Of a stretch of DNA of 64,000 nucleotides, positions 1 through 64,000 are shown piece by piece. The stretch comes from an uncultured Spirochaetota bacterium (lineage in GTDB: Bacteria > Spirochaetota > Spirochaetia > SZUA-6 > Fen-1364): positions 32,001 to 96,000 of the forward strand of contig CAVUXE010000011.1 of NCBI GenBank assembly GCA_963745235.1, read 5' to 3'. The translations under genes were made by a program, and so were the position numbers. The notes beneath the pieces were generated by a model, which worked only from the letters and a program-made list of their open reading frames with translations, did not search any database and was not told the origin of the DNA. Every line of letters starts with the position of its first letter. Within the stretch, counting starts at the first letter, position 1.

Positions 1-910
1 CTGCGAGCTGTGGCCGGGGAACCTCACCGATGTCACCTCCCTTATCCCGGTGGTCAAGCGTCTGAAGAGTCGCTTCGGCATCGCCTCGGTGTGCGTGGTG
101 GCCGATCGAGGGATGATAAGCGCAGAGACGATTCGGAAACTTGAGAGTGCAGATCTCGGCATGTCCTATATCCTCGGGGCGCGCATGCACAAAGACAAAA
201 CGGTGCGCGATGAATTGCTTCCCTCCTCTGCGGAGTTTCAGGTGGTCACGGGAGCGAAGAAGAAGGCCCAGGATCCCTCGCCGCTTTCGGTGCGCGAACA
301 GTGGGTGGGAGGAAAGCGCTACATCGTGTGCTACAACGAAGATCAGGCGCGAAAGGATGCCGCTGACAGGGCAGCCATCGTGGAGTCCCTGAAAGAGAAG
401 CTGAAAAGCGGGGACAAGAGCCTTGTAGGAAACAAGGGCTACAGGCGCTACCTGAAGTCCGCGGGAGCGCAACACTTCACGATTGACGAGGCGAAGCTCG
501 CCGAAGAACAACAATTCGACGGCATGTGGGTTCTTCGAACCAACACGACGTTTGCCGCTGCGGATGTCGCACTAAAGTACAAGCAGTTGTGGATGGTGGA
601 GTCAATCTTCCGTTCGGCCAAGAGCCTCCTTGAGACCCGCCCGATCTATCACAAGGTCGACGATACCATCCGCGGGCACGTGTTCTGTAGTTTCCTCGCC
701 TTGGTGCTGCGAACAGAGTTGGAGACGCGGCTCCAGAACCGAGGGGAGAAGCTGGAATGGGCGGACATCAACAGGGACCTTCGCGCCCTGCAGGAAGTGG
801 AAGTGCAAATGAACGGCAAGAAGCTGTACCTGCGGACTGACCTCCGTGGGGTATGCCACACGGTACTGCAGGCTGCGGGGGTTGCAGTGCCGCAGACGGT
901 CCGCGAATGA
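1..910 (+). mobile_element. IS1634-family transposase, 5'-truncated by the window edge; element end probably near 1014
   Basis: Frame open from position 2 (CELWPGNLTD). Motifs VADRGM, YKQLWMVESIFRSAK and RPIYHK..TIRGHVFCSFLAL are typical of IS1634/IS4-like DDE transposases. Confidence 0.85.
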
Positions 911-1130
911 GGGCGCCGCGTCAGGGAAAGTCGCCTTGTAGTGCCAAAGAACCGTTGCGGCCTTCTAATTCCTTACAGGGAAATAACATCACTTTTCAAA
1001 GTGTAGAAGATGGGTTTGAACAACTGTCGCCAGTCACCTTATTAATATATGACTTTTGATAGACGCACTTGTCAATTGTAATTGATTGTCGGATCAGATG
1101 TAATCTTTTGTTAGCAAATACGAATTTCTG

Positions 1131-1160
1131 TTGACTTTTGTTTTTGATTCGATTTACAAT
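1131..1160 (+). promoter_or_regulatory. Putative sigma70 promoter of the first ABC operon
   Basis: TTGACT-18 bp-TACAAT in an AT-rich intergenic stretch. Confidence 0.45.
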
Positions 1161-1275
1161 CTCCCGATTTCAAGATTCCGGCCGGCGAACGCCTTCGGAC
1201 GACATCGCCAGATCTCAATCTCAGAAAAAACGGATCAGAGGCCATGCAGAAACTACCTGCGGGAGGGTGCGAATA

Positions 1276-2271
1276 ATGGCCAGGCGACTATCTCGCAAAG
1301 TGACGAACGGGCCCGCGATCTCCACGGCTACGATCGCTGATGGCGGGAGCCAGGTGTTGCGTTTGGTCCCTGTGGGGCTTTTACTCGTCATTCTCGTTGT
1401 TCTGAGCGTGCTCGTTCCGTATTTCCTGTCGGTCAGCAATTTTATCAGCGTCCTGATGCAATCCTCGGCCCTCGGCCTCATGGCTGTGGGTCTGACCGCC
1501 GTGCTCATCACCGGAGGAATAGACCTCTCGGTGCCTTCACTCATGTCCTTTAGCGCCGTACTTGGGGCCATGTACATGAAATCGGGAGGCAGCCCCGTGG
1601 CGGCCAGCCTCCTCATGCTGGTGGTTGCAATCGCCGGCGGATGTATCAACGGAGCGGCTGTCGCCTATCTCAGGATGATCCCGTTCGTTGTAACGCTTTC
1701 CACCATGGCCATTTTCAGCGGCGCTTCGATCTGGATCACGAACGCCGTGAGCGTCACAGGCATACCGCGCGTCTTCATCACGACCGTGATGGCCGACGTC
1801 TGGATAATTCCCGTCCCCGTGATTGCCTTCATCGTCGTGACCCTCATCGTTCAACTCTTCCTCACGCGCAGCCTCTACGGGAGGTGGCTGTACGCGGTCG
1901 GGATCAACATCCGCGCCGCGAGGGTCTCGGGCATTCCCGCCCAGCGGGTGCTGTTCGGCGCATACGTGTTCTCGGGGTTCATCGCCGGACTGGCGGCCAT
2001 CGTCACCACTGCTTGGCTGGGAACCGCGGGGGGCACAATCGGCTCCGAAGGGGTCGTTCTGGATGTCGTCAGCTCGGCAGTCCTCGGCGGCGTGAGTATC
2101 TACGGGGGCGCCGGAACGGCGCTTGGAGCGCTCATTGGCACCGTTCTCATCAAGCTCATCAGCAACAGCCTGAACTTCCTGCAGGCGTCCTACTACATGA
2201 CGTTGGTAGTGAAGGGGATCGTCATCGTCGGCTTCGTGGCTATCGACTCCCTGTTCCGCAGAAAGTCATAG
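1276..2271 (+). CDS. Sugar ABC permease (RbsC/CUT2 family)
   Basis: GGIDLSV, PFVVTL, GR.LYAVG.N..AA..SG and AVLGG motifs; GGGAGGG RBS before ATG 1276. Confidence 0.9.
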   Translation: MARRLSRKVTNGPAISTATIADGGSQVLRLVPVGLLLVILVVLSVLVPYFLSVSNFISVLMQSSALGLMAVGLTAVLITGGIDLSVPSLMSFSAVLGAMYMKSGGSPVAASLLMLVVAIAGGCINGAAVAYLRMIPFVVTLSTMAIFSGASIWITNAVSVTGIPRVFITTVMADVWIIPVPVIAFIVVTLIVQLFLTRSLYGRWLYAVGINIRAARVSGIPAQRVLFGAYVFSGFIAGLAAIVTTAWLGTAGGTIGSEGVVLDVVSSAVLGGVSIYGGAGTALGALIGTVLIKLISNSLNFLQASYYMTLVVKGIVIVGFVAIDSLFRRKS

Positions 2272-2286
2272 GGGAGGAGAAACGGA

Positions 2287-3798
2287 ATGAGCAACCCGTT
2301 CCTGCGTATGGTGGACATCAGAAAGAGATTCCCCGGCGTAGAGGCCCTGAAGGGAGTCACCTTCGAAGCCTTTGCTAGCGAGGCAACGGCCCTCATCGGC
2401 GCAAACGGCGCCGGGAAGAGCACGCTGATGAACGTGCTGGGCGGAGTCATCGCGGCTGACAACGGGCACATCGAGATCGACGGGGTGCAGGCGACCATCC
2501 GCGCGCCCGCCGAGGCGTCACGGCACGGCGTGGCTTTCGTCCACCAGGAGCTGGCGCTCATGCCCACTCTCAGCATCCTGGACAACATGCTGATATCGGA
2601 CTTCCCCGGCCGCAAGGGTTTCATAGATTATGGGAGCGGCGAAAAGCTCTGCCGCGATGCGCTGGCGCAGCTCGGGTACGATTTCGCCCTCCGCACGCAG
2701 GTGCGCGATCTAAGCCCGGGAGACCAGCAGATCGTGGAGATTGCCCGGACGCTCCTGGGCAAAACGAAGATCGTGATCTTCGACGAGCCCACCTCCTCCC
2801 TGACCTCCCGCGAAAAGGAGCGCTTGTTCGAAATCATTGGAATCATGAAGTCGCGAGGCACCACCATCATCTATATCACCCACCTCCTTGATGAGGTCTT
2901 CACCGTCTGCGAGCGAGCGGTCATCATGCGCAATGGCGCGAAGGTGGCGGAAAGCATGATCGGGGACCTGACGCGAGAAGCGATCGTGGAAAAAATGATC
3001 GGATCTCATGAGGTGGTAAACTACTTCCAGCACCGCGAGCGGAAGCCGGGGGACCTGCTTCTGTCGGTGGAGAACCTGCAGCGGGAGGGCTTCCTCGACA
3101 ACGTCAGCTTTACACTCCGCCGAGGGGAAGTGGTCGGGCTGTGGGGGCTGCTTGGGTCCGGGCGCACGGAGCTCTTCCGTGCCTTGATGGGCTTGGATCA
3201 GATCAACGCCGGCCGTATCAAGCTCCACAGGGACGGCAGCGTTGTGGAGCTGAAACCGAAGAACGCGCACAAGGTGATGGGGCTACTGACGGAGGACCGC
3301 CGGACTGACGGCCTCCTGCTGCCGATGTCTATCCGCCTCAACATGTCCCTTGCCAATCTCAGGAACCTTCTCTCCCGGCTGCGGCCGTTCATCGCGCGCG
3401 CGAGCGAGGAGCGGATCACGAGGGAATACGTCACGAAGCTGAACATCAAAAGCACCTCCATTGAGCAGAAGGTCGGAACGCTGAGCGGAGGGAACCAGCA
3501 GAAGGTCGTCGTGGGTCGCTGGCTTCAGACAAAGCCCCTTATCTTCCTGTTGGACGAGCCCACGCGGGGGTTGGACGTCGAGGCCAAGGCGGAGCTGCAT
3601 TCGATTGTTGGCGACCTCGCGGACAGCGGGGCGGCGGTGCTGATCGTCTCATCCGATCTGGATGAGATCATAAGCCTCTCCGATCGATTCCTCGTGATGG
3701 TTCGCGGGCGGATCGTCGAGGAGTTTCCCGGCGCCGTCACCAAGCATCGCCTTCTTGCCACTGCGTCAGGCATTTCCGTTGCGTCTGTGAAGGAGTGA
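2287..3798 (+). CDS. Sugar ABC ATP-binding protein (two NBDs)
   Basis: GANGAGKST, FDEPT, LSGGNQQKV, LDEPTRG. Confidence 0.95.
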   Translation: MSNPFLRMVDIRKRFPGVEALKGVTFEAFASEATALIGANGAGKSTLMNVLGGVIAADNGHIEIDGVQATIRAPAEASRHGVAFVHQELALMPTLSILDNMLISDFPGRKGFIDYGSGEKLCRDALAQLGYDFALRTQVRDLSPGDQQIVEIARTLLGKTKIVIFDEPTSSLTSREKERLFEIIGIMKSRGTTIIYITHLLDEVFTVCERAVIMRNGAKVAESMIGDLTREAIVEKMIGSHEVVNYFQHRERKPGDLLLSVENLQREGFLDNVSFTLRRGEVVGLWGLLGSGRTELFRALMGLDQINAGRIKLHRDGSVVELKPKNAHKVMGLLTEDRRTDGLLLPMSIRLNMSLANLRNLLSRLRPFIARASEERITREYVTKLNIKSTSIEQKVGTLSGGNQQKVVVGRWLQTKPLIFLLDEPTRGLDVEAKAELHSIVGDLADSGAAVLIVSSDLDEIISLSDRFLVMVRGRIVEEFPGAVTKHRLLATASGISVASVKE

Positions 3799-3802
3799 CA
3801 CG

Positions 3803-4780
3803 ATGCTGGCCAGGAAACGCCTTACAGTCGGAACCTTTCTCCTTTCTTACGGTTTTCCCCTGACTCTTGTCGTGATCATCATCCTTATTTCGGTGGTCTC
3901 GCCGGCGTTCTTCACGTTCAAAAATGCCATTTTCATCCTGCATGCCGCCGCGCCGACGATGATCCTGGCAACCGGGGTGGCCCTAGTCCTGATGACAGGC
4001 AAAATCGATATTTCCATCGGGTCCACGGCGTACCTCTCCGCCGGGATCGGCATCATGCTCATGACCCACGCGCACGTGAACCCGATTGTCGCGTGCCTGA
4101 TCATCTTTGCCATGGGAGCCATCCTGGGCGCGGTCAACGGTTTCGTCGTGGTGGTGCTGCGCGTCAATCCACTTATCACAACCCTAGGGACCTTCTTCAC
4201 GTTTCGCGGCCTGGCCCTGGAAATTACCAACTCTCTGACGATCACGATTCCCCAGGGGCTCAGCAACTTCGGTAGCATCCGGTTCGGACCGATATTCCTG
4301 GACATCCTGCTCGCGGCAGTGGTCCTGGCCGTCTACCAGCTCATCCACACGAGGAGCGTTTTCGGAAGGCATGTCATGGCCATCGGCAACGGCGCCGAGA
4401 TAGCCCAGAAGCTGGGCGTTCCCGTGGACAGGACATCCTTCCTCACGTTCATGCTCGCGGGGCTCATGGCCAGCATCGGCGGCGTGCTGACGATGGCGCA
4501 AGTCGGCACAATCTCTCCGTCCCTGGGCCAGGGCTACGAGTTCACGGCCATCGCGCTCCTGGTCATCGGAGGGGTCAGCCTCTTCGGCGGTGAAGGGACG
4601 ATTGTGCCGGGAGTCCTTCTCGGGGCGCTGACCCTCACGATCATCCAGAGCGGGCTGAACTTCATCGGCGCTTCCCCTTTTGTCTATCCCCTGGTGCGGG
4701 GAGGGATCATTTTCGTCGCCATGTACGCGGACTCGCTCAAGAACGCGGTGGCAAGGAAGGTGAGGCTCATACCCGAATAG
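3803..4780 (+). CDS. Sugar ABC permease
   Basis: GKIDISIG, PLITTLGT, VIGGVSLFGG; hydrophobic. Confidence 0.9.
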   Translation: MLARKRLTVGTFLLSYGFPLTLVVIIILISVVSPAFFTFKNAIFILHAAAPTMILATGVALVLMTGKIDISIGSTAYLSAGIGIMLMTHAHVNPIVACLIIFAMGAILGAVNGFVVVVLRVNPLITTLGTFFTFRGLALEITNSLTITIPQGLSNFGSIRFGPIFLDILLAAVVLAVYQLIHTRSVFGRHVMAIGNGAEIAQKLGVPVDRTSFLTFMLAGLMASIGGVLTMAQVGTISPSLGQGYEFTAIALLVIGGVSLFGGEGTIVPGVLLGALTLTIIQSGLNFIGASPFVYPLVRGGIIFVAMYADSLKNAVARKVRLIPE

Positions 4781-4898
4781 TGCACCGTGGCAGCGGAAGG
4801 AGGTAAAAGAGTTTCCTGTTCGAAAGGAGAGGGGCGGAAAAGCCGCCTCGCGGATAGACCGCTTCCCTCGATCATGGATTTGTCAGAGGAGGACAAGG

Positions 4899-5933
4899 AT
4901 GAGCAGATTCAAGGTTCTATTTGCCGTCGTCGCGGTCCTGGCCGTCTTCGCATTTTTCGGCGGGCAGGCCTTTGCGGGCGGGCAGTCTGAATCAGCGGCA
5001 AAGGCCGCAGGAGGGGGCAAGGTCATCCGCGTAGGCGTGTCCTACAACGAGAAGATCCACTCCCAGATCCAGGCCTGGACGGATGAGCTGGCCAAGTACG
5101 GCAAAACCTACGGCGCGGAACACAACGTCCAGTTTCAATGGATTGTGAACGTGGCAAACGGGGATCCGTCCACTCAGGCGTCGAACATCCAGGATCTCAT
5201 CAACCAGCACGTTGACCTGATCGTGGCCCGCGCCGAGGACGCCGCGGCAATCGGGTCATCCATCGATGCCGCGCACAAGGCAGGGATCCCTTTCATCACG
5301 TTTGATCGCCAGTCTTCTACGGTCCAGCCGGACGCCCACGTGGGCGGTGACAGCTATGCGCAAGGCTTGACGGTGGCGAACGCGGCAGCAGACATGCTCC
5401 AGAAAGCCAACGTGCAAGGCAAGGCAATCGAGCTGCTCGGCGACCTTAGGGACATGAACGCGGTCCTCCGCAGCCAGGCCTGGCACCAAGTGGAGGCTGG
5501 CAAGAAGGCGTGGTCCACCGTTCAGCAGGTGCCGACGGACTGGAAGCCCGAGAACTTCTACACCGGCACCGCGAATGCGCTTGCGGCCCATCCGGAGGCG
5601 AACGTGATCTTCGCGGCGAGCGACTTCGCCATCGATGGCGTGCTCAAGGCCCTCAAGGAGGCCAACAAACTCTGGCCCGCGGGAGATCCCCGGCACGTGT
5701 ACCTGTTCACCTGTGACGTGCAGCCCCAGGCGTTGCAGCCGCTGCATGACGGGTACATCGACATCGCCTCCTCGTATGAAGCATACGCACAGGCCGACGA
5801 GCTTGTCACCGTGATCGCGCAGCTGCTGGCGGGCGAGAAGGTCCAGGGGACACACCTCGTCCCGGGCCGGTTGTTCACGCCGCAGAACGTTGACTCAATG
5901 AAGAACGTGTGGTCAAGGGACTACAAGGACTAG
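4899..5933 (+). CDS. Sugar ABC substrate-binding protein (RbsB-like)
   Basis: Signal peptide, AGIPFITFDR motif, position in ABC operon. Confidence 0.9.
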   Translation: MSRFKVLFAVVAVLAVFAFFGGQAFAGGQSESAAKAAGGGKVIRVGVSYNEKIHSQIQAWTDELAKYGKTYGAEHNVQFQWIVNVANGDPSTQASNIQDLINQHVDLIVARAEDAAAIGSSIDAAHKAGIPFITFDRQSSTVQPDAHVGGDSYAQGLTVANAAADMLQKANVQGKAIELLGDLRDMNAVLRSQAWHQVEAGKKAWSTVQQVPTDWKPENFYTGTANALAAHPEANVIFAASDFAIDGVLKALKEANKLWPAGDPRHVYLFTCDVQPQALQPLHDGYIDIASSYEAYAQADELVTVIAQLLAGEKVQGTHLVPGRLFTPQNVDSMKNVWSRDYKD

Positions 5934-6044
5934 GCTTTTTTGCCGTGAGTGTCACCCACGGCTTCGACGGAACGCGCGTCCGGATCCGGGCGCGCGCCCG
6001 TCGCCATCAGTCCCGTGGATGGCCGCAAGCCTGAAGGAAGGGAC

Positions 6045-7472
6045 ATGAGAAAATATAGGGTGGGACTGCTGACGTTCTCCGACGGTCGACAGTACCAGCA
6101 CGAGCAGTTATTGCCCGTGAACAGGGACTACCAGCGGCGCGTCCTGCAGGCGATCGAGGGGACCGGCGTGGTCACGGTGATCGAGGGCCGCCAGATTATC
6201 TGGAACAACAAAATCGCCAACGAGGAGGCGAGCCGCCTATCAGAGGCTGGCGTCGATGCCGTCATCTTCAACTATGCCATCTGGTGCTTTCCCCATCTTT
6301 CCGCGATAGCGGCAGGGCTGGTCCGGCGCCCCATGCTCCTGTTTTCCAATCTCAATCCTGGCGAGCCGGGAATGGTGGGAATGCTTGCAGCGGCAGGAGC
6401 CATGGATCAGCTGGGCCTCACCTACGAGCGCGCCTGGGGCGACATCAACGAGCCTGCCGTCCTGGAAAGGGTCATGACATTCGTCAGGGCGGCAAGCGCG
6501 GTCTCCATGCTGCGCGGGCAGACCTTCGGAACTTTCGGCGGCAGGCCGCTGGGGATGTACACGGCGGTCGCCAACTTGGACCAATGGCAGCAGATTTTCG
6601 GTGTCGATATAGAGTACAACGAGCAGTCCGACATTGTGGCCTGTGCCGCGGAGGTCCCGCAGGCGAAGGTGGCCTTGGCGCAAAAGTGGCTCGAAGAGCG
6701 GGTGGGGGCTATCCGCTATGACGGTAAGGCTCTCACAAAAGAAAAGCTCCAGCTTGCCATCCGTTCCTATTACGCGTTGAGGAGAATCGTCGACGAGAGG
6801 AAGCTAGATTTCATCGGCGTCAAGGCGCAGCCGGAAGCTTACAGAGCGATTCGTTACGATGGACCTCGCAGAGGCCTTCCTTAATGATCCTTATGACTGG
6901 GATGGGCCCCATGAGCCCATCATCGCGGCAACGGAATCCGACATGGATGGCGCTCTGACGATGCAGCTTTTCAAACACCTGACCCGGGGGCAACCCGTCC
7001 TGTTTGCAGATGTTCGGCATTATGACCGTGAAAACGACCTCTGGTATTTCTCCAACTCCGGGATGCACCCCACCTATTTCGCGGGGAAGTCTGACCGGCC
7101 AGAGGACAATCTCAGTCGCGTCACCTTCTACCCAGAAGTGTCGGACTATCCGGCTGGGGTCCCTCGGTGCACCATTTTGCGGCTCCTGGCAGGATGACGT
7201 TCGCGCGAATGGCGAGAAGAAACGGCATCTACTGGCTGGCCCTCCTGAATGGGGAGATCGTCGAGGTCGAACGCGAGAAGGCGCTTAGGATGGGGCAAAC
7301 GGTGACACCGGAGTGGCCTATTGCCTTCACTCGCCTGGACTGCGGCGTTTCGGATTTCCTCTCCGTGTTTCCCTGCAATCACATCCACGGCGTCTACGGC
7401 GACTGGGCTGAGACATTTTCCCAGGTTGCACGCGTGCTGGGTATCGAGGTCCACCGCTTCGGGACGCGATGA
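6045..7472 (+). CDS. L-fucose/D-arabinose isomerase-family protein with two frameshifts (~6835, ~7160); sequencing error or pseudogene
   Basis: PGMVGMLA, FGGRPLGMYT, AFLNDPYDWDG, ATESDMDGALTMQ, FADVRH and FPCNHIHGVYGD spread over three consecutive frames. Confidence 0.8.
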
Positions 7473-7491
7473 GAACCCCAGGGAGGTGTTC

Positions 7492-8358
7492 ATGCACAAC
7501 AAGGTCGGGATCTACTATGCATATTGGACCCATGACTGGGACGTTGACTTCGTGCCTTTTCTTGCGAGGGTCAAGAAACTAGGCTTCGATGTGCTGGAGA
7601 TCAACGCAGGAACACTCGGGGCGATGAACTCAGCGCAAAGCAAGCGGCTTCGGACTGCTTCTGAGGAGACAGGGGTTCCCATGAGTTGCTGCATTGGGCT
7701 GCCACCCTCCTCCGACATGGCCGCTTCCGACGCATCGACACGAAAAGAGGGAGTTGCACACCTCAGCCGAATCGCTGACGGCATGGTGGAAACGGGGATA
7801 CAACGCCTCACGGGAATTCTGTACTCCTGCTGGCCGGGATCGCTCGAAGGACGGGAAGTCAGCAAGAAGCAGGCCTGGGATTGGAGCGTTGCTGGCATGA
7901 AAGAAGCGATCAAGAAGGCTGAAGACCTTGGGTTGACGTATAACGTTGAAGTAGTGAATCGGTTCGAGCAATTCCTCATCAATACCGCGGAAGAGGCTGT
8001 CCAGTATGTGAAAGCGGTCGGAAGCCCGAATCTAAAGATACTCCTTGACACGTATCACATGAACATCGAAGAGGACAGTTTCGAACGGGCTATAGAGACC
8101 GCCGGAAGCCTCCTAGGCCATCTTCATACGGGAGAGAGCAACCGCAAGCCTCCCGGTAGGGGGCATATCCCATGGAAAGAGATCGGATCTGCGTTGAAAA
8201 CAGTGGAGTTCACAGGCTGGGTTGTTATGGAACCCTTCCTTATGCCCGGCGGAGAGGTCGGGCGAGACATCAAGGTCAACCGCGAGCTGATGCCGCAGAT
8301 CGATCTTGATGAAGAGGCGCGAAGAGCATGCGCATTTACCAGAGAGTTTCTTGTTTGA
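7492..8358 (+). CDS. D-psicose/D-tagatose 3-epimerase family protein (copy 1)
   Basis: GIYYAYW, EVVNRFEQF, DTYHMNIEE, HTGESNR, VMEPF..PGG: full E/D/H/E metal site. Confidence 0.9.
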   Translation: MHNKVGIYYAYWTHDWDVDFVPFLARVKKLGFDVLEINAGTLGAMNSAQSKRLRTASEETGVPMSCCIGLPPSSDMAASDASTRKEGVAHLSRIADGMVETGIQRLTGILYSCWPGSLEGREVSKKQAWDWSVAGMKEAIKKAEDLGLTYNVEVVNRFEQFLINTAEEAVQYVKAVGSPNLKILLDTYHMNIEEDSFERAIETAGSLLGHLHTGESNRKPPGRGHIPWKEIGSALKTVEFTGWVVMEPFLMPGGEVGRDIKVNRELMPQIDLDEEARRACAFTREFLV

Positions 8359-8416
8359 ATGATTTAGGAATTTAGGCCGCTCCTCGAAGGGTAGGGCCTA
8401 TCTAAGTAAGCTATCC

Positions 8417-8677
8417 ATGCGAACCTATGACCTTAGGAAAGGTGCAAAGCTGCACCTTAGAGACGATCGCAATGCCGAATTGCTTGATTCATTAAGGAGT
8501 CTAAAGAGAAAGGTGAGAGTTGAAAGGCCAACCGCTAATATCGAGACCATCATGAGTTATGACATTGCTGCTTATCTAGGTGAAGATGGCGTCTGGCATG
8601 ATGATTTGGAGTATTCCAAAGAAGAAATTGGCCAACGTCAACGCGCCTACGAGCGACGATCGGATTTGTTGACGTAA
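8417..8677 (+). CDS. Small hypothetical protein (86 aa)
   Basis: Clean ORF with ATG between two sense genes; no recognised family. Confidence 0.5.
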   Translation: MRTYDLRKGAKLHLRDDRNAELLDSLRSLKRKVRVERPTANIETIMSYDIAAYLGEDGVWHDDLEYSKEEIGQRQRAYERRSDLLT

Positions 8678-8761
8678 GGAAGTGCAAACCGCGGATGTGC
8701 GGGCAGCCGCTGGTTACTACGAAAGGCGTTGTGTGATGGAGATGATGGAGAGGAGGCTATC

Positions 8762-9247
8762 ATGGATGAAAAAAAGAGTGAGCTCCTAAGAGTGGAGAAC
8801 GACGAAAAGGAACTGACTTTTGAGTCTTTCGGAAACGAGGATGCAATCAATCTGGGGTTGGCATTCCTGAAGACAGCGCGCGAGCGTAAGCTTCCGATTA
8901 CTCTGGACATTGAACGCAGCGGGCAGCGTCTATTTCATTTTGCTGCAACCGGGACCTCAATTGATAACGCGAATTGGATAGAGCGAAAAAAGAATCTGGT
9001 CAAGACGCTTTTCAAAAGCTCCTACGCGATCCATCTCCAGCTCGAAAACGAACACAAAACCCTCGATCAAAGGTACGAGAGCCCAATGAGTCACCTTGCA
9101 GCGCACGGCGGATGCTTTCCCATTGTTGTCAGAGGCACTGGATTTGTGGGTACTATCACAGTTTCGGGTCTTCCTCAAAAGGATGATCACGACCTAGTAG
9201 TAGAAGTGATTCGGGAGCATCTTAGGTCGGCACAATCGTTCAAATAA
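8762..9247 (+). CDS. UPF0303 / GlcG-HbpS-like heme-binding domain protein
   Basis: DNANWIERKKN, AAHGGCFPI, TVSGLPQKDDH; AGGAGG RBS. Confidence 0.85.
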   Translation: MDEKKSELLRVENDEKELTFESFGNEDAINLGLAFLKTARERKLPITLDIERSGQRLFHFAATGTSIDNANWIERKKNLVKTLFKSSYAIHLQLENEHKTLDQRYESPMSHLAAHGGCFPIVVRGTGFVGTITVSGLPQKDDHDLVVEVIREHLRSAQSFK

Positions 9248-9432
9248 GATTAAGATGCGGAATTGCTGTGTGGTATCGATGCCAATTGAGCTTGTAGCAG
9301 CGGCAATGTCGGCGCCATCTTTCTTGTGGTGGAACGGGACCCGGGTAGGCTTTCAGCGATTTCGGTAATACGAGCGGTAATGAAAACGGCCCCGACGTGC
9401 TTGGACGTCAGTTGGTCAGGCGAGTCCATTTT

Positions 9433-9473
9433 ACCCCTCCCTTCGTATGTTAGACAATATTATCTTGTATAAC
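9433..9473. repeat. 41-bp element, copy 1 (35/41 identical to 63876-63916)
   Basis: acccctcccttcgtatgttagacaatattatcttgtataac, aligned by hand. Confidence 0.75.
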
Positions 9474-9779
9474 AGTTTCGGACTTTGCCGACAAAGACTG
9501 AGTCTTCCTCATGCAGCGTTGTTGTGGCTGATTTCTTGAGAGGAGAGTTATTTTGACAACTCTTGAAACATTTTCCGGATAGTGGGGTTTTTCATTTCGT
9601 CATTTAGCAGCACATAGTATTTGTGACCCGCTCCGAGTGGAATTTTCGAAAATATGATGTCAACTTTGCCAAAGAAAGGACTTTTTCTCGACAGCCCAAC
9701 CGGCAAGGCAAAGACCACTGTAAATGCGGTTGGGGAGGCGTTTCGCCGTATGGCCCGCACCTCGTGTCCTTTGGAATCA

Positions 9780-10150
9780 CCGAGATCAAACGGCGTGAGC
9801 GTGATGTCAAAGTAGTTGCGACCGGTCTGATGGTTCATAGGGCCCTCGCCGCAGCCACGCTTCTATCAGAGCAAGGGATGGAGGTTGAGGTGATCGATTC
9901 CAGGACCCTTGTTCTCTTGGACTGCGACGCAATCGTCGAGTCGGTTCGCAAAACTGGGCGTTAGTTGTAGTAAACGAGGACGAACGTACCTAGCTAGCTA
10001 TAGCTAAGCTAGGGGCTCGCTTCCGAAATCGCTGCGATTGCCGCTGAGGAAGCAATTGGTCGCTGGATGCGACGGTCATACGTGTGACCATCCCCGACAC
10101 TCCTATCCCCTTTGCGCCGAACAGCGAGGCTGCCATCCTTCCTGGCAGAG
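9780..10150 (+). pseudogene. Remnant of a 2-oxoacid/acetoin dehydrogenase E1-beta (transketolase C-terminal) gene
   Basis: VVATGLMVHRALAAA..EVEVIDSRTL..IVESVRKTGR then stops; later ASEIAAIAAEEA. Confidence 0.7.
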
Positions 10151-10854
10151 AGAGTATCATAGCGGCAGTGCTTTCCGTCCTGTAGGGCGCGGTCGAGTGA
10201 ACGCCGCCACATTTTGTTTCGATGAACGGTATGGAGGTTCACTTTGCTGCAGCCATTCCCATTTGCGAGAATGAAGTTCAATTAACCACTCGCCGGCTTT
10301 GGTTTCGGTCGTAGCAGGGGACGTTCTTGCACCAAATGTCGATCCCAAGGGCGCCTGCGGCCTTAGAAGCAGCGGCACGACTTTTCGAGACCTTACAATT
10401 CTACGGATAGTGCGGAAGGCGGCTATACGGAACGGATCGCGGCGGCGCTCGGCCGTAGGTATTCGCAATTTATTGGGAGAGTTGAGAGGCCTGGAGAGCA
10501 AATGATAGATCAAGATAGGTCTTTTCCTTATTGACTCAAGTGTCGCAGCTATGGTTTTCTTTTCCCATGACTGTGGTCTTAAGAGACCAGGAAAATTCGA
10601 ACATTTTTTGCGGTGGCAGCTTGTTTCGTGAAATAGCCGGTAATCTTCCATGCCCTGTAAACGGTCCATACGAAAGAAAGAGGAGTCCAACCCACAGAAC
10701 AAGCATAGAAAGACCTTCGTGTTTTGAAGTCTACGTCTATGGCGTGAGTCTCAGGAGATGATCGAATCGTGGATAATTCAACAAGGCGGGCGTATTCATA
10801 CGCCACTGGACGCTCTCGGAGTCTTGGCTTTTCCTTTAGACAGTCTTCATCGGC

Positions 10855-11724
10855 ATGTTCATGATGCGATCTGCAGCCTGTCTGCGGTCTGGCAAAAGGT
10901 ATGTGAGACTCATTCGTAAGATAGCCATTGACGTCGCTCTCGGTGCCGGCGCGATGACTCGAAAGAGCTACGGCAACTCGCTTCAGGTGGACAAGACGTT
11001 GCCTCACGATTTGAAACTACGCCTGGACCGCACATGCGAGGAGAGGATCTTGACTACCATTCGACGAAGATTCCCGGAACATGGGGTGTTATCAGAAGAA
11101 AATGGGTATACGCCAGGTGTAGATCCGTTTCTTTGGATAGTGGATCCTTTGGATGGCACTGTTAACTTTTTCCATGAGATCCCGTTTTTCTGCACGTGCG
11201 TGTCTTGCCACAAAATCAAAGAACGCCAAGGCATCCAAGGAGAGATCCTCCTGCCCGACGGCCGCGCGGTTGGCTCAGCGCTGGTGAGCGTTATCTACAG
11301 ACCGGTCGGGGAGGAGCTTTTCACAGGGTTTCTCGATGGTGGTGCTTACTTGAATGGCAGATTGCTTCATTTGGAACACTTGGCCGATCTTTCGCTGGCA
11401 ATCGCCTCTCTTTCTTTTGGGGCGCGGGATGGGAGCATAGCATACATTGGCAGGCTACTCCCCCGGATGGTCGAACGCGCGCAGAAGGTGCGAAGCTTCG
11501 GCAGCACGGCCCTGGACATAGCGTATGTTGCGGCAGGTAGGGTAGGAGCGTTCGTGCAGATGGGTACCAATCTCTGGGATTTCGCCGCGGCGGCAGCTAT
11601 CCTGAAAGAAGCGGGAGGCGTCCTAGAGGCCGAGGAATACACTCGAGGACGATGGAAGGTTGTCGCGGGCAATCCCGGCACATTTCCTGAAGTGCGAATG
11701 ATAGCTGAGGGAGCGCTCAAATGA
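10855..11724 (+). CDS. Inositol monophosphatase family protein (true start possibly GTG 10903)
   Basis: SEE, WIVDPLDGTVNF, RSFGS, WDFAAA. Confidence 0.9.
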   Translation: MFMMRSAACLRSGKRYVRLIRKIAIDVALGAGAMTRKSYGNSLQVDKTLPHDLKLRLDRTCEERILTTIRRRFPEHGVLSEENGYTPGVDPFLWIVDPLDGTVNFFHEIPFFCTCVSCHKIKERQGIQGEILLPDGRAVGSALVSVIYRPVGEELFTGFLDGGAYLNGRLLHLEHLADLSLAIASLSFGARDGSIAYIGRLLPRMVERAQKVRSFGSTALDIAYVAAGRVGAFVQMGTNLWDFAAAAAILKEAGGVLEAEEYTRGRWKVVAGNPGTFPEVRMIAEGALK

Positions 11725-12411
11725 GGGTAGTCCTAGTACGTCACGGTCAGACAGAGATGAATGCGCACGGGGTCTACAGGGGGAGGATCAACGTGTCGCT
11801 AAGCGCCCGTGGAATAGAGGAAGCAAGAGCCATGGGCAGGGTTCTTGAAACGGCTCAACTGGACTTGATCTATTCCAGCCCGCTGAATCGAGCGATTGAA
11901 ACGGCGCGTGAAATTGCTTCTTTTCACCCAGGGATTGGCGTCGAGACTGCTGAGGAGTTTACCGACATGAATTTCGGCAAATGGCAGGGGCTCAGTGTGC
12001 CGGAGGTCGAGATGCGGTTTCCAGAAGCATATCGAATCTGGGTAAGAAGACCTGATCAGGCTGAAATAGCCTGCGGCGAGAATCTGCGCGTGGTAAGAAA
12101 ACGCGCTTTAGCCGGGCTGAAACGCATTGCTGTCTCTCCGTCCGGAAGCAACCGTTGTCGTGGTTTCACATGGGGTAGTGAACAAAGTTCTTCTGTGCGC
12201 GCTCCTTGGCGCGCCAGTCAGCGCCTTCTGGCATGTAAAACAGGATAATGGAGCGCTCAATCTTTTGGAGTATTCGCCCCTTGGTGCAAAAGTCTTTCTC
12301 ATGAATTATGTCTGTCATCTCGCTTCTATACCTCGCCTCATTTCTGACATGGACCATTCGAGCACTCCGGTCGGACCTACTACTGATGATGAAAGGCAGT
12401 ACGATACGTGA
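11721..12411 (+). CDS. Histidine phosphatase (PGM/CobC-like), frameshift ~12140
   Basis: LVRHGQT, YSSPLNRA.ETA, and VVSHG in the next frame; ATGA overlap with the IMPase. Confidence 0.85.
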
Positions 12412-12520
12412 GAAAAAGCTTTTGTCGATTTGACCCGGATGCATTCAAAATAATGCTTAGCTGAGTCCTACAAGCCTTAACAGAGGCCATCGCGGTTAAG
12501 CCCGACTGTCTTTTCCTGTG

Positions 12521-12787
12521 TTATTTACCGCTAGTCAATTTGGATCTGTTCCCAGCCGTACTTTCTTTCCAGAATTCTTGGAGTTCCTTTAGGTCCTTCT
12601 CATTCTCGCTTCGTACGCGACCAACCCAAAAGGGGCCATCCGCAATACCGGCGACCGAAAACGAACCCTTAAGGTAACTCGCGCTTTCGTCAATCTCCGA
12701 CTTTATTTCGTCACCGCCATTGGCGCGGCAAGCGAACATTTGGCACAGACCGGTAGCATCAGGAAAGATTTCTGAGAATTTCTTCAC
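12521..12787 (-). CDS. Small hypothetical protein
   Basis: 88-aa ORF preceded by a GGAGG RBS on the minus strand. Confidence 0.35.
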   Translation of the reverse strand: MKKFSEIFPDATGLCQMFACRANGGDEIKSEIDESASYLKGSFSVAGIADGPFWVGRVRSENEKDLKELQEFWKESTAGNRSKLTSGK

Positions 12788-13149
12788 GGCTCAGCCTCCC
12801 GATTGTGATTCGCTATAGTACCACCACAGATTTGTGAAGTAAAGGAGTCTTACGGCGTTATGCACTGCGTGACACCCGTCTAGCTTCGACACGATTGTGG
12901 CAGCGAAGGAGCGGCTGGCAACCAAATAGGTTGTACGCCCTCGCAACAGTGCAGGCCCTCGGGCACGCAAACGCAAACATCACCGAGGCCTTGTGGTCTG
13001 GGACTTGCCGGGTTGGCTCTGGAATTTGGTTCTGGGCAAAGACAGTGAGCAATAACCAGGATGACCAAAGACACAAGGAATCGCGAGCGCGCTGAATTGT
13101 TGACTCGGACGACCACCCCCTTCGCTACTATCGCGATCATGGAAGAGTG

Positions 13150-14120
13150 ATCGATAATCTTCTGGACGGAATAACACATATTTACCAAACAATCTACAAC
13201 AGAGCAGAACGAAGACATGAAGACCGCACAAGACAGGGAGACATGCTGGCCTTGATTACAATTCGGGAAGCAGCAACAAAAATTGCCCAGGCTTTCGGTA
13301 CCATCCTGAATCTGTTGAACCTCCAGGCGTGCATCGTGGGTGTATCTCGAGCAGGCGAACATCCTTCTCGATCCGATACGAAACGCTCGATGGCGCAAAG
13401 GCCGCTCCGTCATCGATTTGTAGGATCCACAGAAAGCGGCGAAAAAGGGGTCCGAATTCGCTCCTTCCGCAGAGTCTGTCGCAAACCTATACACCTATTA
13501 TTCGACCAAGAAGAAGTTTCAAGACTACTAGCCAAAAACGTGGATTGGTTGGCCTGGTGGTGGAGGCCTTTGTTCGAGGCATCCCCTGCTTCCACATATG
13601 CACCAGGGGCCGTTCGGGTCGACGCAGCGGTGACCAATTTCCGCCGCGTAGCCCTTTGCGCCTCTGAAGAGCTTGCCGTCAAGAACAAGGCTCCCCCCGA
13701 TGTCCGTCCCGATCGTAATCATGACGAAATTGCTGCATTCCCTCCCGGCACCGAACAGCAGCTCGCCCAGGGCGGCGCATATGGCGTTGACCGCAACCGT
13801 CGGCACGCCAAACTGCGAGCAATATATCCCTGAACAGAATTGCCCTGAAGGGAAGGAATATTGGCATCCTTCAAGAAAGATGCCGCTCTTTACATCAGTG
13901 AATCCTGGCGTGCCGATGCCGATTCCGATGAGCCTGCCATCTTGCGGCTTTGCTCTTAGCACCGAATCAAAAGACGCTTGCCACTGAACCCATGATGACT
14001 TCGAAATCGGCGCGCGAGTCGATCATGACTGGGGCACCAGCCATGATTGTCCCGTTTTCTTCGCACCAGACCAAGCTTGACCTAGGTTCCTCCGAAATCG
14101 ATACAAGCTAGAATATCCAT
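13150..14120 (-). pseudogene. ROK-family sugar kinase pseudogene
   Basis: MDILACIDFGGT* (in-frame stop), GIGIGTPG, TIGTDIGG, AEIGH..CICGSRGCLE; several frameshifts. Confidence 0.8.
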
Positions 14121-14167
14121 GTGCCGCCATGACTCGCCTTTTCCAGGCATCACTTGTTCGCCGGGCG

Positions 14168-14602
14168 CTACCTGCAGGGGCAGGCGCCGGGCTCTTCGCC
14201 TTGACGTGTCTGGCCTTCCCACCTGCCGATGGCCCCGAAATCGACGACGCGCGTGTAGCCCAGCCCTCGCAGGGTCTTCGTGGCCAGTGCAGCTCTGCCG
14301 CCGGAGGCGCAGTAGACGATGACCAGCGCCGAGGCGTCCGTAGTCGGAAGACGAGCGGCGATCTTGTCGTAGGGGATGTTGATCGCGGTGGGAATGTGCC
14401 CTGACATGTATTCGTCCGGGGTGCGCACGTCGACGAGCACGTACGGCTCCAGCGTCTCTGCCAGGAGGGCGGCAAGTTGCCCAGGGTCTGTATAGTCTCT
14501 GACAGCAGAGGGCTCGGGCGCTTTCGCCTTTGTGAGGCAGGCGGCAAGGATCGCCGTCAAGGTGATGATTGCGAGAATGCGAAGTGGTTTCCAGGTTTTC
14601 AT
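14168..14602 (-). CDS. Rhodanese-like domain lipoprotein
   Basis: Lipobox ILAAC, DVRTPDEY..GHIP, VYCASGGRA. Confidence 0.85.
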   Translation of the reverse strand: MKTWKPLRILAIITLTAILAACLTKAKAPEPSAVRDYTDPGQLAALLAETLEPYVLVDVRTPDEYMSGHIPTAINIPYDKIAARLPTTDASALVIVYCASGGRAALATKTLRGLGYTRVVDFGAIGRWEGQTRQGEEPGACPCR

Positions 14603-14863
14603 AGAGATCCTCCTTCTCCCCTGCCCGAGCGCAGATCACCCGAGGGTGCTGAGGACGCGGTCAAGGTACTGGATGCTCCTCGAGATCATCCGTAAATGAT
14701 CCGCGGATATTCCCTTCCAGAGCAAGGCTTTCCGTGTAGCCAATCTCCGCCTGCAGCCTGAAAATGCGGGTGAAGTCCAGCTGTCCGAACCCCGGAAGAA
14801 GCCGGTTGTTATTGGGAAATGTGCAAGCAATGGTAGTGTAGTGTGCCCGAAAGCGCAAGAGCA

Positions 14864-16434
14864 CGCATTGCCTCATCAGAATTCTAACCCAACGAGCTGA
14901 TTTGCCTCATCGAAAAATCTAACCCTAAAAAATCCCCTCCGCGACCTGACATGATGGCGCCGCGGGAGGAAAAGGGTGGGATTAACGATGAGGGAGAAGA
15001 AATCCATTACTCGCGTGACGGCTCGCAGATACCGGAATGCGAACAAGAAAGCCAAGCAGAAAATCCTGGACGAGCTTACTCGAACGACTGGCTACAACCG
15101 CAAGTATGCCATCCACATGCTTACCAATTGGGGCAAAGAAAAGTTTCACAGGGTGGAGGGGAGGTCGATCAAGTTTACCGTCGGCCAGCCCACAAAGCGC
15201 AAGAAACGCCTCGGCAGGCGTATCTATGATGAGAGGGTCCGAGAGGCTGTTCGCAAGCTCTGGCAGTTGTTTGACTACATGTGTGGCAAGCGCCTGGCGG
15301 TCATCATACGGCTGAACATCGCGATGTTGCACCGGGAACCGGATCTGGGCATCGATGAGGCGGTGAAGCAGAAGCTCCTGAAGATCAGCCCTGCCACCAT
15401 CGACCGCATGCTGACCACAGAGCGCAAGAAACTGGTGATCAAGGGCCGCAGCCACACCCGTGGCGGCACGCTGCTCAAGCACCAGATTCCCATCCGCACC
15501 TTCTATGATTGGGATGAGCGCAAGCCGGGCTTTTTCGAAGCCGATACTGTGGCCCACGACGGGGGAAATAGTTCGGGGGAATGCTGCTTTACGCTGAACG
15601 CCACCGACGTTTTCTCTGGGTGGGTGGAGCTGCGCTCATTGCCCAATCGGGCGCACCGGTGGGTCAAAGACGAAGCGGAAGGGATTCGTGCACAGCTGCC
15701 TTTTGCGCTTAAAGGTTGGGATTCCGATAACGGAGGAGAGTTTATCAACCACCAGCTTTTGAACTGGGCCAACGAGCATCACATCAGCTTCACCCGTGCT
15801 CGCTCCTATCGCAAGAATGACAACTGTTTCGTCGAGCAGAAAAACGATCTGGCCGTTCGACGCACGGTGGGCTACTACCGCTTCGAGACGCAGGCCGAGT
15901 ATGAGGGGCTCAAAGAGGTGTACAAACACCTGTGCCCGCTGTTGAACTTTTATTACCCCTCGGTGAGAATCATCGAGAAGACTCGAATCGGGGCACGAGT
16001 GAAGAAGAAATACGATGCACCCAAACCGCCTTACCAGCGGATGTTGGAATCCCCCGATGTTGAGGAGGAGGTGAAGAAAGAGCTCCGACGACGTGCCCAG
16101 AAGCTACACATCGTGAAGCAGAAACGTTTGGTGGATCAAGCTGTGGCGCGGTTGATGCGGATACACGATGAGAAAAACCAAGGGCACTTGTTGCTGGAGT
16201 AGGGCTCGCCGGGCACGTGCATCGACCAGACGGCCGCGTGTGATCGAAAACGTACGTCGTGGCGGGCCAAGGGCGCATTTCCCGAGGCGAGGTGGTATCC
16301 AGGTACCCCTCGAAATGGCTGGACTTCGCGGGCAAGACGCACTTTTGAGTGGGGCCTCGGAGCCAGCTCCAGGGTTAGAATTTTGGATGAGGCATTCAAA
16401 GAACTACGGTTAGAATTTTTGGTGAGGCAATACG
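14864..16434 (+). mobile_element. Apparently intact IS (rve/DDE integrase type) with doubled terminal repeats and an imperfect 5-bp target duplication
   Basis: Left end CGCATTGCCTCATCAGAATTCTAACC plus a second copy at ~14902; right end is the reverse complement (16408-16434) plus a second copy at ~16372; flanks gagca/gagcg. Confidence 0.85.
14976..16202 (+). CDS. DDE-type integrase/transposase (408 aa)
   Basis: GFFEADTVAH, DSDNGGEF, RKNDNCFVEQKN. Confidence 0.9.
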   Translation: MGLTMREKKSITRVTARRYRNANKKAKQKILDELTRTTGYNRKYAIHMLTNWGKEKFHRVEGRSIKFTVGQPTKRKKRLGRRIYDERVREAVRKLWQLFDYMCGKRLAVIIRLNIAMLHREPDLGIDEAVKQKLLKISPATIDRMLTTERKKLVIKGRSHTRGGTLLKHQIPIRTFYDWDERKPGFFEADTVAHDGGNSSGECCFTLNATDVFSGWVELRSLPNRAHRWVKDEAEGIRAQLPFALKGWDSDNGGEFINHQLLNWANEHHISFTRARSYRKNDNCFVEQKNDLAVRRTVGYYRFETQAEYEGLKEVYKHLCPLLNFYYPSVRIIEKTRIGARVKKKYDAPKPPYQRMLESPDVEEEVKKELRRRAQKLHIVKQKRLVDQAVARLMRIHDEKNQGHLLLE

Positions 16435-17003
16435 GAGCGCCGCCGTGCTGTCGCATTCCTCGATGTTCATATGGAACGTGTCTGGGAGGAATCCCCATCC
16501 CGCCTCCTTCGCAGCCGGAGCACAACGCAGAGGCCTGCTCCAGCGTATTCGCCAACCGAGGTTTCGTTGCGATTCGTTGCCTCAATGAGGATGGGAACCG
16601 GATCAGCGACACGCACTTCGGCCGGCTCCGCGACTGATAGGATGAAGCGTTCCGTCGTGGTCGGATGGTCCGGCACGGGCGGACTCTTGAGCAGCCAAAT
16701 GATGAGCTTTGCGGAAAAATGCCGCGCGTAGCGGATGAGACCGGCGCAGTGAGATACCGACTTCCTTCGAGCCTCGTCGTTGGCGTTTGACAGGGAGAGA
16801 CTGCGAGCCTCGGCGTATGCACCCCGATGCGAGCTTGGTCATTGAGAACCCGAAATCCTTCAGGTATTCTATCAGTGCGTCCGGGTCCACCTAGTTTCTC
16901 CTTCGCCAGGGTGAGGACTCCGGCAAAGTCTCTGCTCAGCTGGTAGTCCACTGGCAGGGTCAGCTGCACCCCAGGGTAATCGTGGCGCGGTTTGCATGTC
17001 GAC

Positions 17004-17696
17004 TCATCCTCCCGGCTGCAGCGACTTCACCCACTTCACGGTGCTGCCGATATCCTCGCTATTGAACAGGAGGGAGCCCATGACGATGAGTTGGGCTCCG
17101 GCCGCGCGCAAGCCTGGCACAGTACTGGCCCTGATGCCGCCATCTGACTCCACGCGCACGGTCCGTTCTAAGCCGTGCTCTTTGACGAGGGCGCGGACCG
17201 CGCGAACCCGGGGAGCGGCAAGGGGGGAAAGGTTCTTTCCCTTCACTCCCATCGGAGTGCCCATGAGAACCACGATGTTGATGGACGGCAAGCTCGGAAC
17301 GAGGGACTCCAACGGCACGTCCAGACCCAGAGCCAATCCGGCAGCCAGCTCGCGGCGTGCCGTTCGCTCCAGAGCAGCCGGGACACGCGAGCCGTTTTCG
17401 CAGTGGACCGTTATCATGTCCGCGCCCGCGTCAGCAAAGTCGTCGACCAGAGACAACGGGTTCTCCGTCATAAGGTGGACATGGAACGGTTTCTTCGTGA
17501 GAGGCCGCAGCGCGGCAACCAGATCGGGGAAGAACACGAGGCCCGGGACGAAATGCGCGTCACAGACGTCGACATGGTAAAGATCCACATGGGCATCCAC
17601 ACGCTCGATTTCTGCACCCAGCCGGGTGAAGTCCGCTGACCACAGCGACGCTTCGGCTAGGAGGTCATTGCCAGGGAACCGGTTCCAGAAATCCAT
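17004..17696 (-). CDS. rpe: Ribulose-phosphate 3-epimerase family protein (divergent; possibly a hexulose-6-phosphate epimerase)
   Basis: SLWSADF, HVDVCDAHFVP, HVHLM, TVHCE, SDGGI, MGS. Confidence 0.85.
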   Translation of the reverse strand: MDFWNRFPGNDLLAEASLWSADFTRLGAEIERVDAHVDLYHVDVCDAHFVPGLVFFPDLVAALRPLTKKPFHVHLMTENPLSLVDDFADAGADMITVHCENGSRVPAALERTARRELAAGLALGLDVPLESLVPSLPSINIVVLMGTPMGVKGKNLSPLAAPRVRAVRALVKEHGLERTVRVESDGGIRASTVPGLRAAGAQLIVMGSLLFNSEDIGSTVKWVKSLQPGG

Positions 17697-17706
17697 GGGT
17701 CGTCCC

Positions 17707-18117
17707 TATGACTCCCTGACCAGGTACTTCTTCGGGAACTCGGCGCCCACGACGTACTTGAACAGGGGGTCGCGGATCATCTGGTAGACGTTCACGCGAA
17801 AGCTCGGGTTCACGGTGAGCAGGAGGTAGGCGTCGGTTGGCGTTATGCCGTACTCATTCACCATCCACCTCCATGCGGTAGGTGATATGGAAAGAAAATT
17901 CTATACGCTCGCATCGATGGATTAACGCGACAATTCAAGGTGCCCTCCGTCTTGACCTCATCCTCCGTAGGGAGATCCTTTTCGGACTCGATCTTTCCCC
18001 CCCCGTGTTGTCCCGGGTCTCCACCATGAACTCCTCTTCCTGGCCGACCCTGACAACGGGCGGTTTCGTCCAGTCGAACGTGTAGCTGAGCCGAGCTTCC
18101 CATGAGATTCGCTTCAT
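17707..18117 (-). pseudogene. Acetamidase/formamidase-family remnant with internal deletion
   Basis: N-terminal SYTFD..PPVVRV..EEFMVETRD and C-terminal DAYLLLTV..RVNVYQ..VGAEFPKKYL lie close together with the middle of the gene missing. Confidence 0.6.
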
Positions 18118-18469
18118 CTGATCGCCTCCACGCTGATTATTCTATAGGTAATCCGGGCCTTGTCAAAGCGCGGTTACTGCTGGGCTTCGGATGTCAGCGA
18201 CAGGCAGCAGGATCTCGAACTCGCAGCCTGATGGCGAACGGTTCTTTGCCTTTGTTGACGATGCCTATCTCACCTAGAGTCAAAGAACTGATCTCCTGCC
18301 TCGAAGCGTTTGGGAAAGCGTGCGCTGCGGGGATATCCGAGGCGCGGCAACTGCGTAGATCTCGCCGGCGTGTTTTCCGAAATTCATGATCAGTTCGCTC
18401 TTGCTTTCGAGCGGTTAATGGCTCAGACGATTCGGTCTTTGCTATTACGGCTGCTGCGGAGCCGCTCAC

Positions 18470-18528
18470 TTGACAGATGTCGTTCGCCGTGAGAGTATGT
18501 GGTTGTTAAACTATGTAATTACATAGTT
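18470..18528 (+). promoter_or_regulatory. Sigma70-like promoter followed by a perfect 20-bp palindrome (putative GntR operator)
   Basis: TTGACA(18470)-17 bp-GAGTAT with extended TG; AACTATGTAATTACATAGTT at 18509-18528. Confidence 0.7.
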
Positions 18529-18573
18529 ACATTATGGTAACCCGATAATCGGGGAAGGAGTACTCGCGGAAAC

Positions 18574-18819
18574 ATGGCGCTCGGCATGGAGCTCGATACC
18601 ATTACGGCTGTTGTTTTGGGAGGCACAAGCATTGGGGGAGGCAGGGGGACGATCGCCGGCACGGTCATTTCGGTGCTCATGATAGGACTTTTAAGGAACG
18701 GCATGTACGCGAAGAATATTTCGCCGGAAATCATGAAGATAGTCATAGGAGGACTTCTCATTGTGAGTCTTCTTGTGCCACGGGTCCTTGGTGGTGTAGG
18801 GAAAGCTGAGGGAAAATGA
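18574..18819 (+). pseudogene. C-terminal fragment of a sugar ABC permease
   Basis: GMELDTITAVVLGGTSIGGGRGT; the N-terminal three quarters are missing. Confidence 0.8.
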
Positions 18820-19580
18820 AGGAAGAACTGTTTGTCCAGGTGGACAAGAACCGGGCAATCCCATTTTACTACCAAGTGAGCGAGTTTATCCAAGAACTCG
18901 TTCGGAAGGGCGATATCCAACCGGGCGAGCAAATGCTCCCCGAGGAAGTGCTCGCCGAGCGGTTCGGTGTTAGTAGACCGACGATCAACAAGGCAATAGC
19001 GATCCTTGTTCGTAAATCAGTGCTTTCGAGAGAACGAGGGAGGGGCACCTTCGTGTATTCGGGAGAGGTACGGCTCACACTCATGCAGGAACTAGCGAGC
19101 CTTCACGAGGCGATGCAGAAAAATAATATCAAATTTAGGACCGAAGTGCTGAAGCTGGAGCGGCTCAGGGCGGACAAGCAAATCGCCGGCCTGCTGGACT
19201 TGAAGGAAGGCGCCGCGGTCTTCTATCTGAAGCGTCTCCGCTACGTTGAGGACGAGCCGTTTCTCATTTCCAAATCCTATCTACCGTTCACCATTTTCCC
19301 GGGGTTTGAAGAGCACGACTTCATTACGAACTCACTCTATGCAGTTATAGAAAGCCAATACGAAATTCCTGTGATTAAGACTGAACGCTTTGCGCGGGCC
19401 GTCAAGGCCCTCGATGAGGAAGCGCATTTATTCAGGATACCGCTTGGTGATCCGTTGATCCAGCTCGAAGGAGTTGCGCTCACTTTGAAGGACCTAAAAG
19501 TCGAATACTTCAACACGAAGATCCGTGGAGACCGGGGTGTGCTAAGCACCACCTTGTTAAGGAAGCGGAGGCCAGCGTGA
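18816..19580 (+). CDS. GntR-family regulator, HutC/UTRA subfamily
   Basis: PFYYQV, LP.E..LAERFGVSRPT, RGRGTFV; UTRA-like RLR..EP..SLY. Confidence 0.92.
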   Translation: MKEELFVQVDKNRAIPFYYQVSEFIQELVRKGDIQPGEQMLPEEVLAERFGVSRPTINKAIAILVRKSVLSRERGRGTFVYSGEVRLTLMQELASLHEAMQKNNIKFRTEVLKLERLRADKQIAGLLDLKEGAAVFYLKRLRYVEDEPFLISKSYLPFTIFPGFEEHDFITNSLYAVIESQYEIPVIKTERFARAVKALDEEAHLFRIPLGDPLIQLEGVALTLKDLKVEYFNTKIRGDRGVLSTTLLRKRRPA

Positions 19581-19608
19581 AAAGACCCAAGACAGGAGGG
19601 GGATGTCA

Positions 19609-20794
19609 ATGGGCGACCGAATTAGTGCGATCTATGAAATTACGCCGCAGGTAGAATCACCCGAAAGGGCGTTCGATCTCCTGCTCCACGAGATGACGAG
19701 CGGCATACAGTATTTCTCCGGCCCTGACGGGGCAATCATGGACAAAATTGTAAACCATGTCCCGTCAGTTGATCGCAGCGTTATGGGAGAAATCGTCGCG
19801 GCAGAGAAAGGAGAAGATAGCTCGTACCGCATCACTTTTTCAATTCCTGCTTCCAACCTCAACCCCGAGATGGGGGGAATAACCAATTTGTGGCCGATTG
19901 TTGCAGGAGAAGTCTTCAATTTCTACTTCATCAGGAAGGCGCGACTGCTGGACCTCAGCCTGCCCGGAATCCTTCCAAGCGCGCTACCTAGGGCCGCGCT
20001 GCGGCCTGCAGGGCATGCGGGAGTTGCTCCATGCCGGCCCTGACCCACTCTTTGGCGCGATAATAAAGCCCAACGTCGGGCTTAATCCTGCGCAAGCTGC
20101 AAAGCTTGTGCAAAGTCTGGCAGATGCAGGATTCGATTTCATCAAGGACGATGAGATTTGCGTGGACCCAGTGCTTTGCCCGCTCCGCGAAAGGGTTTCC
20201 CGCGTCGCCGAGGCGCTAGACGCCTCGGCTGGACGGTCCGGCCGCAAGCCGCTTTACATGTCAAACATCACTGTGGACTTCGCCTCCCTCCACGAAGCGG
20301 CGCGAATAGCAGCCGAGTGTGGTGCCGGGGGATTCATGGTGGATCCGTTCTGCACGGGGATGTCGACGATCGACTTTCTGCGGCGCACCTTCCCTCTGCC
20401 GATCTACTGCCACCGGGTCGGCTATGGGCTCCACAGTTTGGGCCAGACCTACAGCGTGAGCTTCGAGCTGTTCAGCAAACTCTTTAGGTTGTTGGGCGCA
20501 GACTTTTCGCACGTGGGGGGAATCTGGGGGAGCGGGGCAGATGCTAAAATGAAAACCGGACGATATCTGGAAATCCTCAGACGCCGTGTTGCTGGAGCTT
20601 TGGACAGGAATGAGACCTGGCCTGTGGTGAGCGGCATTAGCCTAGAGAATATGGAGGAGTATTATCGCTTCTACGGGGATGACACGCTGTTCCTTGAGCA
20701 TATCGATATCTACACCGACACAGATGCTGCGCGGCGCAAGATCGACGCTCTCAAGCAGCGTGTAGAGGCAGCAAAGACGGGAGCCGGGGCGTGA
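19609..20794 (+). CDS. RuBisCO-like protein (form IV), one frameshift at ~19965; about 394 aa when joined
   Basis: GP.CGLQG.R, GAIIKPNVGL, GFDFIKDDE, IYCHR, RLLGADFSH, WPVVSG. Confidence 0.85.
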
Positions 20795-21843
20795 ATGGAA
20801 AAATGAAAGCGGCGGTACTCCACGCTCCGGGGGACGTGCGGTTCGAAGAAGTACCAATCCCGGCGATCGGCCCCGAGGAAGTACTCCTGCGCATAAAAGC
20901 GGCGGGTAACTGCGGATCTGACCTGAAACGGATCATGGTGGAAGGCACTTGGGTGCTGCCATGCATCCCCGGCCATGAGTTTTCGGGAGAAATAGCCGAG
21001 GTAGGAGAAGGAGTGGAGGGGTGGAAGACCGGGGATCGAGTGACGGCCGCACCAATGCTCCCTTGCTTTCGGTGCGAGTGGTGTCTCCAGGGCCAGTACA
21101 ACCTGTGTGAGAATTATGACTACGTCGGTTCACGATCGGACGGAGCTTTCGCCGAGTACCTGAAGATTAGGGCCTTCAACCTTGTGAAGCTCCCCGATGG
21201 GGTGAGCGATGAGGCGGCTGCCATGACGGACCCGGCGGGCGTTGCGCTCCACGCTTTGCGGCGTGCGGGCGGTGTCAGCCCCGGGGAAACCGTCGCGGTG
21301 CTCGGTGCCGGACCGATCGGGATGTTCGCTTGCCAGTGGGCAGCGCTATTGGGCGCGGGGAAAGTAATCGCAACCGATATCCTCGATGAGAAGCTTGAGA
21401 TTGCCAGTGGTCTGGGTGTCCCGGTGAGGATCAATTCCAGGCGTGAAGACACGGTGGCCCGGATCATGGAAGAGACGGGCGGCAGGGGAGCTGATCTGCT
21501 TATAGAGACCGCGGGCTCAGTAGAGACCCACAGGCAGGCGCTGCTCGCGGCGCGCAAGCGTGGAAGAATTGTGCATATCGGCAGGGCGTATTCCGACGTG
21601 CTACTGACTGATGAGGTGTTCACGAAGATCTTCCGCCGGGAGCTCGCAGTATTTGGCGCCGTGAATACCAACTTCTCTCCTCACGACAATGAGTGGAAAA
21701 CCACGGTGGACTACATAGCATCCGGGAAAATCCGAGCCGAGCCGCTCGTCTCCCACCGCCTGACGATGAGCGCCGTAGGGGAAACCTTCCGCAAGATGTA
21801 CCGGCGGGAGATGGTTTACAATAAGATCATCTTCACTCCGTAA
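20791..21843 (+). CDS. Zn-dependent polyol(-phosphate) dehydrogenase (GatD/sorbitol dehydrogenase-like)
   Basis: CGSD, GHEFSG, CxxCxxC..C, GAGPIG. Confidence 0.9.
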   Translation: MNGKMKAAVLHAPGDVRFEEVPIPAIGPEEVLLRIKAAGNCGSDLKRIMVEGTWVLPCIPGHEFSGEIAEVGEGVEGWKTGDRVTAAPMLPCFRCEWCLQGQYNLCENYDYVGSRSDGAFAEYLKIRAFNLVKLPDGVSDEAAAMTDPAGVALHALRRAGGVSPGETVAVLGAGPIGMFACQWAALLGAGKVIATDILDEKLEIASGLGVPVRINSRREDTVARIMEETGGRGADLLIETAGSVETHRQALLAARKRGRIVHIGRAYSDVLLTDEVFTKIFRRELAVFGAVNTNFSPHDNEWKTTVDYIASGKIRAEPLVSHRLTMSAVGETFRKMYRREMVYNKIIFTP

Positions 21844-21859
21844 CGTTGAGAGGTGAATC

Positions 21860-22913
21860 ATGGAGGCCGTGTATTTGAGAGGCGTCGAAGACGCTGTCGT
21901 GACGACCGTGCCTGATCCCTGCATTCCCGGCCAGGGAATTCTGGTTCGGGTGGAGGCGTGCGCCGTGTGCGGCACCGACGTTAAGATGTATCGCCACGGC
22001 TATGCCGCGGCGAAGTTTCCCCTCATTCCCGGACACGAGATCGCGGGTAAGATCGAGCGACTCGAAGGGAACTACCCTAGGACTCTCTGTCGGAATGCGC
22101 GTGGCCATTGCGCCGAACATTCCGTGCGGCGTGTGCCAGTATTGCAGGGACGGGCTCCAGACGGCCTGCGATTCCCTTGAGACGATCGGCGTGCACCGCG
22201 ACGGCGGTTTTGCCGAGCTCTTAGTCCTCCCCGCGCACGCGGTGACAGCAGGCTGCGTCTTTGCTATCCCAAAAGGGGTTGCAAGCGAGGAGGCGGCGCT
22301 TATCGACCCGGCCTCCTGCGCTGTGAATGCTTGCGAATTGTCCCACGTGAAGCCGGGCGATACTGTTGTTGTCGTTGGCGCTGGTCCCGCCGGATGCCTG
22401 TGCGTGGAGGTGAGCAAGGCCTTTGGTGCGCGCTTCACTATCCTTATCCAGCGCTCGTCTGCACGTCTTGAGCAGGCGCGTTTTACAGGCGCGGGACTTT
22501 TCATCGACTCCTCTCGCGAAGATGCGCTTGCGAAGGTTCGCGAAGCCACCGGGGGCAGGGGGGCTGACGTAGTGATCGTTGCTGCCGGCACGGCCGAAGC
22601 TCAAGAGCAGGCTATGCAGATGGTAGCCAAGAGAGGCAGTGTAAACCTCTTCGGCGGCCTACCCAAGTCGAGCCCGACTATCCGCCTTGATTCAAACCTC
22701 GTGCATTACAGGGAAGTTTCCGTCGTGGGCACCCATGGGAGCTCCAACAGGCACTGCGCAATCGCTCTGGACATGATCGCTGACAGGAGGATAAGGGCCA
22801 GCAACTACGTAAGCAGGCGGTTTGCCCTTAGCGAGTTTCCGTCAGCCCTTGCAGCTGCAGAGAGCAAGACGGGGCTGCGGATGTTCGTCAATCCTGGGCT
22901 GGCTGGTCGATGA
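21860..22913 (+). CDS. Zn-dependent dehydrogenase 2, frameshift ~22068
   Basis: CGTD, PGHEIAG, CGVCQYC..C, GAGPAG. Confidence 0.85.
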
Positions 22914-23014
22914 GAGTAATCCTGGTCCGCTGCGGCGAGATGGGCCTGAGGAGAGAGGGATTGGGCAAAAAGAAGTCTGCCGGACTTGACGACGAAAGGC
23001 GGCTTAGGGAATGA
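22910..23014 (+). pseudogene. 34-aa remnant of a histidine phosphatase
   Basis: MRVILVRCGE resembles MRVVLVRHGQ at 11721; ATGA overlaps at both ends. Confidence 0.55.
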
Positions 23015-23976
23015 CCGAAATAACCTTAGGAATCAATACCTGCTTCGCGATCGGCCGCTACCCAGAACCGGAAGAATGGATGCGTGTCGTCACGGACGAG
23101 CTGGGGCTCTCTCACGTCCAGTTCTCGTTCGACTTGGTTGACCCTGTCATCGTCGACTGGGATACCGTTGAAAGAAAATGTAGGAAAATTGCTGAGCTTG
23201 CTCAGCAGAGAGGGATTCGCATAGACACGGCCACCACGGGCGAGGTCCCCCATAAATCTAATGCTCTCCTCGATCCTGATCTTGCAGTCAGGCGCTCCTA
23301 CCTCCGCTGGTACGAAAACCTCATACGGGCAAGCAGCATCCTGGGCGCCGAAGGCTCTGGGGTCTATCTCGGAACCCTGAGCAGCAGGGACAACGGGTCC
23401 GCCGAGCGGCGCGCGTACCTCATCTCCGTTCTCATGGAGGAGATCGAGCACCTCACGGGAATAGCGAAGAGCGAGGGTCAAAAATATTTCATGTGGGAGC
23501 CGATGTCTGTCCCCCGGGAGATCCCCTGCACCATTAGCGAAACGCGAGAGCTCCTCGAGCGGGCAAACCGCAATTCGCAGATACCAGTGTTGCTCTGTTT
23601 GGACGTTGGCCACGGTTGGATCCGTTCCCCTAATCCGAGCGATCGAGACCCGTACGAATGGCTTCGAGAGCTTGCGCACTTGTCTCCCTCTATCCACATG
23701 CAGCAGACCGACGGTAAAGGTAGCCGGCACTGGCCGTTTTCTCCCGAGTTCAACGCTAAAGGTATCATCGCTCCTGAAAAGGTGTTCGCCGCTCTGGAAC
23801 TATCTGGCGCGGAGCGAACGATTATTGTCTTTGAGTACTTCTTCTCTGCGCATGCACTCAGCGAAGACACGGCGATAGCCGACATGCGCACAAGCGTTCA
23901 GTACTGGAAGGAAGCTCTTGGCGGTTCTCATCGCGCAGGTAGAGCGGGGAGGGAAGGGCGGCCGGCAGCGAGGTGA
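23011..23976 (+). CDS. Sugar-phosphate isomerase/epimerase TIM barrel (EryC-like branch)
   Basis: LGINTCFA.GRYPEP, WEPMS..RE.P, LDVGH, IHMQQTDG..RHWPF. Confidence 0.75.
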   Translation: MTEITLGINTCFAIGRYPEPEEWMRVVTDELGLSHVQFSFDLVDPVIVDWDTVERKCRKIAELAQQRGIRIDTATTGEVPHKSNALLDPDLAVRRSYLRWYENLIRASSILGAEGSGVYLGTLSSRDNGSAERRAYLISVLMEEIEHLTGIAKSEGQKYFMWEPMSVPREIPCTISETRELLERANRNSQIPVLLCLDVGHGWIRSPNPSDRDPYEWLRELAHLSPSIHMQQTDGKGSRHWPFSPEFNAKGIIAPEKVFAALELSGAERTIIVFEYFFSAHALSEDTAIADMRTSVQYWKEALGGSHRAGRAGREGRPAAR

Positions 23977-23982
23977 GACCGC

Positions 23983-25492
23983 AATGAGCCTGATGGGAAT
24001 TGACGTGGGAACCACTGGTTGCAAGGGCGTGGCTTTTGATGAGAGGGGGACAGTTCTTGCATCGGCGTACAGAGAATACCCACTTATCCAGCCCAAGGAA
24101 GATTGGGTAGAGCTTGACCCGCAACTTATTTGGCAGTTGTTAAAAGAGACTCTACGAGAGGTGAACGCGCAGCTTTCCGCGGACCCGGTGCAAGCAATCG
24201 GTGTCTCCTCTCAGGGGGAGACTGTCACAGCGCTTGACGATCGGGGAAACAATCTCTGCAATTTCATCGTCACTTTCGACAATCGGACTATTGAGCAGGT
24301 CTCGTTCTGGGAGAAAGCACTCGGCCGCGACGCAGTCTACCGGATAACCGGGATGCCCCTTCATCCCATGTACTCGATCAACAAAATTCTTTGGATAAAA
24401 AAAAATCTTCCCGACGTTTTTGCGCGAGCGCGCAAGTTCACCCTCGTCGAGGACTTCGTCATTTCGCGGCTTTGCGGAGAGTACGGGATCGATTTCTCCC
24501 TTGCCGCGCGAAGCATGGCTTTTGATGTCACGCAGGCAAAGTGGTCTGCGGAGATTCTCGCTGCCGCCGGGGTGGAAGAGCGCTTCCTCTCCCGCGCGGT
24601 GCCGTCGGGTACAATCATCGGATGCATGCGCCGTGAGCTCAAGGACGAGCTTGGCTTCAAGCGGGAGGTTTCCATTGTCACCGGGGGGCATGATCAGCCC
24701 TGCGGTGCCCTCGGAGCCGGCATCACGGGGGCAGGGATCGCGATGAATGCAACGGGTACAGTTGATGCTATCTGTCCCGTGTTCAGCGACTTACAGTTTT
24801 CCCCTCAGATGCTTCAAGACAACTATGCGGTCTACCCTTACACGATGCAGGGACTGTATTGCACCATCGGTTTTAACCTTACCGGCGGCCTACTCTTGAA
24901 GTGGTACCGGGATACTCTTTGCGCCGAAGAAGTCCGTTGGGCTAAGAACAAAGGCATGGGCTCGTATGATATGATCCTTTCTCGCATGTCGAGTTCCCCA
25001 AAGGATATCTATGTACTGCCTCATTTTGTTGGGTCGGGCACCCCGCAGCTTGACCCTCTTTCAAAAGGGGCAATCATCGGGTTACGGATCTCCACTACCA
25101 AGGAGGATTTGACGCGAAGTATCATAGACAGCATCAACCTTGAGATGAAAATAAACATCGAGCGAATGCGGGCGAACGCAATCCCTATACGCGCCATCCA
25201 CGCGGTCGGAGGCGGCGCCAAATCAGACCTCTGGCTTGCACTTAAGGCGAGCTGTTTTGGGGTGCCTGTCAGCCGACCCAGGACCGAGGAGGCGGTTTCC
25301 CTTGGCGGGGCTATCCTTGCAGGATATGCCACCGGGCGCTTTCAGGGTGTTGCCGAGGGGGCGAAGGCAATGGTTGCCATCCAGGATACATTCGAGCCGC
25401 AGGAAAAGCTCGTAGCTTTGTATGATGAGAAGTTCGCTAAGTTCCGGGAGCTTTATCCAACGCTCTCGCAGCTCAATAGGAGTTTGGAATGA
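23983..25492 (+). CDS. FGGY-family carbohydrate kinase
   Basis: GIDVGTTGCK, SSQGE, GGHDQ, GGGAKS. Confidence 0.92.
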
Positions 25493-26225
25493 GGAAGCCG
25501 TCCTTCATCGGACCCATGCACAGAAGATTCCGCAGACAAATCCGCGACTTGGCGGCGGCGAGCGTTCGTCTTGGGGAGCTGGGTTTCGCGTCCTCCCGCG
25601 GGGGCAACCTTTCCTGTCGTGCGGATGATGGCTGTTTGCTGATTACCCCGACCGGCTTTCGGAAGAAGGAAGTCCGCCCAGAGGACATACTGGTGGTGAG
25701 GCCCGACGGAAGCACGTGGGAAGCACGCCCGGGGCTTAAGCCTTCAAGCGAGGCGCCTGCCCATATGCACATAATGCGTTCCCGTCCGGATGTTCAAGCG
25801 ATTATCCATGCTCATCCACCGGTTTTAACGGGTTTCGCCCTCGCGGGGGTCGATATTCTCTAAAACCCATCCATCCTGAGCTTGTCATCGAGGTCGGCCC
25901 CGTGATCAACCTTGACTACACCGAACCAACGTCGGAGAAGCTTGCACACCAGTTCGATAGTGTCATACTCAGCGCCAACGCCTTCCTGATGGGAGGGCAC
26001 GGGGTTATGATCTGCAGCCCGGTTGGAATCGAAAGGGCACTGGAACTCCTGGAAATGCTTGAGACGATAGCATTTTCGGCATGGGTCGCGATGTCCGTGG
26101 GAAAGCCGAAAACGATTCCCGCCGCTGAGCTAGACGCGTTGGAGCGCATCATGCGCACGCGCAACCTTACTATGCCGGGCGCGTCGGCCGGCTGGAGCCT
26201 GCGGAAGCTGTACGGGACGAACTGA
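25489..26225 (+). CDS. Class II aldolase/adducin family protein (FucA/RhaD/AraD-like), frameshift ~25860
   Basis: GGNLS, ITPTG, PSSE..H, IIHAHP, GHG. Confidence 0.85.
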
Positions 26226-26416
26226 ACCGGAGAAGAGGGGAATGAATTTGCTTTGATTAAGGATGACCTGTAAAATGCGAATGGAGAAAAGGTGAGGAAA
26301 AGAGTGATTCGACCAGGCAAGGTTCAAGCGCAGTATTGAGACCATCTTTTGGAATTGTTTAGGTGCGAGTCGTGCGATTAGTGGGGCATTAATACAACGA
26401 ACAAGGGAGGAAAAAG

Positions 26417-27415
26417 ATGAGACCTATCAGATTCGCGTCGGGGCTCCATGTCTTTGGAAGTACTGCAGACCGCTATGTCCTCAGCGGTTATAAGCCGCAG
26501 GTACCAATATCTGAAATGATTCAAGGGGCGGCAAAGGTGAAGGGCTTAAAAGGCGTCGAACTTGTCGAGACGTGGCATATCAATAGCGAAAACGTAGACA
26601 AGGTGCTGTCAGAGCTGCAGGCGTCCGGATTACAACTTACCCTCCTCATGCCCGATCTCTGGGCTTCTGGCAAATGGGGAATGGGAAGCTTTGCTGCAGG
26701 GAACGAGAAGACACGCAGGGATGCTATTGAAACGGTCAAACGCACGATGGACATGGCGGCACGCACAGGCTGTAATTTGATCAATGTGTGGTTGGGGCAG
26801 GATGGTTACGATTATCCGCTCCAAGCCGACTATTTGAAGGCGTGGGACTGGATCGTTGAAGCCTTAAGAGAATGCGCTGATCATAATCCCAAAGTCACAA
26901 TCGGGATGGAGTATAAAATCAAAGAGCCGAGAACCCATTGTTTTATCGGAACAATCGGTAAGCTGCTCTTGCTGATGGACAAGGTGAATCGGAAGAACCT
27001 GGGCGTCATTCTAGACATAGGACATGCTCTCGAGGGATATGAAAACATGGCGGAATCCGCCGCGTTGTGCAAGTATTTTGGCGACCGGCTTATCCATCTC
27101 CATCTCAACGACAACTGGCGATCCTGGGACGATGATATGATGGTGGGGTCCATCCACACAATCGAGCTTTTGGAACTCCTGTACTGGCTAGAAAAAATCG
27201 ACTTCCGGGGGTGGTACTCGCTGGACATCTTCCCCTACAGAGATGATTCAATCGCCGTAGCCTCAGAGAGCCTGAACTGGATAACGGATCTGCGCAGGGT
27301 GATCGATCACATTGGATTGGACAGAATCGAGAAAGTCATCGCAAGTGGCGACGCTGCCCAGGCATCCCGCTTGGTGAGAGAGGGCATGTTCTCTGTGTCG
27401 GAGCATAAGAAATGA
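26417..27415 (+). CDS. Xylose-isomerase-like sugar isomerase (resembles the apiose-isomerase-type branch)
   Basis: DRY..GY, WLGQDGYDYP.Q, EYK.KEPR, DIGH, NDNWRSWDDD, LDIFPYR. Confidence 0.8.
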   Translation: MRPIRFASGLHVFGSTADRYVLSGYKPQVPISEMIQGAAKVKGLKGVELVETWHINSENVDKVLSELQASGLQLTLLMPDLWASGKWGMGSFAAGNEKTRRDAIETVKRTMDMAARTGCNLINVWLGQDGYDYPLQADYLKAWDWIVEALRECADHNPKVTIGMEYKIKEPRTHCFIGTIGKLLLLMDKVNRKNLGVILDIGHALEGYENMAESAALCKYFGDRLIHLHLNDNWRSWDDDMMVGSIHTIELLELLYWLEKIDFRGWYSLDIFPYRDDSIAVASESLNWITDLRRVIDHIGLDRIEKVIASGDAAQASRLVREGMFSVSEHKK

Positions 27416-27643
27416 ACTGTACGCTTGGAAGAAATCGGTCCAAAGCGGGAAGGAGGGATCACCGGTTTTTACCAGGGTGACTTTAGAAAGGGGCTGTGTG
27501 AAAGAGCAGAAAGGAGGGCAATAGTAAGACCATGAGGGTCGCGCTGAAGCGTTACATAAGCGTGACAAGGATTCCAATCACTCGGTTGGTTTGCGGCTGC
27601 ATCCGCCGACACTGAGTGCAAGCAAGAACGAGGAGGACGATCG

Positions 27644-28690
27644 ATGGGTAGGATGGTAAGAACGATCCTTCTGGCAGGACTCGTGCTTCTAATTGCATGT
27701 GGGGGTGTGTTTGCCAGCGGGAAGGGAGAAGCGACTAAGACAGCGGCAATCACTATCGGGTACTGCTCGCCAGAACTTGACGCCTTCCAAGCAGGGGTCA
27801 TGTACAGTGTGATGCACTACGCCCAGGCAAAGGGCTGGGCGGTGATTCCGGAAGACGCCAACACAGATCCGCACCTACAGGCGAACCAAGTAGAATACCT
27901 GATTTCCCTGGGTGTGAAGGCGATCGTGGCGGTGCCGTGCGATAGCCAGGCATTCTGCGCTTCAATTGCAAAGGCTCGCCAGGCGAACATACCGGTGTAT
28001 ACGATCGACCGCGCTCCGATTGGGTGCAAGGTCAATATGGTCGTCCAAGCCGATAACGAGAAAGGCGGCACTGACTCCGGGACCGAGATCGTGAAGTTCC
28101 TGACGCAAAAATACGGAAGCCCGAAGGGCACTGTGTTGGAGCTGCAGGGAGAGATGGCCGAGAACGTGGCGCAGCTCAGGCACAAAGGCTTTATCGATGT
28201 CATGAACCAATATCCCGACATTAAGGTCACTTCAAAGACAACCCACTGGGACTCCAACCAGTTCTATCAGGACGCCATGGATGTGGTCGGCTCCCAAGCT
28301 ATTGATGCGATCTTTCTGCACTCCGACACCGTAGGCGGCACGCCGGTAACGCAGGCCCTCACCCAGCTCGGCAAGTTGGTTCCCGCGGGCCAGCCCGGGC
28401 ATATCTACATAGCTGCGATCGACGGGTCGCCGAATGGCCTTGACCTCATCCGCAAGGGTTCTCTCGACCAGACCTCCAGCCAGCCAAATCCCGATTTCGG
28501 CATTCTCACCGAATATATCGACAAAGAGTTCAAAGGCGAGAAGATCGTGGCGGGTCCAGTAGTGAAGGAGGGAGCCCTGTGGTCGCCCGCGAAGATCATT
28601 GACTCCGACGTTGGGCCAATGCTCGAGCTGGCCACAACGGACGTCACGAAGGCCAATGTCGATGACAAGCGCCTTTGGGGGAACCACTAG
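27644..28690 (+). CDS. Sugar ABC substrate-binding protein
   Basis: Signal peptide, IPVYTIDR, V.ADN..GG, AAIDG. Confidence 0.9.
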   Translation: MGRMVRTILLAGLVLLIACGGVFASGKGEATKTAAITIGYCSPELDAFQAGVMYSVMHYAQAKGWAVIPEDANTDPHLQANQVEYLISLGVKAIVAVPCDSQAFCASIAKARQANIPVYTIDRAPIGCKVNMVVQADNEKGGTDSGTEIVKFLTQKYGSPKGTVLELQGEMAENVAQLRHKGFIDVMNQYPDIKVTSKTTHWDSNQFYQDAMDVVGSQAIDAIFLHSDTVGGTPVTQALTQLGKLVPAGQPGHIYIAAIDGSPNGLDLIRKGSLDQTSSQPNPDFGILTEYIDKEFKGEKIVAGPVVKEGALWSPAKIIDSDVGPMLELATTDVTKANVDDKRLWGNH

Positions 28691-28810
28691 AAGCCGGTAA
28701 ATCGGCAACATGCCGGGGGCGAGCTGCGATAATCTCTCAGCCCGCCCAGCTTTATGAGATTTGAAGTCCTGCTTCTGTGGTTAATCGGACATGAGGAGGA
28801 TCGGCAAGCC

Positions 28811-29862
28811 ATGGAAAGAGATCGTACAACATCCTTTTTTGTTGCAATCATAGACAACCTCATTTGGGTTATCGTTATTGTCGCTTTCGTTGTTTTCTCC
28901 CTGCTGTCCAGTCGGTTTCTTCACTCTTTTCAACCTGGTGAATATCCTGCCGAGGGTGGCTGCGCTTGGTCTCCTGGTCATCGGCCAGTCCTTTACAATG
29001 ACAACCGCGCACTTCGACCTCTCTTCCGAATCGACCCTCGGCTTAACCGCAATGGTGGGGGCGCTGTTTGTCGCCACCACAAACTACGGCGGGCTTGGGA
29101 TAATGATGCCCCCCGGTTTCGCCATCGTCTTGATGATTCTACTCGGGTTGCTCATCGGAACCTTAAACGGCTTCATGATTACGAAACTGAGAATGAACAA
29201 TCTCGTAGCGACGATCGCCATGCTGATCCTCCTCCGCGGCGTTGTGTGGATCCTTTCCCCAGGAAAGAGCGTGAGCTTTCTCGGGCCCGTGTTCGACTGG
29301 ATCGGGGGAGGAGTTCTTTTCACGATTCGGGCAGGCGGCAAGCCTACCGGTGTGCCGGTAAGCTTCTTTTTCGTGCTGGTGGCTTTTGCTTTCGCGCACA
29401 TCGTGACCCGATACACCCGATTCGGCCGGCACATGTACGCTATCGGCTCCAACCGTGAAGCCGCGGAGGCCGCGGGCATCCGGACCCAGCGGGTCATTTT
29501 CTCGGTATATGTGATTAGCGGCGCTTGCGCTGGCGATTGCGGGTCTACTTGAAGCCGGGCAGAGGAGACTCTGTCGTAGGCGGGCTCGGCCAAGGTTGGA
29601 TTTTTCAGGTACAGGCGGCGGCCATCATCGGAGGGATCAGTCTGTTCGGCGGCAGGGGGAGCATGCTGGGTGCGCTCGGCGGCGTCCTTTTCTGGGGCAT
29701 TCTGGAGTCCGGTTTGAGCATCATGCAGGCCAGTCCTTACTCTATCAACGTATTCCGAGGCGGCTTCTGCTTCGTCGCTATGATGCTCGATGCTTTGAAG
29801 ACCCAATACCTCCGCACTCTTTCAGCGCACCAGGTTGTTCGCCCGATCGACGATCGGAATAG
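28811..29862 (+). CDS. Sugar ABC permease with several frameshifts (end approximate)
   Basis: FDLS, FGRHMYAIGSNREAA, AAIIGGISLFGGRG across frames. Confidence 0.75.
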
Positions 29863-29907
29863 CGGATTTGAACAACCTGGGGTAGGCGAGAAAAGAGAGA
29901 AATCCTT

Positions 29908-31440
29908 ATGGAAACCACAGTGCCAGCAACAATTGTCTCACTGCGCGGCGTGAGCAAGTCCTTTCCAGGCGTAAATGCCCTATCGAATGTGGACCTCGAC
30001 GTCCACCAGGGCGAGGTGCATGGTCTCGTAGGAAAAAACGGGGCCGGCAAATCGACACTCGTTCGTGTGCTCATGGGACTGCACGAGCCGGACAGCGGCT
30101 CCTTGGAGATAAATGGCCACCGCTTCTCTCGCATCACCGCCAGTGAAGCTTTGGCCGCAGGAGTCGCGTACGTTCCCCAGCACGTCAGCATGATGGACAG
30201 TCTTGTCGGTGGCCGAGAACATTCTTGCGGGAGAGATGCCAGTCGGTGCTTTCAGGTTGGTAGAACTGGAAGAAGGTGTATGCTCAGGCAGCGGACAGAC
30301 TCGAAAAGCTCGGCCTGGACCTGGACGTTCGAAAGAATGTTGAAGGGATTAGCGTCGCCGAGCAAACGATGCTTGCAATAGCGCAGGCGCTCTTCCGCCG
30401 GGCGAAACTCATCATTTTGGATGAGCCGACCGCTTCGCTTCCTCGGGCTGACATCGACCGTCTGTTCACTCTCATCCGTTCGCTCAAGAGCCAGGGAGTT
30501 GCAATTGTATTCATTTCGCACCATTTGGAAGAGGTTTTCGAGATCTGCGACCGGGTGACCGTGCTTCGCGACGGCTAGCCAGATCGGAACCTGGCCTCTC
30601 TGCGGAGCTGGACCTGCAACGCTGACAAAGGTAATCGTGGGAGAGAATATCCATGAGTATGTAAGAGAGTCAAGGGAAAGAGCGCCGGAAATCTCGCCAT
30701 GCAGATCAGTGGATTGACACTTAGGGGGTCACTACGAGGACATCTCGCATGGATATCGCCAAAGGCGAGGTTGTCAGCGTTTGTGGGCTGCAGGGCTCGG
30801 GAGCCGAGGCGTTGGGCGAGAGGCTCTTTGGTCTGGAGCCGAGGGGGATCGGAGCGTGTCCGAGTAGACGGCAAGGAGTACACGGCAAGGAATCCCAAGG
30901 AGGCCTTTGCCCAGGGAGTCGCCTTGCTCCCGCAGGATCGGTACCGCTTCGGGATTGTCGGCTCTGCGGCCAATCCGGGAGAACATCACTTATTCCATTC
31001 TGGACCAGCTGACAGGATTTCTCTCTATCCTTAAATCGGTCAAGGAGCGTCAGTTGGTGAAAGATTTCATCGAGAAGCTAGGTATCGTCACTCCAAGCCA
31101 GAACCAAAGCGTAAGGCTCCTGAGCGGCGGGAACCAGCAAAAAGTGGTTTTTGCCAAACTTGCCTGTACAAGACCAAGCGTGCTTATTCTCCACGATCCC
31201 ACTCAGGGCATCGACGTGCGCGCCAAGCTGGACATCTATAGGGTGATCGACGACCTAAGTGCGCAGGGCATTGCGATTCTTATCATTTCGACTGAGGTGC
31301 GCGAGCTTGTCGGGGTGTGCGACCGGATCCTCGTCATGTACGAGGGTCGTATAACCCACGAGTTCAAGAGGGGGGACGCCGATACGACACCGAGCAACAT
31401 TTTGCTGGCAATTGAGGGAGGCCGTCATGCGGGACAGTAG
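29908..31440 (+). CDS. Sugar ABC ATPase with multiple frameshifts
   Basis: GKNGAGKST, ILDEPTA, LSGGNQQKV, PTQGIDV. Confidence 0.8.
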
Positions 31441-32444
31441 GGTCGATTGGGTGAAGCTTATCCTAGACCGATTCCTTTGGTTGGTGATTGTGCTAATCGC
31501 CCTCTTTTTTGTGTGGCGAGCTCCCGGCTTTGCTACCGGAGTGAAACTTCGTCAACCTTCTCCTTCATGCCAGCGTGCTAGGGCTCCTTGTCATCGGACA
31601 AAGCATCTGCCTGCTCAGCGGTAATTTCGACCTCTCCATCGAAGGCAACATTCAACTGGTTGCCGTACTCGCAGGGTGGATGATGGTCCCTGCCGTAGGG
31701 TTCGAGGGCGGGGGCGGCTGGGTGCTCTCACCCTTTATGGTCATTCCAATAGTGCTCGTGATGGGCGGGGCTGATCGGAATGCTCAATGGCCTGATGATC
31801 ACGCGGCTGGGGATGAACAACTTCATTGTGACTCTGCGCAATGCAGCTGGTTCTCGGAGGGATTGCTTTCCTCATTAGTCGAGGGTTTGACATTAACCGC
31901 ATTCCTGCTTCCTTCTCGTGGCTAGGCAGCCACGCTTTCGGTCACATCCCAGTCCAGATAATCTTTACCGCTGTGGCCTTCATCGGGTTCCAGCTTTTCC
32001 TTGGCGCGTCCCGTTTCGGCCGTCAGCTCTACGGGGTCGGCGGAAATCGGGACGCGGCCCGCGCCTCCGGTATCGATCCGAGAATCCGTGATCACAAAGG
32101 CGTATATCTTGAATGGCATGATCGTCGCCATAGCTGCGTGGATGCTTCTCGGTCGCGTCGGTCAGGCCAACACGAGGATCGGGGTCGGAATAACACTGGA
32201 AGCGGTGGCCGCTGCAGTGATCGGTGGGGTTGCGCTCAGCGGCGGCTACGGATCGGTGGGAGGAGCCTTCGGCGGGGTGCTCCTTCTCTCCGTGATCGAT
32301 AATGGCCTGAACCTGATGAGCGTGAACGCCTTTTGGATTCAAGGTATCCGAGGCTTCATCATCCTGCTTGCTCTTTTCATCGAAGCACAGAAGTTCCGTT
32401 ATAAGCCCCGGGTGCATATCGATATCGCGACCGGTGCCACATGA
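31427..32444 (+). CDS. Sugar ABC permease with several frameshifts
   Basis: GNFDLS, FGRQLYGVGGN..AA, AAVIGGVALSGG. Confidence 0.75.
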
Positions 32445-32485
32445 ATCTTCTGTTCAGGAGCCCCTGCCACAAGGAAAGGTGAGTC

Positions 32486-33644
32486 ATGGCGACAAACAGT
32501 AAAGCTGTCAAGGAAAAACTCAAAGAACAGAGGATAGGGACCCCGACATGGGGGTATGGTGACGCCGGGACGAGGTTTCACGTTGTGCATCGACAGAGCT
32601 CTCCCCGAACACTGGAGCAACGGCTCGACGATGCCGCCGTTGTAAATCGGCTTACCGGCGTGTGCCCGGCCGTCGACCTACACACCGCATGGGACGCAGA
32701 GCGACGACTGGGGCAGGGTTAGGCGATACGCTGCCGATCTCGGCCTTGAGATTGGCGCGGTCAATCCTCACCTCTTCAATGAGGACGACTATGTTCTTGG
32801 GACCGTTTGCAACCCGCTCCAGCGAGTCCGGGAGAAATCGGCGGAGAAGCTGCTTGAGGGTGTACAGATCGCCAGGGCGGTCGGAGCCAGGATTCTCAGT
32901 CTTTGGTTTGCCGATGGGACCGACTATCCGGGCCAGGACAGTTTCCGCTCACGGCGGAAACGCCTCCACGAGGCGCTTGCCAGGGTCTATGCCGCGATGC
33001 CCGCCGAAATGAGCATGGTGGTCGAGTACAAGCTTTTCGAGCCTGGCTTCTACCACATGGATCTTGCCGACTGGGGCGGCTCCTACGTGCTCTGCCTGGC
33101 CCTGGGAGAGCGGGCGAAAGTCCTCGTGGACCTAGGGCACCACGCCCTGGGCGCGAACATCGAGCAAATCGTGGCGTTGCTACTTGGCGAAGGCAAGCTC
33201 GGAGGGTTCCACTTCAACGACAAGAAGTACGGGGACGACGACCTTACCGTGGGTGCGATCAATCCCTACCAGCTTTTCCTAATCTTCTGCGAGCTGGTCT
33301 CCGCCGAGGCGGACGCCGACACGCGGCAGTGCGCCCGGCAGGCGGCCCTCATGATTGATGAAAACCACAACTTCAAGAACGCGCTGGAAGGGACGATCCA
33401 GTCCGTCGAGGCGCTTCAGGTGGCATACGCCAAGGCGCTGCTCGTCGATTACGGATACCTAGCCGAGATGCAGGGCAGGGGAGAGGTCATCCGGGCGGAG
33501 GAATGCATCAAGGATGCATTCCTTACAGACGTGCGTCCCCTTCTACGAGAGGTCAGGACGGAGATGGGGCTGAACCCGGATCCCCTGGACGCCTTTCGAA
33601 GGAGCGGCTACATGGAAAAGATCACGCGCGAGAGAAGCTGTTAG
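32486..33644 (+). CDS. rhaI: L-rhamnose isomerase (RhaI type), frameshift ~32700
   Basis: TPTWGYGDAGTRF, EYKLFEPGFYH.D..DWG, VDLGHH, GFHFNDKKYGDDDL. Confidence 0.85.
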
Positions 33645-33704
33645 TCAGGGGCAACGGCGAAGCTTTGCATCGGCACGGAATTGATTTCAAACAGGAGGAG
33701 ATCG

Positions 33705-33797
33705 ATGAAACTACAAAACTTTCGGGCCAAGGACCGGGAGGTTGTCGAAGGCCTCATCCGGTTTTCCCACCGCGAAGCTCACCCGCTAGAGTCATGA
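33705..33797 (+). pseudogene. 30-aa mini-ORF, probable deletion scar
   Basis: Strong AGGAGGAG RBS; MKLQNF..EGLIRFSH; stop overlaps the next ATG. Confidence 0.4.
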
Positions 33798-35005
33798 CAA
33801 GAAAAGACTCATTCAACCTGGACCGTCACCAGGCTCCCCCTACGATGAGCAGGGAGGAGCTGGAAGGGAAGCTCGCCCACCTGCGCATGGTCCTGGAGCG
33901 CAGGGGCCGCGAGGCGATCCTCCTGAGCCAGGAAGGGGCGTTGCGCTGGCTGACCGGCATCCGGCACCAGATCGTCGACATTGCCCCGGACGCGGAAAGT
34001 CCGGTCAGCGCCTTTGTGCGCCTTCGCCCGGGGGCCACGGAGCTGACGTTCGTCACCACGCGCATCGAGATGCCGAGGATTCGAGACCAGCTGCCCGAGG
34101 TCTTCAGCGGAGTCACTGGCGTGACGATCGACTTCCGGCAGTCGCCTCTTGTGCCGCCTGCCAACGCGCTCGTTCCGGGGCGCGATGGCTACGACGAGGC
34201 GCTGTCGGAGATCGTTCGTCCCCTTCTTGGCGGAGTGGAAGGAAACCAGCTTCAGAAGCTGGAATGGCTGTACGCGATGACGCAGGCCGTGCTCATCGAG
34301 ACCGCCTTGGGGCTTGGGCCTGGAATGAATGGCGCTGAAGTAAGAGGGCTGCTGCTCAGCAACCTCGCCGCACATGACGTGGAAAGTAATCTTATCCTCG
34401 TCGCTCTTGCTGGCCAGGAAAAGCACTTTCATCCATCATATAGCTCGCGCTACCGGACGGAGCGCGGCTGTTGGGTAAAGCTCGTAGCCGGCGGACGCTA
34501 TGCCGAGCTAATCGCGTCGACAACGGTCATGGTCAGAATTGTATCTTCCCCATCGCCGGAAGAAGCCTGCGCATACGCGGCGCTCCAGCGCGGCACCGTG
34601 GAGTATGCCGATCTGTATTGCAGCGACGCGATCGAGTCGGAAATGTACACGGCCGTGGGAAAACGCTTCCTGAAGATCGAGAAGGAAACGGGGCTCAAAG
34701 GCTTTCAGCCGTCAGCCTATTTCCACCACATGGGCGGGCCGACAAGTCCCCTGGGAAACCGCGACTACCTCCTGGAGCCTGGAGGCTCGCACCGGATGTT
34801 TCCCTGGATGCAGTTCGCCATCAATCCCTGTGACGTGCTCCAGTATACGAAGGTGGAGCTGCAGGGCATCGTCATGCCCGAGGGCCCCCCGCGGATGCTC
34901 GATGGGTCGCGCTTCGTGTCGCAGGACCTCGGGCTGTTCTCCGAGGTGCACGCCCAGGGCGGTACAGTTGCTAGAGTCGCCAATATCGTCGAAGCTCGCG
35001 GGTGA
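33794..35005 (+). CDS. M24 (creatinase/prolidase)-fold protein with a non-canonical active site
   Basis: N-terminal LR..L...A.LL....LRWLTG; IEMPRI; HP; YFHHMGGPT..RDY; FAINP. Confidence 0.6.
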   Translation: MTRKDSFNLDRHQAPPTMSREELEGKLAHLRMVLERRGREAILLSQEGALRWLTGIRHQIVDIAPDAESPVSAFVRLRPGATELTFVTTRIEMPRIRDQLPEVFSGVTGVTIDFRQSPLVPPANALVPGRDGYDEALSEIVRPLLGGVEGNQLQKLEWLYAMTQAVLIETALGLGPGMNGAEVRGLLLSNLAAHDVESNLILVALAGQEKHFHPSYSSRYRTERGCWVKLVAGGRYAELIASTTVMVRIVSSPSPEEACAYAALQRGTVEYADLYCSDAIESEMYTAVGKRFLKIEKETGLKGFQPSAYFHHMGGPTSPLGNRDYLLEPGGSHRMFPWMQFAINPCDVLQYTKVELQGIVMPEGPPRMLDGSRFVSQDLGLFSEVHAQGGTVARVANIVEARG

Positions 35006-35296
35006 GAGCGTGTCGACAAGACCTATGACGCATATGCACAGGCGGATGCGCTGGTCACTATCATGGGCGAGCTCATGGCGGGGCAGCAGGTTCAGGGAGT
35101 GCACTTTGTTCCGGGACGCGTTGCGACTCCAGCGAACATCGAGGACCTGCCGGGTGTTTGGGCACGGGATAATCACGACTGACAAGCGCCCCATGGGGTT
35201 GCTGCATTAATGCGGCCGCGGCTGCCTCGCACTTTAATGAGCAGACACACGTGGGCTGCGATCAAATGGGCGAGCAGGATCAGAGTGGGTCAATTC

Positions 35297-35800
35297 ATGA
35301 GAAAGTATCGCGTAGAGCTGCTGACTTTCTCCGATGGGCGTGGATACCAATACGAGCAACTTCTGCCCATTAACAGGGACTACCAGCGGCGCGTAAAAGA
35401 GGCAATCGAGGGAACCGGGGAAACAACGGTCATCGAAGGGCGAGAGATCATCGGGAACAACGCAACCCCTCGCGTGGAGGCCAGCCGGATCGAGCAAGCT
35501 GGCGTTGATGTGGTCATCTTCAACTACGCTATTTGGTGCTTTCCCCACCTCTCTGCGATCGCAGCTAAGGCTGATTCCTCTCCCGATCCTGCTTTTCTCG
35601 AATCTAAACCCCTCGGAGCTATGCATGGTGGGAATGCTTGTAAGCGCAGGCACTATGGATCAGCTTGTAAGCGCAGAGGAGTTGCTTTCAAACTTCCCCT
35701 GTAACCAAATTCACGGAGTCTACGGAGATTTCAAGGGAAATGATCGCGGTTGGAAAAATCATGAGGATTGAAACCCGGCTTTTCGGCACCGGTCAGAACA
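35297..35800 (+). pseudogene. Internally deleted second copy of the fucose-isomerase-like gene
   Basis: MRKYRV.LLTFSDGR..NYAIWCFPHLSAIAA is nearly identical to 6045; jumps from MDQL straight to FPCNQIHGVYGD. Confidence 0.85.
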
Positions 35801-35830
35801 CATCCCTCGCCGGAATAAGAGAGGATTCGA

Positions 35831-36697
35831 ATGATGAATAAGGTGGGAATATATTATGCGTACTGGGAACACAACTGGGACGCAGATTTCGTGCCCTACC
35901 TTTCAAGGGCGAAAGGACTGGGTTTTGACGTTCTGGAGATCAACGCAGGAACCCTTGCGACGCTCAGCATCTCCGAGAGGAAGCGACTTCGCGCCGCCTC
36001 TCTTGAGACCGGGGTGCCGATGAGTTGCTGCTTTGGGCTTCCGCCCTCCTCAGATATGGCCTCCTCCAACCCCGGGGTGAGGAAGGCAGGGCTTGCGCAC
36101 CTCGGCCGGATCGCCGACGCCATGGTGGACTGTGGCATAGATCGCCTGACAGGCCCAATTTACTCTTGCTGGCCTGGCACGCTCGAGGGACGACAGGGTA
36201 GTAAGCAGCAGGCGCTCGAATGGAGCGTCGCCGGAATGAAGGAAGCAATGAAGAAAGCTGAAGACCTTGGTTTTACGTACCATCTGGAAGTGCTGAATCG
36301 CTTCGAGCAGTTCCTCCTGAACACGGCGGAAGAGGCGGTCGCGTATATACAACGTGTTGGAAGCCCAAGCCTCAGGATTCTCCTTGATACATATCACATG
36401 AATATTGAGGAGGACAGTTTTGAGGGAGCGATCAAAACTGCGGGGAAGTTGCTCGGTCACCTCCACACAGGAGAGAGCAACCGCAAGCCACCCGGCCGTG
36501 GCCATATTCCATGGAAGGAGATAGGCTCGGCATTGAAGGAGGTCAGCTTTGATGGATGGGTCGTCATGGAACCTTTCCTCATGCCCGGCGGCGAGGTCGG
36601 TCGGGACATTCGGGTGAACCGGGAATTAATGCCTCAGGCCGACCTCGACGCTGAGGCACGCAGGGCGTGCGCTTTTACGAGGGAATTTCTCAGCTAG
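35831..36697 (+). CDS. D-psicose/D-tagatose 3-epimerase family protein (copy 2)
   Basis: Close paralog of 7492-8358 with the same catalytic motifs. Confidence 0.9.
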   Translation: MMNKVGIYYAYWEHNWDADFVPYLSRAKGLGFDVLEINAGTLATLSISERKRLRAASLETGVPMSCCFGLPPSSDMASSNPGVRKAGLAHLGRIADAMVDCGIDRLTGPIYSCWPGTLEGRQGSKQQALEWSVAGMKEAMKKAEDLGFTYHLEVLNRFEQFLLNTAEEAVAYIQRVGSPSLRILLDTYHMNIEEDSFEGAIKTAGKLLGHLHTGESNRKPPGRGHIPWKEIGSALKEVSFDGWVVMEPFLMPGGEVGRDIRVNRELMPQADLDAEARRACAFTREFLS

Positions 36698-36899
36698 TGA
36701 GACTTGATTCGGACAGCTTCATTATCCTCCTCCGGCGAACGAGATCCGACTGAAACGGGAGCGCCTCTTCAAAACAGACATTTTTGTTGCACAGCCAACG
36801 GCGTAGTGCTGACACCATCCTCGAGAGCAACTAGGGCAACAAGGTTTGTTCAAGTTAGGGGACCTTCTCCGTCCGCGGAGCACATTAATATTAATGTAC

Positions 36900-37870
36900 A
36901 GCGCAAGAGTCGTGGCGCCGCACATCTCTTCCGCCATGGCCTCGCCACCAGAATGATTCGTAACGGTGCTTCCATTGCCGAGATCTTACAGGTCCTTCGA
37001 CATCGCTCCCCAGACAGCACCCTCATTTATGCAAAGGTCGCCTTCGAAGCGTTGCGTGGGATTGCTCGACCCTGGCCCGCACTAGGAGGTCGGTGCGCTG
37101 AGTGACCTTCGCGATGCTCTCACAAAGTACGTAGCAATCCGCCGTGCGTTGGGCAGCAAGCTGGGCGAACCTGCCCAAACTCTTGGTCACTTCGTGGAGT
37201 TTCTCGAAAGCGAAGAAGCGCTGTTTATTACCACAGACCTTGCGCAGCGCTGGGCACAGCTGCCCCAAGGGGTGCAGCGGGCCACCTGGCACGAAGGCTT
37301 GGCATGGTACGACAGTTCGCCCTTTGGCTGAGCACACTCGACCCCCGCACTGAAGTTCCGCCTCGACGGATATTGGAAGCCCGTCGTCAGCGCAATAAAC
37401 CGCATATCTTTACCGAGTATGATATGAGATTGGGCGGACTGATGGCAGAAGCCGCGCGATTGCCCTCGTGAAATCACACGGGCTTGCGGGCGCTGATTTA
37501 TGTCACGCTTATCGGGCTTCTTGCGGCGACCGATCTTCGAGTATCAGAAGCGTTTGCTCTCGATACTTTCGATGTCGATCTTCAAAACGCCGTGGTAACG
37601 ATCCGTCAGTCAAAGTTCGGCAAATCTCGCTTCGTCCCAGTCCACGACTCTACACGCGCGGCCCTCGCTCGCTACAAAGATCGACGCGACGAGTTGTGTC
37701 CGCTACGTCGTACCGACGCGTTCCTGGTCTCGGATCGCGGGAGACGGCTTCAAAGCGGTACCGCCAGTCGCACTTTCGCTAGAATATCCTGCGCCGTCGG
37801 TCTACGGCCAGCGGCAGAAGGCCGGCGCTACGCACGCGGCCCAAGGCTCCAAGATCTGCGGCATTGGCTC
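36900..37870 (+). mobile_element. Degraded RIT element (tandem tyrosine recombinase fragments)
   Basis: HLFRHGLAT..VLRH..T.IYAKV..WP, then YVA.RR.LG, LR.SEA, SKFGKSRFVPVH, PRLQDLRH. Confidence 0.75.
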
Positions 37871-37874
37871 AGAG

Positions 37875-38618
37875 CTAATTCCTAGCCACCCAATTCAAGA
37901 GCCTATTCCAAAATAGACCGTAGTTGATCCAATTAACAAACTCCGGCGGCCCCCAGTGCGGAGCACAGTCCGAAGTAAAGACTGCTGTCCGGCCCTTTCC
38001 GGAGTCACGAACAGCAATAAATGGATCCTCACCGAACTTCGCGAGCACTTGACCTTCCGGTATCTCGATAGTTCTGTTATAACCAAGAAAGCGTGGCCAA
38101 TCACCCAGTTCTGCCATTACTGGATGCGCCGAGTTTAAAACCTTTGGCTGAATGCCATTTGGCTTCTCGATGCGATCATCCACGTCAAGCATCTTGACCG
38201 GCAGCACGTCCGCCAAGGGCGTGACACCATAACGAGCCTTTGCGTCGATGCCTGAGAACGACATATAGCCTCCGATCATGATTAGACCGCCTCCTAACAA
38301 GACGTATTCTCTAAGAACTTCACAACGGTCAGGCACAATCTGGCTCCTATTGAACGTTGCCGAGGACAACAAGAGCGAATTGGAGCCTATGTCCGACAGA
38401 ATCACAACGTCATAGGATACAAGTTCTTCTATAGAGCTCGGAAACACCTCACAAACTTTGTGTCCAGGTATATGTACTACATCCCAGCCGCCGTGTATCA
38501 ACGCATTGCGAATCCATTCAACGCCCTCTTCGTACTCACAAGTAGTAAAGATGTCAAAACCTTTGATGTGAGTCGTTTGCTTCATCCAGGATTCTCCCGC
38601 GATAATTGCCCTCTTCAT
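37875..38618 (-). CDS. DUF1355-like (class I glutamine amidotransferase-like) protein
   Basis: GESW..H.KGFD.F, YDVVILSDIGSN, GGG.IMIGGYMSF, DDR.E.P.G, SD..PHW. Confidence 0.8.
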   Translation of the reverse strand: MKRAIIAGESWMKQTTHIKGFDIFTTCEYEEGVEWIRNALIHGGWDVVHIPGHKVCEVFPSSIEELVSYDVVILSDIGSNSLLLSSATFNRSQIVPDRCEVLREYVLLGGGLIMIGGYMSFSGIDAKARYGVTPLADVLPVKMLDVDDRIEKPNGIQPKVLNSAHPVMAELGDWPRFLGYNRTIEIPEGQVLAKFGEDPFIAVRDSGKGRTAVFTSDCAPHWGPPEFVNWINYGLFWNRLLNWVARN

Positions 38619-39931
38619 TTTGTCTCCTGTCCTTCCTCTTTTTGTTTTTCACTGCACCAGTCCAATATCAAAGTGGCGTAAAATAGGATGAAATCCATAT
38701 AGTCCCTAACCTCAATACTTTCATTAACGGTATGGCATTGACTTAAGCTTCCAGGTCCCGCAATAATTGTTGGAAGACCCCCTATGGTCTTAAGCAGTCG
38801 GGCATCATTTCCCGCTGCACAGCCAGATATTGGTGCATTGCCGAGCGTTTTTGCCATACAACGCTCCGCTGTCTTCAGGAACGGAGAAGATTTCTCTTGC
38901 TCGAAGGCGCCGCCTGCCTGATAGACATTTGTGACTGGCTTGTGTTTTCTTAGCCACTCGTCGCCTTCAGCGCGCCTATTCAATGTTCCAACAACTTCTT
39001 TCTCAACCGAGGAATAGCTCATAACTTTCGGCAGATAGTGAACACAAGTCTTGAAAATGCACCGATCAGGGACCGTCGATCCGGCCGTGCCACCGTTAAT
39101 CACTCCTATATTCAGTGTGGGCGGGGGCAGAAGCGGATGCTTATAGCGCATTAGCCACTCGCGCTCCATGTCGCGTAAAGCTTGGATTAGCAGGATGGCC
39201 TTTTCGATCGCGTTAATACCGTCCCACTTCTTTCCCGAATGGCACGCCATACCCTGCACTGAGATCTGGAAAAACACGAACCCCATATGCGCGAGAGTAA
39301 TGCTTCGATCTGATGGTTCGCACACGACGGCAGCGTCAGCCCGGTGGCCGGCAAGCATGGCTGCAAGAGACCCGTTGCCGCCACCTTCCTCATCTACGAC
39401 AGAAAGGATTGTCACATCTCCCGGAAGCTCTCGACCGGCGTCTTTTAGGAGCTTGAGCGACATAGAAGCGGCGGCGAGCCCGGCCTTCATATCGCAGACA
39501 CCGAGACCCCGTACACGCTCTCCCTCGGGAGTCAACACGTACGGATCAGATTTCCACAACGATACATCGCCCGGTGGCATCGTATCCACATGACAATCGA
39601 AGAGAATTGATCTTCCTCCTTTGCGGCCAGCGAAATGCGCAACGAGATTGTAGCGATCCCCCTTCTGGTAATTATGACCTAGATTGCCTTCTCCGTAATT
39701 CTCTATTCCTCGCTGAATAATCTCTTCCGTCAGAGCCTCAGTGTGAACATCGCCATCAAGTGAGTCATAGAGATTCCTGAGGTATTCTTGGCCGTTCTTC
39801 TCAAATCCGCCCGATACGCCATGGTCCAATACTTGGGTGTTCCGAGAGACAAGCTCACTCAAACATTCAAGATACTCTTCTCGATGCTCCTTCAAGACCC
39901 GCTTCAGTTCATTTAAAGTGGTCTTAGTCAT
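38615..39931 (-). CDS. M20-family ArgE/DapE-like deacylase
   Basis: HVDT, G.CDMKAG, DEE, CEP, H..NE. Confidence 0.9.
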   Translation of the reverse strand: MTKTTLNELKRVLKEHREEYLECLSELVSRNTQVLDHGVSGGFEKNGQEYLRNLYDSLDGDVHTEALTEEIIQRGIENYGEGNLGHNYQKGDRYNLVAHFAGRKGGRSILFDCHVDTMPPGDVSLWKSDPYVLTPEGERVRGLGVCDMKAGLAAASMSLKLLKDAGRELPGDVTILSVVDEEGGGNGSLAAMLAGHRADAAVVCEPSDRSITLAHMGFVFFQISVQGMACHSGKKWDGINAIEKAILLIQALRDMEREWLMRYKHPLLPPPTLNIGVINGGTAGSTVPDRCIFKTCVHYLPKVMSYSSVEKEVVGTLNRRAEGDEWLRKHKPVTNVYQAGGAFEQEKSSPFLKTAERCMAKTLGNAPISGCAAGNDARLLKTIGGLPTIIAGPGSLSQCHTVNESIEVRDYMDFILFYATLILDWCSEKQKEEGQETK

Positions 39932-40865
39932 AGCGTTTATAGGTGTTGTAAATAATGTCCCAGAATTTCCGGAAGTCGAGCTTCGTAGCCACTTGCGCGT
40001 TTGGTGCCCTCTTAGTTATGCCAAAATAGTCGCAGCACGTGCGCCCGTAGGTTTGCTCTCCTCTTAGCTCAATCACTACATGCATGGGCTTGGTCTCGAT
40101 GCAAGTCGGATCGATCAGCCAAGCAATTGTTGTTGGATCGTGAAGCGGTGGAGCGTCCCAACCGAAGACTTCCTTCTGCGTCTTGGAAAAAAACTCCATA
40201 AGCTCTGAGAAAAGGATCGCCGCTCTGTTGCCTAGGGACCTAATACGGCTCACTTCCTCTTTGGTTGCCAACGCTTGCCGAGTAAGATCGAGTCCCATCA
40301 TCGTAATCGGCCTTCCGGACGTAAATACGATGTGGGCCGCTTCCGGATCTGCGTGGATGTTGAACTCGGCTGCTGGAGTTACATTACCAAGCTGATAGGA
40401 GCCTCCCATTAGTACGATCTGCTCAATCTTCGGCAAAATCTTGGGCTCTTTCCGCATGGCCATCGCAATATTGGTTAGAGGACCAGTCGGCACCAGGGTT
40501 ATGTCGCCAGCTGACTTCACAAGCAACTCGATGATGAGGTCGACGGCATGGCGAGAGTCCAAAGGAACCGTCGGTTCCCCAAAGTGGGGCCCGTCAAGCC
40601 CCGTCTGGCCATGAACGTCCGCAGCAGTTATCGCTTCTCGAACCATAGGCCGCGACATCCCCGCAGCGACAGGAATTCCTCGAATCCCTGCAACAGTACA
40701 CACGTTACGAGCATTTCGAACGGTCTTCTCAAGGGTCTGATTGCCGGCCACAACCGTAATAGCTAGCAGGTCAAGATTCGGCGCTGCTGCTGCGAGCATG
40801 ATCGCTGCTGCATCGTCGTGACCCGGATCGACATCGAGAATGATCTTTCTGCGATTTTCATGCAT
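39924..40865 (-). CDS. Nucleoside hydrolase (IU/Rih type)
   Basis: DVDPGHDD, VHG.TGL, GPLTN, AEFN, PPLHDP. Confidence 0.92.
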   Translation of the reverse strand: MHENRRKIILDVDPGHDDAAAIMLAAAAPNLDLLAITVVAGNQTLEKTVRNARNVCTVAGIRGIPVAAGMSRPMVREAITAADVHGQTGLDGPHFGEPTVPLDSRHAVDLIIELLVKSAGDITLVPTGPLTNIAMAMRKEPKILPKIEQIVLMGGSYQLGNVTPAAEFNIHADPEAAHIVFTSGRPITMMGLDLTRQALATKEEVSRIRSLGNRAAILFSELMEFFSKTQKEVFGWDAPPLHDPTTIAWLIDPTCIETKPMHVVIELRGEQTYGRTCCDYFGITKRAPNAQVATKLDFRKFWDIIYNTYKRYD

Positions 40866-41838
40866 GATGCTCATTCCTCCTGCTAGCTTGATTTTCGCCG
40901 GCAATCGCACTCTTTCTGCGTCGCAAAGTGCTGGCATAACGCGCCATGGCGACCGCCAACACAACGACAGTCATTACGTACGGTATCATTAAGATGAATT
41001 GAGACGGCAAGCCAAAAGACTGGAGATTAGACGCTACAGAGTCAGTAAACCCAAATATCAAGCAGCCGACCCATGCAAGTATCGGCGTCGCTCCACCGAA
41101 AAACATCGCAGCAACACCCATGAATCCTCTGCCATTAGTCATGTTTTCGGAGAATAACTGCGAATAACCGAGGGATAGGTGCGCTCCAGCGATACCTCCT
41201 ATAACACCCGACCAGAGGATTACCTCAAATTTCCGCCGATAAACGTTGATGCCAGCGGTTGCCGAAGCCATAGGGTTAAGGCCAACGCTCCGCAATCTGA
41301 GACCCCAAACGGTCCGGTAGAGCATGAAGCTCAGTAAAAACACGAACGGTATGCCTAAGAGCTCAAACATAGAGTACCCCGAAAAGAGGCTTTTCAGTGT
41401 ATCATTATTCTGCAAGAAACCAAACTCCAAACGCGGCAAAGGCACGATCGCTTTGCTGTAAAAACTGCCGGACACTTTCAACGTTCTTTGCAAAGAAAAG
41501 CGTGTAAGAGCTATCGCCAATATGTTGATGGCCATGCCAACAGCAAATACGTCTGCTTTGAAATTGAGATGCGCAATACCGATCACTACTGAGAACAAAA
41601 GCCCCACGCTGACCGCCGCAAGCAGCGCTATGCCCCAACTGCCCGTGAAATAGCTGGTTAGCACGGCAACAAATGCACTTGTGAGCATCGTACCTTCTAC
41701 CCCAACATTGAGAATATCGGCCTGCTGCGTGATCACGCAAGACATTGCGGCAAAAAGGACCGGCGTGGACGAACGAATCGTAGAGTGAATAAGCGTCACG
41801 TTGAAGATTAAGGGAAGGTTAATCAATATGTTTTTCAT
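40858..41838 (-). CDS. Nucleoside ABC permease (NupQ-like)
   Basis: NVGVEG, GLRLRSVG, MTNGRGF, MIPY. Confidence 0.9.
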   Translation of the reverse strand: MKNILINLPLIFNVTLIHSTIRSSTPVLFAAMSCVITQQADILNVGVEGTMLTSAFVAVLTSYFTGSWGIALLAAVSVGLLFSVVIGIAHLNFKADVFAVGMAINILAIALTRFSLQRTLKVSGSFYSKAIVPLPRLEFGFLQNNDTLKSLFSGYSMFELLGIPFVFLLSFMLYRTVWGLRLRSVGLNPMASATAGINVYRRKFEVILWSGVIGGIAGAHLSLGYSQLFSENMTNGRGFMGVAAMFFGGATPILAWVGCLIFGFTDSVASNLQSFGLPSQFILMIPYVMTVVVLAVAMARYASTLRRRKSAIAGENQASRRNEHHA

Positions 41839-41842
41839 GACT

Positions 41843-42893
41843 TCATTCCCTTAGCTCCTCTTTTTGAGCCGCACGAGCCCCTGGCCTTTTGGTCCGCAGC
41901 GTGTGGAGTACCTCAAGAGATGCTAGAAGAATAAAAAGGGCAATAATGGCGTCAAGAAGGGATTTAGGCACTCCTGTGAAACGCTCCATGCCAAGAGCAC
42001 CCGTCTTCAGTATGGCCAGAAAGAATGCAAGAATAGGGACTAGACGCAGATCGTTTTTTGCGATTAAGGCGGCCAACAGGCCATCAAAAGCGATTCCGGA
42101 TGAAAAACTGTCAAGGAAATAGCCATAAATGCCCATTACTTCGATTGATCCTGCGAGACCGCCTAAACCACCACTTATCGCCATTCCCAGGACCATGATA
42201 AATGGCGCGTTAATACCTACAACGCGAGAGTATCCTGCATTGGTGCCGACGCTTCTGATTTTGTAACCAAGAGTTGTGCGTTCGATCGTCCACCACACTA
42301 ACAAATAAAACACCAGTGCTATGAATAGACCAATGTTTGCTCGGCTGGGATGCATGAATTGGTACAGCGTCGCCGTGGCAGCTATTGGAGGCGTCGACGG
42401 GATTCCTGTTTTTGCAGAGAAAATGTAGTTCGCCACATACGATGTAAAAAAAATCGCTACATAGTTAAGAAGTATTGTCGTACAAACTTCGTTCACATTC
42501 CAATAAGCCTTTAGAGCGCCTGCGATGGCAGCCCATAGCGCACCTGACGCTATAGCTACAGCAAAGCACAATGAGATGTGGAGCAGCATCGGCAAGCCTT
42601 TGAACGCAACACCCGCCCACGCAGCCGCAATAGCTCCCAAATAGAGTTCGCCTTCGACACCAACATTAAAGACGGCGACCTTCGAGGATACGGCAAACGC
42701 CAGTGAGGTAAGTAGAAGAGGAACAAAACGTTCCAGAGTTCCTCCCAAACTAAGCTTGCCGACGAAAGCTCCTTTGAAGAGTTCATAGTAAGCCTGCATA
42801 GGATTGTAGCCCATACCGACCATTACCTAGCGCCCCTAGCCCAAGGGAGAGCACAATAGTAAAAAGAGTGTTCTTCAGGGAATCTTTAAACAT
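41843..42893 (-). CDS. Nucleoside ABC permease (NupP-like), frameshift ~42827
   Basis: FNVGVEGE, NEV..TILLNY, FDG..AALI; N-terminus MFKDSLK in the adjacent frame. Confidence 0.85.
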
Positions 42894-44421
42894 TCGTTGT
42901 CGCGCCCGTCATGAGTAGCCCCAGTTTCTCCTCATTAGCTTCCGAGACACTTAATTCTCCAGTAATGCGACCTTCGTACATAACTACGATGCGGTCCGAC
43001 AGAGATAGTATTTCTTCAAGGTCTGCCGATACTAGCAGGACTGCGGCCCCTTTTTCCCTTGCTGCAACAAGTTCCTGATGGATACTCTCTACCGCGCCGA
43101 TGTCGACTCCACGGGTCGGTTGGGAAGCCAATAAGAATGGCGCCTCTTCGCTGATTTCCCTTGCGACTACAACCTTCTGGGCGTTCCCACCAGAAAGAGA
43201 GGCCGCGGCCGCATCTATCACGGGGGGGCGAATATCGAAACGCTCAATCAACTTGCGCACAAAAGAGAACACTGCTCTCTGTCGTATTACGCCCCAGCTC
43301 GAAAATGGGCGTCTCCGGAAAGAATCTCCTATCAAGTTCTCTTTGACTGTAAGGAAGAGGTTAACACCTTGTGCATTTCTGTCCTCCGGGATGTACGCCA
43401 ACCCCGTCTTTCTAATCTTGAGCGTTTTCTTGTTCTGTACAGGCGAACCCATCAAGAGTATTCGGCCCCGCTCGACCGGGCGCAACCCGGCGATTGCCTC
43501 CACTAGTTCGGATTGGCCATTTCCATCCACACCAGCTAAACCGAGAATCTCGCCAGCGTGCACCACTAATGATACGCCTCTAAGTTTGGAAAGCTCCTTC
43601 TCACCCGGGACGTAGATTTTCTCCATTGAAAGAACCTCCTCACGCCCACCATGACGCTCTCCTTTTGGTGGCGTAAGAAAGACGTCTCGCCCGACCATAA
43701 GCCTTGCCAAATCAGGAATAGAAGTGTTCGCTTTATTGACTGTCGTAATATGCCTGCCACGCCGCATAACTGTTATTCTATCGCTTATACTCATCACCTC
43801 TCGCAGTTTATGAGATATGAAAACGATGGATTGACCACCTTTGCGCATGAGGTCGAGAATTTCAAATAATTTCTCCGTCTCCTGTGGCGTCAAAACAGAC
43901 GTGGGTTCATCGAGGATAAGGATATTCGCGCCGCGGTAGAGAGCTTTTATGATCTCAACTCGCTGCGCCTCCCCGACCGAAACATCACGAGCGAGTCTAC
44001 CCTGTTCGATTTCTAGCCCGTACGTGTCTACAAAATGGCGTATTCGCCGACGAGCGTCTGCAAAGTCTATTCGTTGGCCCCTGCGTGGCTCGAAACCGAG
44101 AATTATATTCTCTAAGACTGTCATTTCTTTCACCAGCATGAATTCCTGATGAACCATGCCGATATCCAAGCTAATGGCAGTAGCCGGGGTTAGATATGCA
44201 AAAGATCTCCCCCTTACTCGGATTTCACCTTCGTCCGGACGATGGATACCGTAAAGAATTTTCATAAGGGTCGATTTGCCCGCTCCGTTTTCGCCGATGA
44301 GGGAATGAATTTCTCCGGAATAGAGGTCGAAGTGGCCATCCACGACGGCGCGAACATTCGCAAACGTCTTATATATGCCAGCCATTTCGACGAGGCGACT
44401 ATTGGACCGAACGTTCGACAT
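42886..44421 (-). CDS. Nucleoside ABC ATPase
   Basis: GENGAGKST, GMVHQEF, GVDGNGQSEL, LSGGNAQK, QPTRGVD. Confidence 0.95.
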   Translation of the reverse strand: MSNVRSNSRLVEMAGIYKTFANVRAVVDGHFDLYSGEIHSLIGENGAGKSTLMKILYGIHRPDEGEIRVRGRSFAYLTPATAISLDIGMVHQEFMLVKEMTVLENIILGFEPRRGQRIDFADARRRIRHFVDTYGLEIEQGRLARDVSVGEAQRVEIIKALYRGANILILDEPTSVLTPQETEKLFEILDLMRKGGQSIVFISHKLREVMSISDRITVMRRGRHITTVNKANTSIPDLARLMVGRDVFLTPPKGERHGGREEVLSMEKIYVPGEKELSKLRGVSLVVHAGEILGLAGVDGNGQSELVEAIAGLRPVERGRILLMGSPVQNKKTLKIRKTGLAYIPEDRNAQGVNLFLTVKENLIGDSFRRRPFSSWGVIRQRAVFSFVRKLIERFDIRPPVIDAAAASLSGGNAQKVVVAREISEEAPFLLASQPTRGVDIGAVESIHQELVAAREKGAAVLLVSADLEEILSLSDRIVVMYEGRITGELSVSEANEEKLGLLMTGATTNV

Positions 44422-44446
44422 TTAGGTAGTCTTCCAAAAGAATGCT

Positions 44447-44476
44447 CCCCTCCCCGGCATGAAGCGCAGGGAGGGG
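44447..44476 (-). terminator. Intergenic stem-loop after the BMP gene (mRNA stabiliser or partial terminator)
   Basis: cccctccc...gggagggg inverted repeat. Confidence 0.45.
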
Positions 44477-44495
44477 TAGTAGGATCAACTAATTA

Positions 44496-45536
44496 CTAGT
44501 CCCGTTTGAATCCGGGATACGAATTGACTTTGATCTTCCCGGACTTGACGTCTTCAGTAAGTTGGCTGATCTTGACGAGAATGTCGGTGGGGAATTTATC
44601 GCCAAGAGCCTTTTTCATTACCGACATGTCTGTAAGAGCCACGCCGCCGTTCGCGATATTCATCGTAAGGATTTCGCCTCCTTGGAACGTATTCTTGACC
44701 ACCGCCTCAACCATAAGATAGCTGGCTCGGTCGACTCGCTTCATCATAGAGGTAAGAATGTGTCCCGGATAAATAGCGTCTTGATCCAAGTCAACGCCAA
44801 TAGCGTATTTATCGGCTTCCTTGGCTGCCTCGAGAATTCCATTGCCAGTGTTAGATGCCACGTTCATGACGATATCGGCACCTTGATTGTACTGAGCAAG
44901 CGTCAGCTCTTTACCTTTAAGCGGGTCGTTGAAAGTGCCAGCGAATGAGACGAGGACTGTCATCGACGGGTCAATATACTTCGCGCCCTGCTCATACCCG
45001 ACGAGGAAATCGTGTAGGACGGGAATATCCATGCCACCGACCCACCCGATAATCTTATGCCCCCTTACGCCAGGAACGCTTGTCTTGGTAGCAAAGATTG
45101 CAGCGGCAGCGCCAGCCAGGAACGAGCCTTCGTTTTGGGCGAAGACGGCGGACATCACGTTCGGAGCTTTGACGACGCCATCAATAATTCCCATCTTCAC
45201 GTTAGGGAACTCGGGTGCGTGCTTAGCAATAATATCCTGGAACTGAGTGCTATTGCCAATAACCAAGTCATACCCCGCAGCTGCCATTGCTACGAAATTA
45301 GACTCCCAGTCAGCGGATACAGTGGATTCCAGGACCTTTAGTTCGATGCCAAAGTCTTTCTTCGCTTTGACCAAACCGGCGTAGGAGCCGTCATTGAACG
45401 ACTTGTCCCCTAAGTTGCCCGAGAGTACTAGAGCGACCTTGAGAGGCTTCGTTTCAGAAAAAGCCGTTCCAATGAAAACGACAAGACAGCAGAATGCAAC
45501 AATAAAGACACGGGCAATTCTCGTTGTCATGAGCAC
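44496..45536 (-). CDS. BMP-family nucleoside-binding protein
   Basis: GDKSFN, F..NEGSFLAG, GTFNDP.KG, AIGVD.DQ, LTSM.KRVD. Confidence 0.92.
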   Translation of the reverse strand: MLMTTRIARVFIVAFCCLVVFIGTAFSETKPLKVALVLSGNLGDKSFNDGSYAGLVKAKKDFGIELKVLESTVSADWESNFVAMAAAGYDLVIGNSTQFQDIIAKHAPEFPNVKMGIIDGVVKAPNVMSAVFAQNEGSFLAGAAAAIFATKTSVPGVRGHKIIGWVGGMDIPVLHDFLVGYEQGAKYIDPSMTVLVSFAGTFNDPLKGKELTLAQYNQGADIVMNVASNTGNGILEAAKEADKYAIGVDLDQDAIYPGHILTSMMKRVDRASYLMVEAVVKNTFQGGEILTMNIANGGVALTDMSVMKKALGDKFPTDILVKISQLTEDVKSGKIKVNSYPGFKRD

Positions 45537-46019
45537 AACTCCTTTTCTTCAAACCTAGCAAAAAAGTTGGAACGCTACGATACCTCCTCCCGGGCTTCCC
45601 CTAGTTTTGCAGCGTCGATCCACCTGCATCTTCGCGTAGGAGGGGACTCCCTGAAGCTGCTTCACGAAAAAGCGTACCTTCCACCCGTAACGTATTTCTC
45701 TTTCACCACCGTCCTTGGGCTTTTTCAAGCTCTTATGCCCCTCTTTTTACAGTCAAAGTTAGAAGGTCAATCACTTACGAAGCGGAAGATCTCGAGGTGG
45801 CCGAAGGCTGCTGCAAGACCTCCTTTCTAGGAGGCGATGCTAAGCCCGCTCCTCCTGTTATGTCAAGCCGGTGGAAATTACCGGGTGGAAATTCCTGGTG
45901 TTGGTGGGTGGAGGCTAGCTATCCACAATTTGCTAGTCTCTCTCGCTCTCCCCCGCGCCCACTTCCTCTCTCACTACTACCGCCATCACTTTGTTCTTGC
46001 ACATATATTACTGGTACTG

Positions 46020-47300
46020 GATAATCACCGAGATTCAAGAAGCTTGCATGGTGCCGAAGCTGGTCCACGCATGGCAGGCAAAAATGATGCTGGGGAGTGT
46101 GAACAAGACTGACCGCTTGGACGGGCGCGGAATGAACCGTCTCCAACTTAGCGGGACTCTTCCCGCCGTGTGGATCCCTCCGAAGGATTTGCGAGACAAG
46201 AGGGAGTTGTTTTGCATCCGCATGGTGTTCACGCATCAACGCCCAGGGGTGCAGTTCAGCATTTCCGTCCCTTTCGAATGCTTTGCCGAGCTGAAGCAGC
46301 TGATCGAGTCCCGGCGATTGTGGAAACGGCTGGACTCCCTGTGGGACTTCTTCGAGAGCGATTGGGCACCTAAGTGCTGGGAGCGTCGCGACCGATTCCT
46401 GTTTCTGCGTCATCGTGGTGAAGAAGCAGAGCAAGGAACTGTATAGTTGGAACTGTTCACCCCGCACGAGGAAGGCTATGAGTTCAAGGTGATCGTGAGC
46501 AACACGCAGGGCAAAGCGAAGTCGATCCTTCTGTTCCACAACGGCAGGGCGAGCCAAGAGAATCTTTTCTCCGAGCTGAAGAGCCGGTGCAACATGGACT
46601 ACGTCCCTACGCGCAGGCTGCCAGGCAACCAGCTGTGCTTCCTCTCGGCGGTGTTTGCTCACAACCTGTATCTCGAACTTCAAATGACCGTCCGAAAGAC
46701 CGACCGCCTGACGACGCCAAAACGAGCAGCGCTATGGATATTCGAGGAGGCGGCCTCCATTCGCCCCAAGCTGATCCAGAGAGCGGGACGGCTGACCCGA
46801 CCCCATGGCCGCCTCCGTCTGACGTTGAGCGGCAACGAGATCATGCGAAAAGAAATGGTGCATTACCTGGATCGTCTCGCTCAGGCTGCGTAGCTGATTT
46901 CTAATGCAATGTTATGGATCAGACGTTTCCGCAGCCCCGAAAGCTATATTCGCATTTGGGGTGGTACCGACCGTGTGCTCAAGCGGAGGAGTCACTCACA
47001 ACGGGGCGATTAACCGGCGCAGCCGACATCTTTAACGAGCTTTATTCACCCAGGCAGTGAACCACTTTGTGGACTCTTCGCCCGTGCTGAAGAATTTCAG
47101 AATTTCTATCGCGGATTGGTTGCTCGTAAAGGGTACGGATGCGCTCGGATCGCCGTCTTCCGAAAGATATTCTCGATGACGCGACGGATGCTTTTAGCCC
47201 GCGAGAGGTATCGATGGACGGAAGTCAAGCTCTACGAGAAAAAGTTTAGCGACCACGCAAAAAAAGCAAAAAGAAGGGAAAACCAAGAGGTTGCTTGACA
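46020..47300 (+). mobile_element. IS110-family remnants with a nested IS1380-family fragment (~46245-46917)
   Basis: IS110: NKTDRLD, VWIPP..RD.REL and later GVVP..SSGG, RKG..ARIAV.RK. IS1380: FHNGRASQEN.F.ELK, LIQRAGRL.RP.G.L.L. Confidence 0.7.
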
Positions 47301-47303
47301 TGA

Positions 47304-47324
47304 CCACCGCCAATAAGGCGGTGG
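47304..47324. terminator. Stem-loop, possible terminator
   Basis: ccaccgcc-aataa-ggcggtgg between convergent genes. Confidence 0.45.
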
Positions 47325-47388
47325 GTTTCTAAGTTGTACTAACTGAAATACCGAACTCACCATGAGCACACCTGCGCTGGCATCAAGT

Positions 47389-48423
47389 TTAAGATTGGTT
47401 CGTCAGAATAGTCCGAAGCCACAGATCCGCGAATGACTCGAAATCCATGTCCCACACTACCTTCATTCGTACGGCCCCGTCATCCAGCGGCCATGTCTGC
47501 TGTCCCGGCGTATAATCCCCTCGCACGTATCCATAGGTCGCGCCATACGTAGGACCGTGCCTTACATCGACCTGCACGTTCATCTCCAAGGTCTTAAACA
47601 ACCCTGGCTGGAGCAGGTAGGCAATGCAGACGGAATCGTAAAGTCCGTAGAACAGCCGGGGCTTTTCGCGGTCTACCTCCAAGGATGAGAAGTGGCGCGC
47701 CAGGCCGTGCTCGTAGAGCGAGCCGACCGGGCCACCTACGGAGACGATTTGGTCGTAGTATTCTCTTCTAAAGCTTGTCAGACGACACACGTTCAGCGGG
47801 CAGAGTGTGATGGGCATCCCCGAACGGAGAACGACATGCGCTGCTTCCGGGTCCACCCAGAAGTTGAACTCTGCCGTCGGAGTTATGTTGCCTGAACCCC
47901 GAGGAAGCACCGGAATGTTGCCTCCCATGATAACGACCGACCTGACCTTCTGGACGATCTCCGGATACTTTCGAACTGCCACCGCCACATTGGTTAGCGG
48001 CCCGGTGGCCACAAGCGTAACCTCACCGGGCCGAGCGAGAATCGTCTCGCCGATGAAGTCAACTGCGTGCCGACGGTCTGCCGCCTTGTGGGGAAGCCCG
48101 CCGGGGAGTCGCTCCATCGGCACTTGCTTCGCCCAGTCTCCCCAAACTTTGTCCGCATAGGCGCTCCTCTCATGGAGGAGCGGTCTTGAAAAGCCCGGGC
48201 ACACAGGAATGTCCTCTCGCCGGATTTCCTCCAGCACCTTCAGAGCGGTGAGAACCGAGTTTGAGAGATCAAAGTTGCCGGCAACAGGGGTCACTCCGAG
48301 TACGTCAATTTCCGACGACTTCGCCGCGAAGACGAGTGCAGTGGCATCATCGTTAAGCCAGCCGATGTCGCAATCAAGAATGAGTGTGTGCAAAGCTTGC
48401 CCTCTCAGAATCCCGTCTTCCAC
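47389..48423 (-). CDS. Nucleoside hydrolase 2 (atypical)
   Basis: DCDIGWLNDD, GPLTN, IMGG, AEFNFWVDPEAA; LYDS in place of LHDP. Confidence 0.88.
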   Translation of the reverse strand: MEDGILRGQALHTLILDCDIGWLNDDATALVFAAKSSEIDVLGVTPVAGNFDLSNSVLTALKVLEEIRREDIPVCPGFSRPLLHERSAYADKVWGDWAKQVPMERLPGGLPHKAADRRHAVDFIGETILARPGEVTLVATGPLTNVAVAVRKYPEIVQKVRSVVIMGGNIPVLPRGSGNITPTAEFNFWVDPEAAHVVLRSGMPITLCPLNVCRLTSFRREYYDQIVSVGGPVGSLYEHGLARHFSSLEVDREKPRLFYGLYDSVCIAYLLQPGLFKTLEMNVQVDVRHGPTYGATYGYVRGDYTPGQQTWPLDDGAVRMKVVWDMDFESFADLWLRTILTNQS

Positions 48424-48751
48424 GTTGCTTCCCGTTGTGCAAGCCGAGCCTATTCAAGCCGCGGACCGCCTCCGCGTCCCTACGGGCCATCGTGTCGTTG
48501 CAGCCCAACAGTCCGGATACTGCCGCAGAGTGTGGTCACCGATCTGCCCCTTCCGCGTGAGACTCCCGTTAAACGATCCCGCCTTGAGACGCAAGATGAC
48601 TGAGACCGTCTTCCAACTGGCTCTTCTGCCATAGCCAGCGTCACCTCCTTTTCGTTGATTTGTGCTATGAGCACCGACGTTCGATCCCTCACGGCTTTGT
48701 CACCCTCCTCATACAAAACTTCGACGTCATGCACTTCACCGAAGCGCATAT

Positions 48752-49690
48752 TCAAAGAAGCACGGGAACCGGGTCTTGGCTCGGGAAGACGGCTTTGCGT
48801 CCGCTACCCTCTGTTGGAACGCCGACTTCCTTTGCGCCGCTGACCCACTGGGCGGCAACCGAGTTGGCGCACTGTGCCGCCCGCAGCAGATTGTTGCCCC
48901 TCATGACCCGAACTGCCAACTCGCCGACAAACGCGTCGCCGGCTCCCAAGGTCCTGCGAACGGCCACCGAGTATGCCGGAACGTGCCAGCGATCCCCCAC
49001 GAAGTCTGTCAGGAGGCAGCCGCGCGCTCCCACAGAAATCACTGAGCTTCGGCACATTCTTCCCAGAGCTTTCAGTGCTCGTACGCCGTCGGTCGAGATA
49101 TCGTTTACTGCGACGCCGCAGAGCATTTCCGCCTCGATTTCGTTCACTATGAGTACGTCGATATTCCGGAGCAGGCATTTCGGCAACTCCCCGGCTGGCG
49201 CAGCATTTAGAAAAACGAGTCCTCCTCCTTTTTTTGCCTTTGCGGCAGCGTACGTATTCGTTTCGAGGGGAATCTCCCTCTGAAGAAGCAGGCCGGACCC
49301 GTTGACGAAATGGGAGGAGGCCCGGTCCACGTCTGCCGGCGAGAGACGGCTATTGGCCCGGGCGACGATCACGGCGCTATATTGGTCGTCGGGTTCGACC
49401 AAGACGTGACCGATCCCTGTGCCGACTGGGTCTTTGACCACGAACTCTAGGCCGACTCCCGATTCGCGCAGATAATCAAGGACTATCCGCGCGAACGCGT
49501 CGTCTCCGATTCGAGCCACTAGATGGCTCGCACAGCCGCTTCTGGCTACCTGGACCGCCTGATGGAGTCCTTTTCCGCCTGGCAACATCGCGAACCTTGT
49601 ACCGAGCAAAGTCTCCCCTGCTCGCGGTTTTCTACTGGCGTACGCCATCAGGTCGATGTTGACGGAACCGACAGTGATGGTTTCCATCAT
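48752..49690 (-). CDS. rbsK: Ribokinase (PfkB family)
   Basis: GSVNIDL, GET, PGGKG..QAV, VNE.EA, GAGDAF. Confidence 0.8.
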   Translation of the reverse strand: MMETITVGSVNIDLMAYASRKPRAGETLLGTRFAMLPGGKGLHQAVQVARSGCASHLVARIGDDAFARIVLDYLRESGVGLEFVVKDPVGTGIGHVLVEPDDQYSAVIVARANSRLSPADVDRASSHFVNGSGLLLQREIPLETNTYAAAKAKKGGGLVFLNAAPAGELPKCLLRNIDVLIVNEIEAEMLCGVAVNDISTDGVRALKALGRMCRSSVISVGARGCLLTDFVGDRWHVPAYSVAVRRTLGAGDAFVGELAVRVMRGNNLLRAAQCANSVAAQWVSGAKEVGVPTEGSGRKAVFPSQDPVPVLL

Positions 49691-49799
49691 GTTGATTCTC
49701 GGAACAGCACCTGATTCACGATTTGCCGCGTGCGCAGTGCATCCTGCGCGGATCGTGCCTCGGCCAGAAGACCGTGGTCGATACTTTGCAGCTTGCGCC

Positions 49800-49893
49800 A
49801 GATTGCTTCCACGGTGTTGATGTTTGTCGCGCACTCCAGGACAGGATCCTCACGGATCAGATCAACCATGATATCCGTGTAGAGCAGCAGCAC
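49800..49893 (-). pseudogene. Truncated PIN-domain (VapC-like) toxin start
   Basis: MLLLYTDIMVDLIR directly after an antitoxin-like gene; first Asp replaced by Tyr; similarity lost after about 20 aa. Confidence 0.45.
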
Positions 49894-49896
49894 AAC

Positions 49897-50181
49897 CTAC
49901 CCCTGACGTCTTTCGGCTCGCTCCCGGAGCTTACGAGAGAACTCGACGCTGTCGCCGATGTCTGTGCGATCCTCCCACATGCCGATGAGCGGCAAGTTGC
50001 GTAGTCTGCCGGCGCTGGAAAAGGGATATCTGGTTTGCGCTTTCCCTTTCGTCCTTGAAGACTTTCCTTTGGGCCTGAAAGTGACCTTCACCTGCTGCCC
50101 TTTTTTGAAGGGGAGACCGGTTACCTTCATGTTTATGACCCCGTCCTTCACGACTACCGTATCCATCTGAATGCTTCCCAT
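49897..50181 (-). CDS. Putative antitoxin (VapB-like)
   Basis: 94 aa; C-terminal IGMWEDRTDIGDSVEF..LR resembles PIN-linked antitoxins. Confidence 0.55.
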   Translation of the reverse strand: MGSIQMDTVVVKDGVINMKVTGLPFKKGQQVKVTFRPKGKSSRTKGKAQTRYPFSSAGRLRNLPLIGMWEDRTDIGDSVEFSRKLRERAERRQG

Positions 50182-50229
50182 GTCCCTATCTCCTTGGGTT
50201 CAAAAGTAGTATACGGAAAAGACCGAGCT

Positions 50230-50570
50230 CATCAAATACACCGTCACGGCTGCTGTGTCCGCCCGATTGCGCAGCACGTGCGTGGCCATCGAATGTCTGA
50301 CGCCGACGCTTTCGCACTGCTCGACGCTGCGGTGGAAAGGGCAGCAGTGTCCTTCACGGAGATCAAGCTGGCACGAATCTAAAAGGGACTGTTCAGTCCA
50401 AGAGGAAAAGTGCCCTCAGGTTTGGGCCCCGCAATGGCGGTACCTTTTGATCTGCCTCTGGTGCTCTGTCACTTGTGCCTTCACCGGGGGAAGTTCCGCC
50501 TCGTGACGCCGTTCGTAGCTGATGGCCGCCTCGGCCTCCAGGCACATGACGCATTTCCCACACGCGGCGA
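50230..50570 (-). mobile_element. IS66-family transposase fragment
   Basis: CGKC...YERRHEAELPPVKAQVTEHQ...HCG zinc-finger segment interrupted by stops. Confidence 0.6.
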
Positions 50571-50819
50571 ATTAGGCGATACCAAGGACGCTTGTCTCAC
50601 ATGAGATCAGAAATCTCGAAAAAAACCGGGGGCTGAAAAGGGGGAGGAGAGTGGGGGAGGAGATACAAAGATGTTCAGCCCAAGTTTGATTTTGCATCCG
50701 GGACGTGCTTTTCGTGCTGCGTAAATGGATAGCGTATCCATTTCTCCTATACTCTGTCGCTTTGTCGCGCATAGCGAACAACGCGAAGGCGAGAGTTGCG
50801 GCCGTGGGCTGCACCATAG

Positions 50820-51188
50820 ATCACCGTTGACGAATGTCTTGACGGCATTTCCATCGTAGAGCGCGATTGTCGTAATTTCATCCCAACCAGGGCTCAAACC
50901 GGTGGTTTCGATATCGAGGAAGGCGGTTTCCGGTCTAAAGCTAAACTCCGCAAACAACCGCCAGTGCTCAGAGATAGGTAGACGATCATGAAAGAAACGG
51001 GCGTTGCGCTTCTGCAACTCGGAGATCGAACGAATGATCAGCGTACGGCAGGATTCGTAGCACGTCAGGGAGAGGCCGGTTGGCTTGTCGCGCAAGAGAT
51101 TGCTCCACGCGAAAACGCCCGCATTCCAAAATGCGGTTTCCCTGGCGCTTCGGATCCCCGGGATGAAGCAAGAAGAATTCTTTAGCAT
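50820..51188 (-). pseudogene. Truncated RNase H-like (YprB-type) exonuclease
   Basis: ML.N..C.IPGI, HWRLF, AFLDIETTGL, then an abrupt break. Confidence 0.7.
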
Positions 51189-51588
51189 AAACGTTGAGAC
51201 TGGACAATCGGACATCCTAATGCATTCGCGCGAGATTGAGAAGGAGCGGAAACATGACCATAGACCATACAACCTCAGTGTGTGCACTCGGACCCCGACT
51301 CTCCAATGTGTTCATGTCCTCGGGGCTATTAACCGAGCGTGCAATGTGAGGTCAAGCCCTTTTCGGAGGCAGAACTGGTTCTCTGACCGCTCCCCTCACA
51401 TGCTAGCCAATATCATCTTGTATAACACCAGGATCGGCAATACAGTCTTGTCCATCGAAATGGGCAATTGCCTTGACCGCGACTCCTTGACTTGAGAAGC
51501 GTGAACCCTATACGCCAATTGATGTGATGCGAACCATCCTCTCTTCAATCCCTTCTACGGAAACCCTTAAGGCGACGCAAACGACGGC

Positions 51589-52194
51589 CTACGTTTGAAA
51601 GACTCGAGAAGGGTCCGGTGTCGCGATCAGCCCTGGGTTCAGCGCGTTCACGCGGATGTTTTCCTTGATGAGCTTATTCGCTAGGCACTTGGAGAACATT
51701 AGGAGGGCCGCCTTGGTGGTGTTGTAAATCGGCTCGTGGCCGAGTGGCTGCTTTGCGCAGATAGAAGCGGTGTTGAGGATCACCCCGCCGCCCCTTTTTC
51801 TCATGAGCGGGACAACGGCGCGGGCGCAGCGGATGGCCGCCATGACGTGCAGATCCCAGAAGTACTGCCATTTCTCATCGGGTGCATCGATGATGGTCTC
51901 GCAGGTGCCTGTGCCTGCATTGTTGATGAGGATATCCACTCCATCGAAGTGCATGGCGATTCGACTCATCGCAGTATCGATATCGGCCGCCTTGGTGTCA
52001 TCTGCCGACAGTCCCAGGCACCGTACCCCGTTGATACAGGCGATGTTCTTCGCTCACGTTCCACGCGTTCTTGGTTGCGCGCCATGATCACGACATCAAC
52101 CCCCTCGCTTGCTAGTGCATGGGCGACCGCAAGCCCTATCCCGACGCTGCCACCCGTGATGACGGCGCGTTTTCCGTTTCAATTCGAGGTCCAT
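51589..52194 (-). pseudogene. SDR oxidoreductase resembling L-sorbose reductase; frameshifted and 3'-truncated
   Basis: [48 protein letters not shown]. Confidence 0.7.
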
Positions 52195-52293
52195 GCCGAT
52201 TATCTCTCCTTGGTTTTTGAGCCGCATTTTACTACTCCATAGGCTTTGCTGTCAATTAAAGCAGATTATTAGAAAATAACGTTTCAAAAGTTG

Positions 52294-52321
52294 TTGACAT
52301 ATCTGATGAATGTGGCATACT
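52294..52321 (+). promoter_or_regulatory. Putative sigma70 promoter
   Basis: TTGACA-16 bp-CATACT with extended TG. Confidence 0.55.
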
Positions 52322-52338
52322 CGCTAGGGAAAGCTATC

Positions 52339-53623
52339 GTGGGCGTCACTTTCGTAGGCGTTTCGGGAGGCTCACATAAAGATCCTAAAGCAGAATAACA
52401 TACGAAAAGTCCTCAATCTGATCCGCGGCCGCGACACATTCACGGTTGCCGAGATTTCGCAGGCCATTCGTTTCAGCAAAACGACTATTAAGAAGACATT
52501 TGACTTGCTCATGGCCATGAGTCTCGTGGTTTCAGCAGGGAAAGGCGAGTCCACCGAGGATGGTGGGAAGAAACCAGAGCTATTTCGCTTCAATAAGGGC
52601 TTCGGCTATGTTATCAGCCTCCACGTCACACCAGATTCCATTATTGCCGTGACAACCGATTTGGCTGCGGACATCATGGACTATAAGAAAACCAAAGTGA
52701 CAAAGGAGAGGGACTTGTCATTCATCCTTGGCCAGCTTGTTAGGCTGATCCAAGGTTTCGTTGCCGTGAAGGCTAGTTCCGCCGAGAAGCTTATCGGAAT
52801 CGTCATCTCTCTTCCAGGCCTCGCTGATTCATCCCTGGGCGTCTCGATCTACTCGCCTCACTATCACTCATGGGGCAGGAACGTTCCTTTCCGCGATATG
52901 CTACGGGAGCGTTTAGGTGAGGGTATTGACGCCCCTATCTTCCTCGATTGCGTAAACCGCTACCAAGCCATCGCCGAGCAGGAGAAGGGCGTGGCCATCG
53001 GCGTCACGAACTTCATTATCATCGATGCACTCTATGAGGGGTTGGGCTCGGGAATCATTACGCACGGGGAACTGATGCGAGGGACGCAAAGCCTGTCCGG
53101 AGAGATCGGCCATATGACTGTGAACCCCATCGACGGCCCTGAGTGCATCTGCGGCAACCGCGGGTGCTTCGAGGCGATGGTTTCCGCCAAGCGCATCCGC
53201 GAGATGATTCGCGACGCCTGCAGCCGGGGGGTGAGCTCGCCGCTGTTCAAGGATGGGATGCCGGACACCTCGACTCTCGACGAGGTGTGCGAGCTGGCCA
53301 GCGCGGGAGACCTGTTCTGCCTGTCGCTCATCGACGATGTAGCGAAATGGTTCATCGTCGGGTTGGGGAACATAATCATGGTGAACGATCCCGAGCTCAT
53401 CGTCATCCAGGGTCAGTACGTGAAAGCCGGGGAATCCTTCTTGACGAGGCTGCGGGAAGGCGTTCGCAGGATTGGACTTCCCGATGTCGAGAAGCGCGTG
53501 AGGATCGAATACTCAAAAATGGGCGCAGAGCGAGGCGTCATTGGTGGCGCCGCTTTTGTCATTTCTGAGTTCTTCGCCAAACGTCTCATGTTCGCGAACA
53601 GCCCAGTTCCAAGTGGAAAATGA
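52339..53623 (+). CDS. ROK-family transcriptional regulator (probable frameshift near the start)
   Basis: N-terminal HTH (KQNNIRKVLNLIR..AEISQA..SKTT), SGEIGH, CICGNRGCFE. Confidence 0.85.
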
Positions 53624-53747
53624 GAGATGGGTGGTAGGTTTGCAGCCAAGGCTTGGCAAAAAAGGCGACCACAAGAGGAGGTGTGTATGAGCTGAGGAAC
53701 ACGGGGAGAGTTTTGACGACGCATTTTCGCAAGTAACGAGAGGAGGA

Positions 53748-54812
53748 ATGAAATTGAAGAGGAAATTGTTTTTGATTGTCGCGATCGTGGCGATTTCTTT
53801 GATTTTTTCTGCGAGTCTTTTCGCAGGAGGAGCGAAGGAAGCGGCGGGTCCGACGACACTCGCCATTTCCATCCGCACGCTTTCAAACCCCTACATGCTC
53901 GGCTACAAGTCGGGCGCAGAGGCATTCAGCGTGAAAGCCGGTTCGCCCCTTGACGTTCTAACATCGGAGGGGAACAGCCAGAAGGCCATCACGGACATTA
54001 AGGCGGAAGTGGCGAAGACCGGCGGCAACGTCGTGTTGTTCATCGACCCGAACCAGGAAACAGACGACGTAGCAATTGCCCAGATCCTTGACCAGGCTGG
54101 TGTCTACTTCGTCACGTGGTGGAACAAGCCAGCAGACGTGAAGGTCTGGAACTACAAGCACTGGGTCGCCCATATCTCCTTTGACGGCGTGGCTGCAGGG
54201 CATTTCACCGCGACGGAGCTTTTCAAGACGTTCAAGACGCCCAACGAAGGCAAGGTGTTCGCAATCCAGGGTTTGCTTGCTAATACGCCTGCGGAGGAGC
54301 GTTTCCAAGGCCTCCAAAAAGCCATTGCCGAGAACCCAGGAGTGCAGCTTGTGCAGTGGGTGGCGGGCGACTGGGATAGGACAAAGGCCTACGGCCAGAC
54401 TCGCGAGATGCTGATCGCTCACCCGGACATCGACGGCGTGTGGTGCGCCAACGATGACATGGCCATGGGCGCTCTCCAGGCGCTGAAGGAAGCAGGCCTG
54501 GCAGGGAAAGTCAAAGTAACTGGATCGGATGGTATCCCTGAGATGTGGGATGCAATCAAAGCGGGAACGGCAGCCGCGACAGTCCTGAACGATGGGAAGT
54601 ACCAGGCCACCCTCGGTCTTGCGATGTCTCTCGCGGCCAAGCAGGGCAAGCTGGACGTCGCTTCCCAGCCCCAGAAGTACCGCCAGTTCGAAATCCCAGC
54701 GGTGAACGTAAATAAGGACAACGTGGATCAGATCGTCCATGACTACGTCGATAACACGCCCAATTACGATCTGAGCAATTTCTTTGCCCGCTGGTCGGTG
54801 GCTATTCCCTAG
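53748..54812 (+). CDS. Sugar ABC substrate-binding protein A
   Basis: Signal peptide FAGGAKE, RTLSNPY, ANDDMAMGA. Confidence 0.92.
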   Translation: MKLKRKLFLIVAIVAISLIFSASLFAGGAKEAAGPTTLAISIRTLSNPYMLGYKSGAEAFSVKAGSPLDVLTSEGNSQKAITDIKAEVAKTGGNVVLFIDPNQETDDVAIAQILDQAGVYFVTWWNKPADVKVWNYKHWVAHISFDGVAAGHFTATELFKTFKTPNEGKVFAIQGLLANTPAEERFQGLQKAIAENPGVQLVQWVAGDWDRTKAYGQTREMLIAHPDIDGVWCANDDMAMGALQALKEAGLAGKVKVTGSDGIPEMWDAIKAGTAAATVLNDGKYQATLGLAMSLAAKQGKLDVASQPQKYRQFEIPAVNVNKDNVDQIVHDYVDNTPNYDLSNFFARWSVAIP

Positions 54813-54944
54813 CCGAGAAGGGCAAGGGCCAGCAAGCGCGGAGATGCGCGCGTAAGCAAGCCCGTAGACAGCGAAGGCTGTTTCGGGAAAAAAGGGGCCC
54901 ACTCGTAGGGCGGGCCCTGCATTTCACCTAAGGAGGCTACTGAG

Positions 54945-55979
54945 ATGAGAAAGAGTCTTATACTGACGTGCCTAGGGGTGCTTCTCTTGGTGATCGCCGT
55001 GGGCGCCTTTGCGGCCCCGACGACCCTCGCGATTTCCATCCGTACCCTTTCCAGCCCCTACCAGGTGATGTACAAAAACGGCGCCGAGGCGTACGCGAAG
55101 ATCGTCGGACTGCCCCTTGATGTGCTCACCACAGAGGCCAACAGCGAGAAAGGGCTCACGGACATAAAGGCGGAGATCGCGCGCACGGGCGGAAACGTGG
55201 CGTTCTACGTCGACCCCAACGATGCTTCGGATGCGGTCTCCATTGCCAAGACTATGGAGGCGGCCGGAGTATACTGGGTGTCCTGGTGGAGCAAGCCGGC
55301 GGACGTGAAGGTCTGGAACTACCCGCACTGGATTTGCCATGTCACCTTCGACGGGTTTCCCGCGGCAGTGTTCACTGCCAATGAGCTCCTAAAGACCTTT
55401 AAGACTCCGGGGCATGGAAAGATCATTGCTCTCCAAGGTAGACTGGGCGACACGCCCAACGCCGAGCGGTGGCAGGGACTGCAGAAAGTTCTCGCTGACA
55501 ACCCCGGCGTGCAGCTTCTGGAGTGGGAATCTGCGGAATGGGACAGGACGAAGGCGTACAACGACACACGGGCCATGCTCGTCGCCAACCCGGACGTAGA
55601 TGGGGTGTGGACGGCCAACGATGACATGGCCTTAGGGGCAATCCAGGCGTTGAAGGAAGCCGGCCTCGCGGGTAAGGTCAAGGTGGTAGGGTGCGACGGT
55701 GAGCCCGAGATGTTTGATGCTATCAAGGCCGGGCTTGCTGCGGCCACGGTGCTCAATGACGGCAACTACCAAGCGGAGCTCGGGCTGGCGATGTCTCTTG
55801 CGGCAAAACAGGGAAAACTCAACGTCGCCTCTCTGCCGCATAAGTACCGCCAATTTGAGATTCCTGCAGTGAACGTGAACGCCGCAAACGCCGACCAGGT
55901 GAAGCACGACTATATTGACAACATCCCAACGTACGACCTGAGCAATTTCTTCGCCCGATGGTCCCGGGCGCTGGAATAG
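54945..55979 (+). CDS. Sugar ABC substrate-binding protein B (tandem paralog)
   Basis: Long identical blocks shared with protein A. Confidence 0.92.
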   Translation: MRKSLILTCLGVLLLVIAVGAFAAPTTLAISIRTLSSPYQVMYKNGAEAYAKIVGLPLDVLTTEANSEKGLTDIKAEIARTGGNVAFYVDPNDASDAVSIAKTMEAAGVYWVSWWSKPADVKVWNYPHWICHVTFDGFPAAVFTANELLKTFKTPGHGKIIALQGRLGDTPNAERWQGLQKVLADNPGVQLLEWESAEWDRTKAYNDTRAMLVANPDVDGVWTANDDMALGAIQALKEAGLAGKVKVVGCDGEPEMFDAIKAGLAAATVLNDGNYQAELGLAMSLAAKQGKLNVASLPHKYRQFEIPAVNVNAANADQVKHDYIDNIPTYDLSNFFARWSRALE

Positions 55980-56057
55980 GCCAAAAAAGTGGGTCACCGC
56001 GCAGGCACAGACTGTGGTTGCGCGGCGACCTTTAATTCTCCAGAGATGGGAGGGTAT

Positions 56058-57095
56058 GTGAGCGAGACGCGGGAAAACGTCAAGAGGGGACAGGTTACAC
56101 ACGCACGCAGAGGTTTGTCCGCTTCACTCGGAGCGGCGGGTCGCTGGTTCCGACGGGCCGGAGTTTCAGGGCAGCTTCTCACTCTTTTGATCGTAGGGGC
56201 CATCTTCGCCATTGGCACGAAGGGCAGGTTTCTCAGCCTAGTCAACCTCCAGGTCATCCTGAGCCTTGCGGCGATTCCTGCTATCATCGCCGTCGGCCTC
56301 CACCAGGTGGTCGTGCTCGGCGGCATCGACCTCTCGGTGGAGGGAGTGGTTGCGTTGTGCGTGGTATTCGTCGGCCTGCTGCTGCGCAACAAGTTCAATA
56401 CGAACGACGTGGGCTTCTGGATCGTCCCGATTGTCATCGGTATTGGCGGAATGGCGGGATTCGTCAGCGGCTTGTTCAACACGCGGTTAAAGATCCCTTC
56501 ATTCATTGCCACTCTGGGGATGAGTTGGATACTCTGGGGTCTCGCCGTGTACATCAGCCGCGGACAGACAGTGGCTCTGCTGGACACCCGCTTCGAAGTG
56601 GTCGTCACCGGAAATGTCTTCGGCATACCCATCCTCGCAATCATTGCCCTGATCATTGTGGTCGTCCTGCAGCTCGTGCAGAATGGCACGCGATTCGGCC
56701 GCTACCTCTATGCGATTGGCGGGGACGAAACATTAGCCCGCCAGGCCGGGGTGAAAGTGGAGAGAATCAAGATGATTGTCTTCACCCTTGCCGGCCTTTT
56801 CTATGGCCTTTCCGCCTTCTTCCTATCAACGAGGCTCGGCGGCTCGCAAGCAATCACTGGCAACAACCTCTTGTTTCCGGCGGTGACCGCCGTCGCCGTG
56901 GGTGGGGTCGCGCTCACGGGTGGCATCGGGGGGGCCAAGAACGCCGCTTTGGGGGCTCTAATTGTAACAGCCCTGAACGATGGTCTCATCTTGATGCACG
57001 TAAATCCGTACGCGCAGGACGCGGTGAACGGGGCGGTGCTTGTCGCCGCGGTGGCTCTTACAATCGACCGCAGAAAGCTGGGATTCATAAAATGA
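56058..57095 (+). CDS. Sugar ABC permease
   Basis: GGIDLSV, IPSFIATLG, FGRYLYAIGG. Confidence 0.9.
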   Translation: MSETRENVKRGQVTHARRGLSASLGAAGRWFRRAGVSGQLLTLLIVGAIFAIGTKGRFLSLVNLQVILSLAAIPAIIAVGLHQVVVLGGIDLSVEGVVALCVVFVGLLLRNKFNTNDVGFWIVPIVIGIGGMAGFVSGLFNTRLKIPSFIATLGMSWILWGLAVYISRGQTVALLDTRFEVVVTGNVFGIPILAIIALIIVVVLQLVQNGTRFGRYLYAIGGDETLARQAGVKVERIKMIVFTLAGLFYGLSAFFLSTRLGGSQAITGNNLLFPAVTAVAVGGVALTGGIGGAKNAALGALIVTALNDGLILMHVNPYAQDAVNGAVLVAAVALTIDRRKLGFIK

Positions 57096-58614
57096 GCAGT
57101 GAGGCAGTGATCACTCTGCGCGGTATCAACAAGTCCTATCCAGGAGTCGTGGCCCTGGACGGGGTCGACTTCTCGGTCCATGAGAAGGAGATCGTCGGCC
57201 TGGTAGGAGAAAACGGTGCGGGGAAGTCCACGCTGATGAAAATTCTCATCGGGCTCGTGCAGCCGGACAAAGGCAGCATAACGCTTCGGGGCCGCCCTGT
57301 GACCCTGAAAGATCCCGCGGACGCCACGCACTATGGCATAGGAATGGTCTTCCAGGACGGGACCCTGGTCCCTAACCTCACGATCCGTGAGAACCTCTTT
57401 CTCTGCCATGAGATCGCGTTCCAGAAGACTAGGATTTCCTTCTCGCGCGCGCAATGCGTGACACTGCGCGCGAGCTGCTGGCGCGAGTCAAGGTTGAGGT
57501 GGATGCGGAGACTCCTGTTGCCGAGGTGACCCCTGCGGTGCGTCAGATGGTAGAGATCGCCCGGCTCTTATGGCTGTCCAGGCTCTACGGACAGGAAAAC
57601 CCCATACTGATCCTCGACGAGCCCACCACCGTGCTCACTGAGGAGGAGCGTGGTACCCTGTTCTCCATCCTCCAGAGCATCAAGCGCGAGGCTTCTATAA
57701 TCCTTATATCTCACCGCCTACAGGAGATCGTGGAAAACTCAGACAGAATAGTAATCCTCAAGGACGGGCGGAACGTTACTGAGATGCCCAAAGCGAGCGC
57801 GCGGATTGAAGACATCGAGCAGCAAATGGTCGGGCATACTTTCTCGGCGGATCGCTACCGTGAGGACGAGCAGCGGGACCCGGGCTCGACCTCGGTCCTG
57901 CTGGTGGAGAAACTCGCCCGCAAACGCGCATTCGAGCCGATCAGCTTCTCCGTCCGTGAGGGGGAGATCGTCAGCTTGGTTGGCCTTGTCGGCTCGGGAA
58001 AGGAGGAGATTTGCCGCTGCCTCAACGGTTTGGAGAAGGCCGATGCAGGAACTGTGGTACTTGGGGGCAAAAGGCTCTCCCCCGGCTCGCCCGGCGACGC
58101 GGTGGCCTCGGGTGAGGGCCACATTCCAATCGACCGCCGCAGCGAAGGTCTCGCACTCGGCATGACTGTGGCAGAGAACGTAAACCTCCTGGTTCTCAAT
58201 CGCCTCAAGAGCGCGGGCTTGATCAGCCCCGCTCAGGAAAAGAGCAACGCGCTGCGCTGGATCGAGGAATGCCGGATCAAGACACCGTCGGCCAGGACCC
58301 TGTGCGCAAATCTGAGCGGCGGCAACCAGCAGAAAACGGTCATCGCGAAATGGCTCAGCTCACGAGTGAAACTGCTCATCCTTGACCATCCGACGCGCGG
58401 TGTCGACGTGGGGGCCAAGGATGACATCTATAAGCTTATCCGCAGGCTCGCGCAGGATGGGATCGGTATGGTGATCATGTGCGACACGCTCGAAGAAGAC
58501 ATAGGGCTCTGCAACAGGATGCTGGTGATGAAGGACGGGCGGCTTGTTGGAGAGGTGCCATGCCCGCCACGGAAAAAGCCGAGTCCGCAAGACATTATCG
58601 GCCTCATTGTTTAA
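57092..58614 (+). CDS. Sugar ABC ATPase, frameshift(s) ~57430-57455
   Basis: GENGAGKST, LDEPT, LSGGNQQK, HPTRGVD. Confidence 0.88.
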
Positions 58615-58642
58615 AGCAACGGCAAATCGAAGGAGAGCGGGC

Positions 58643-59638
58643 ATGGATGCAGGGGGATCGAGGAGTGCAGCGGGGGCGCAGGAGCGCACGCGGGCCCTGG
58701 CGGGCCGAGTGCGGATCCCGGCAATCCTGTATGCGGTCGGGCTACTGGTTGTTTTATTGCTCATTTTTACGATAGGCAACGGGAACTTTCTTTCTCTCTA
58801 CAACCTGAACACGATCGCGAGTTACGCGGCAATTCTCCTCGTGGTCGGGCTGGGCCAGATGTGCACAATCCTCATCGGCGGGATCGACCTTTCCGTCGGA
58901 GGGCTGATGTCATTCATCTCCGTCCTGTTCGTGGTGTCAGTAAAAACCGTCGGGTTCTTAGCGTATCCGTTGTGCATCACTGTTGGAGTCGTCTTTGGCT
59001 ACCTGAATGGGAACCTGCTCACGCGGATCAGAATTCCCTCCTTCATTGCCACTCTGGGAACGGGGGGCATCATGACCAGCCTTGCGCTGCTCGTCTCCCC
59101 GCTTCCCGTGGACGCCCCGGCGGCGCGCTACAGTATGCTTGACATCGTCAACGGGTCCTTCCTGCACGTGGGCAATTTGCTGCTGCTCACGCTCCTCGTC
59201 TTCGCAGTGTTTTATGTACTGCTCAGGTTCACGGTAATAGGTAAGAGCATCTTCTACGTCGGGAGCAACATCACGATGTCGTGGATGTCTGGGATCGACA
59301 TCGTGAAGACGCGCAACTTTGCCTACATCCTCTCCGGCGTTGGTGCAGCCCTCGCGGCCATCTTTCTGTCCTGTGGGCAGTACGGTGGGGACCCGGCACT
59401 AGGAAAAGTCTACATATTGAACTCGATCGCGGCGGTGGTTGTCGGCGGCACCGCGCTCACGGGAGGCACTGGGGGGCCCATCAACACTCTCATTGGGGCA
59501 TTTGTGCTGAGCACGATGGAAAACGGGATGAACGTCGTTGGGGTGAACGCCTACTTTCAGCAGAGCATCCTCGGTGCTGTTATCGTGGCCAGTGTGTTCC
59601 TTACCTTTGATCGCAGCAAGGTGTCCACGGTGAAATAA
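58643..59638 (+). CDS. Sugar ABC permease
   Basis: GGIDLSVG, IPSFIATLG, AVVVGGT. Confidence 0.9.
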   Translation: MDAGGSRSAAGAQERTRALAGRVRIPAILYAVGLLVVLLLIFTIGNGNFLSLYNLNTIASYAAILLVVGLGQMCTILIGGIDLSVGGLMSFISVLFVVSVKTVGFLAYPLCITVGVVFGYLNGNLLTRIRIPSFIATLGTGGIMTSLALLVSPLPVDAPAARYSMLDIVNGSFLHVGNLLLLTLLVFAVFYVLLRFTVIGKSIFYVGSNITMSWMSGIDIVKTRNFAYILSGVGAALAAIFLSCGQYGGDPALGKVYILNSIAAVVVGGTALTGGTGGPINTLIGAFVLSTMENGMNVVGVNAYFQQSILGAVIVASVFLTFDRSKVSTVK

Positions 59639-59647
59639 TTCCACAGA

Positions 59648-60679
59648 ATGAAAGGAACACAATCTATGGCAGGCGGCATGAGAACGAGAGAGCTGGGAAA
59701 ATCAGGGATCCAGGCTTCCATCCTGGGCTTGGGGACATTTGCCATCGGTGGATGGTTCTGGGGCGGCACGGACGAGAAGAAATCCATCGAGGCGATCCAT
59801 GCGAGCCTCGAGCGGGGTGTGAACCTCATCGACACGGCCCCCATCTACGGGTTCGGTGTGGCCGAACAGATCGTTGGCAAGGCGGTCAAGGGCAGGCGCG
59901 ATAAGGTCATCATCGCAACCAAGGTCGGTATGCGATGGGACACCGACAAGGGACAGTTCGATGGATACGCTGACGACAAGTCCCCTTCAAAGGAGCCGGC
60001 GAAATACAAGATACACAAGTACCTGGGCCCGGACGGCATCCGCTACGAGGTGGAACAGAGCCTGAAGAGGCTCGGCACGGATTACATCGACCTGTACCAG
60101 ACACACTGGCAGGAGCCGACGACTCCGATAGAGATGACCATGGAGGCGCTTCTGAAGCTCAAACAGGAAGGAAAGATCCGGGCCATCGGAGTTTCCAATG
60201 TCTCAGTGGAGCAACTCAAGCGCTATGGCAACGTGGCATCTGCCCAGGAGAGGTTCACCCTCATTGACAGGAACATAGTGAAGAACGGGCTCTTGGACTA
60301 CTGCGTGAACAACTCCATCTCGATCCTTAGCTACTTCAGCATGGAGCAGGGGCTGCTGACAGGGGTTATGTCGCCGGATCGGCTCTTCAAGGAAGGGGAT
60401 ACTCGAAAGACGAACCCGCTTTTTTCTCCCGAGAGTATCCGGCGCGTCAACGCGGTGGTGACCGAGCTCCGCCCGTTCGCGGAGAAGTATCGGGCCACCG
60501 TTTCCCAGATTGTGATCGCACTCACCCTGGCGCAGCGAGGCATCACGCACATGCTTGTAGGCGCGCGCGATGCCGCACAGGCCAAGGAGAACGCCGGCGG
60601 CGGATGCATCGAACTCTCCCACGACGACTTGGCAGCCATGAATGTAATCGGCGACAAGCTGGCCGCTCTTCACACATAG
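59648..60679 (+). CDS. Aldo/keto reductase
   Basis: DTAPIYG, IATK, SLKRLGTDYIDLYQTHW, GKIRAIGVSN. Confidence 0.92.
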   Translation: MKGTQSMAGGMRTRELGKSGIQASILGLGTFAIGGWFWGGTDEKKSIEAIHASLERGVNLIDTAPIYGFGVAEQIVGKAVKGRRDKVIIATKVGMRWDTDKGQFDGYADDKSPSKEPAKYKIHKYLGPDGIRYEVEQSLKRLGTDYIDLYQTHWQEPTTPIEMTMEALLKLKQEGKIRAIGVSNVSVEQLKRYGNVASAQERFTLIDRNIVKNGLLDYCVNNSISILSYFSMEQGLLTGVMSPDRLFKEGDTRKTNPLFSPESIRRVNAVVTELRPFAEKYRATVSQIVIALTLAQRGITHMLVGARDAAQAKENAGGGCIELSHDDLAAMNVIGDKLAALHT

Positions 60680-60690
60680 GAGAAGCAGAC

Positions 60691-61728
60691 ATGCCAAGAC
60701 TCACGCAGCGAGTTTTCGGGAGAACCCGTGAGGGAGATGAAATCCTTCAACTAACCCTGGAAGAAGGCCAGGTGAGCGTCCAGCTCATCAGCTACGGAGC
60801 GACTCTTTCCTCCGTGCGGGTTCCCGACAGAAAGGGGTCCGTGGATGAGATCACGCTGGGCTTTGATTCGCTGGAAGGATATCTGAATCCCCATCCCTAT
60901 TTCGGTAGTACTCTCGGGCGAGTGGCGAATCGAATTGCGAGAGGCGTGTTCACAATCGACGGAAAAACCTACGCGCTATTCTGCAACGACGGCAAAAACC
61001 ATCTCCACGGAGGAAAGAAGGGGTTCAACAGGAACGTATGGTGCTCCGCGGGCTTTCAGCGCGACGGGATTGCGGGAGTAGTATTCTCGTATGCCAGCCC
61101 GGACGGTGAGGAGGGGTACCCGGGAAACCTCGATGCCCGCGTCAGCTATACCCTGAATGAGTCAGGAACGTTGGAAGTCACCTGGGAGGCCAGAACAGAT
61201 CGGCCCACAATTGTGAATCTTTCCAACCACGCTTACTGGAACCTGAAAGGTGCGGGAAACGGCAACATCAAAGATCACCTGGTTACCCTCTCTGCCGAGC
61301 GCTATCTCCCCTCTGATGCGGAACTCATTCCGACCGGGCAGCTCCGCGAGGTCGCGGGGACTCCGTACGATTTCCTCAAGGAAAAGAGTATCGGACAGGA
61401 TTTGGAAAAAGCCGGGGGCGGCTATGATTCGTGCTTCGTGCTGGGAAATCTCGTCGATGGCTGGCGCAAGGTCGGCATGGTCCGTGAGACTTCAACGGGC
61501 AGGGGCATGGAGGTGTTCGCTACCCAGCCAGGCGTGCATTTCTACTCGGGCCACATGATGACTCCGATGACTGGTCGCGGCGGAAAGCAATTCCCGGTAT
61601 ACGGGGCATTTGCCCTGGAGACCGAAGCCTTCCCCGACGCGGTCAACCAAAAGGGCTTCCCCAGCGTGATAGTGAGGCCGGGAGAAACCTACTCTGAAAA
61701 GATGAAGGTCAGGTTTTTCGCTGAATGA
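60691..61728 (+). CDS. galM: Aldose 1-epimerase (mutarotase)
   Basis: GRVANRI, HLHGG, GYPG, NHAYWNL, YD, ALET..PD. Confidence 0.92.
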   Translation: MPRLTQRVFGRTREGDEILQLTLEEGQVSVQLISYGATLSSVRVPDRKGSVDEITLGFDSLEGYLNPHPYFGSTLGRVANRIARGVFTIDGKTYALFCNDGKNHLHGGKKGFNRNVWCSAGFQRDGIAGVVFSYASPDGEEGYPGNLDARVSYTLNESGTLEVTWEARTDRPTIVNLSNHAYWNLKGAGNGNIKDHLVTLSAERYLPSDAELIPTGQLREVAGTPYDFLKEKSIGQDLEKAGGGYDSCFVLGNLVDGWRKVGMVRETSTGRGMEVFATQPGVHFYSGHMMTPMTGRGGKQFPVYGAFALETEAFPDAVNQKGFPSVIVRPGETYSEKMKVRFFAE

Positions 61729-61744
61729 CAAACAAGGAGCGCAC

Positions 61745-62151
61745 ATGTACGAGACTATGAATCTCTCCCACACTGATGCGCAGATAATGATCGCGAATGT
61801 TCAGAAAAAGTTGGAAACGGACAAGCTTGCTGCTGCGATCGCTGTAACGGATTCCCACGGCGAGTTGATAGCTTTCCTCAGAATGGACGGGTGTCACCTG
61901 CCGCGCTGTATATCGCCATGAACAAGGCATTCACGGCCGCGCGGGGGCGCAAGCCTTCAGGAGAGGTGGGCGCCTCGTCGCGCAGCGTGCCCTTTGCCAT
62001 GACGAACTACGGGGACCTGCGGTACACCGGCTGGGCAGGGGGCTTTCCCGTCCTGCACGACGGGAAAGTCGTGGGTGCGATCGGCATAAGCGGACTCGAC
62101 GAACAGCAGGAGACATCGCTGGCTCGCCTCGCGCTCACCGCGATTGCCTAA
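61745..62151 (+). CDS. GlcG/HbpS-family heme-binding protein, frameshift ~61895
   Basis: AIAV.D.HG.L.AF.RMDG, A.NKAFTA, GGFPV..GAIGISG. Confidence 0.8.
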
Positions 62152-62259
62152 AGCGGCCCCAACGCATGGATGTCGAAGGGCGCTGAGCACATCGGCGCTG
62201 CGCAGGCGTCCCAAAGGAACGACCCTGTCCTAGGGTCTACAAGCTGGCCATTTAAGGAG

Positions 62260-63279
62260 ATGAAAGTGGAACAACGGATGCAGCAGCCCAGGCTCTTTGC
62301 CCGGCTTCCCAATTACGCGGTCACACCCGACGGCATGGCCATCGATTCGGATGGCAATCTCATCCTCGCCTGCCCGAACTACGCGGACCCGTCACTGCCC
62401 GGCTGTCTTTTGAAGTTTGACAGGGACAGAAAGGTGAGCAAGTGGGTAGACGTGCCGGTGTCCCCCGAGACAGGGCATGCCTTTCCAATGGGTATCGCTT
62501 TCGGTCCTGACGGCGACCTATACATCTGCGACAACCAGGGCTGGTCGGACCCAAGCGTCCCGAATTGTCCCGGGTACGGCTTCAAGGGCCGCATCCTGCG
62601 CTTGAGGATCAGGGACAACAAGGTCGTAAAGACAACCGTCATCGCGCACGGCATGGAGCACCCTAATGGCATGCGCATCAACAGGGGCCATGTCTATGTC
62701 ACTCACAGTATGCTTACGCGGGTGAAGGACCCCTCAGGCCTCCTTGTAAGCTGCGTGTATCGTTTCCGTCTGGACGACCAGAACATCGCGATCACCAATA
62801 CTCTGGAGGATCCGAATATTTTCACCACGTTCATTACGCACAACAAGAACATCCAGTATGGCGCGGACGGAATCGAGTTCGACAAGTTCGGCAACTTGTA
62901 TGTGGGGAACTTCGGAGACGGAGCGGTGCACAAAATCACTTTCAAGGATGACGGCACGGCAAAGGACAATACCGTCTGGGCAAAGGACCCAGCTCAGCTG
63001 AAATCCACGGACGGAATGATCATCGATTCTGAGGGCAATATCTACATCGCGGACTTTTGCGCCAACGCAGTTGCCCGGGTCTCTCCCAGCGGGAAGGTCA
63101 CGCGCATAGCCCAAAGCTCTGACGCCGACGGCTCAAACGGCGAACTTAACCAGCCCGGGGAGCCGATCATCTGGCAGGGTCGACTCGTAGTGACCTGCTT
63201 CGATCTGGTGACAGGTCCCGAGATGGTGAACACGAAACACGAAATGCCGGCAACGCTCTCGGAGCTGACGCCGGGTTAG
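62260..63279 (+). CDS. SMP-30/gluconolactonase-like beta-propeller
   Basis: Repeated PDG/PMG/PNG/ADG/TDG..D..GNLY blade motifs. Confidence 0.75.
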   Translation: MKVEQRMQQPRLFARLPNYAVTPDGMAIDSDGNLILACPNYADPSLPGCLLKFDRDRKVSKWVDVPVSPETGHAFPMGIAFGPDGDLYICDNQGWSDPSVPNCPGYGFKGRILRLRIRDNKVVKTTVIAHGMEHPNGMRINRGHVYVTHSMLTRVKDPSGLLVSCVYRFRLDDQNIAITNTLEDPNIFTTFITHNKNIQYGADGIEFDKFGNLYVGNFGDGAVHKITFKDDGTAKDNTVWAKDPAQLKSTDGMIIDSEGNIYIADFCANAVARVSPSGKVTRIAQSSDADGSNGELNQPGEPIIWQGRLVVTCFDLVTGPEMVNTKHEMPATLSELTPG

Positions 63280-63875
63280 GGATAGCCGAAAGAACGCCGA
63301 GAGCAGAGGTTGTCCTGGAATATTGCGCGTTCGGAATTTTCAGGCGTTTAAGACCATGCCCATAGAGTCCACTCAGGAAAACGAAGTTGAAGGGCGAGCG
63401 ATGCAACTACCAGTATTCATTGCGGACGATATTTAGTTTTAGCGAAATGATGTTATGCCGTCACCAGCTTGATTCTCACCGTCCAGATTGCTAAGGGCTG
63501 CAGAGAGATGGGGCGGTCGCCTGCCACGTCATTGTGGGACTGCTCTTTTCGTTCGTGCCTATCCTCGTCTCCTCTAGTATGCAGAGTCGCGCCCGCCACC
63601 GGCAGGGTCTAGTGCTCGCAACGGCATGAAGGTTCAAGTCCTCTTCCGAGCAATCGGGAAATGCTTCTTTCATATGCCGACTGCATTCTCCTTGACGAAA
63701 GCAATACCTCAGAATGCTTGTTGAAGTCGTGAGTGGCAGCCTGCAAGACCCCAACGGAATCGTCGGCTGCCGGCTTGGTTATCAACCTCGATCGCTCCCT
63801 GAGGGGATTATTCGGGGGAGCTTATCGTAATTGGCATCAGCTCACGAAACGGAAAAACGCACGCTAAGGCTGCAG

Positions 63876-63916
63876 ACCCCTCCCCTCGCATGTTAGACAA
63901 TATGAGATTATATAAC
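63876..63916. repeat. 41-bp element, copy 2
   Basis: acccctcccctcgcatgttagacaatatgagattatataac; 35/41 identical to 9433-9473. Confidence 0.75.
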
Positions 63917-64000
63917 TATATGACTATAATTCCTTCTACTGCAATAAGTTGTAGGAAGCTACTTTTGATAGCGGCAACATGTCAGCCCGCCTGCGTTTTT

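Follow-up and report, generated by a model that had tools for sequence, protein, structure and literature searches.

A conserved operon around a RuBisCO-like protein of an uncharacterised clade in Spirochaetota and other bacteria

Described RuBisCO-like protein systems and the present locus

OiaC and OiaX, the RuBisCO-like proteins (RLPs) of the apiose pathways, were reportedly characterised by Carter et al. in 2018 as a 3-oxo-isoapionate-4-phosphate decarboxylase and a transcarboxylase/hydrolase, respectively, and the OiaK kinase of the apiose pathway is said to belong to the DUF1537 family. The D-hamamelose pathway of Ochrobactrum anthropi, reportedly the work of Kim et al. in 2018, is said to employ an RLP oxygenase, while the "DeepYkr" RLP of Rhodospirillum rubrum is reportedly a 5-methylthio-D-ribulose-1-phosphate 1,3-isomerase. 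In methionine salvage, the RLP MtnW/YkrW acts as a 2,3-diketo-5-methylthiopentyl-1-phosphate enolase together with MtnX, a phosphatase of the HAD family.

The locus described here lies in a window of 64,000 nucleotides (contig CAVUXE010000011.1, positions 32,001 to 96,000) from a metagenome-assembled genome (MAG) of an uncultured Spirochaetota bacterium. It resembles the OiaC/OiaX systems in the RuBisCO large-chain fold and in a sugar catabolic operon whose oxidoreductase and kinase would yield a phosphorylated oxo-substrate, but the kinase here is of the FGGY or UPF0261 type, the partners are two MDR Zn-dehydrogenases and a histidine phosphatase, and the hosts are MAGs of anaerobe-type Spirochaetota and of Aerophobetes. 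Like MtnW/YkrW with MtnX, it combines an RLP that would enolise a keto-phosphate with a phosphatase acting after it, and the Mg2+ site (KDDE) is kept; the phosphatase, however, is of the histidine-phosphatase family. DeepYkr provides our favoured mechanistic model, in which a carbonyl is moved along a ketose monophosphate via an enediolate, although its reported context is one of sulfur and isoprenoid metabolism, whereas dehydrogenases and a kinase surround the RLP here. In the hamamelose pathway, too, the RLP reportedly ends a branched-sugar route with dehydrogenase and kinase steps; it is said to depend on O2 and on a substrate with two phosphates, while the present locus has only one kinase and an altered P1 phosphate site, and its hosts come from anoxic habitats. 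The partner set, as the initial annotation had noted, is unlike those reported for methionine salvage and for the RLP pathways of apiose.

Gene content of the cluster

All of the gene families named in the initial annotation were found by Pfam and NCBIfam searches, co-oriented on the plus strand, and the cluster extends beyond position 33644, where that annotation had ended it:

18547-18789, +, C-terminal remnant of a CUT2 permease (blastx, 73% identity to residues 277-357 of the 366-aa ORF G002:C62)
18816-19580, +, GntR-family regulator with UTRA effector domain, intact (Pfam GntR 55.8 bits, UTRA 107.1 bits)
19603-20794, +, RLP of about 396 aa, split (PF00016, 112 bits on the C-terminal piece)
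20791-21843, +, MDR Zn-dependent dehydrogenase 1 (ADH1), intact (Pfam ADH_N and ADH_zinc_N)
21860-22913, +, MDR Zn-dependent dehydrogenase 2 (ADH2), split (Pfam matches on both pieces)
23011-23976, +, divergent xylose-isomerase-like TIM barrel (TIM2), intact (PF01261, 46.9 bits)
23984-25492, +, FGGY carbohydrate kinase, intact, closest to xylulokinase (FGGY_N 228 bits, FGGY_C 115 bits)
25489-26225, +, class II aldolase/epimerase/decarboxylase family gene, split (PF00596, 95.3 bits on the N-terminal piece)
26417-27415, +, second xylose-isomerase-like TIM barrel, intact (PF01261, 111.2 bits)
27644-28690, +, CUT2 periplasmic sugar-binding protein, intact (Peripla_BP_4, 138.9 bits)
28811-32444, +, two permeases on either side of a double ABC ATPase, each with many breaks (Pfam on fragments)
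32486-33644, +, L-rhamnose isomerase homologue (RhaI) of Gram-positive type, broken (TIGR02635, 291.7 bits on the C-terminal piece)
33809-35005, +, M24-fold (creatinase/prolidase-like) protein, intact (PF00557, 21.6 bits, under cut-off)
35210-35704, +, fucose-isomerase-like (FucI) fragment, N-terminal domain only (PF07881, 42 bits)
35831-36697, +, D-psicose 3-epimerase, intact (NF051856, 350 bits; cut-off 300)
36704-37105, +, tyrosine recombinase C-terminal fragment (PF00589, 32.5 bits, model positions 119-170 of 172 only)

A congener, G002, carries an intact orthologous cluster and a second genome, G001, a partial one, with amino acid identities of 61-94%. Identity to the G002 orthologues is 76% for the GntR regulator, 84% for ADH1, 75% for TIM2, 94% for the second TIM barrel, which opens the mobile transporter block, and 69% for the M24-fold protein; the permease remnant matches, by blastx, the permease immediately upstream of the second RLP copy of G002. 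ADH1 is nearest to a polyol-phosphate dehydrogenase, its top NCBIfam match being galactitol-1-phosphate 5-dehydrogenase (264.7 bits; cut-off 550). The FGGY kinase reached 311.4 bits with the XylB model (cut-off 380.25), TIM2 and the M24-fold protein matched no NCBIfam family, and the G002 orthologue of the aldolase-family gene stayed far under the cut-off of every NCBIfam subfamily. Because the top NCBIfam match of the binding protein, RbsB, gave only 70.5 bits against 337, its ligand is not assignable.

An RLP clade apart from the curated families

The protein is a form IV RLP of an uncharacterised clade. Its best NCBIfam scores (146-158 bits) fall far short of the cut-offs (438-700) of every curated RuBisCO or RLP family, and none is reached by the intact 394-aa RLP P0007, which is 95.7% identical to the C-terminal piece of the window's protein. 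Some 88 metagenomic clusters, the majority of Spirochaetota origin, make up the clade; in a tree of 85 full-length sequences it was monophyletic (support 0.93), and identity beyond it is at most 37%.

The AF2 model (pLDDT 92.5) superimposed on type III RuBisCO with a TM-score of 0.86. The KPN, KDDE and HR motifs and H(327), which were aligned to the RuBisCO of T. kodakarensis, were invariant in 47 clade members. The loop-6 Lys (IWGK) is kept in most of the clade and is replaced by Ser or Gly in the window's genus, the window's own loop reading GIWGS. The best match among solved structures was PDB 3nwr, a rubisco-like protein of Burkholderia fungorum (164 bits; 141 bits for the window's piece), which shares KPN, KDDE and HR and superimposes with a TM-score of 0.82, but whose aligned core is only about 28-45% identical, and which, in contrast to the window's protein, has the loop-6 Lys (GLAGK). 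Since 3nwr is a structural-genomics entry whose title states no function, it provides no annotation.

Conservation of the gene neighbourhood

The context of clade members was surveyed at 18 loci, 14 of them with downstream sequence (the upstream side was cut off in L025 and L028). Two Zn-dehydrogenases directly follow the RLP in 12 of these 14; His_Phos_1 is present in nine and TIM2 in eight. A kinase lies near the RLP in 10 of the 18 loci, FGGY in four (L023, L024, L027 and L029, where the orthologues adjoin the RLP) and UPF0261 in six; kinase activity has been demonstrated for the UPF0261 domain (PMC12624787). L030, L032, L036 and L037 showed no kinase close to the RLP, and in L036 no dehydrogenase adjoins it. 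Aerophobetes L027 and Clostridia L029 hold the minimal unit of RLP, two dehydrogenases and FGGY kinase, followed by unrelated genes.

The operon of the window (GntR, RLP, ADH1, ADH2, TIM barrel, FGGY kinase) is therefore real and conserved in other bacteria, its core being kept in Spirochaetota, in Ca. Aerophobetes and in a single MAG of Clostridia, in line with the synteny on which the initial annotation had staked its proposal. Elsewhere a histidine phosphatase gene stands between ADH2 and the TIM barrel gene, and in place of the FGGY kinase there can be one of the UPF0261 type; the phosphatase gene, which precedes TIM2 in other loci, is absent between ADH2 and TIM2 of the window. The module itself is real, and the association of such an RLP with a pair of dehydrogenases and a sugar kinase, in bacteria of peat and sediment, points to an uncharacterised sugar or polyol pathway.

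A genus-specific sugar island around the module

The initial annotation read the whole of 18816-33644 as one pathway: a branched or rare sugar would enter through the ABC transporter and be processed first by the RLP and then by the class II aldolase. The genes are all co-oriented, the window and G002 each hold this gene set within 20 kb, and contigs of related strains span both the aldolase/TIM-isomerase (25479-27420) and the permease/RhaI (31982-33737) junctions, which shows a stable arrangement in the species. We nevertheless consider a single pathway improbable. Of this 15-kb stretch, what travels together is the RLP with its two dehydrogenases, usually the histidine phosphatase and TIM barrel, and often a kinase; a CUT2 transporter, class II aldolase, RhaI or psicose epimerase beside the RLP was found in the window's genus only and in none of the 16 loci outside it, whose transporters are CUT1, MFS or TctABC, or which have none. 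The transporter block has also moved, lying upstream of GntR in G002 and downstream of the aldolase in the window, and is less diverged between the two (80-93% nucleotide identity) than the RLP operon (72-77%). Finally, two of the genes score above the equivalog cut-offs of known rare-sugar enzymes, RhaI in its intact G002 form (TIGR02635, 540.1 bits; cut-off 531.35) and the epimerase in the window; the two could form a separate rare-sugar route.

In this genus the module lies within a rearranging sugar island that adds the aldolase-family enzyme, the CUT2 block, the rhamnose-type isomerase and the psicose epimerase, and whose right edge is the recombinase fragment at 36704-37105. The FucI-fragment segment is absent from related strains, since their contigs (X1 and X2) join position 35009 to 35816 with 153 other letters between.

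Frame breaks in the cluster

About seven to eight genes are broken in this assembly, namely those of the RLP, ADH2, the aldolase-family protein, RhaI and all three ABC membrane and ATPase components. The RLP gene carries an additional base near 19963, within the run cccgg, that separates ORFs 19603-20043 and 19898-20794; the two pieces are collinear with residues 1-121 and 121-393, respectively, of the G002 protein (396 aa, intact), and likewise with P0007. ADH2 has one extra base near 22078 (blastx puts residues 1-72 and residues 54-345 in different frames), the aldolase-family gene lacks one base near 25861 (residues 1-127 and 115-243, two frames), and RhaI changes frame near 32698, again in two frames by blastx. 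We counted at least five breaks in the first permease, at least eight in the ATPase and four in the second permease, and an X2 contig aligned with 15 gaps across 29029-30715. Genes had been described as often overlapping; ADH1 and the RLP do overlap by 4 nt, but owing to these breaks some of the overlaps are those of two halves of one gene.

The breaks in the RLP, ADH2 and aldolase-family genes are most likely indel errors of the MAG assembly rather than pseudogenisation, and those in the transporter block are probably so too, with less certainty. In the same MAG (85.7% complete), the essential genes rpoB and rpoC are broken in like manner: rpoB is in three pieces (176 model positions match in another frame), and rpoC spreads over three frames. 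Breakage is genome-wide: of 71 CUT2 ABC ATPase paralogues, 15 extend over more than one frame and seven more have a stop inside the match (21-31%), and 4 of 14 FGGY paralogues are broken. Relatives at 91-97% nucleotide identity are intact at the break sites, the X1 and X2 contigs lacking the extra base at both 19963 and 22078, and so is the congener. Natural pseudogene decay in bacteria is deletion-biased, whereas the indels here are nearly all +1 insertions at non-repeat sites; against G002 (86-93% nucleotide identity) the transporter block showed 17 single-base and two two-base insertions versus five one-base deletions. Given these single-base insertions, the split rpoB and rpoC, the broken paralogues and the intact relatives, the breaks are probably assembly noise, and the break in the RLP gene is poor evidence for the true pseudogene that had been named as fatal to the proposal.

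Real decay of the RLP operon, and above all of the ABC transporter, within a rearranging island is in our view unlikely, though several observations favour it. The X3 contigs, 100% identical to the window, cover two break positions only, 25861 and 30203, and keep the window's state at both; behind 25861, X1 inserts a C while X2 and X3 do not. If X3, whose library type is not on record, is a short-read run, these two indels are real. Breaks at 28.8-32.4 kb number about one per 200-250 nt, roughly ten times the density in rpoBC (four in 7.6 kb) or the RLP operon, so that the transporter may really be decaying. Decay would also suit the signs of rearrangement nearby (an rve integrase at 14976-16202 and the recombinase fragment), the permease remnant, the FucI fragment missing from related strains and the lack of a histidine phosphatase gene between ADH2 and TIM2.

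Putative chemistry of the RLP module

Purely from the sequences, we infer the following chemistry for the module. The kinase would phosphorylate a C4-C6 ketose or polyol, and the two NAD(P)-dependent Zn-dehydrogenases would oxidise the phosphorylated compound to a keto or diketo monophosphate. The RLP may then enolise this product by means of its carbamyl-Lys/Asp/Glu Mg2+ site and the equivalents of Lys175, His294 and Arg295/His327, whose numbering and roles we take to be those of the RuBisCO literature; carbonyl migration or tautomerisation would result, C-C cleavage being less likely. The histidine phosphatase/mutase and the TIM barrel would pass the product towards central metabolism. The joint picture of a real conserved operon around an RLP of an uncharacterised clade, breaks that are mostly assembly errors and an inferred enolisation mechanism has, in our judgement, slightly better than an even chance of being correct.

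The RLP might instead decarboxylate or transcarboxylate a β-keto-acid phosphate as OiaC and OiaX do, a dehydrogenase making its 3-oxo sugar-acid phosphate. The OiaX model is among the top three NCBIfam matches, but its 145.8 bits stand against a cut-off of 700 and are equalled by type III RuBisCO (146.1). The nearest named outgroup, 418-aa RLPs of Rhodobacterales with 30-34% identity, is itself OiaX-like (376-393 bits), a GFO/IDH/MocA oxidoreductase lies directly upstream in two Aerophobetes loci, and the logic of dehydrogenase, kinase and RLP resembles that reported for the apiose pathway. The annotated neighbours, however, include no DUF1537 kinase, only FGGY or UPF0261, the dehydrogenases are of the MDR polyol type and the loop-6 Lys is not conserved in the window's genus, and we regard such chemistry as improbable.

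The module might, lastly, be built like the methionine-salvage core of Bacillus and act on a deoxy-sugar, with the kinase first, the class II aldolase-family protein next as an MtnB-like dehydratase, the RLP as diketone-phosphate enolase and the histidine phosphatase in the place of MtnX; we hold this to be very unlikely. A kinase is present, the RLP adjoins a phosphatase in 9 of 14 loci and the class II aldolase-family protein weakly matches MtnB models (70.5 and 66.6 bits), but that gene is limited to the window's genus, the MtnW models reach 121.5 bits (cut-off 409) and 109.2 bits (cut-off 513.6), and the scheme offers no step for the two invariant dehydrogenases. The cluster was said to hold no methionine-salvage genes, which is right for the cluster itself (no mtnK, mtnA, mtnB or mtnD), but a mtnA homologue is present on another contig. 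The lack of rbcS was borne out across the 85.7%-complete genome, and a PRK-family search of the genome returned two weak matches, both outside the cluster.

Gene order of the RLP cluster

The form IV RuBisCO-like protein (RLP) of the window had been placed by the initial annotation at the centre of a single sugar pathway encoded from 18816 to 33644. Pfam and NCBIfam scans recovered every gene family of that annotation in the order proposed; its end coordinate fell short, since the cluster continues to 37.1 kb. All genes between 18.5 and 37.1 kb lie on the plus strand.

Genes of the window from 18.5 to 37.1 kb (Pfam and NCBIfam scans)
18816-19580, +, GntR/UTRA regulator
19603-20794, +, RuBisCO large-chain homologue (RLP)
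20791-21843, +, MDR Zn-dehydrogenase 1 (ADH1)
21860-22913, +, MDR Zn-dehydrogenase 2 (ADH2)
23011-23976, +, divergent xylose-isomerase-like TIM barrel (TIM2)
23984-25492, +, FGGY kinase, nearest to xylulokinase (311 bits, cut-off 380)
25489-26225, +, class II aldolase-family gene
26417-27415, +, second TIM barrel
27644-28690, +, CUT2 binding protein
28811-32444, +, permease, ATPase and permease
32486-33644, +, homologue of the Gram-positive-type L-rhamnose isomerase
33809-35005, +, M24-fold protein
35210-35704, +, fucose-isomerase (FucI) N-terminal fragment
35831-36697, +, D-psicose 3-epimerase (NF051856, 350 bits, above the equivalog cut-off of 300)
36704-37105, +, tyrosine-recombinase C-terminal fragment

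ADH1 comes nearest to galactitol-1-phosphate 5-dehydrogenase (253-265 bits, cut-off 550). The C-terminal piece of the window rhamnose isomerase scores 291.7 bits by itself against a cut-off of 531.35, which the intact orthologue of the congener genome G002 (69-79% identical) barely exceeds at 540.1. Scans of 18000-37500 gave 12 promoter-like sites (7.8±3.0 in shuffled sequences) and 20 terminator-like sites (17.5±4.5 in shuffled sequences), and usable operon boundaries were obtained from neither.

The small-subunit family PF00101 (rbcS) had no match in the 85.7%-complete genome, and PF00485, a phosphoribulokinase family that also covers uridine kinases, had two weak matches (68.7 and 55 bits) elsewhere in the genome. 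As initially annotated, methionine-salvage genes are absent from the cluster: mtnK, mtnA, mtnB, mtnX and mtnD were not found among the annotated genes of 18.5-37.1 kb, the sole mtnA match being on contig C54.

Placement of the RLP outside the curated families

Once its single frame break is bridged, the window RLP aligns over its whole length with the unbroken 396-aa protein of G002 (residues 1-121 and 121-393, 69-71% identity), and the piece encoded at 19898-20794 matches PF00016 with 112.1 bits against a cut-off of 30.1, which places it in the RuBisCO large-subunit superfamily. A search of 5.8 billion proteins returned 88 clusters at ≥48% identity, all derived from metagenomes or metagenome-assembled genomes (MAGs), the few named ones being Spirochaetota; below 48% there is a steep fall to 36-37% identity (two sequences), all further ones being at ≤34%. 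In a FastTree phylogeny built from database matches only (117 of at least 330 aa, 4 of the 121 being shorter and left out), 85 core sequences form one clade with a support of 0.93, to which the two sequences at 36-37% are sister. The nearest outgroup consists of 418-aa Rhodobacterales RLPs, which are OiaX-like and also under the OiaX cut-off (376-393 bits).

The RLP falls in none of the curated NCBIfam families, since all scores of the G002 orthologue were far under the cut-offs: 157.7 bits for PRK04208 (cut-off 438), 146.1 for the type III model rubisco_III (497.45), 98.2 for PRK13475 (489), 121.5 and 109.2 for the MtnW models PRK09549 (409) and TIGR03332 (513.6), and 145.8 for the OiaX model NF042437 (700). 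An intact 394-aa database RLP, P0007, is likewise under every cut-off (134.5 bits for OiaX). In the ESM Atlas the RLP falls only in generic "RuBisCO large subunit family" clusters, and its best solved relative is 3nwr, an RLP of Burkholderia fungorum with no function stated.

Fold and catalytic residues

The AlphaFold (AF2) model of the G002 RLP (pLDDT 92.5) has the full two-domain RuBisCO fold, with a TM-score of 0.86 to the RuBisCO of P. horikoshii. Residues were compared by alignment to the RuBisCO of T. kodakarensis and by conservation within the clade; the residue roles and the spinach numbering are presumed to apply to the RLP. The KDDE set (activator Lys and Asp/Glu metal ligands) is invariant in all 47 clade sequences and present in the window RLP piece, where it aligns to the KDDE of 1geh. 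The KPK of RuBisCO reads KPN in 47 of 47, with the first Lys kept and the second replaced by Asn, and HR and the following His are invariant. Loop 6 carries a Lys in most of the clade (IWGK), and Ser or Gly in the genus of the window, which itself reads IWGS. Opposite the Gly-Gly P1 site of RuBisCO, the alignment has LE/DHIDIY, so the Gly-rich site, which we take to bind the C1 phosphate in RuBisCO, is replaced. Judging from these alignments, the residue pattern fits an active Mg2+-dependent enolising enzyme with a monophosphate substrate and does not fit a carboxylase. A bona fide RuBisCO of forms I-III was rejected on the curated cut-offs and on the incomplete set of catalytic and phosphate-binding residues.

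Neighbourhood of the RLP across genomes

Among 185,579 species genomes, a related-locus search gave 127 pattern matches; 20 of these were confirmed and 19 returned as loci, 18 of them in the RLP clade. The hosts of the latter are Spirochaetota (Spirochaetaceae and Spirochaetales among them), Ca. Aerophobetes (4), one Clostridia MAG and one unclassified MAG. The ORFs of the loci were clustered and cluster representatives were scanned with Pfam; downstream counts refer to the 14 loci that extend 2.5 kb or more past the RLP. Two MDR dehydrogenases follow the RLP immediately in 12 of the 14 (one in L037, none in L036), a His_Phos_1 phosphatase or mutase occurs in 9/14 and the TIM2 barrel in 8/14. 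An FGGY kinase of the window's orthogroup adjoins the RLP in four loci, and many loci have a UTRA-type GntR regulator over the module. RLP-ADH-ADH-FGGY is the whole unit in L027 (Aerophobetes) and L029 (Clostridia), where an ECF sigma factor and efflux genes come next. The conserved module consists of the RLP and two MDR dehydrogenases, which a histidine phosphatase and the TIM barrel usually accompany and a kinase often does.

The initially annotated cluster is kept in its core, whereas the CUT2 transporter, class II aldolase, rhamnose isomerase and psicose epimerase, together with the M24 protein, adjoin the RLP only in the window's genus (the window's own genome G000, its congener G002 and, in part, a second congener G001). 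Loci outside the genus have CUT1, MFS or TctABC transporters, or none. Within the genus, RLP orthologues of at least 60% identity were found in two of the 40 relatives searched, G001 and G002, the latter with two copies. The second G002 copy (L037, G002:C62; 417 aa, 67-72% identical) has another CUT2 ABC system immediately ahead of it and just one of the two dehydrogenases behind it.

In six loci (L031, L033, L034, L035, L038 and L039), a UPF0261 gene lies directly upstream of the RLP and is preceded by a PEP-hydrolase-like TIM barrel, ahead of which a formyltransferase-like gene is found in five of the six. This triad next to an RLP appears to be undescribed. The TIM barrel and UPF0261 are the two halves of a plant Tm-1-like architecture. 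A kinase function of the UPF0261 domain was recently demonstrated (MarK; PMC12624787).

A possible route and its alternatives

Known functions of RLPs, as reviews give them, comprise the enolase of methionine salvage, a 1,3-isomerase, the decarboxylase/transcarboxylase of apiose catabolism and the hamamelose oxygenase, and each solved function is described there as having revealed unexpected chemistry and a new pathway. We tentatively consider, as a possibility short of probable, that the present clade catalyses a reaction new to the RuBisCO superfamily on a keto or diketo polyol monophosphate, with the two dedicated Zn-dehydrogenases and a kinase of the FGGY or UPF0261 type as its suppliers. 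In the route we favour, phosphorylation and oxidation of a C4-C6 ketose or polyol would give a keto or diketo monophosphate, which the RLP would enolise, the simplest outcome being a carbonyl shift as performed by the R. rubrum RLP; the phosphatase or mutase and the TIM barrel would complete the conversion, and in the window's genus the product may be cleaved by the enzyme of the class II aldolase family.

Two known activities were weighed against this proposal. OiaX/OiaC reportedly stands beside a DUF1537-type 3-oxo-isoapionate kinase and an apionate oxidoisomerase, as Carter et al. are said to have described in 2018. In the window clade, on the other hand, the kinases adjoining the RLP are FGGY or UPF0261, and DUF1537 had no Pfam match among the scanned RLP neighbours; with OiaX scores far below the equivalog cut-off, an OiaC-like decarboxylase role is unlikely. 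An enolase-phosphatase role for the module in the manner of MtnW/MtnX is less likely still, as the G002 orthologue misses both MtnW cut-offs and the window cluster has no methionine-salvage neighbours among its annotated genes. The clade is thus different from both RLP families that have curated models, in sequence as well as in partners.

A full-text literature search, which covers few subscription journals, returned no paper describing an RLP with these partners or from these taxa, and a sequence-similarity network (SSN) cluster for the clade may be present in the supplements of the primary RLP papers. Because several RLP clades likewise lack an assigned function, we regard this one as a good experimental lead and not as a first-order surprise. 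It offers a compact module of four to six genes, with intact orthologues for expression. The hosts are uncultured bacteria of peat, soil and sediment (habitats as given by run labels, with run shares all ≤0.20), where plant-derived rare sugars or polyols are plausible substrates. If the proposal is true, it would define a new anaerobic route by which Spirochaetota and Aerophobetes of peat and sediment break down a sugar or polyol, and a UPF0261 kinase would have its first role related to sugars.

Frame breaks in the window

ORF lists and blastx against the intact G002 cluster located frame changes in the RLP (~19963), ADH2 (~22078), the aldolase-family gene (~25861) and the rhamnose isomerase (~32698), and all three transporter genes are shredded by breaks. 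Base-level alignment of the transporter block with that of G002, at 86-93% nucleotide identity, gave 17 insertions of a single base and 2 of two bases in the window as against 5 single-base deletions, several of which pair with an adjacent insertion and are probably alignment artefacts; indel counts for the genes at 72-77% identity are alignment noise and were not used. Most insertions in the transporter block are outside homopolymers. Recoding or quadruplet decoding at the +1 sites was dropped, because the inserted bases and their flanks have no common motif.

Breaks are found throughout this MAG (104 contigs, 85.7% complete). Outside the window, at G000:C73:99187-106818, rpoB matches its model in three pieces, with positions 987-1162 in another frame than the flanks, and rpoC is spread over three different frames. 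By tblastn with intact G002 proteins, 15 of 71 CUT2 ATPase paralogues (≥60% query cover) were in more than one frame and a further 7 had a stop inside the match, and 4 of 14 FGGY paralogues were broken genome-wide; only these two tallies were relied on, since that of the permeases was crude, adjacent genes being merged. Contigs of related strains from two peat-metagenome runs, X1 and X2, are 91-97% identical to the window over pieces of 1-3 kb and drop exactly one base at 19963, 22078, 29534, 29557, 29773, 29834, 29906, 30203 and 30262, and X1 adds one base behind 25861. P0007 is unbroken and 95.7% identical to the C-terminal RLP piece of the window.

Since the essential rpoB and rpoC are broken too, breaks are common genome-wide and close relatives are intact, we believe that the breaks are mostly not real. 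Those in the RLP, ADH2 and the aldolase gene are most probably assembly artefacts, and those in the transporter block are rather more likely artefacts than genuine. Real breaks in the window strain would agree with the short contigs of a third run, X3, which are 100% identical to the window and keep its state at both break sites covered (25861 and 30203), and with a break density in the transporter block about 10 times that of rpoBC. X3 may be the same kind of data as the source of the MAG. Given the multi-frame ATPase paralogues, the broken rpoBC and the intact relatives we judge real breaks improbable. Indel errors are spread over the whole MAG, so that calling a pseudogene in this genome takes support from reads; with breaks even in rpoB and rpoC, an interrupted frame is no evidence here that a gene is a pseudogene.

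Another CUT2 ABC ATPase of the window (55989-58614; G000:C11:89083-90560) is also split over two frames, with overlapping ORFs at 55989-57095, 56357-57529 and 57454-58614.

Mobility of the island

In the window, the CUT2 block (26417-32444; TIM isomerase, binding protein, permease, ATPase and permease) is flanked by the aldolase gene and the rhamnose isomerase; in G002 it is found upstream of M24-GntR-RLP. Because it is 80-93% identical in nucleotides between the two, compared with 72-77% for the RLP operon, and differs in position, the block looks to have been recently exchanged or relocated between lineages. A permease remnant (18547-18789) upstream of the window GntR gene matches the transporter preceding the second RLP copy of G002. 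The FucI fragment is absent from related strains, in which 35009 is joined to 35816 with 153 other letters instead. This fragment, an rve-type integrase ORF at 14976-16202 and the recombinase fragment are signs of mobile-element activity around the island.

In the window operon, no histidine phosphatase gene stands between ADH2 and TIM2. Behind an inositol-monophosphatase-family gene (10855-11724) lies a frame-shifted His_Phos_1 paralogue (11721-12417), which shares 53% and 45% identity in its two frames with the operon phosphatase of G002 and may be the displaced partner of the window operon.

Other clusters of the window

A second, intact CUT2 sugar ABC system is encoded within 1138-8358 (permease, ATPase, permease and binding protein), behind which come a fucose-isomerase-N-like gene (5949-6884) and a TIM barrel resembling psicose epimerases (7321-8358), 53% identical to the G002 epimerase over the last 117 residues. 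On the minus strand, 37878-48423 holds a nucleoside-uptake and hydrolysis cluster that appears to be intact and unrelated to the RLP cluster, with two IU-nucleoside hydrolases, a Bmp/PnrA-type binding protein, an ABC ATPase, an M20 peptidase and a GATase1-like gene.
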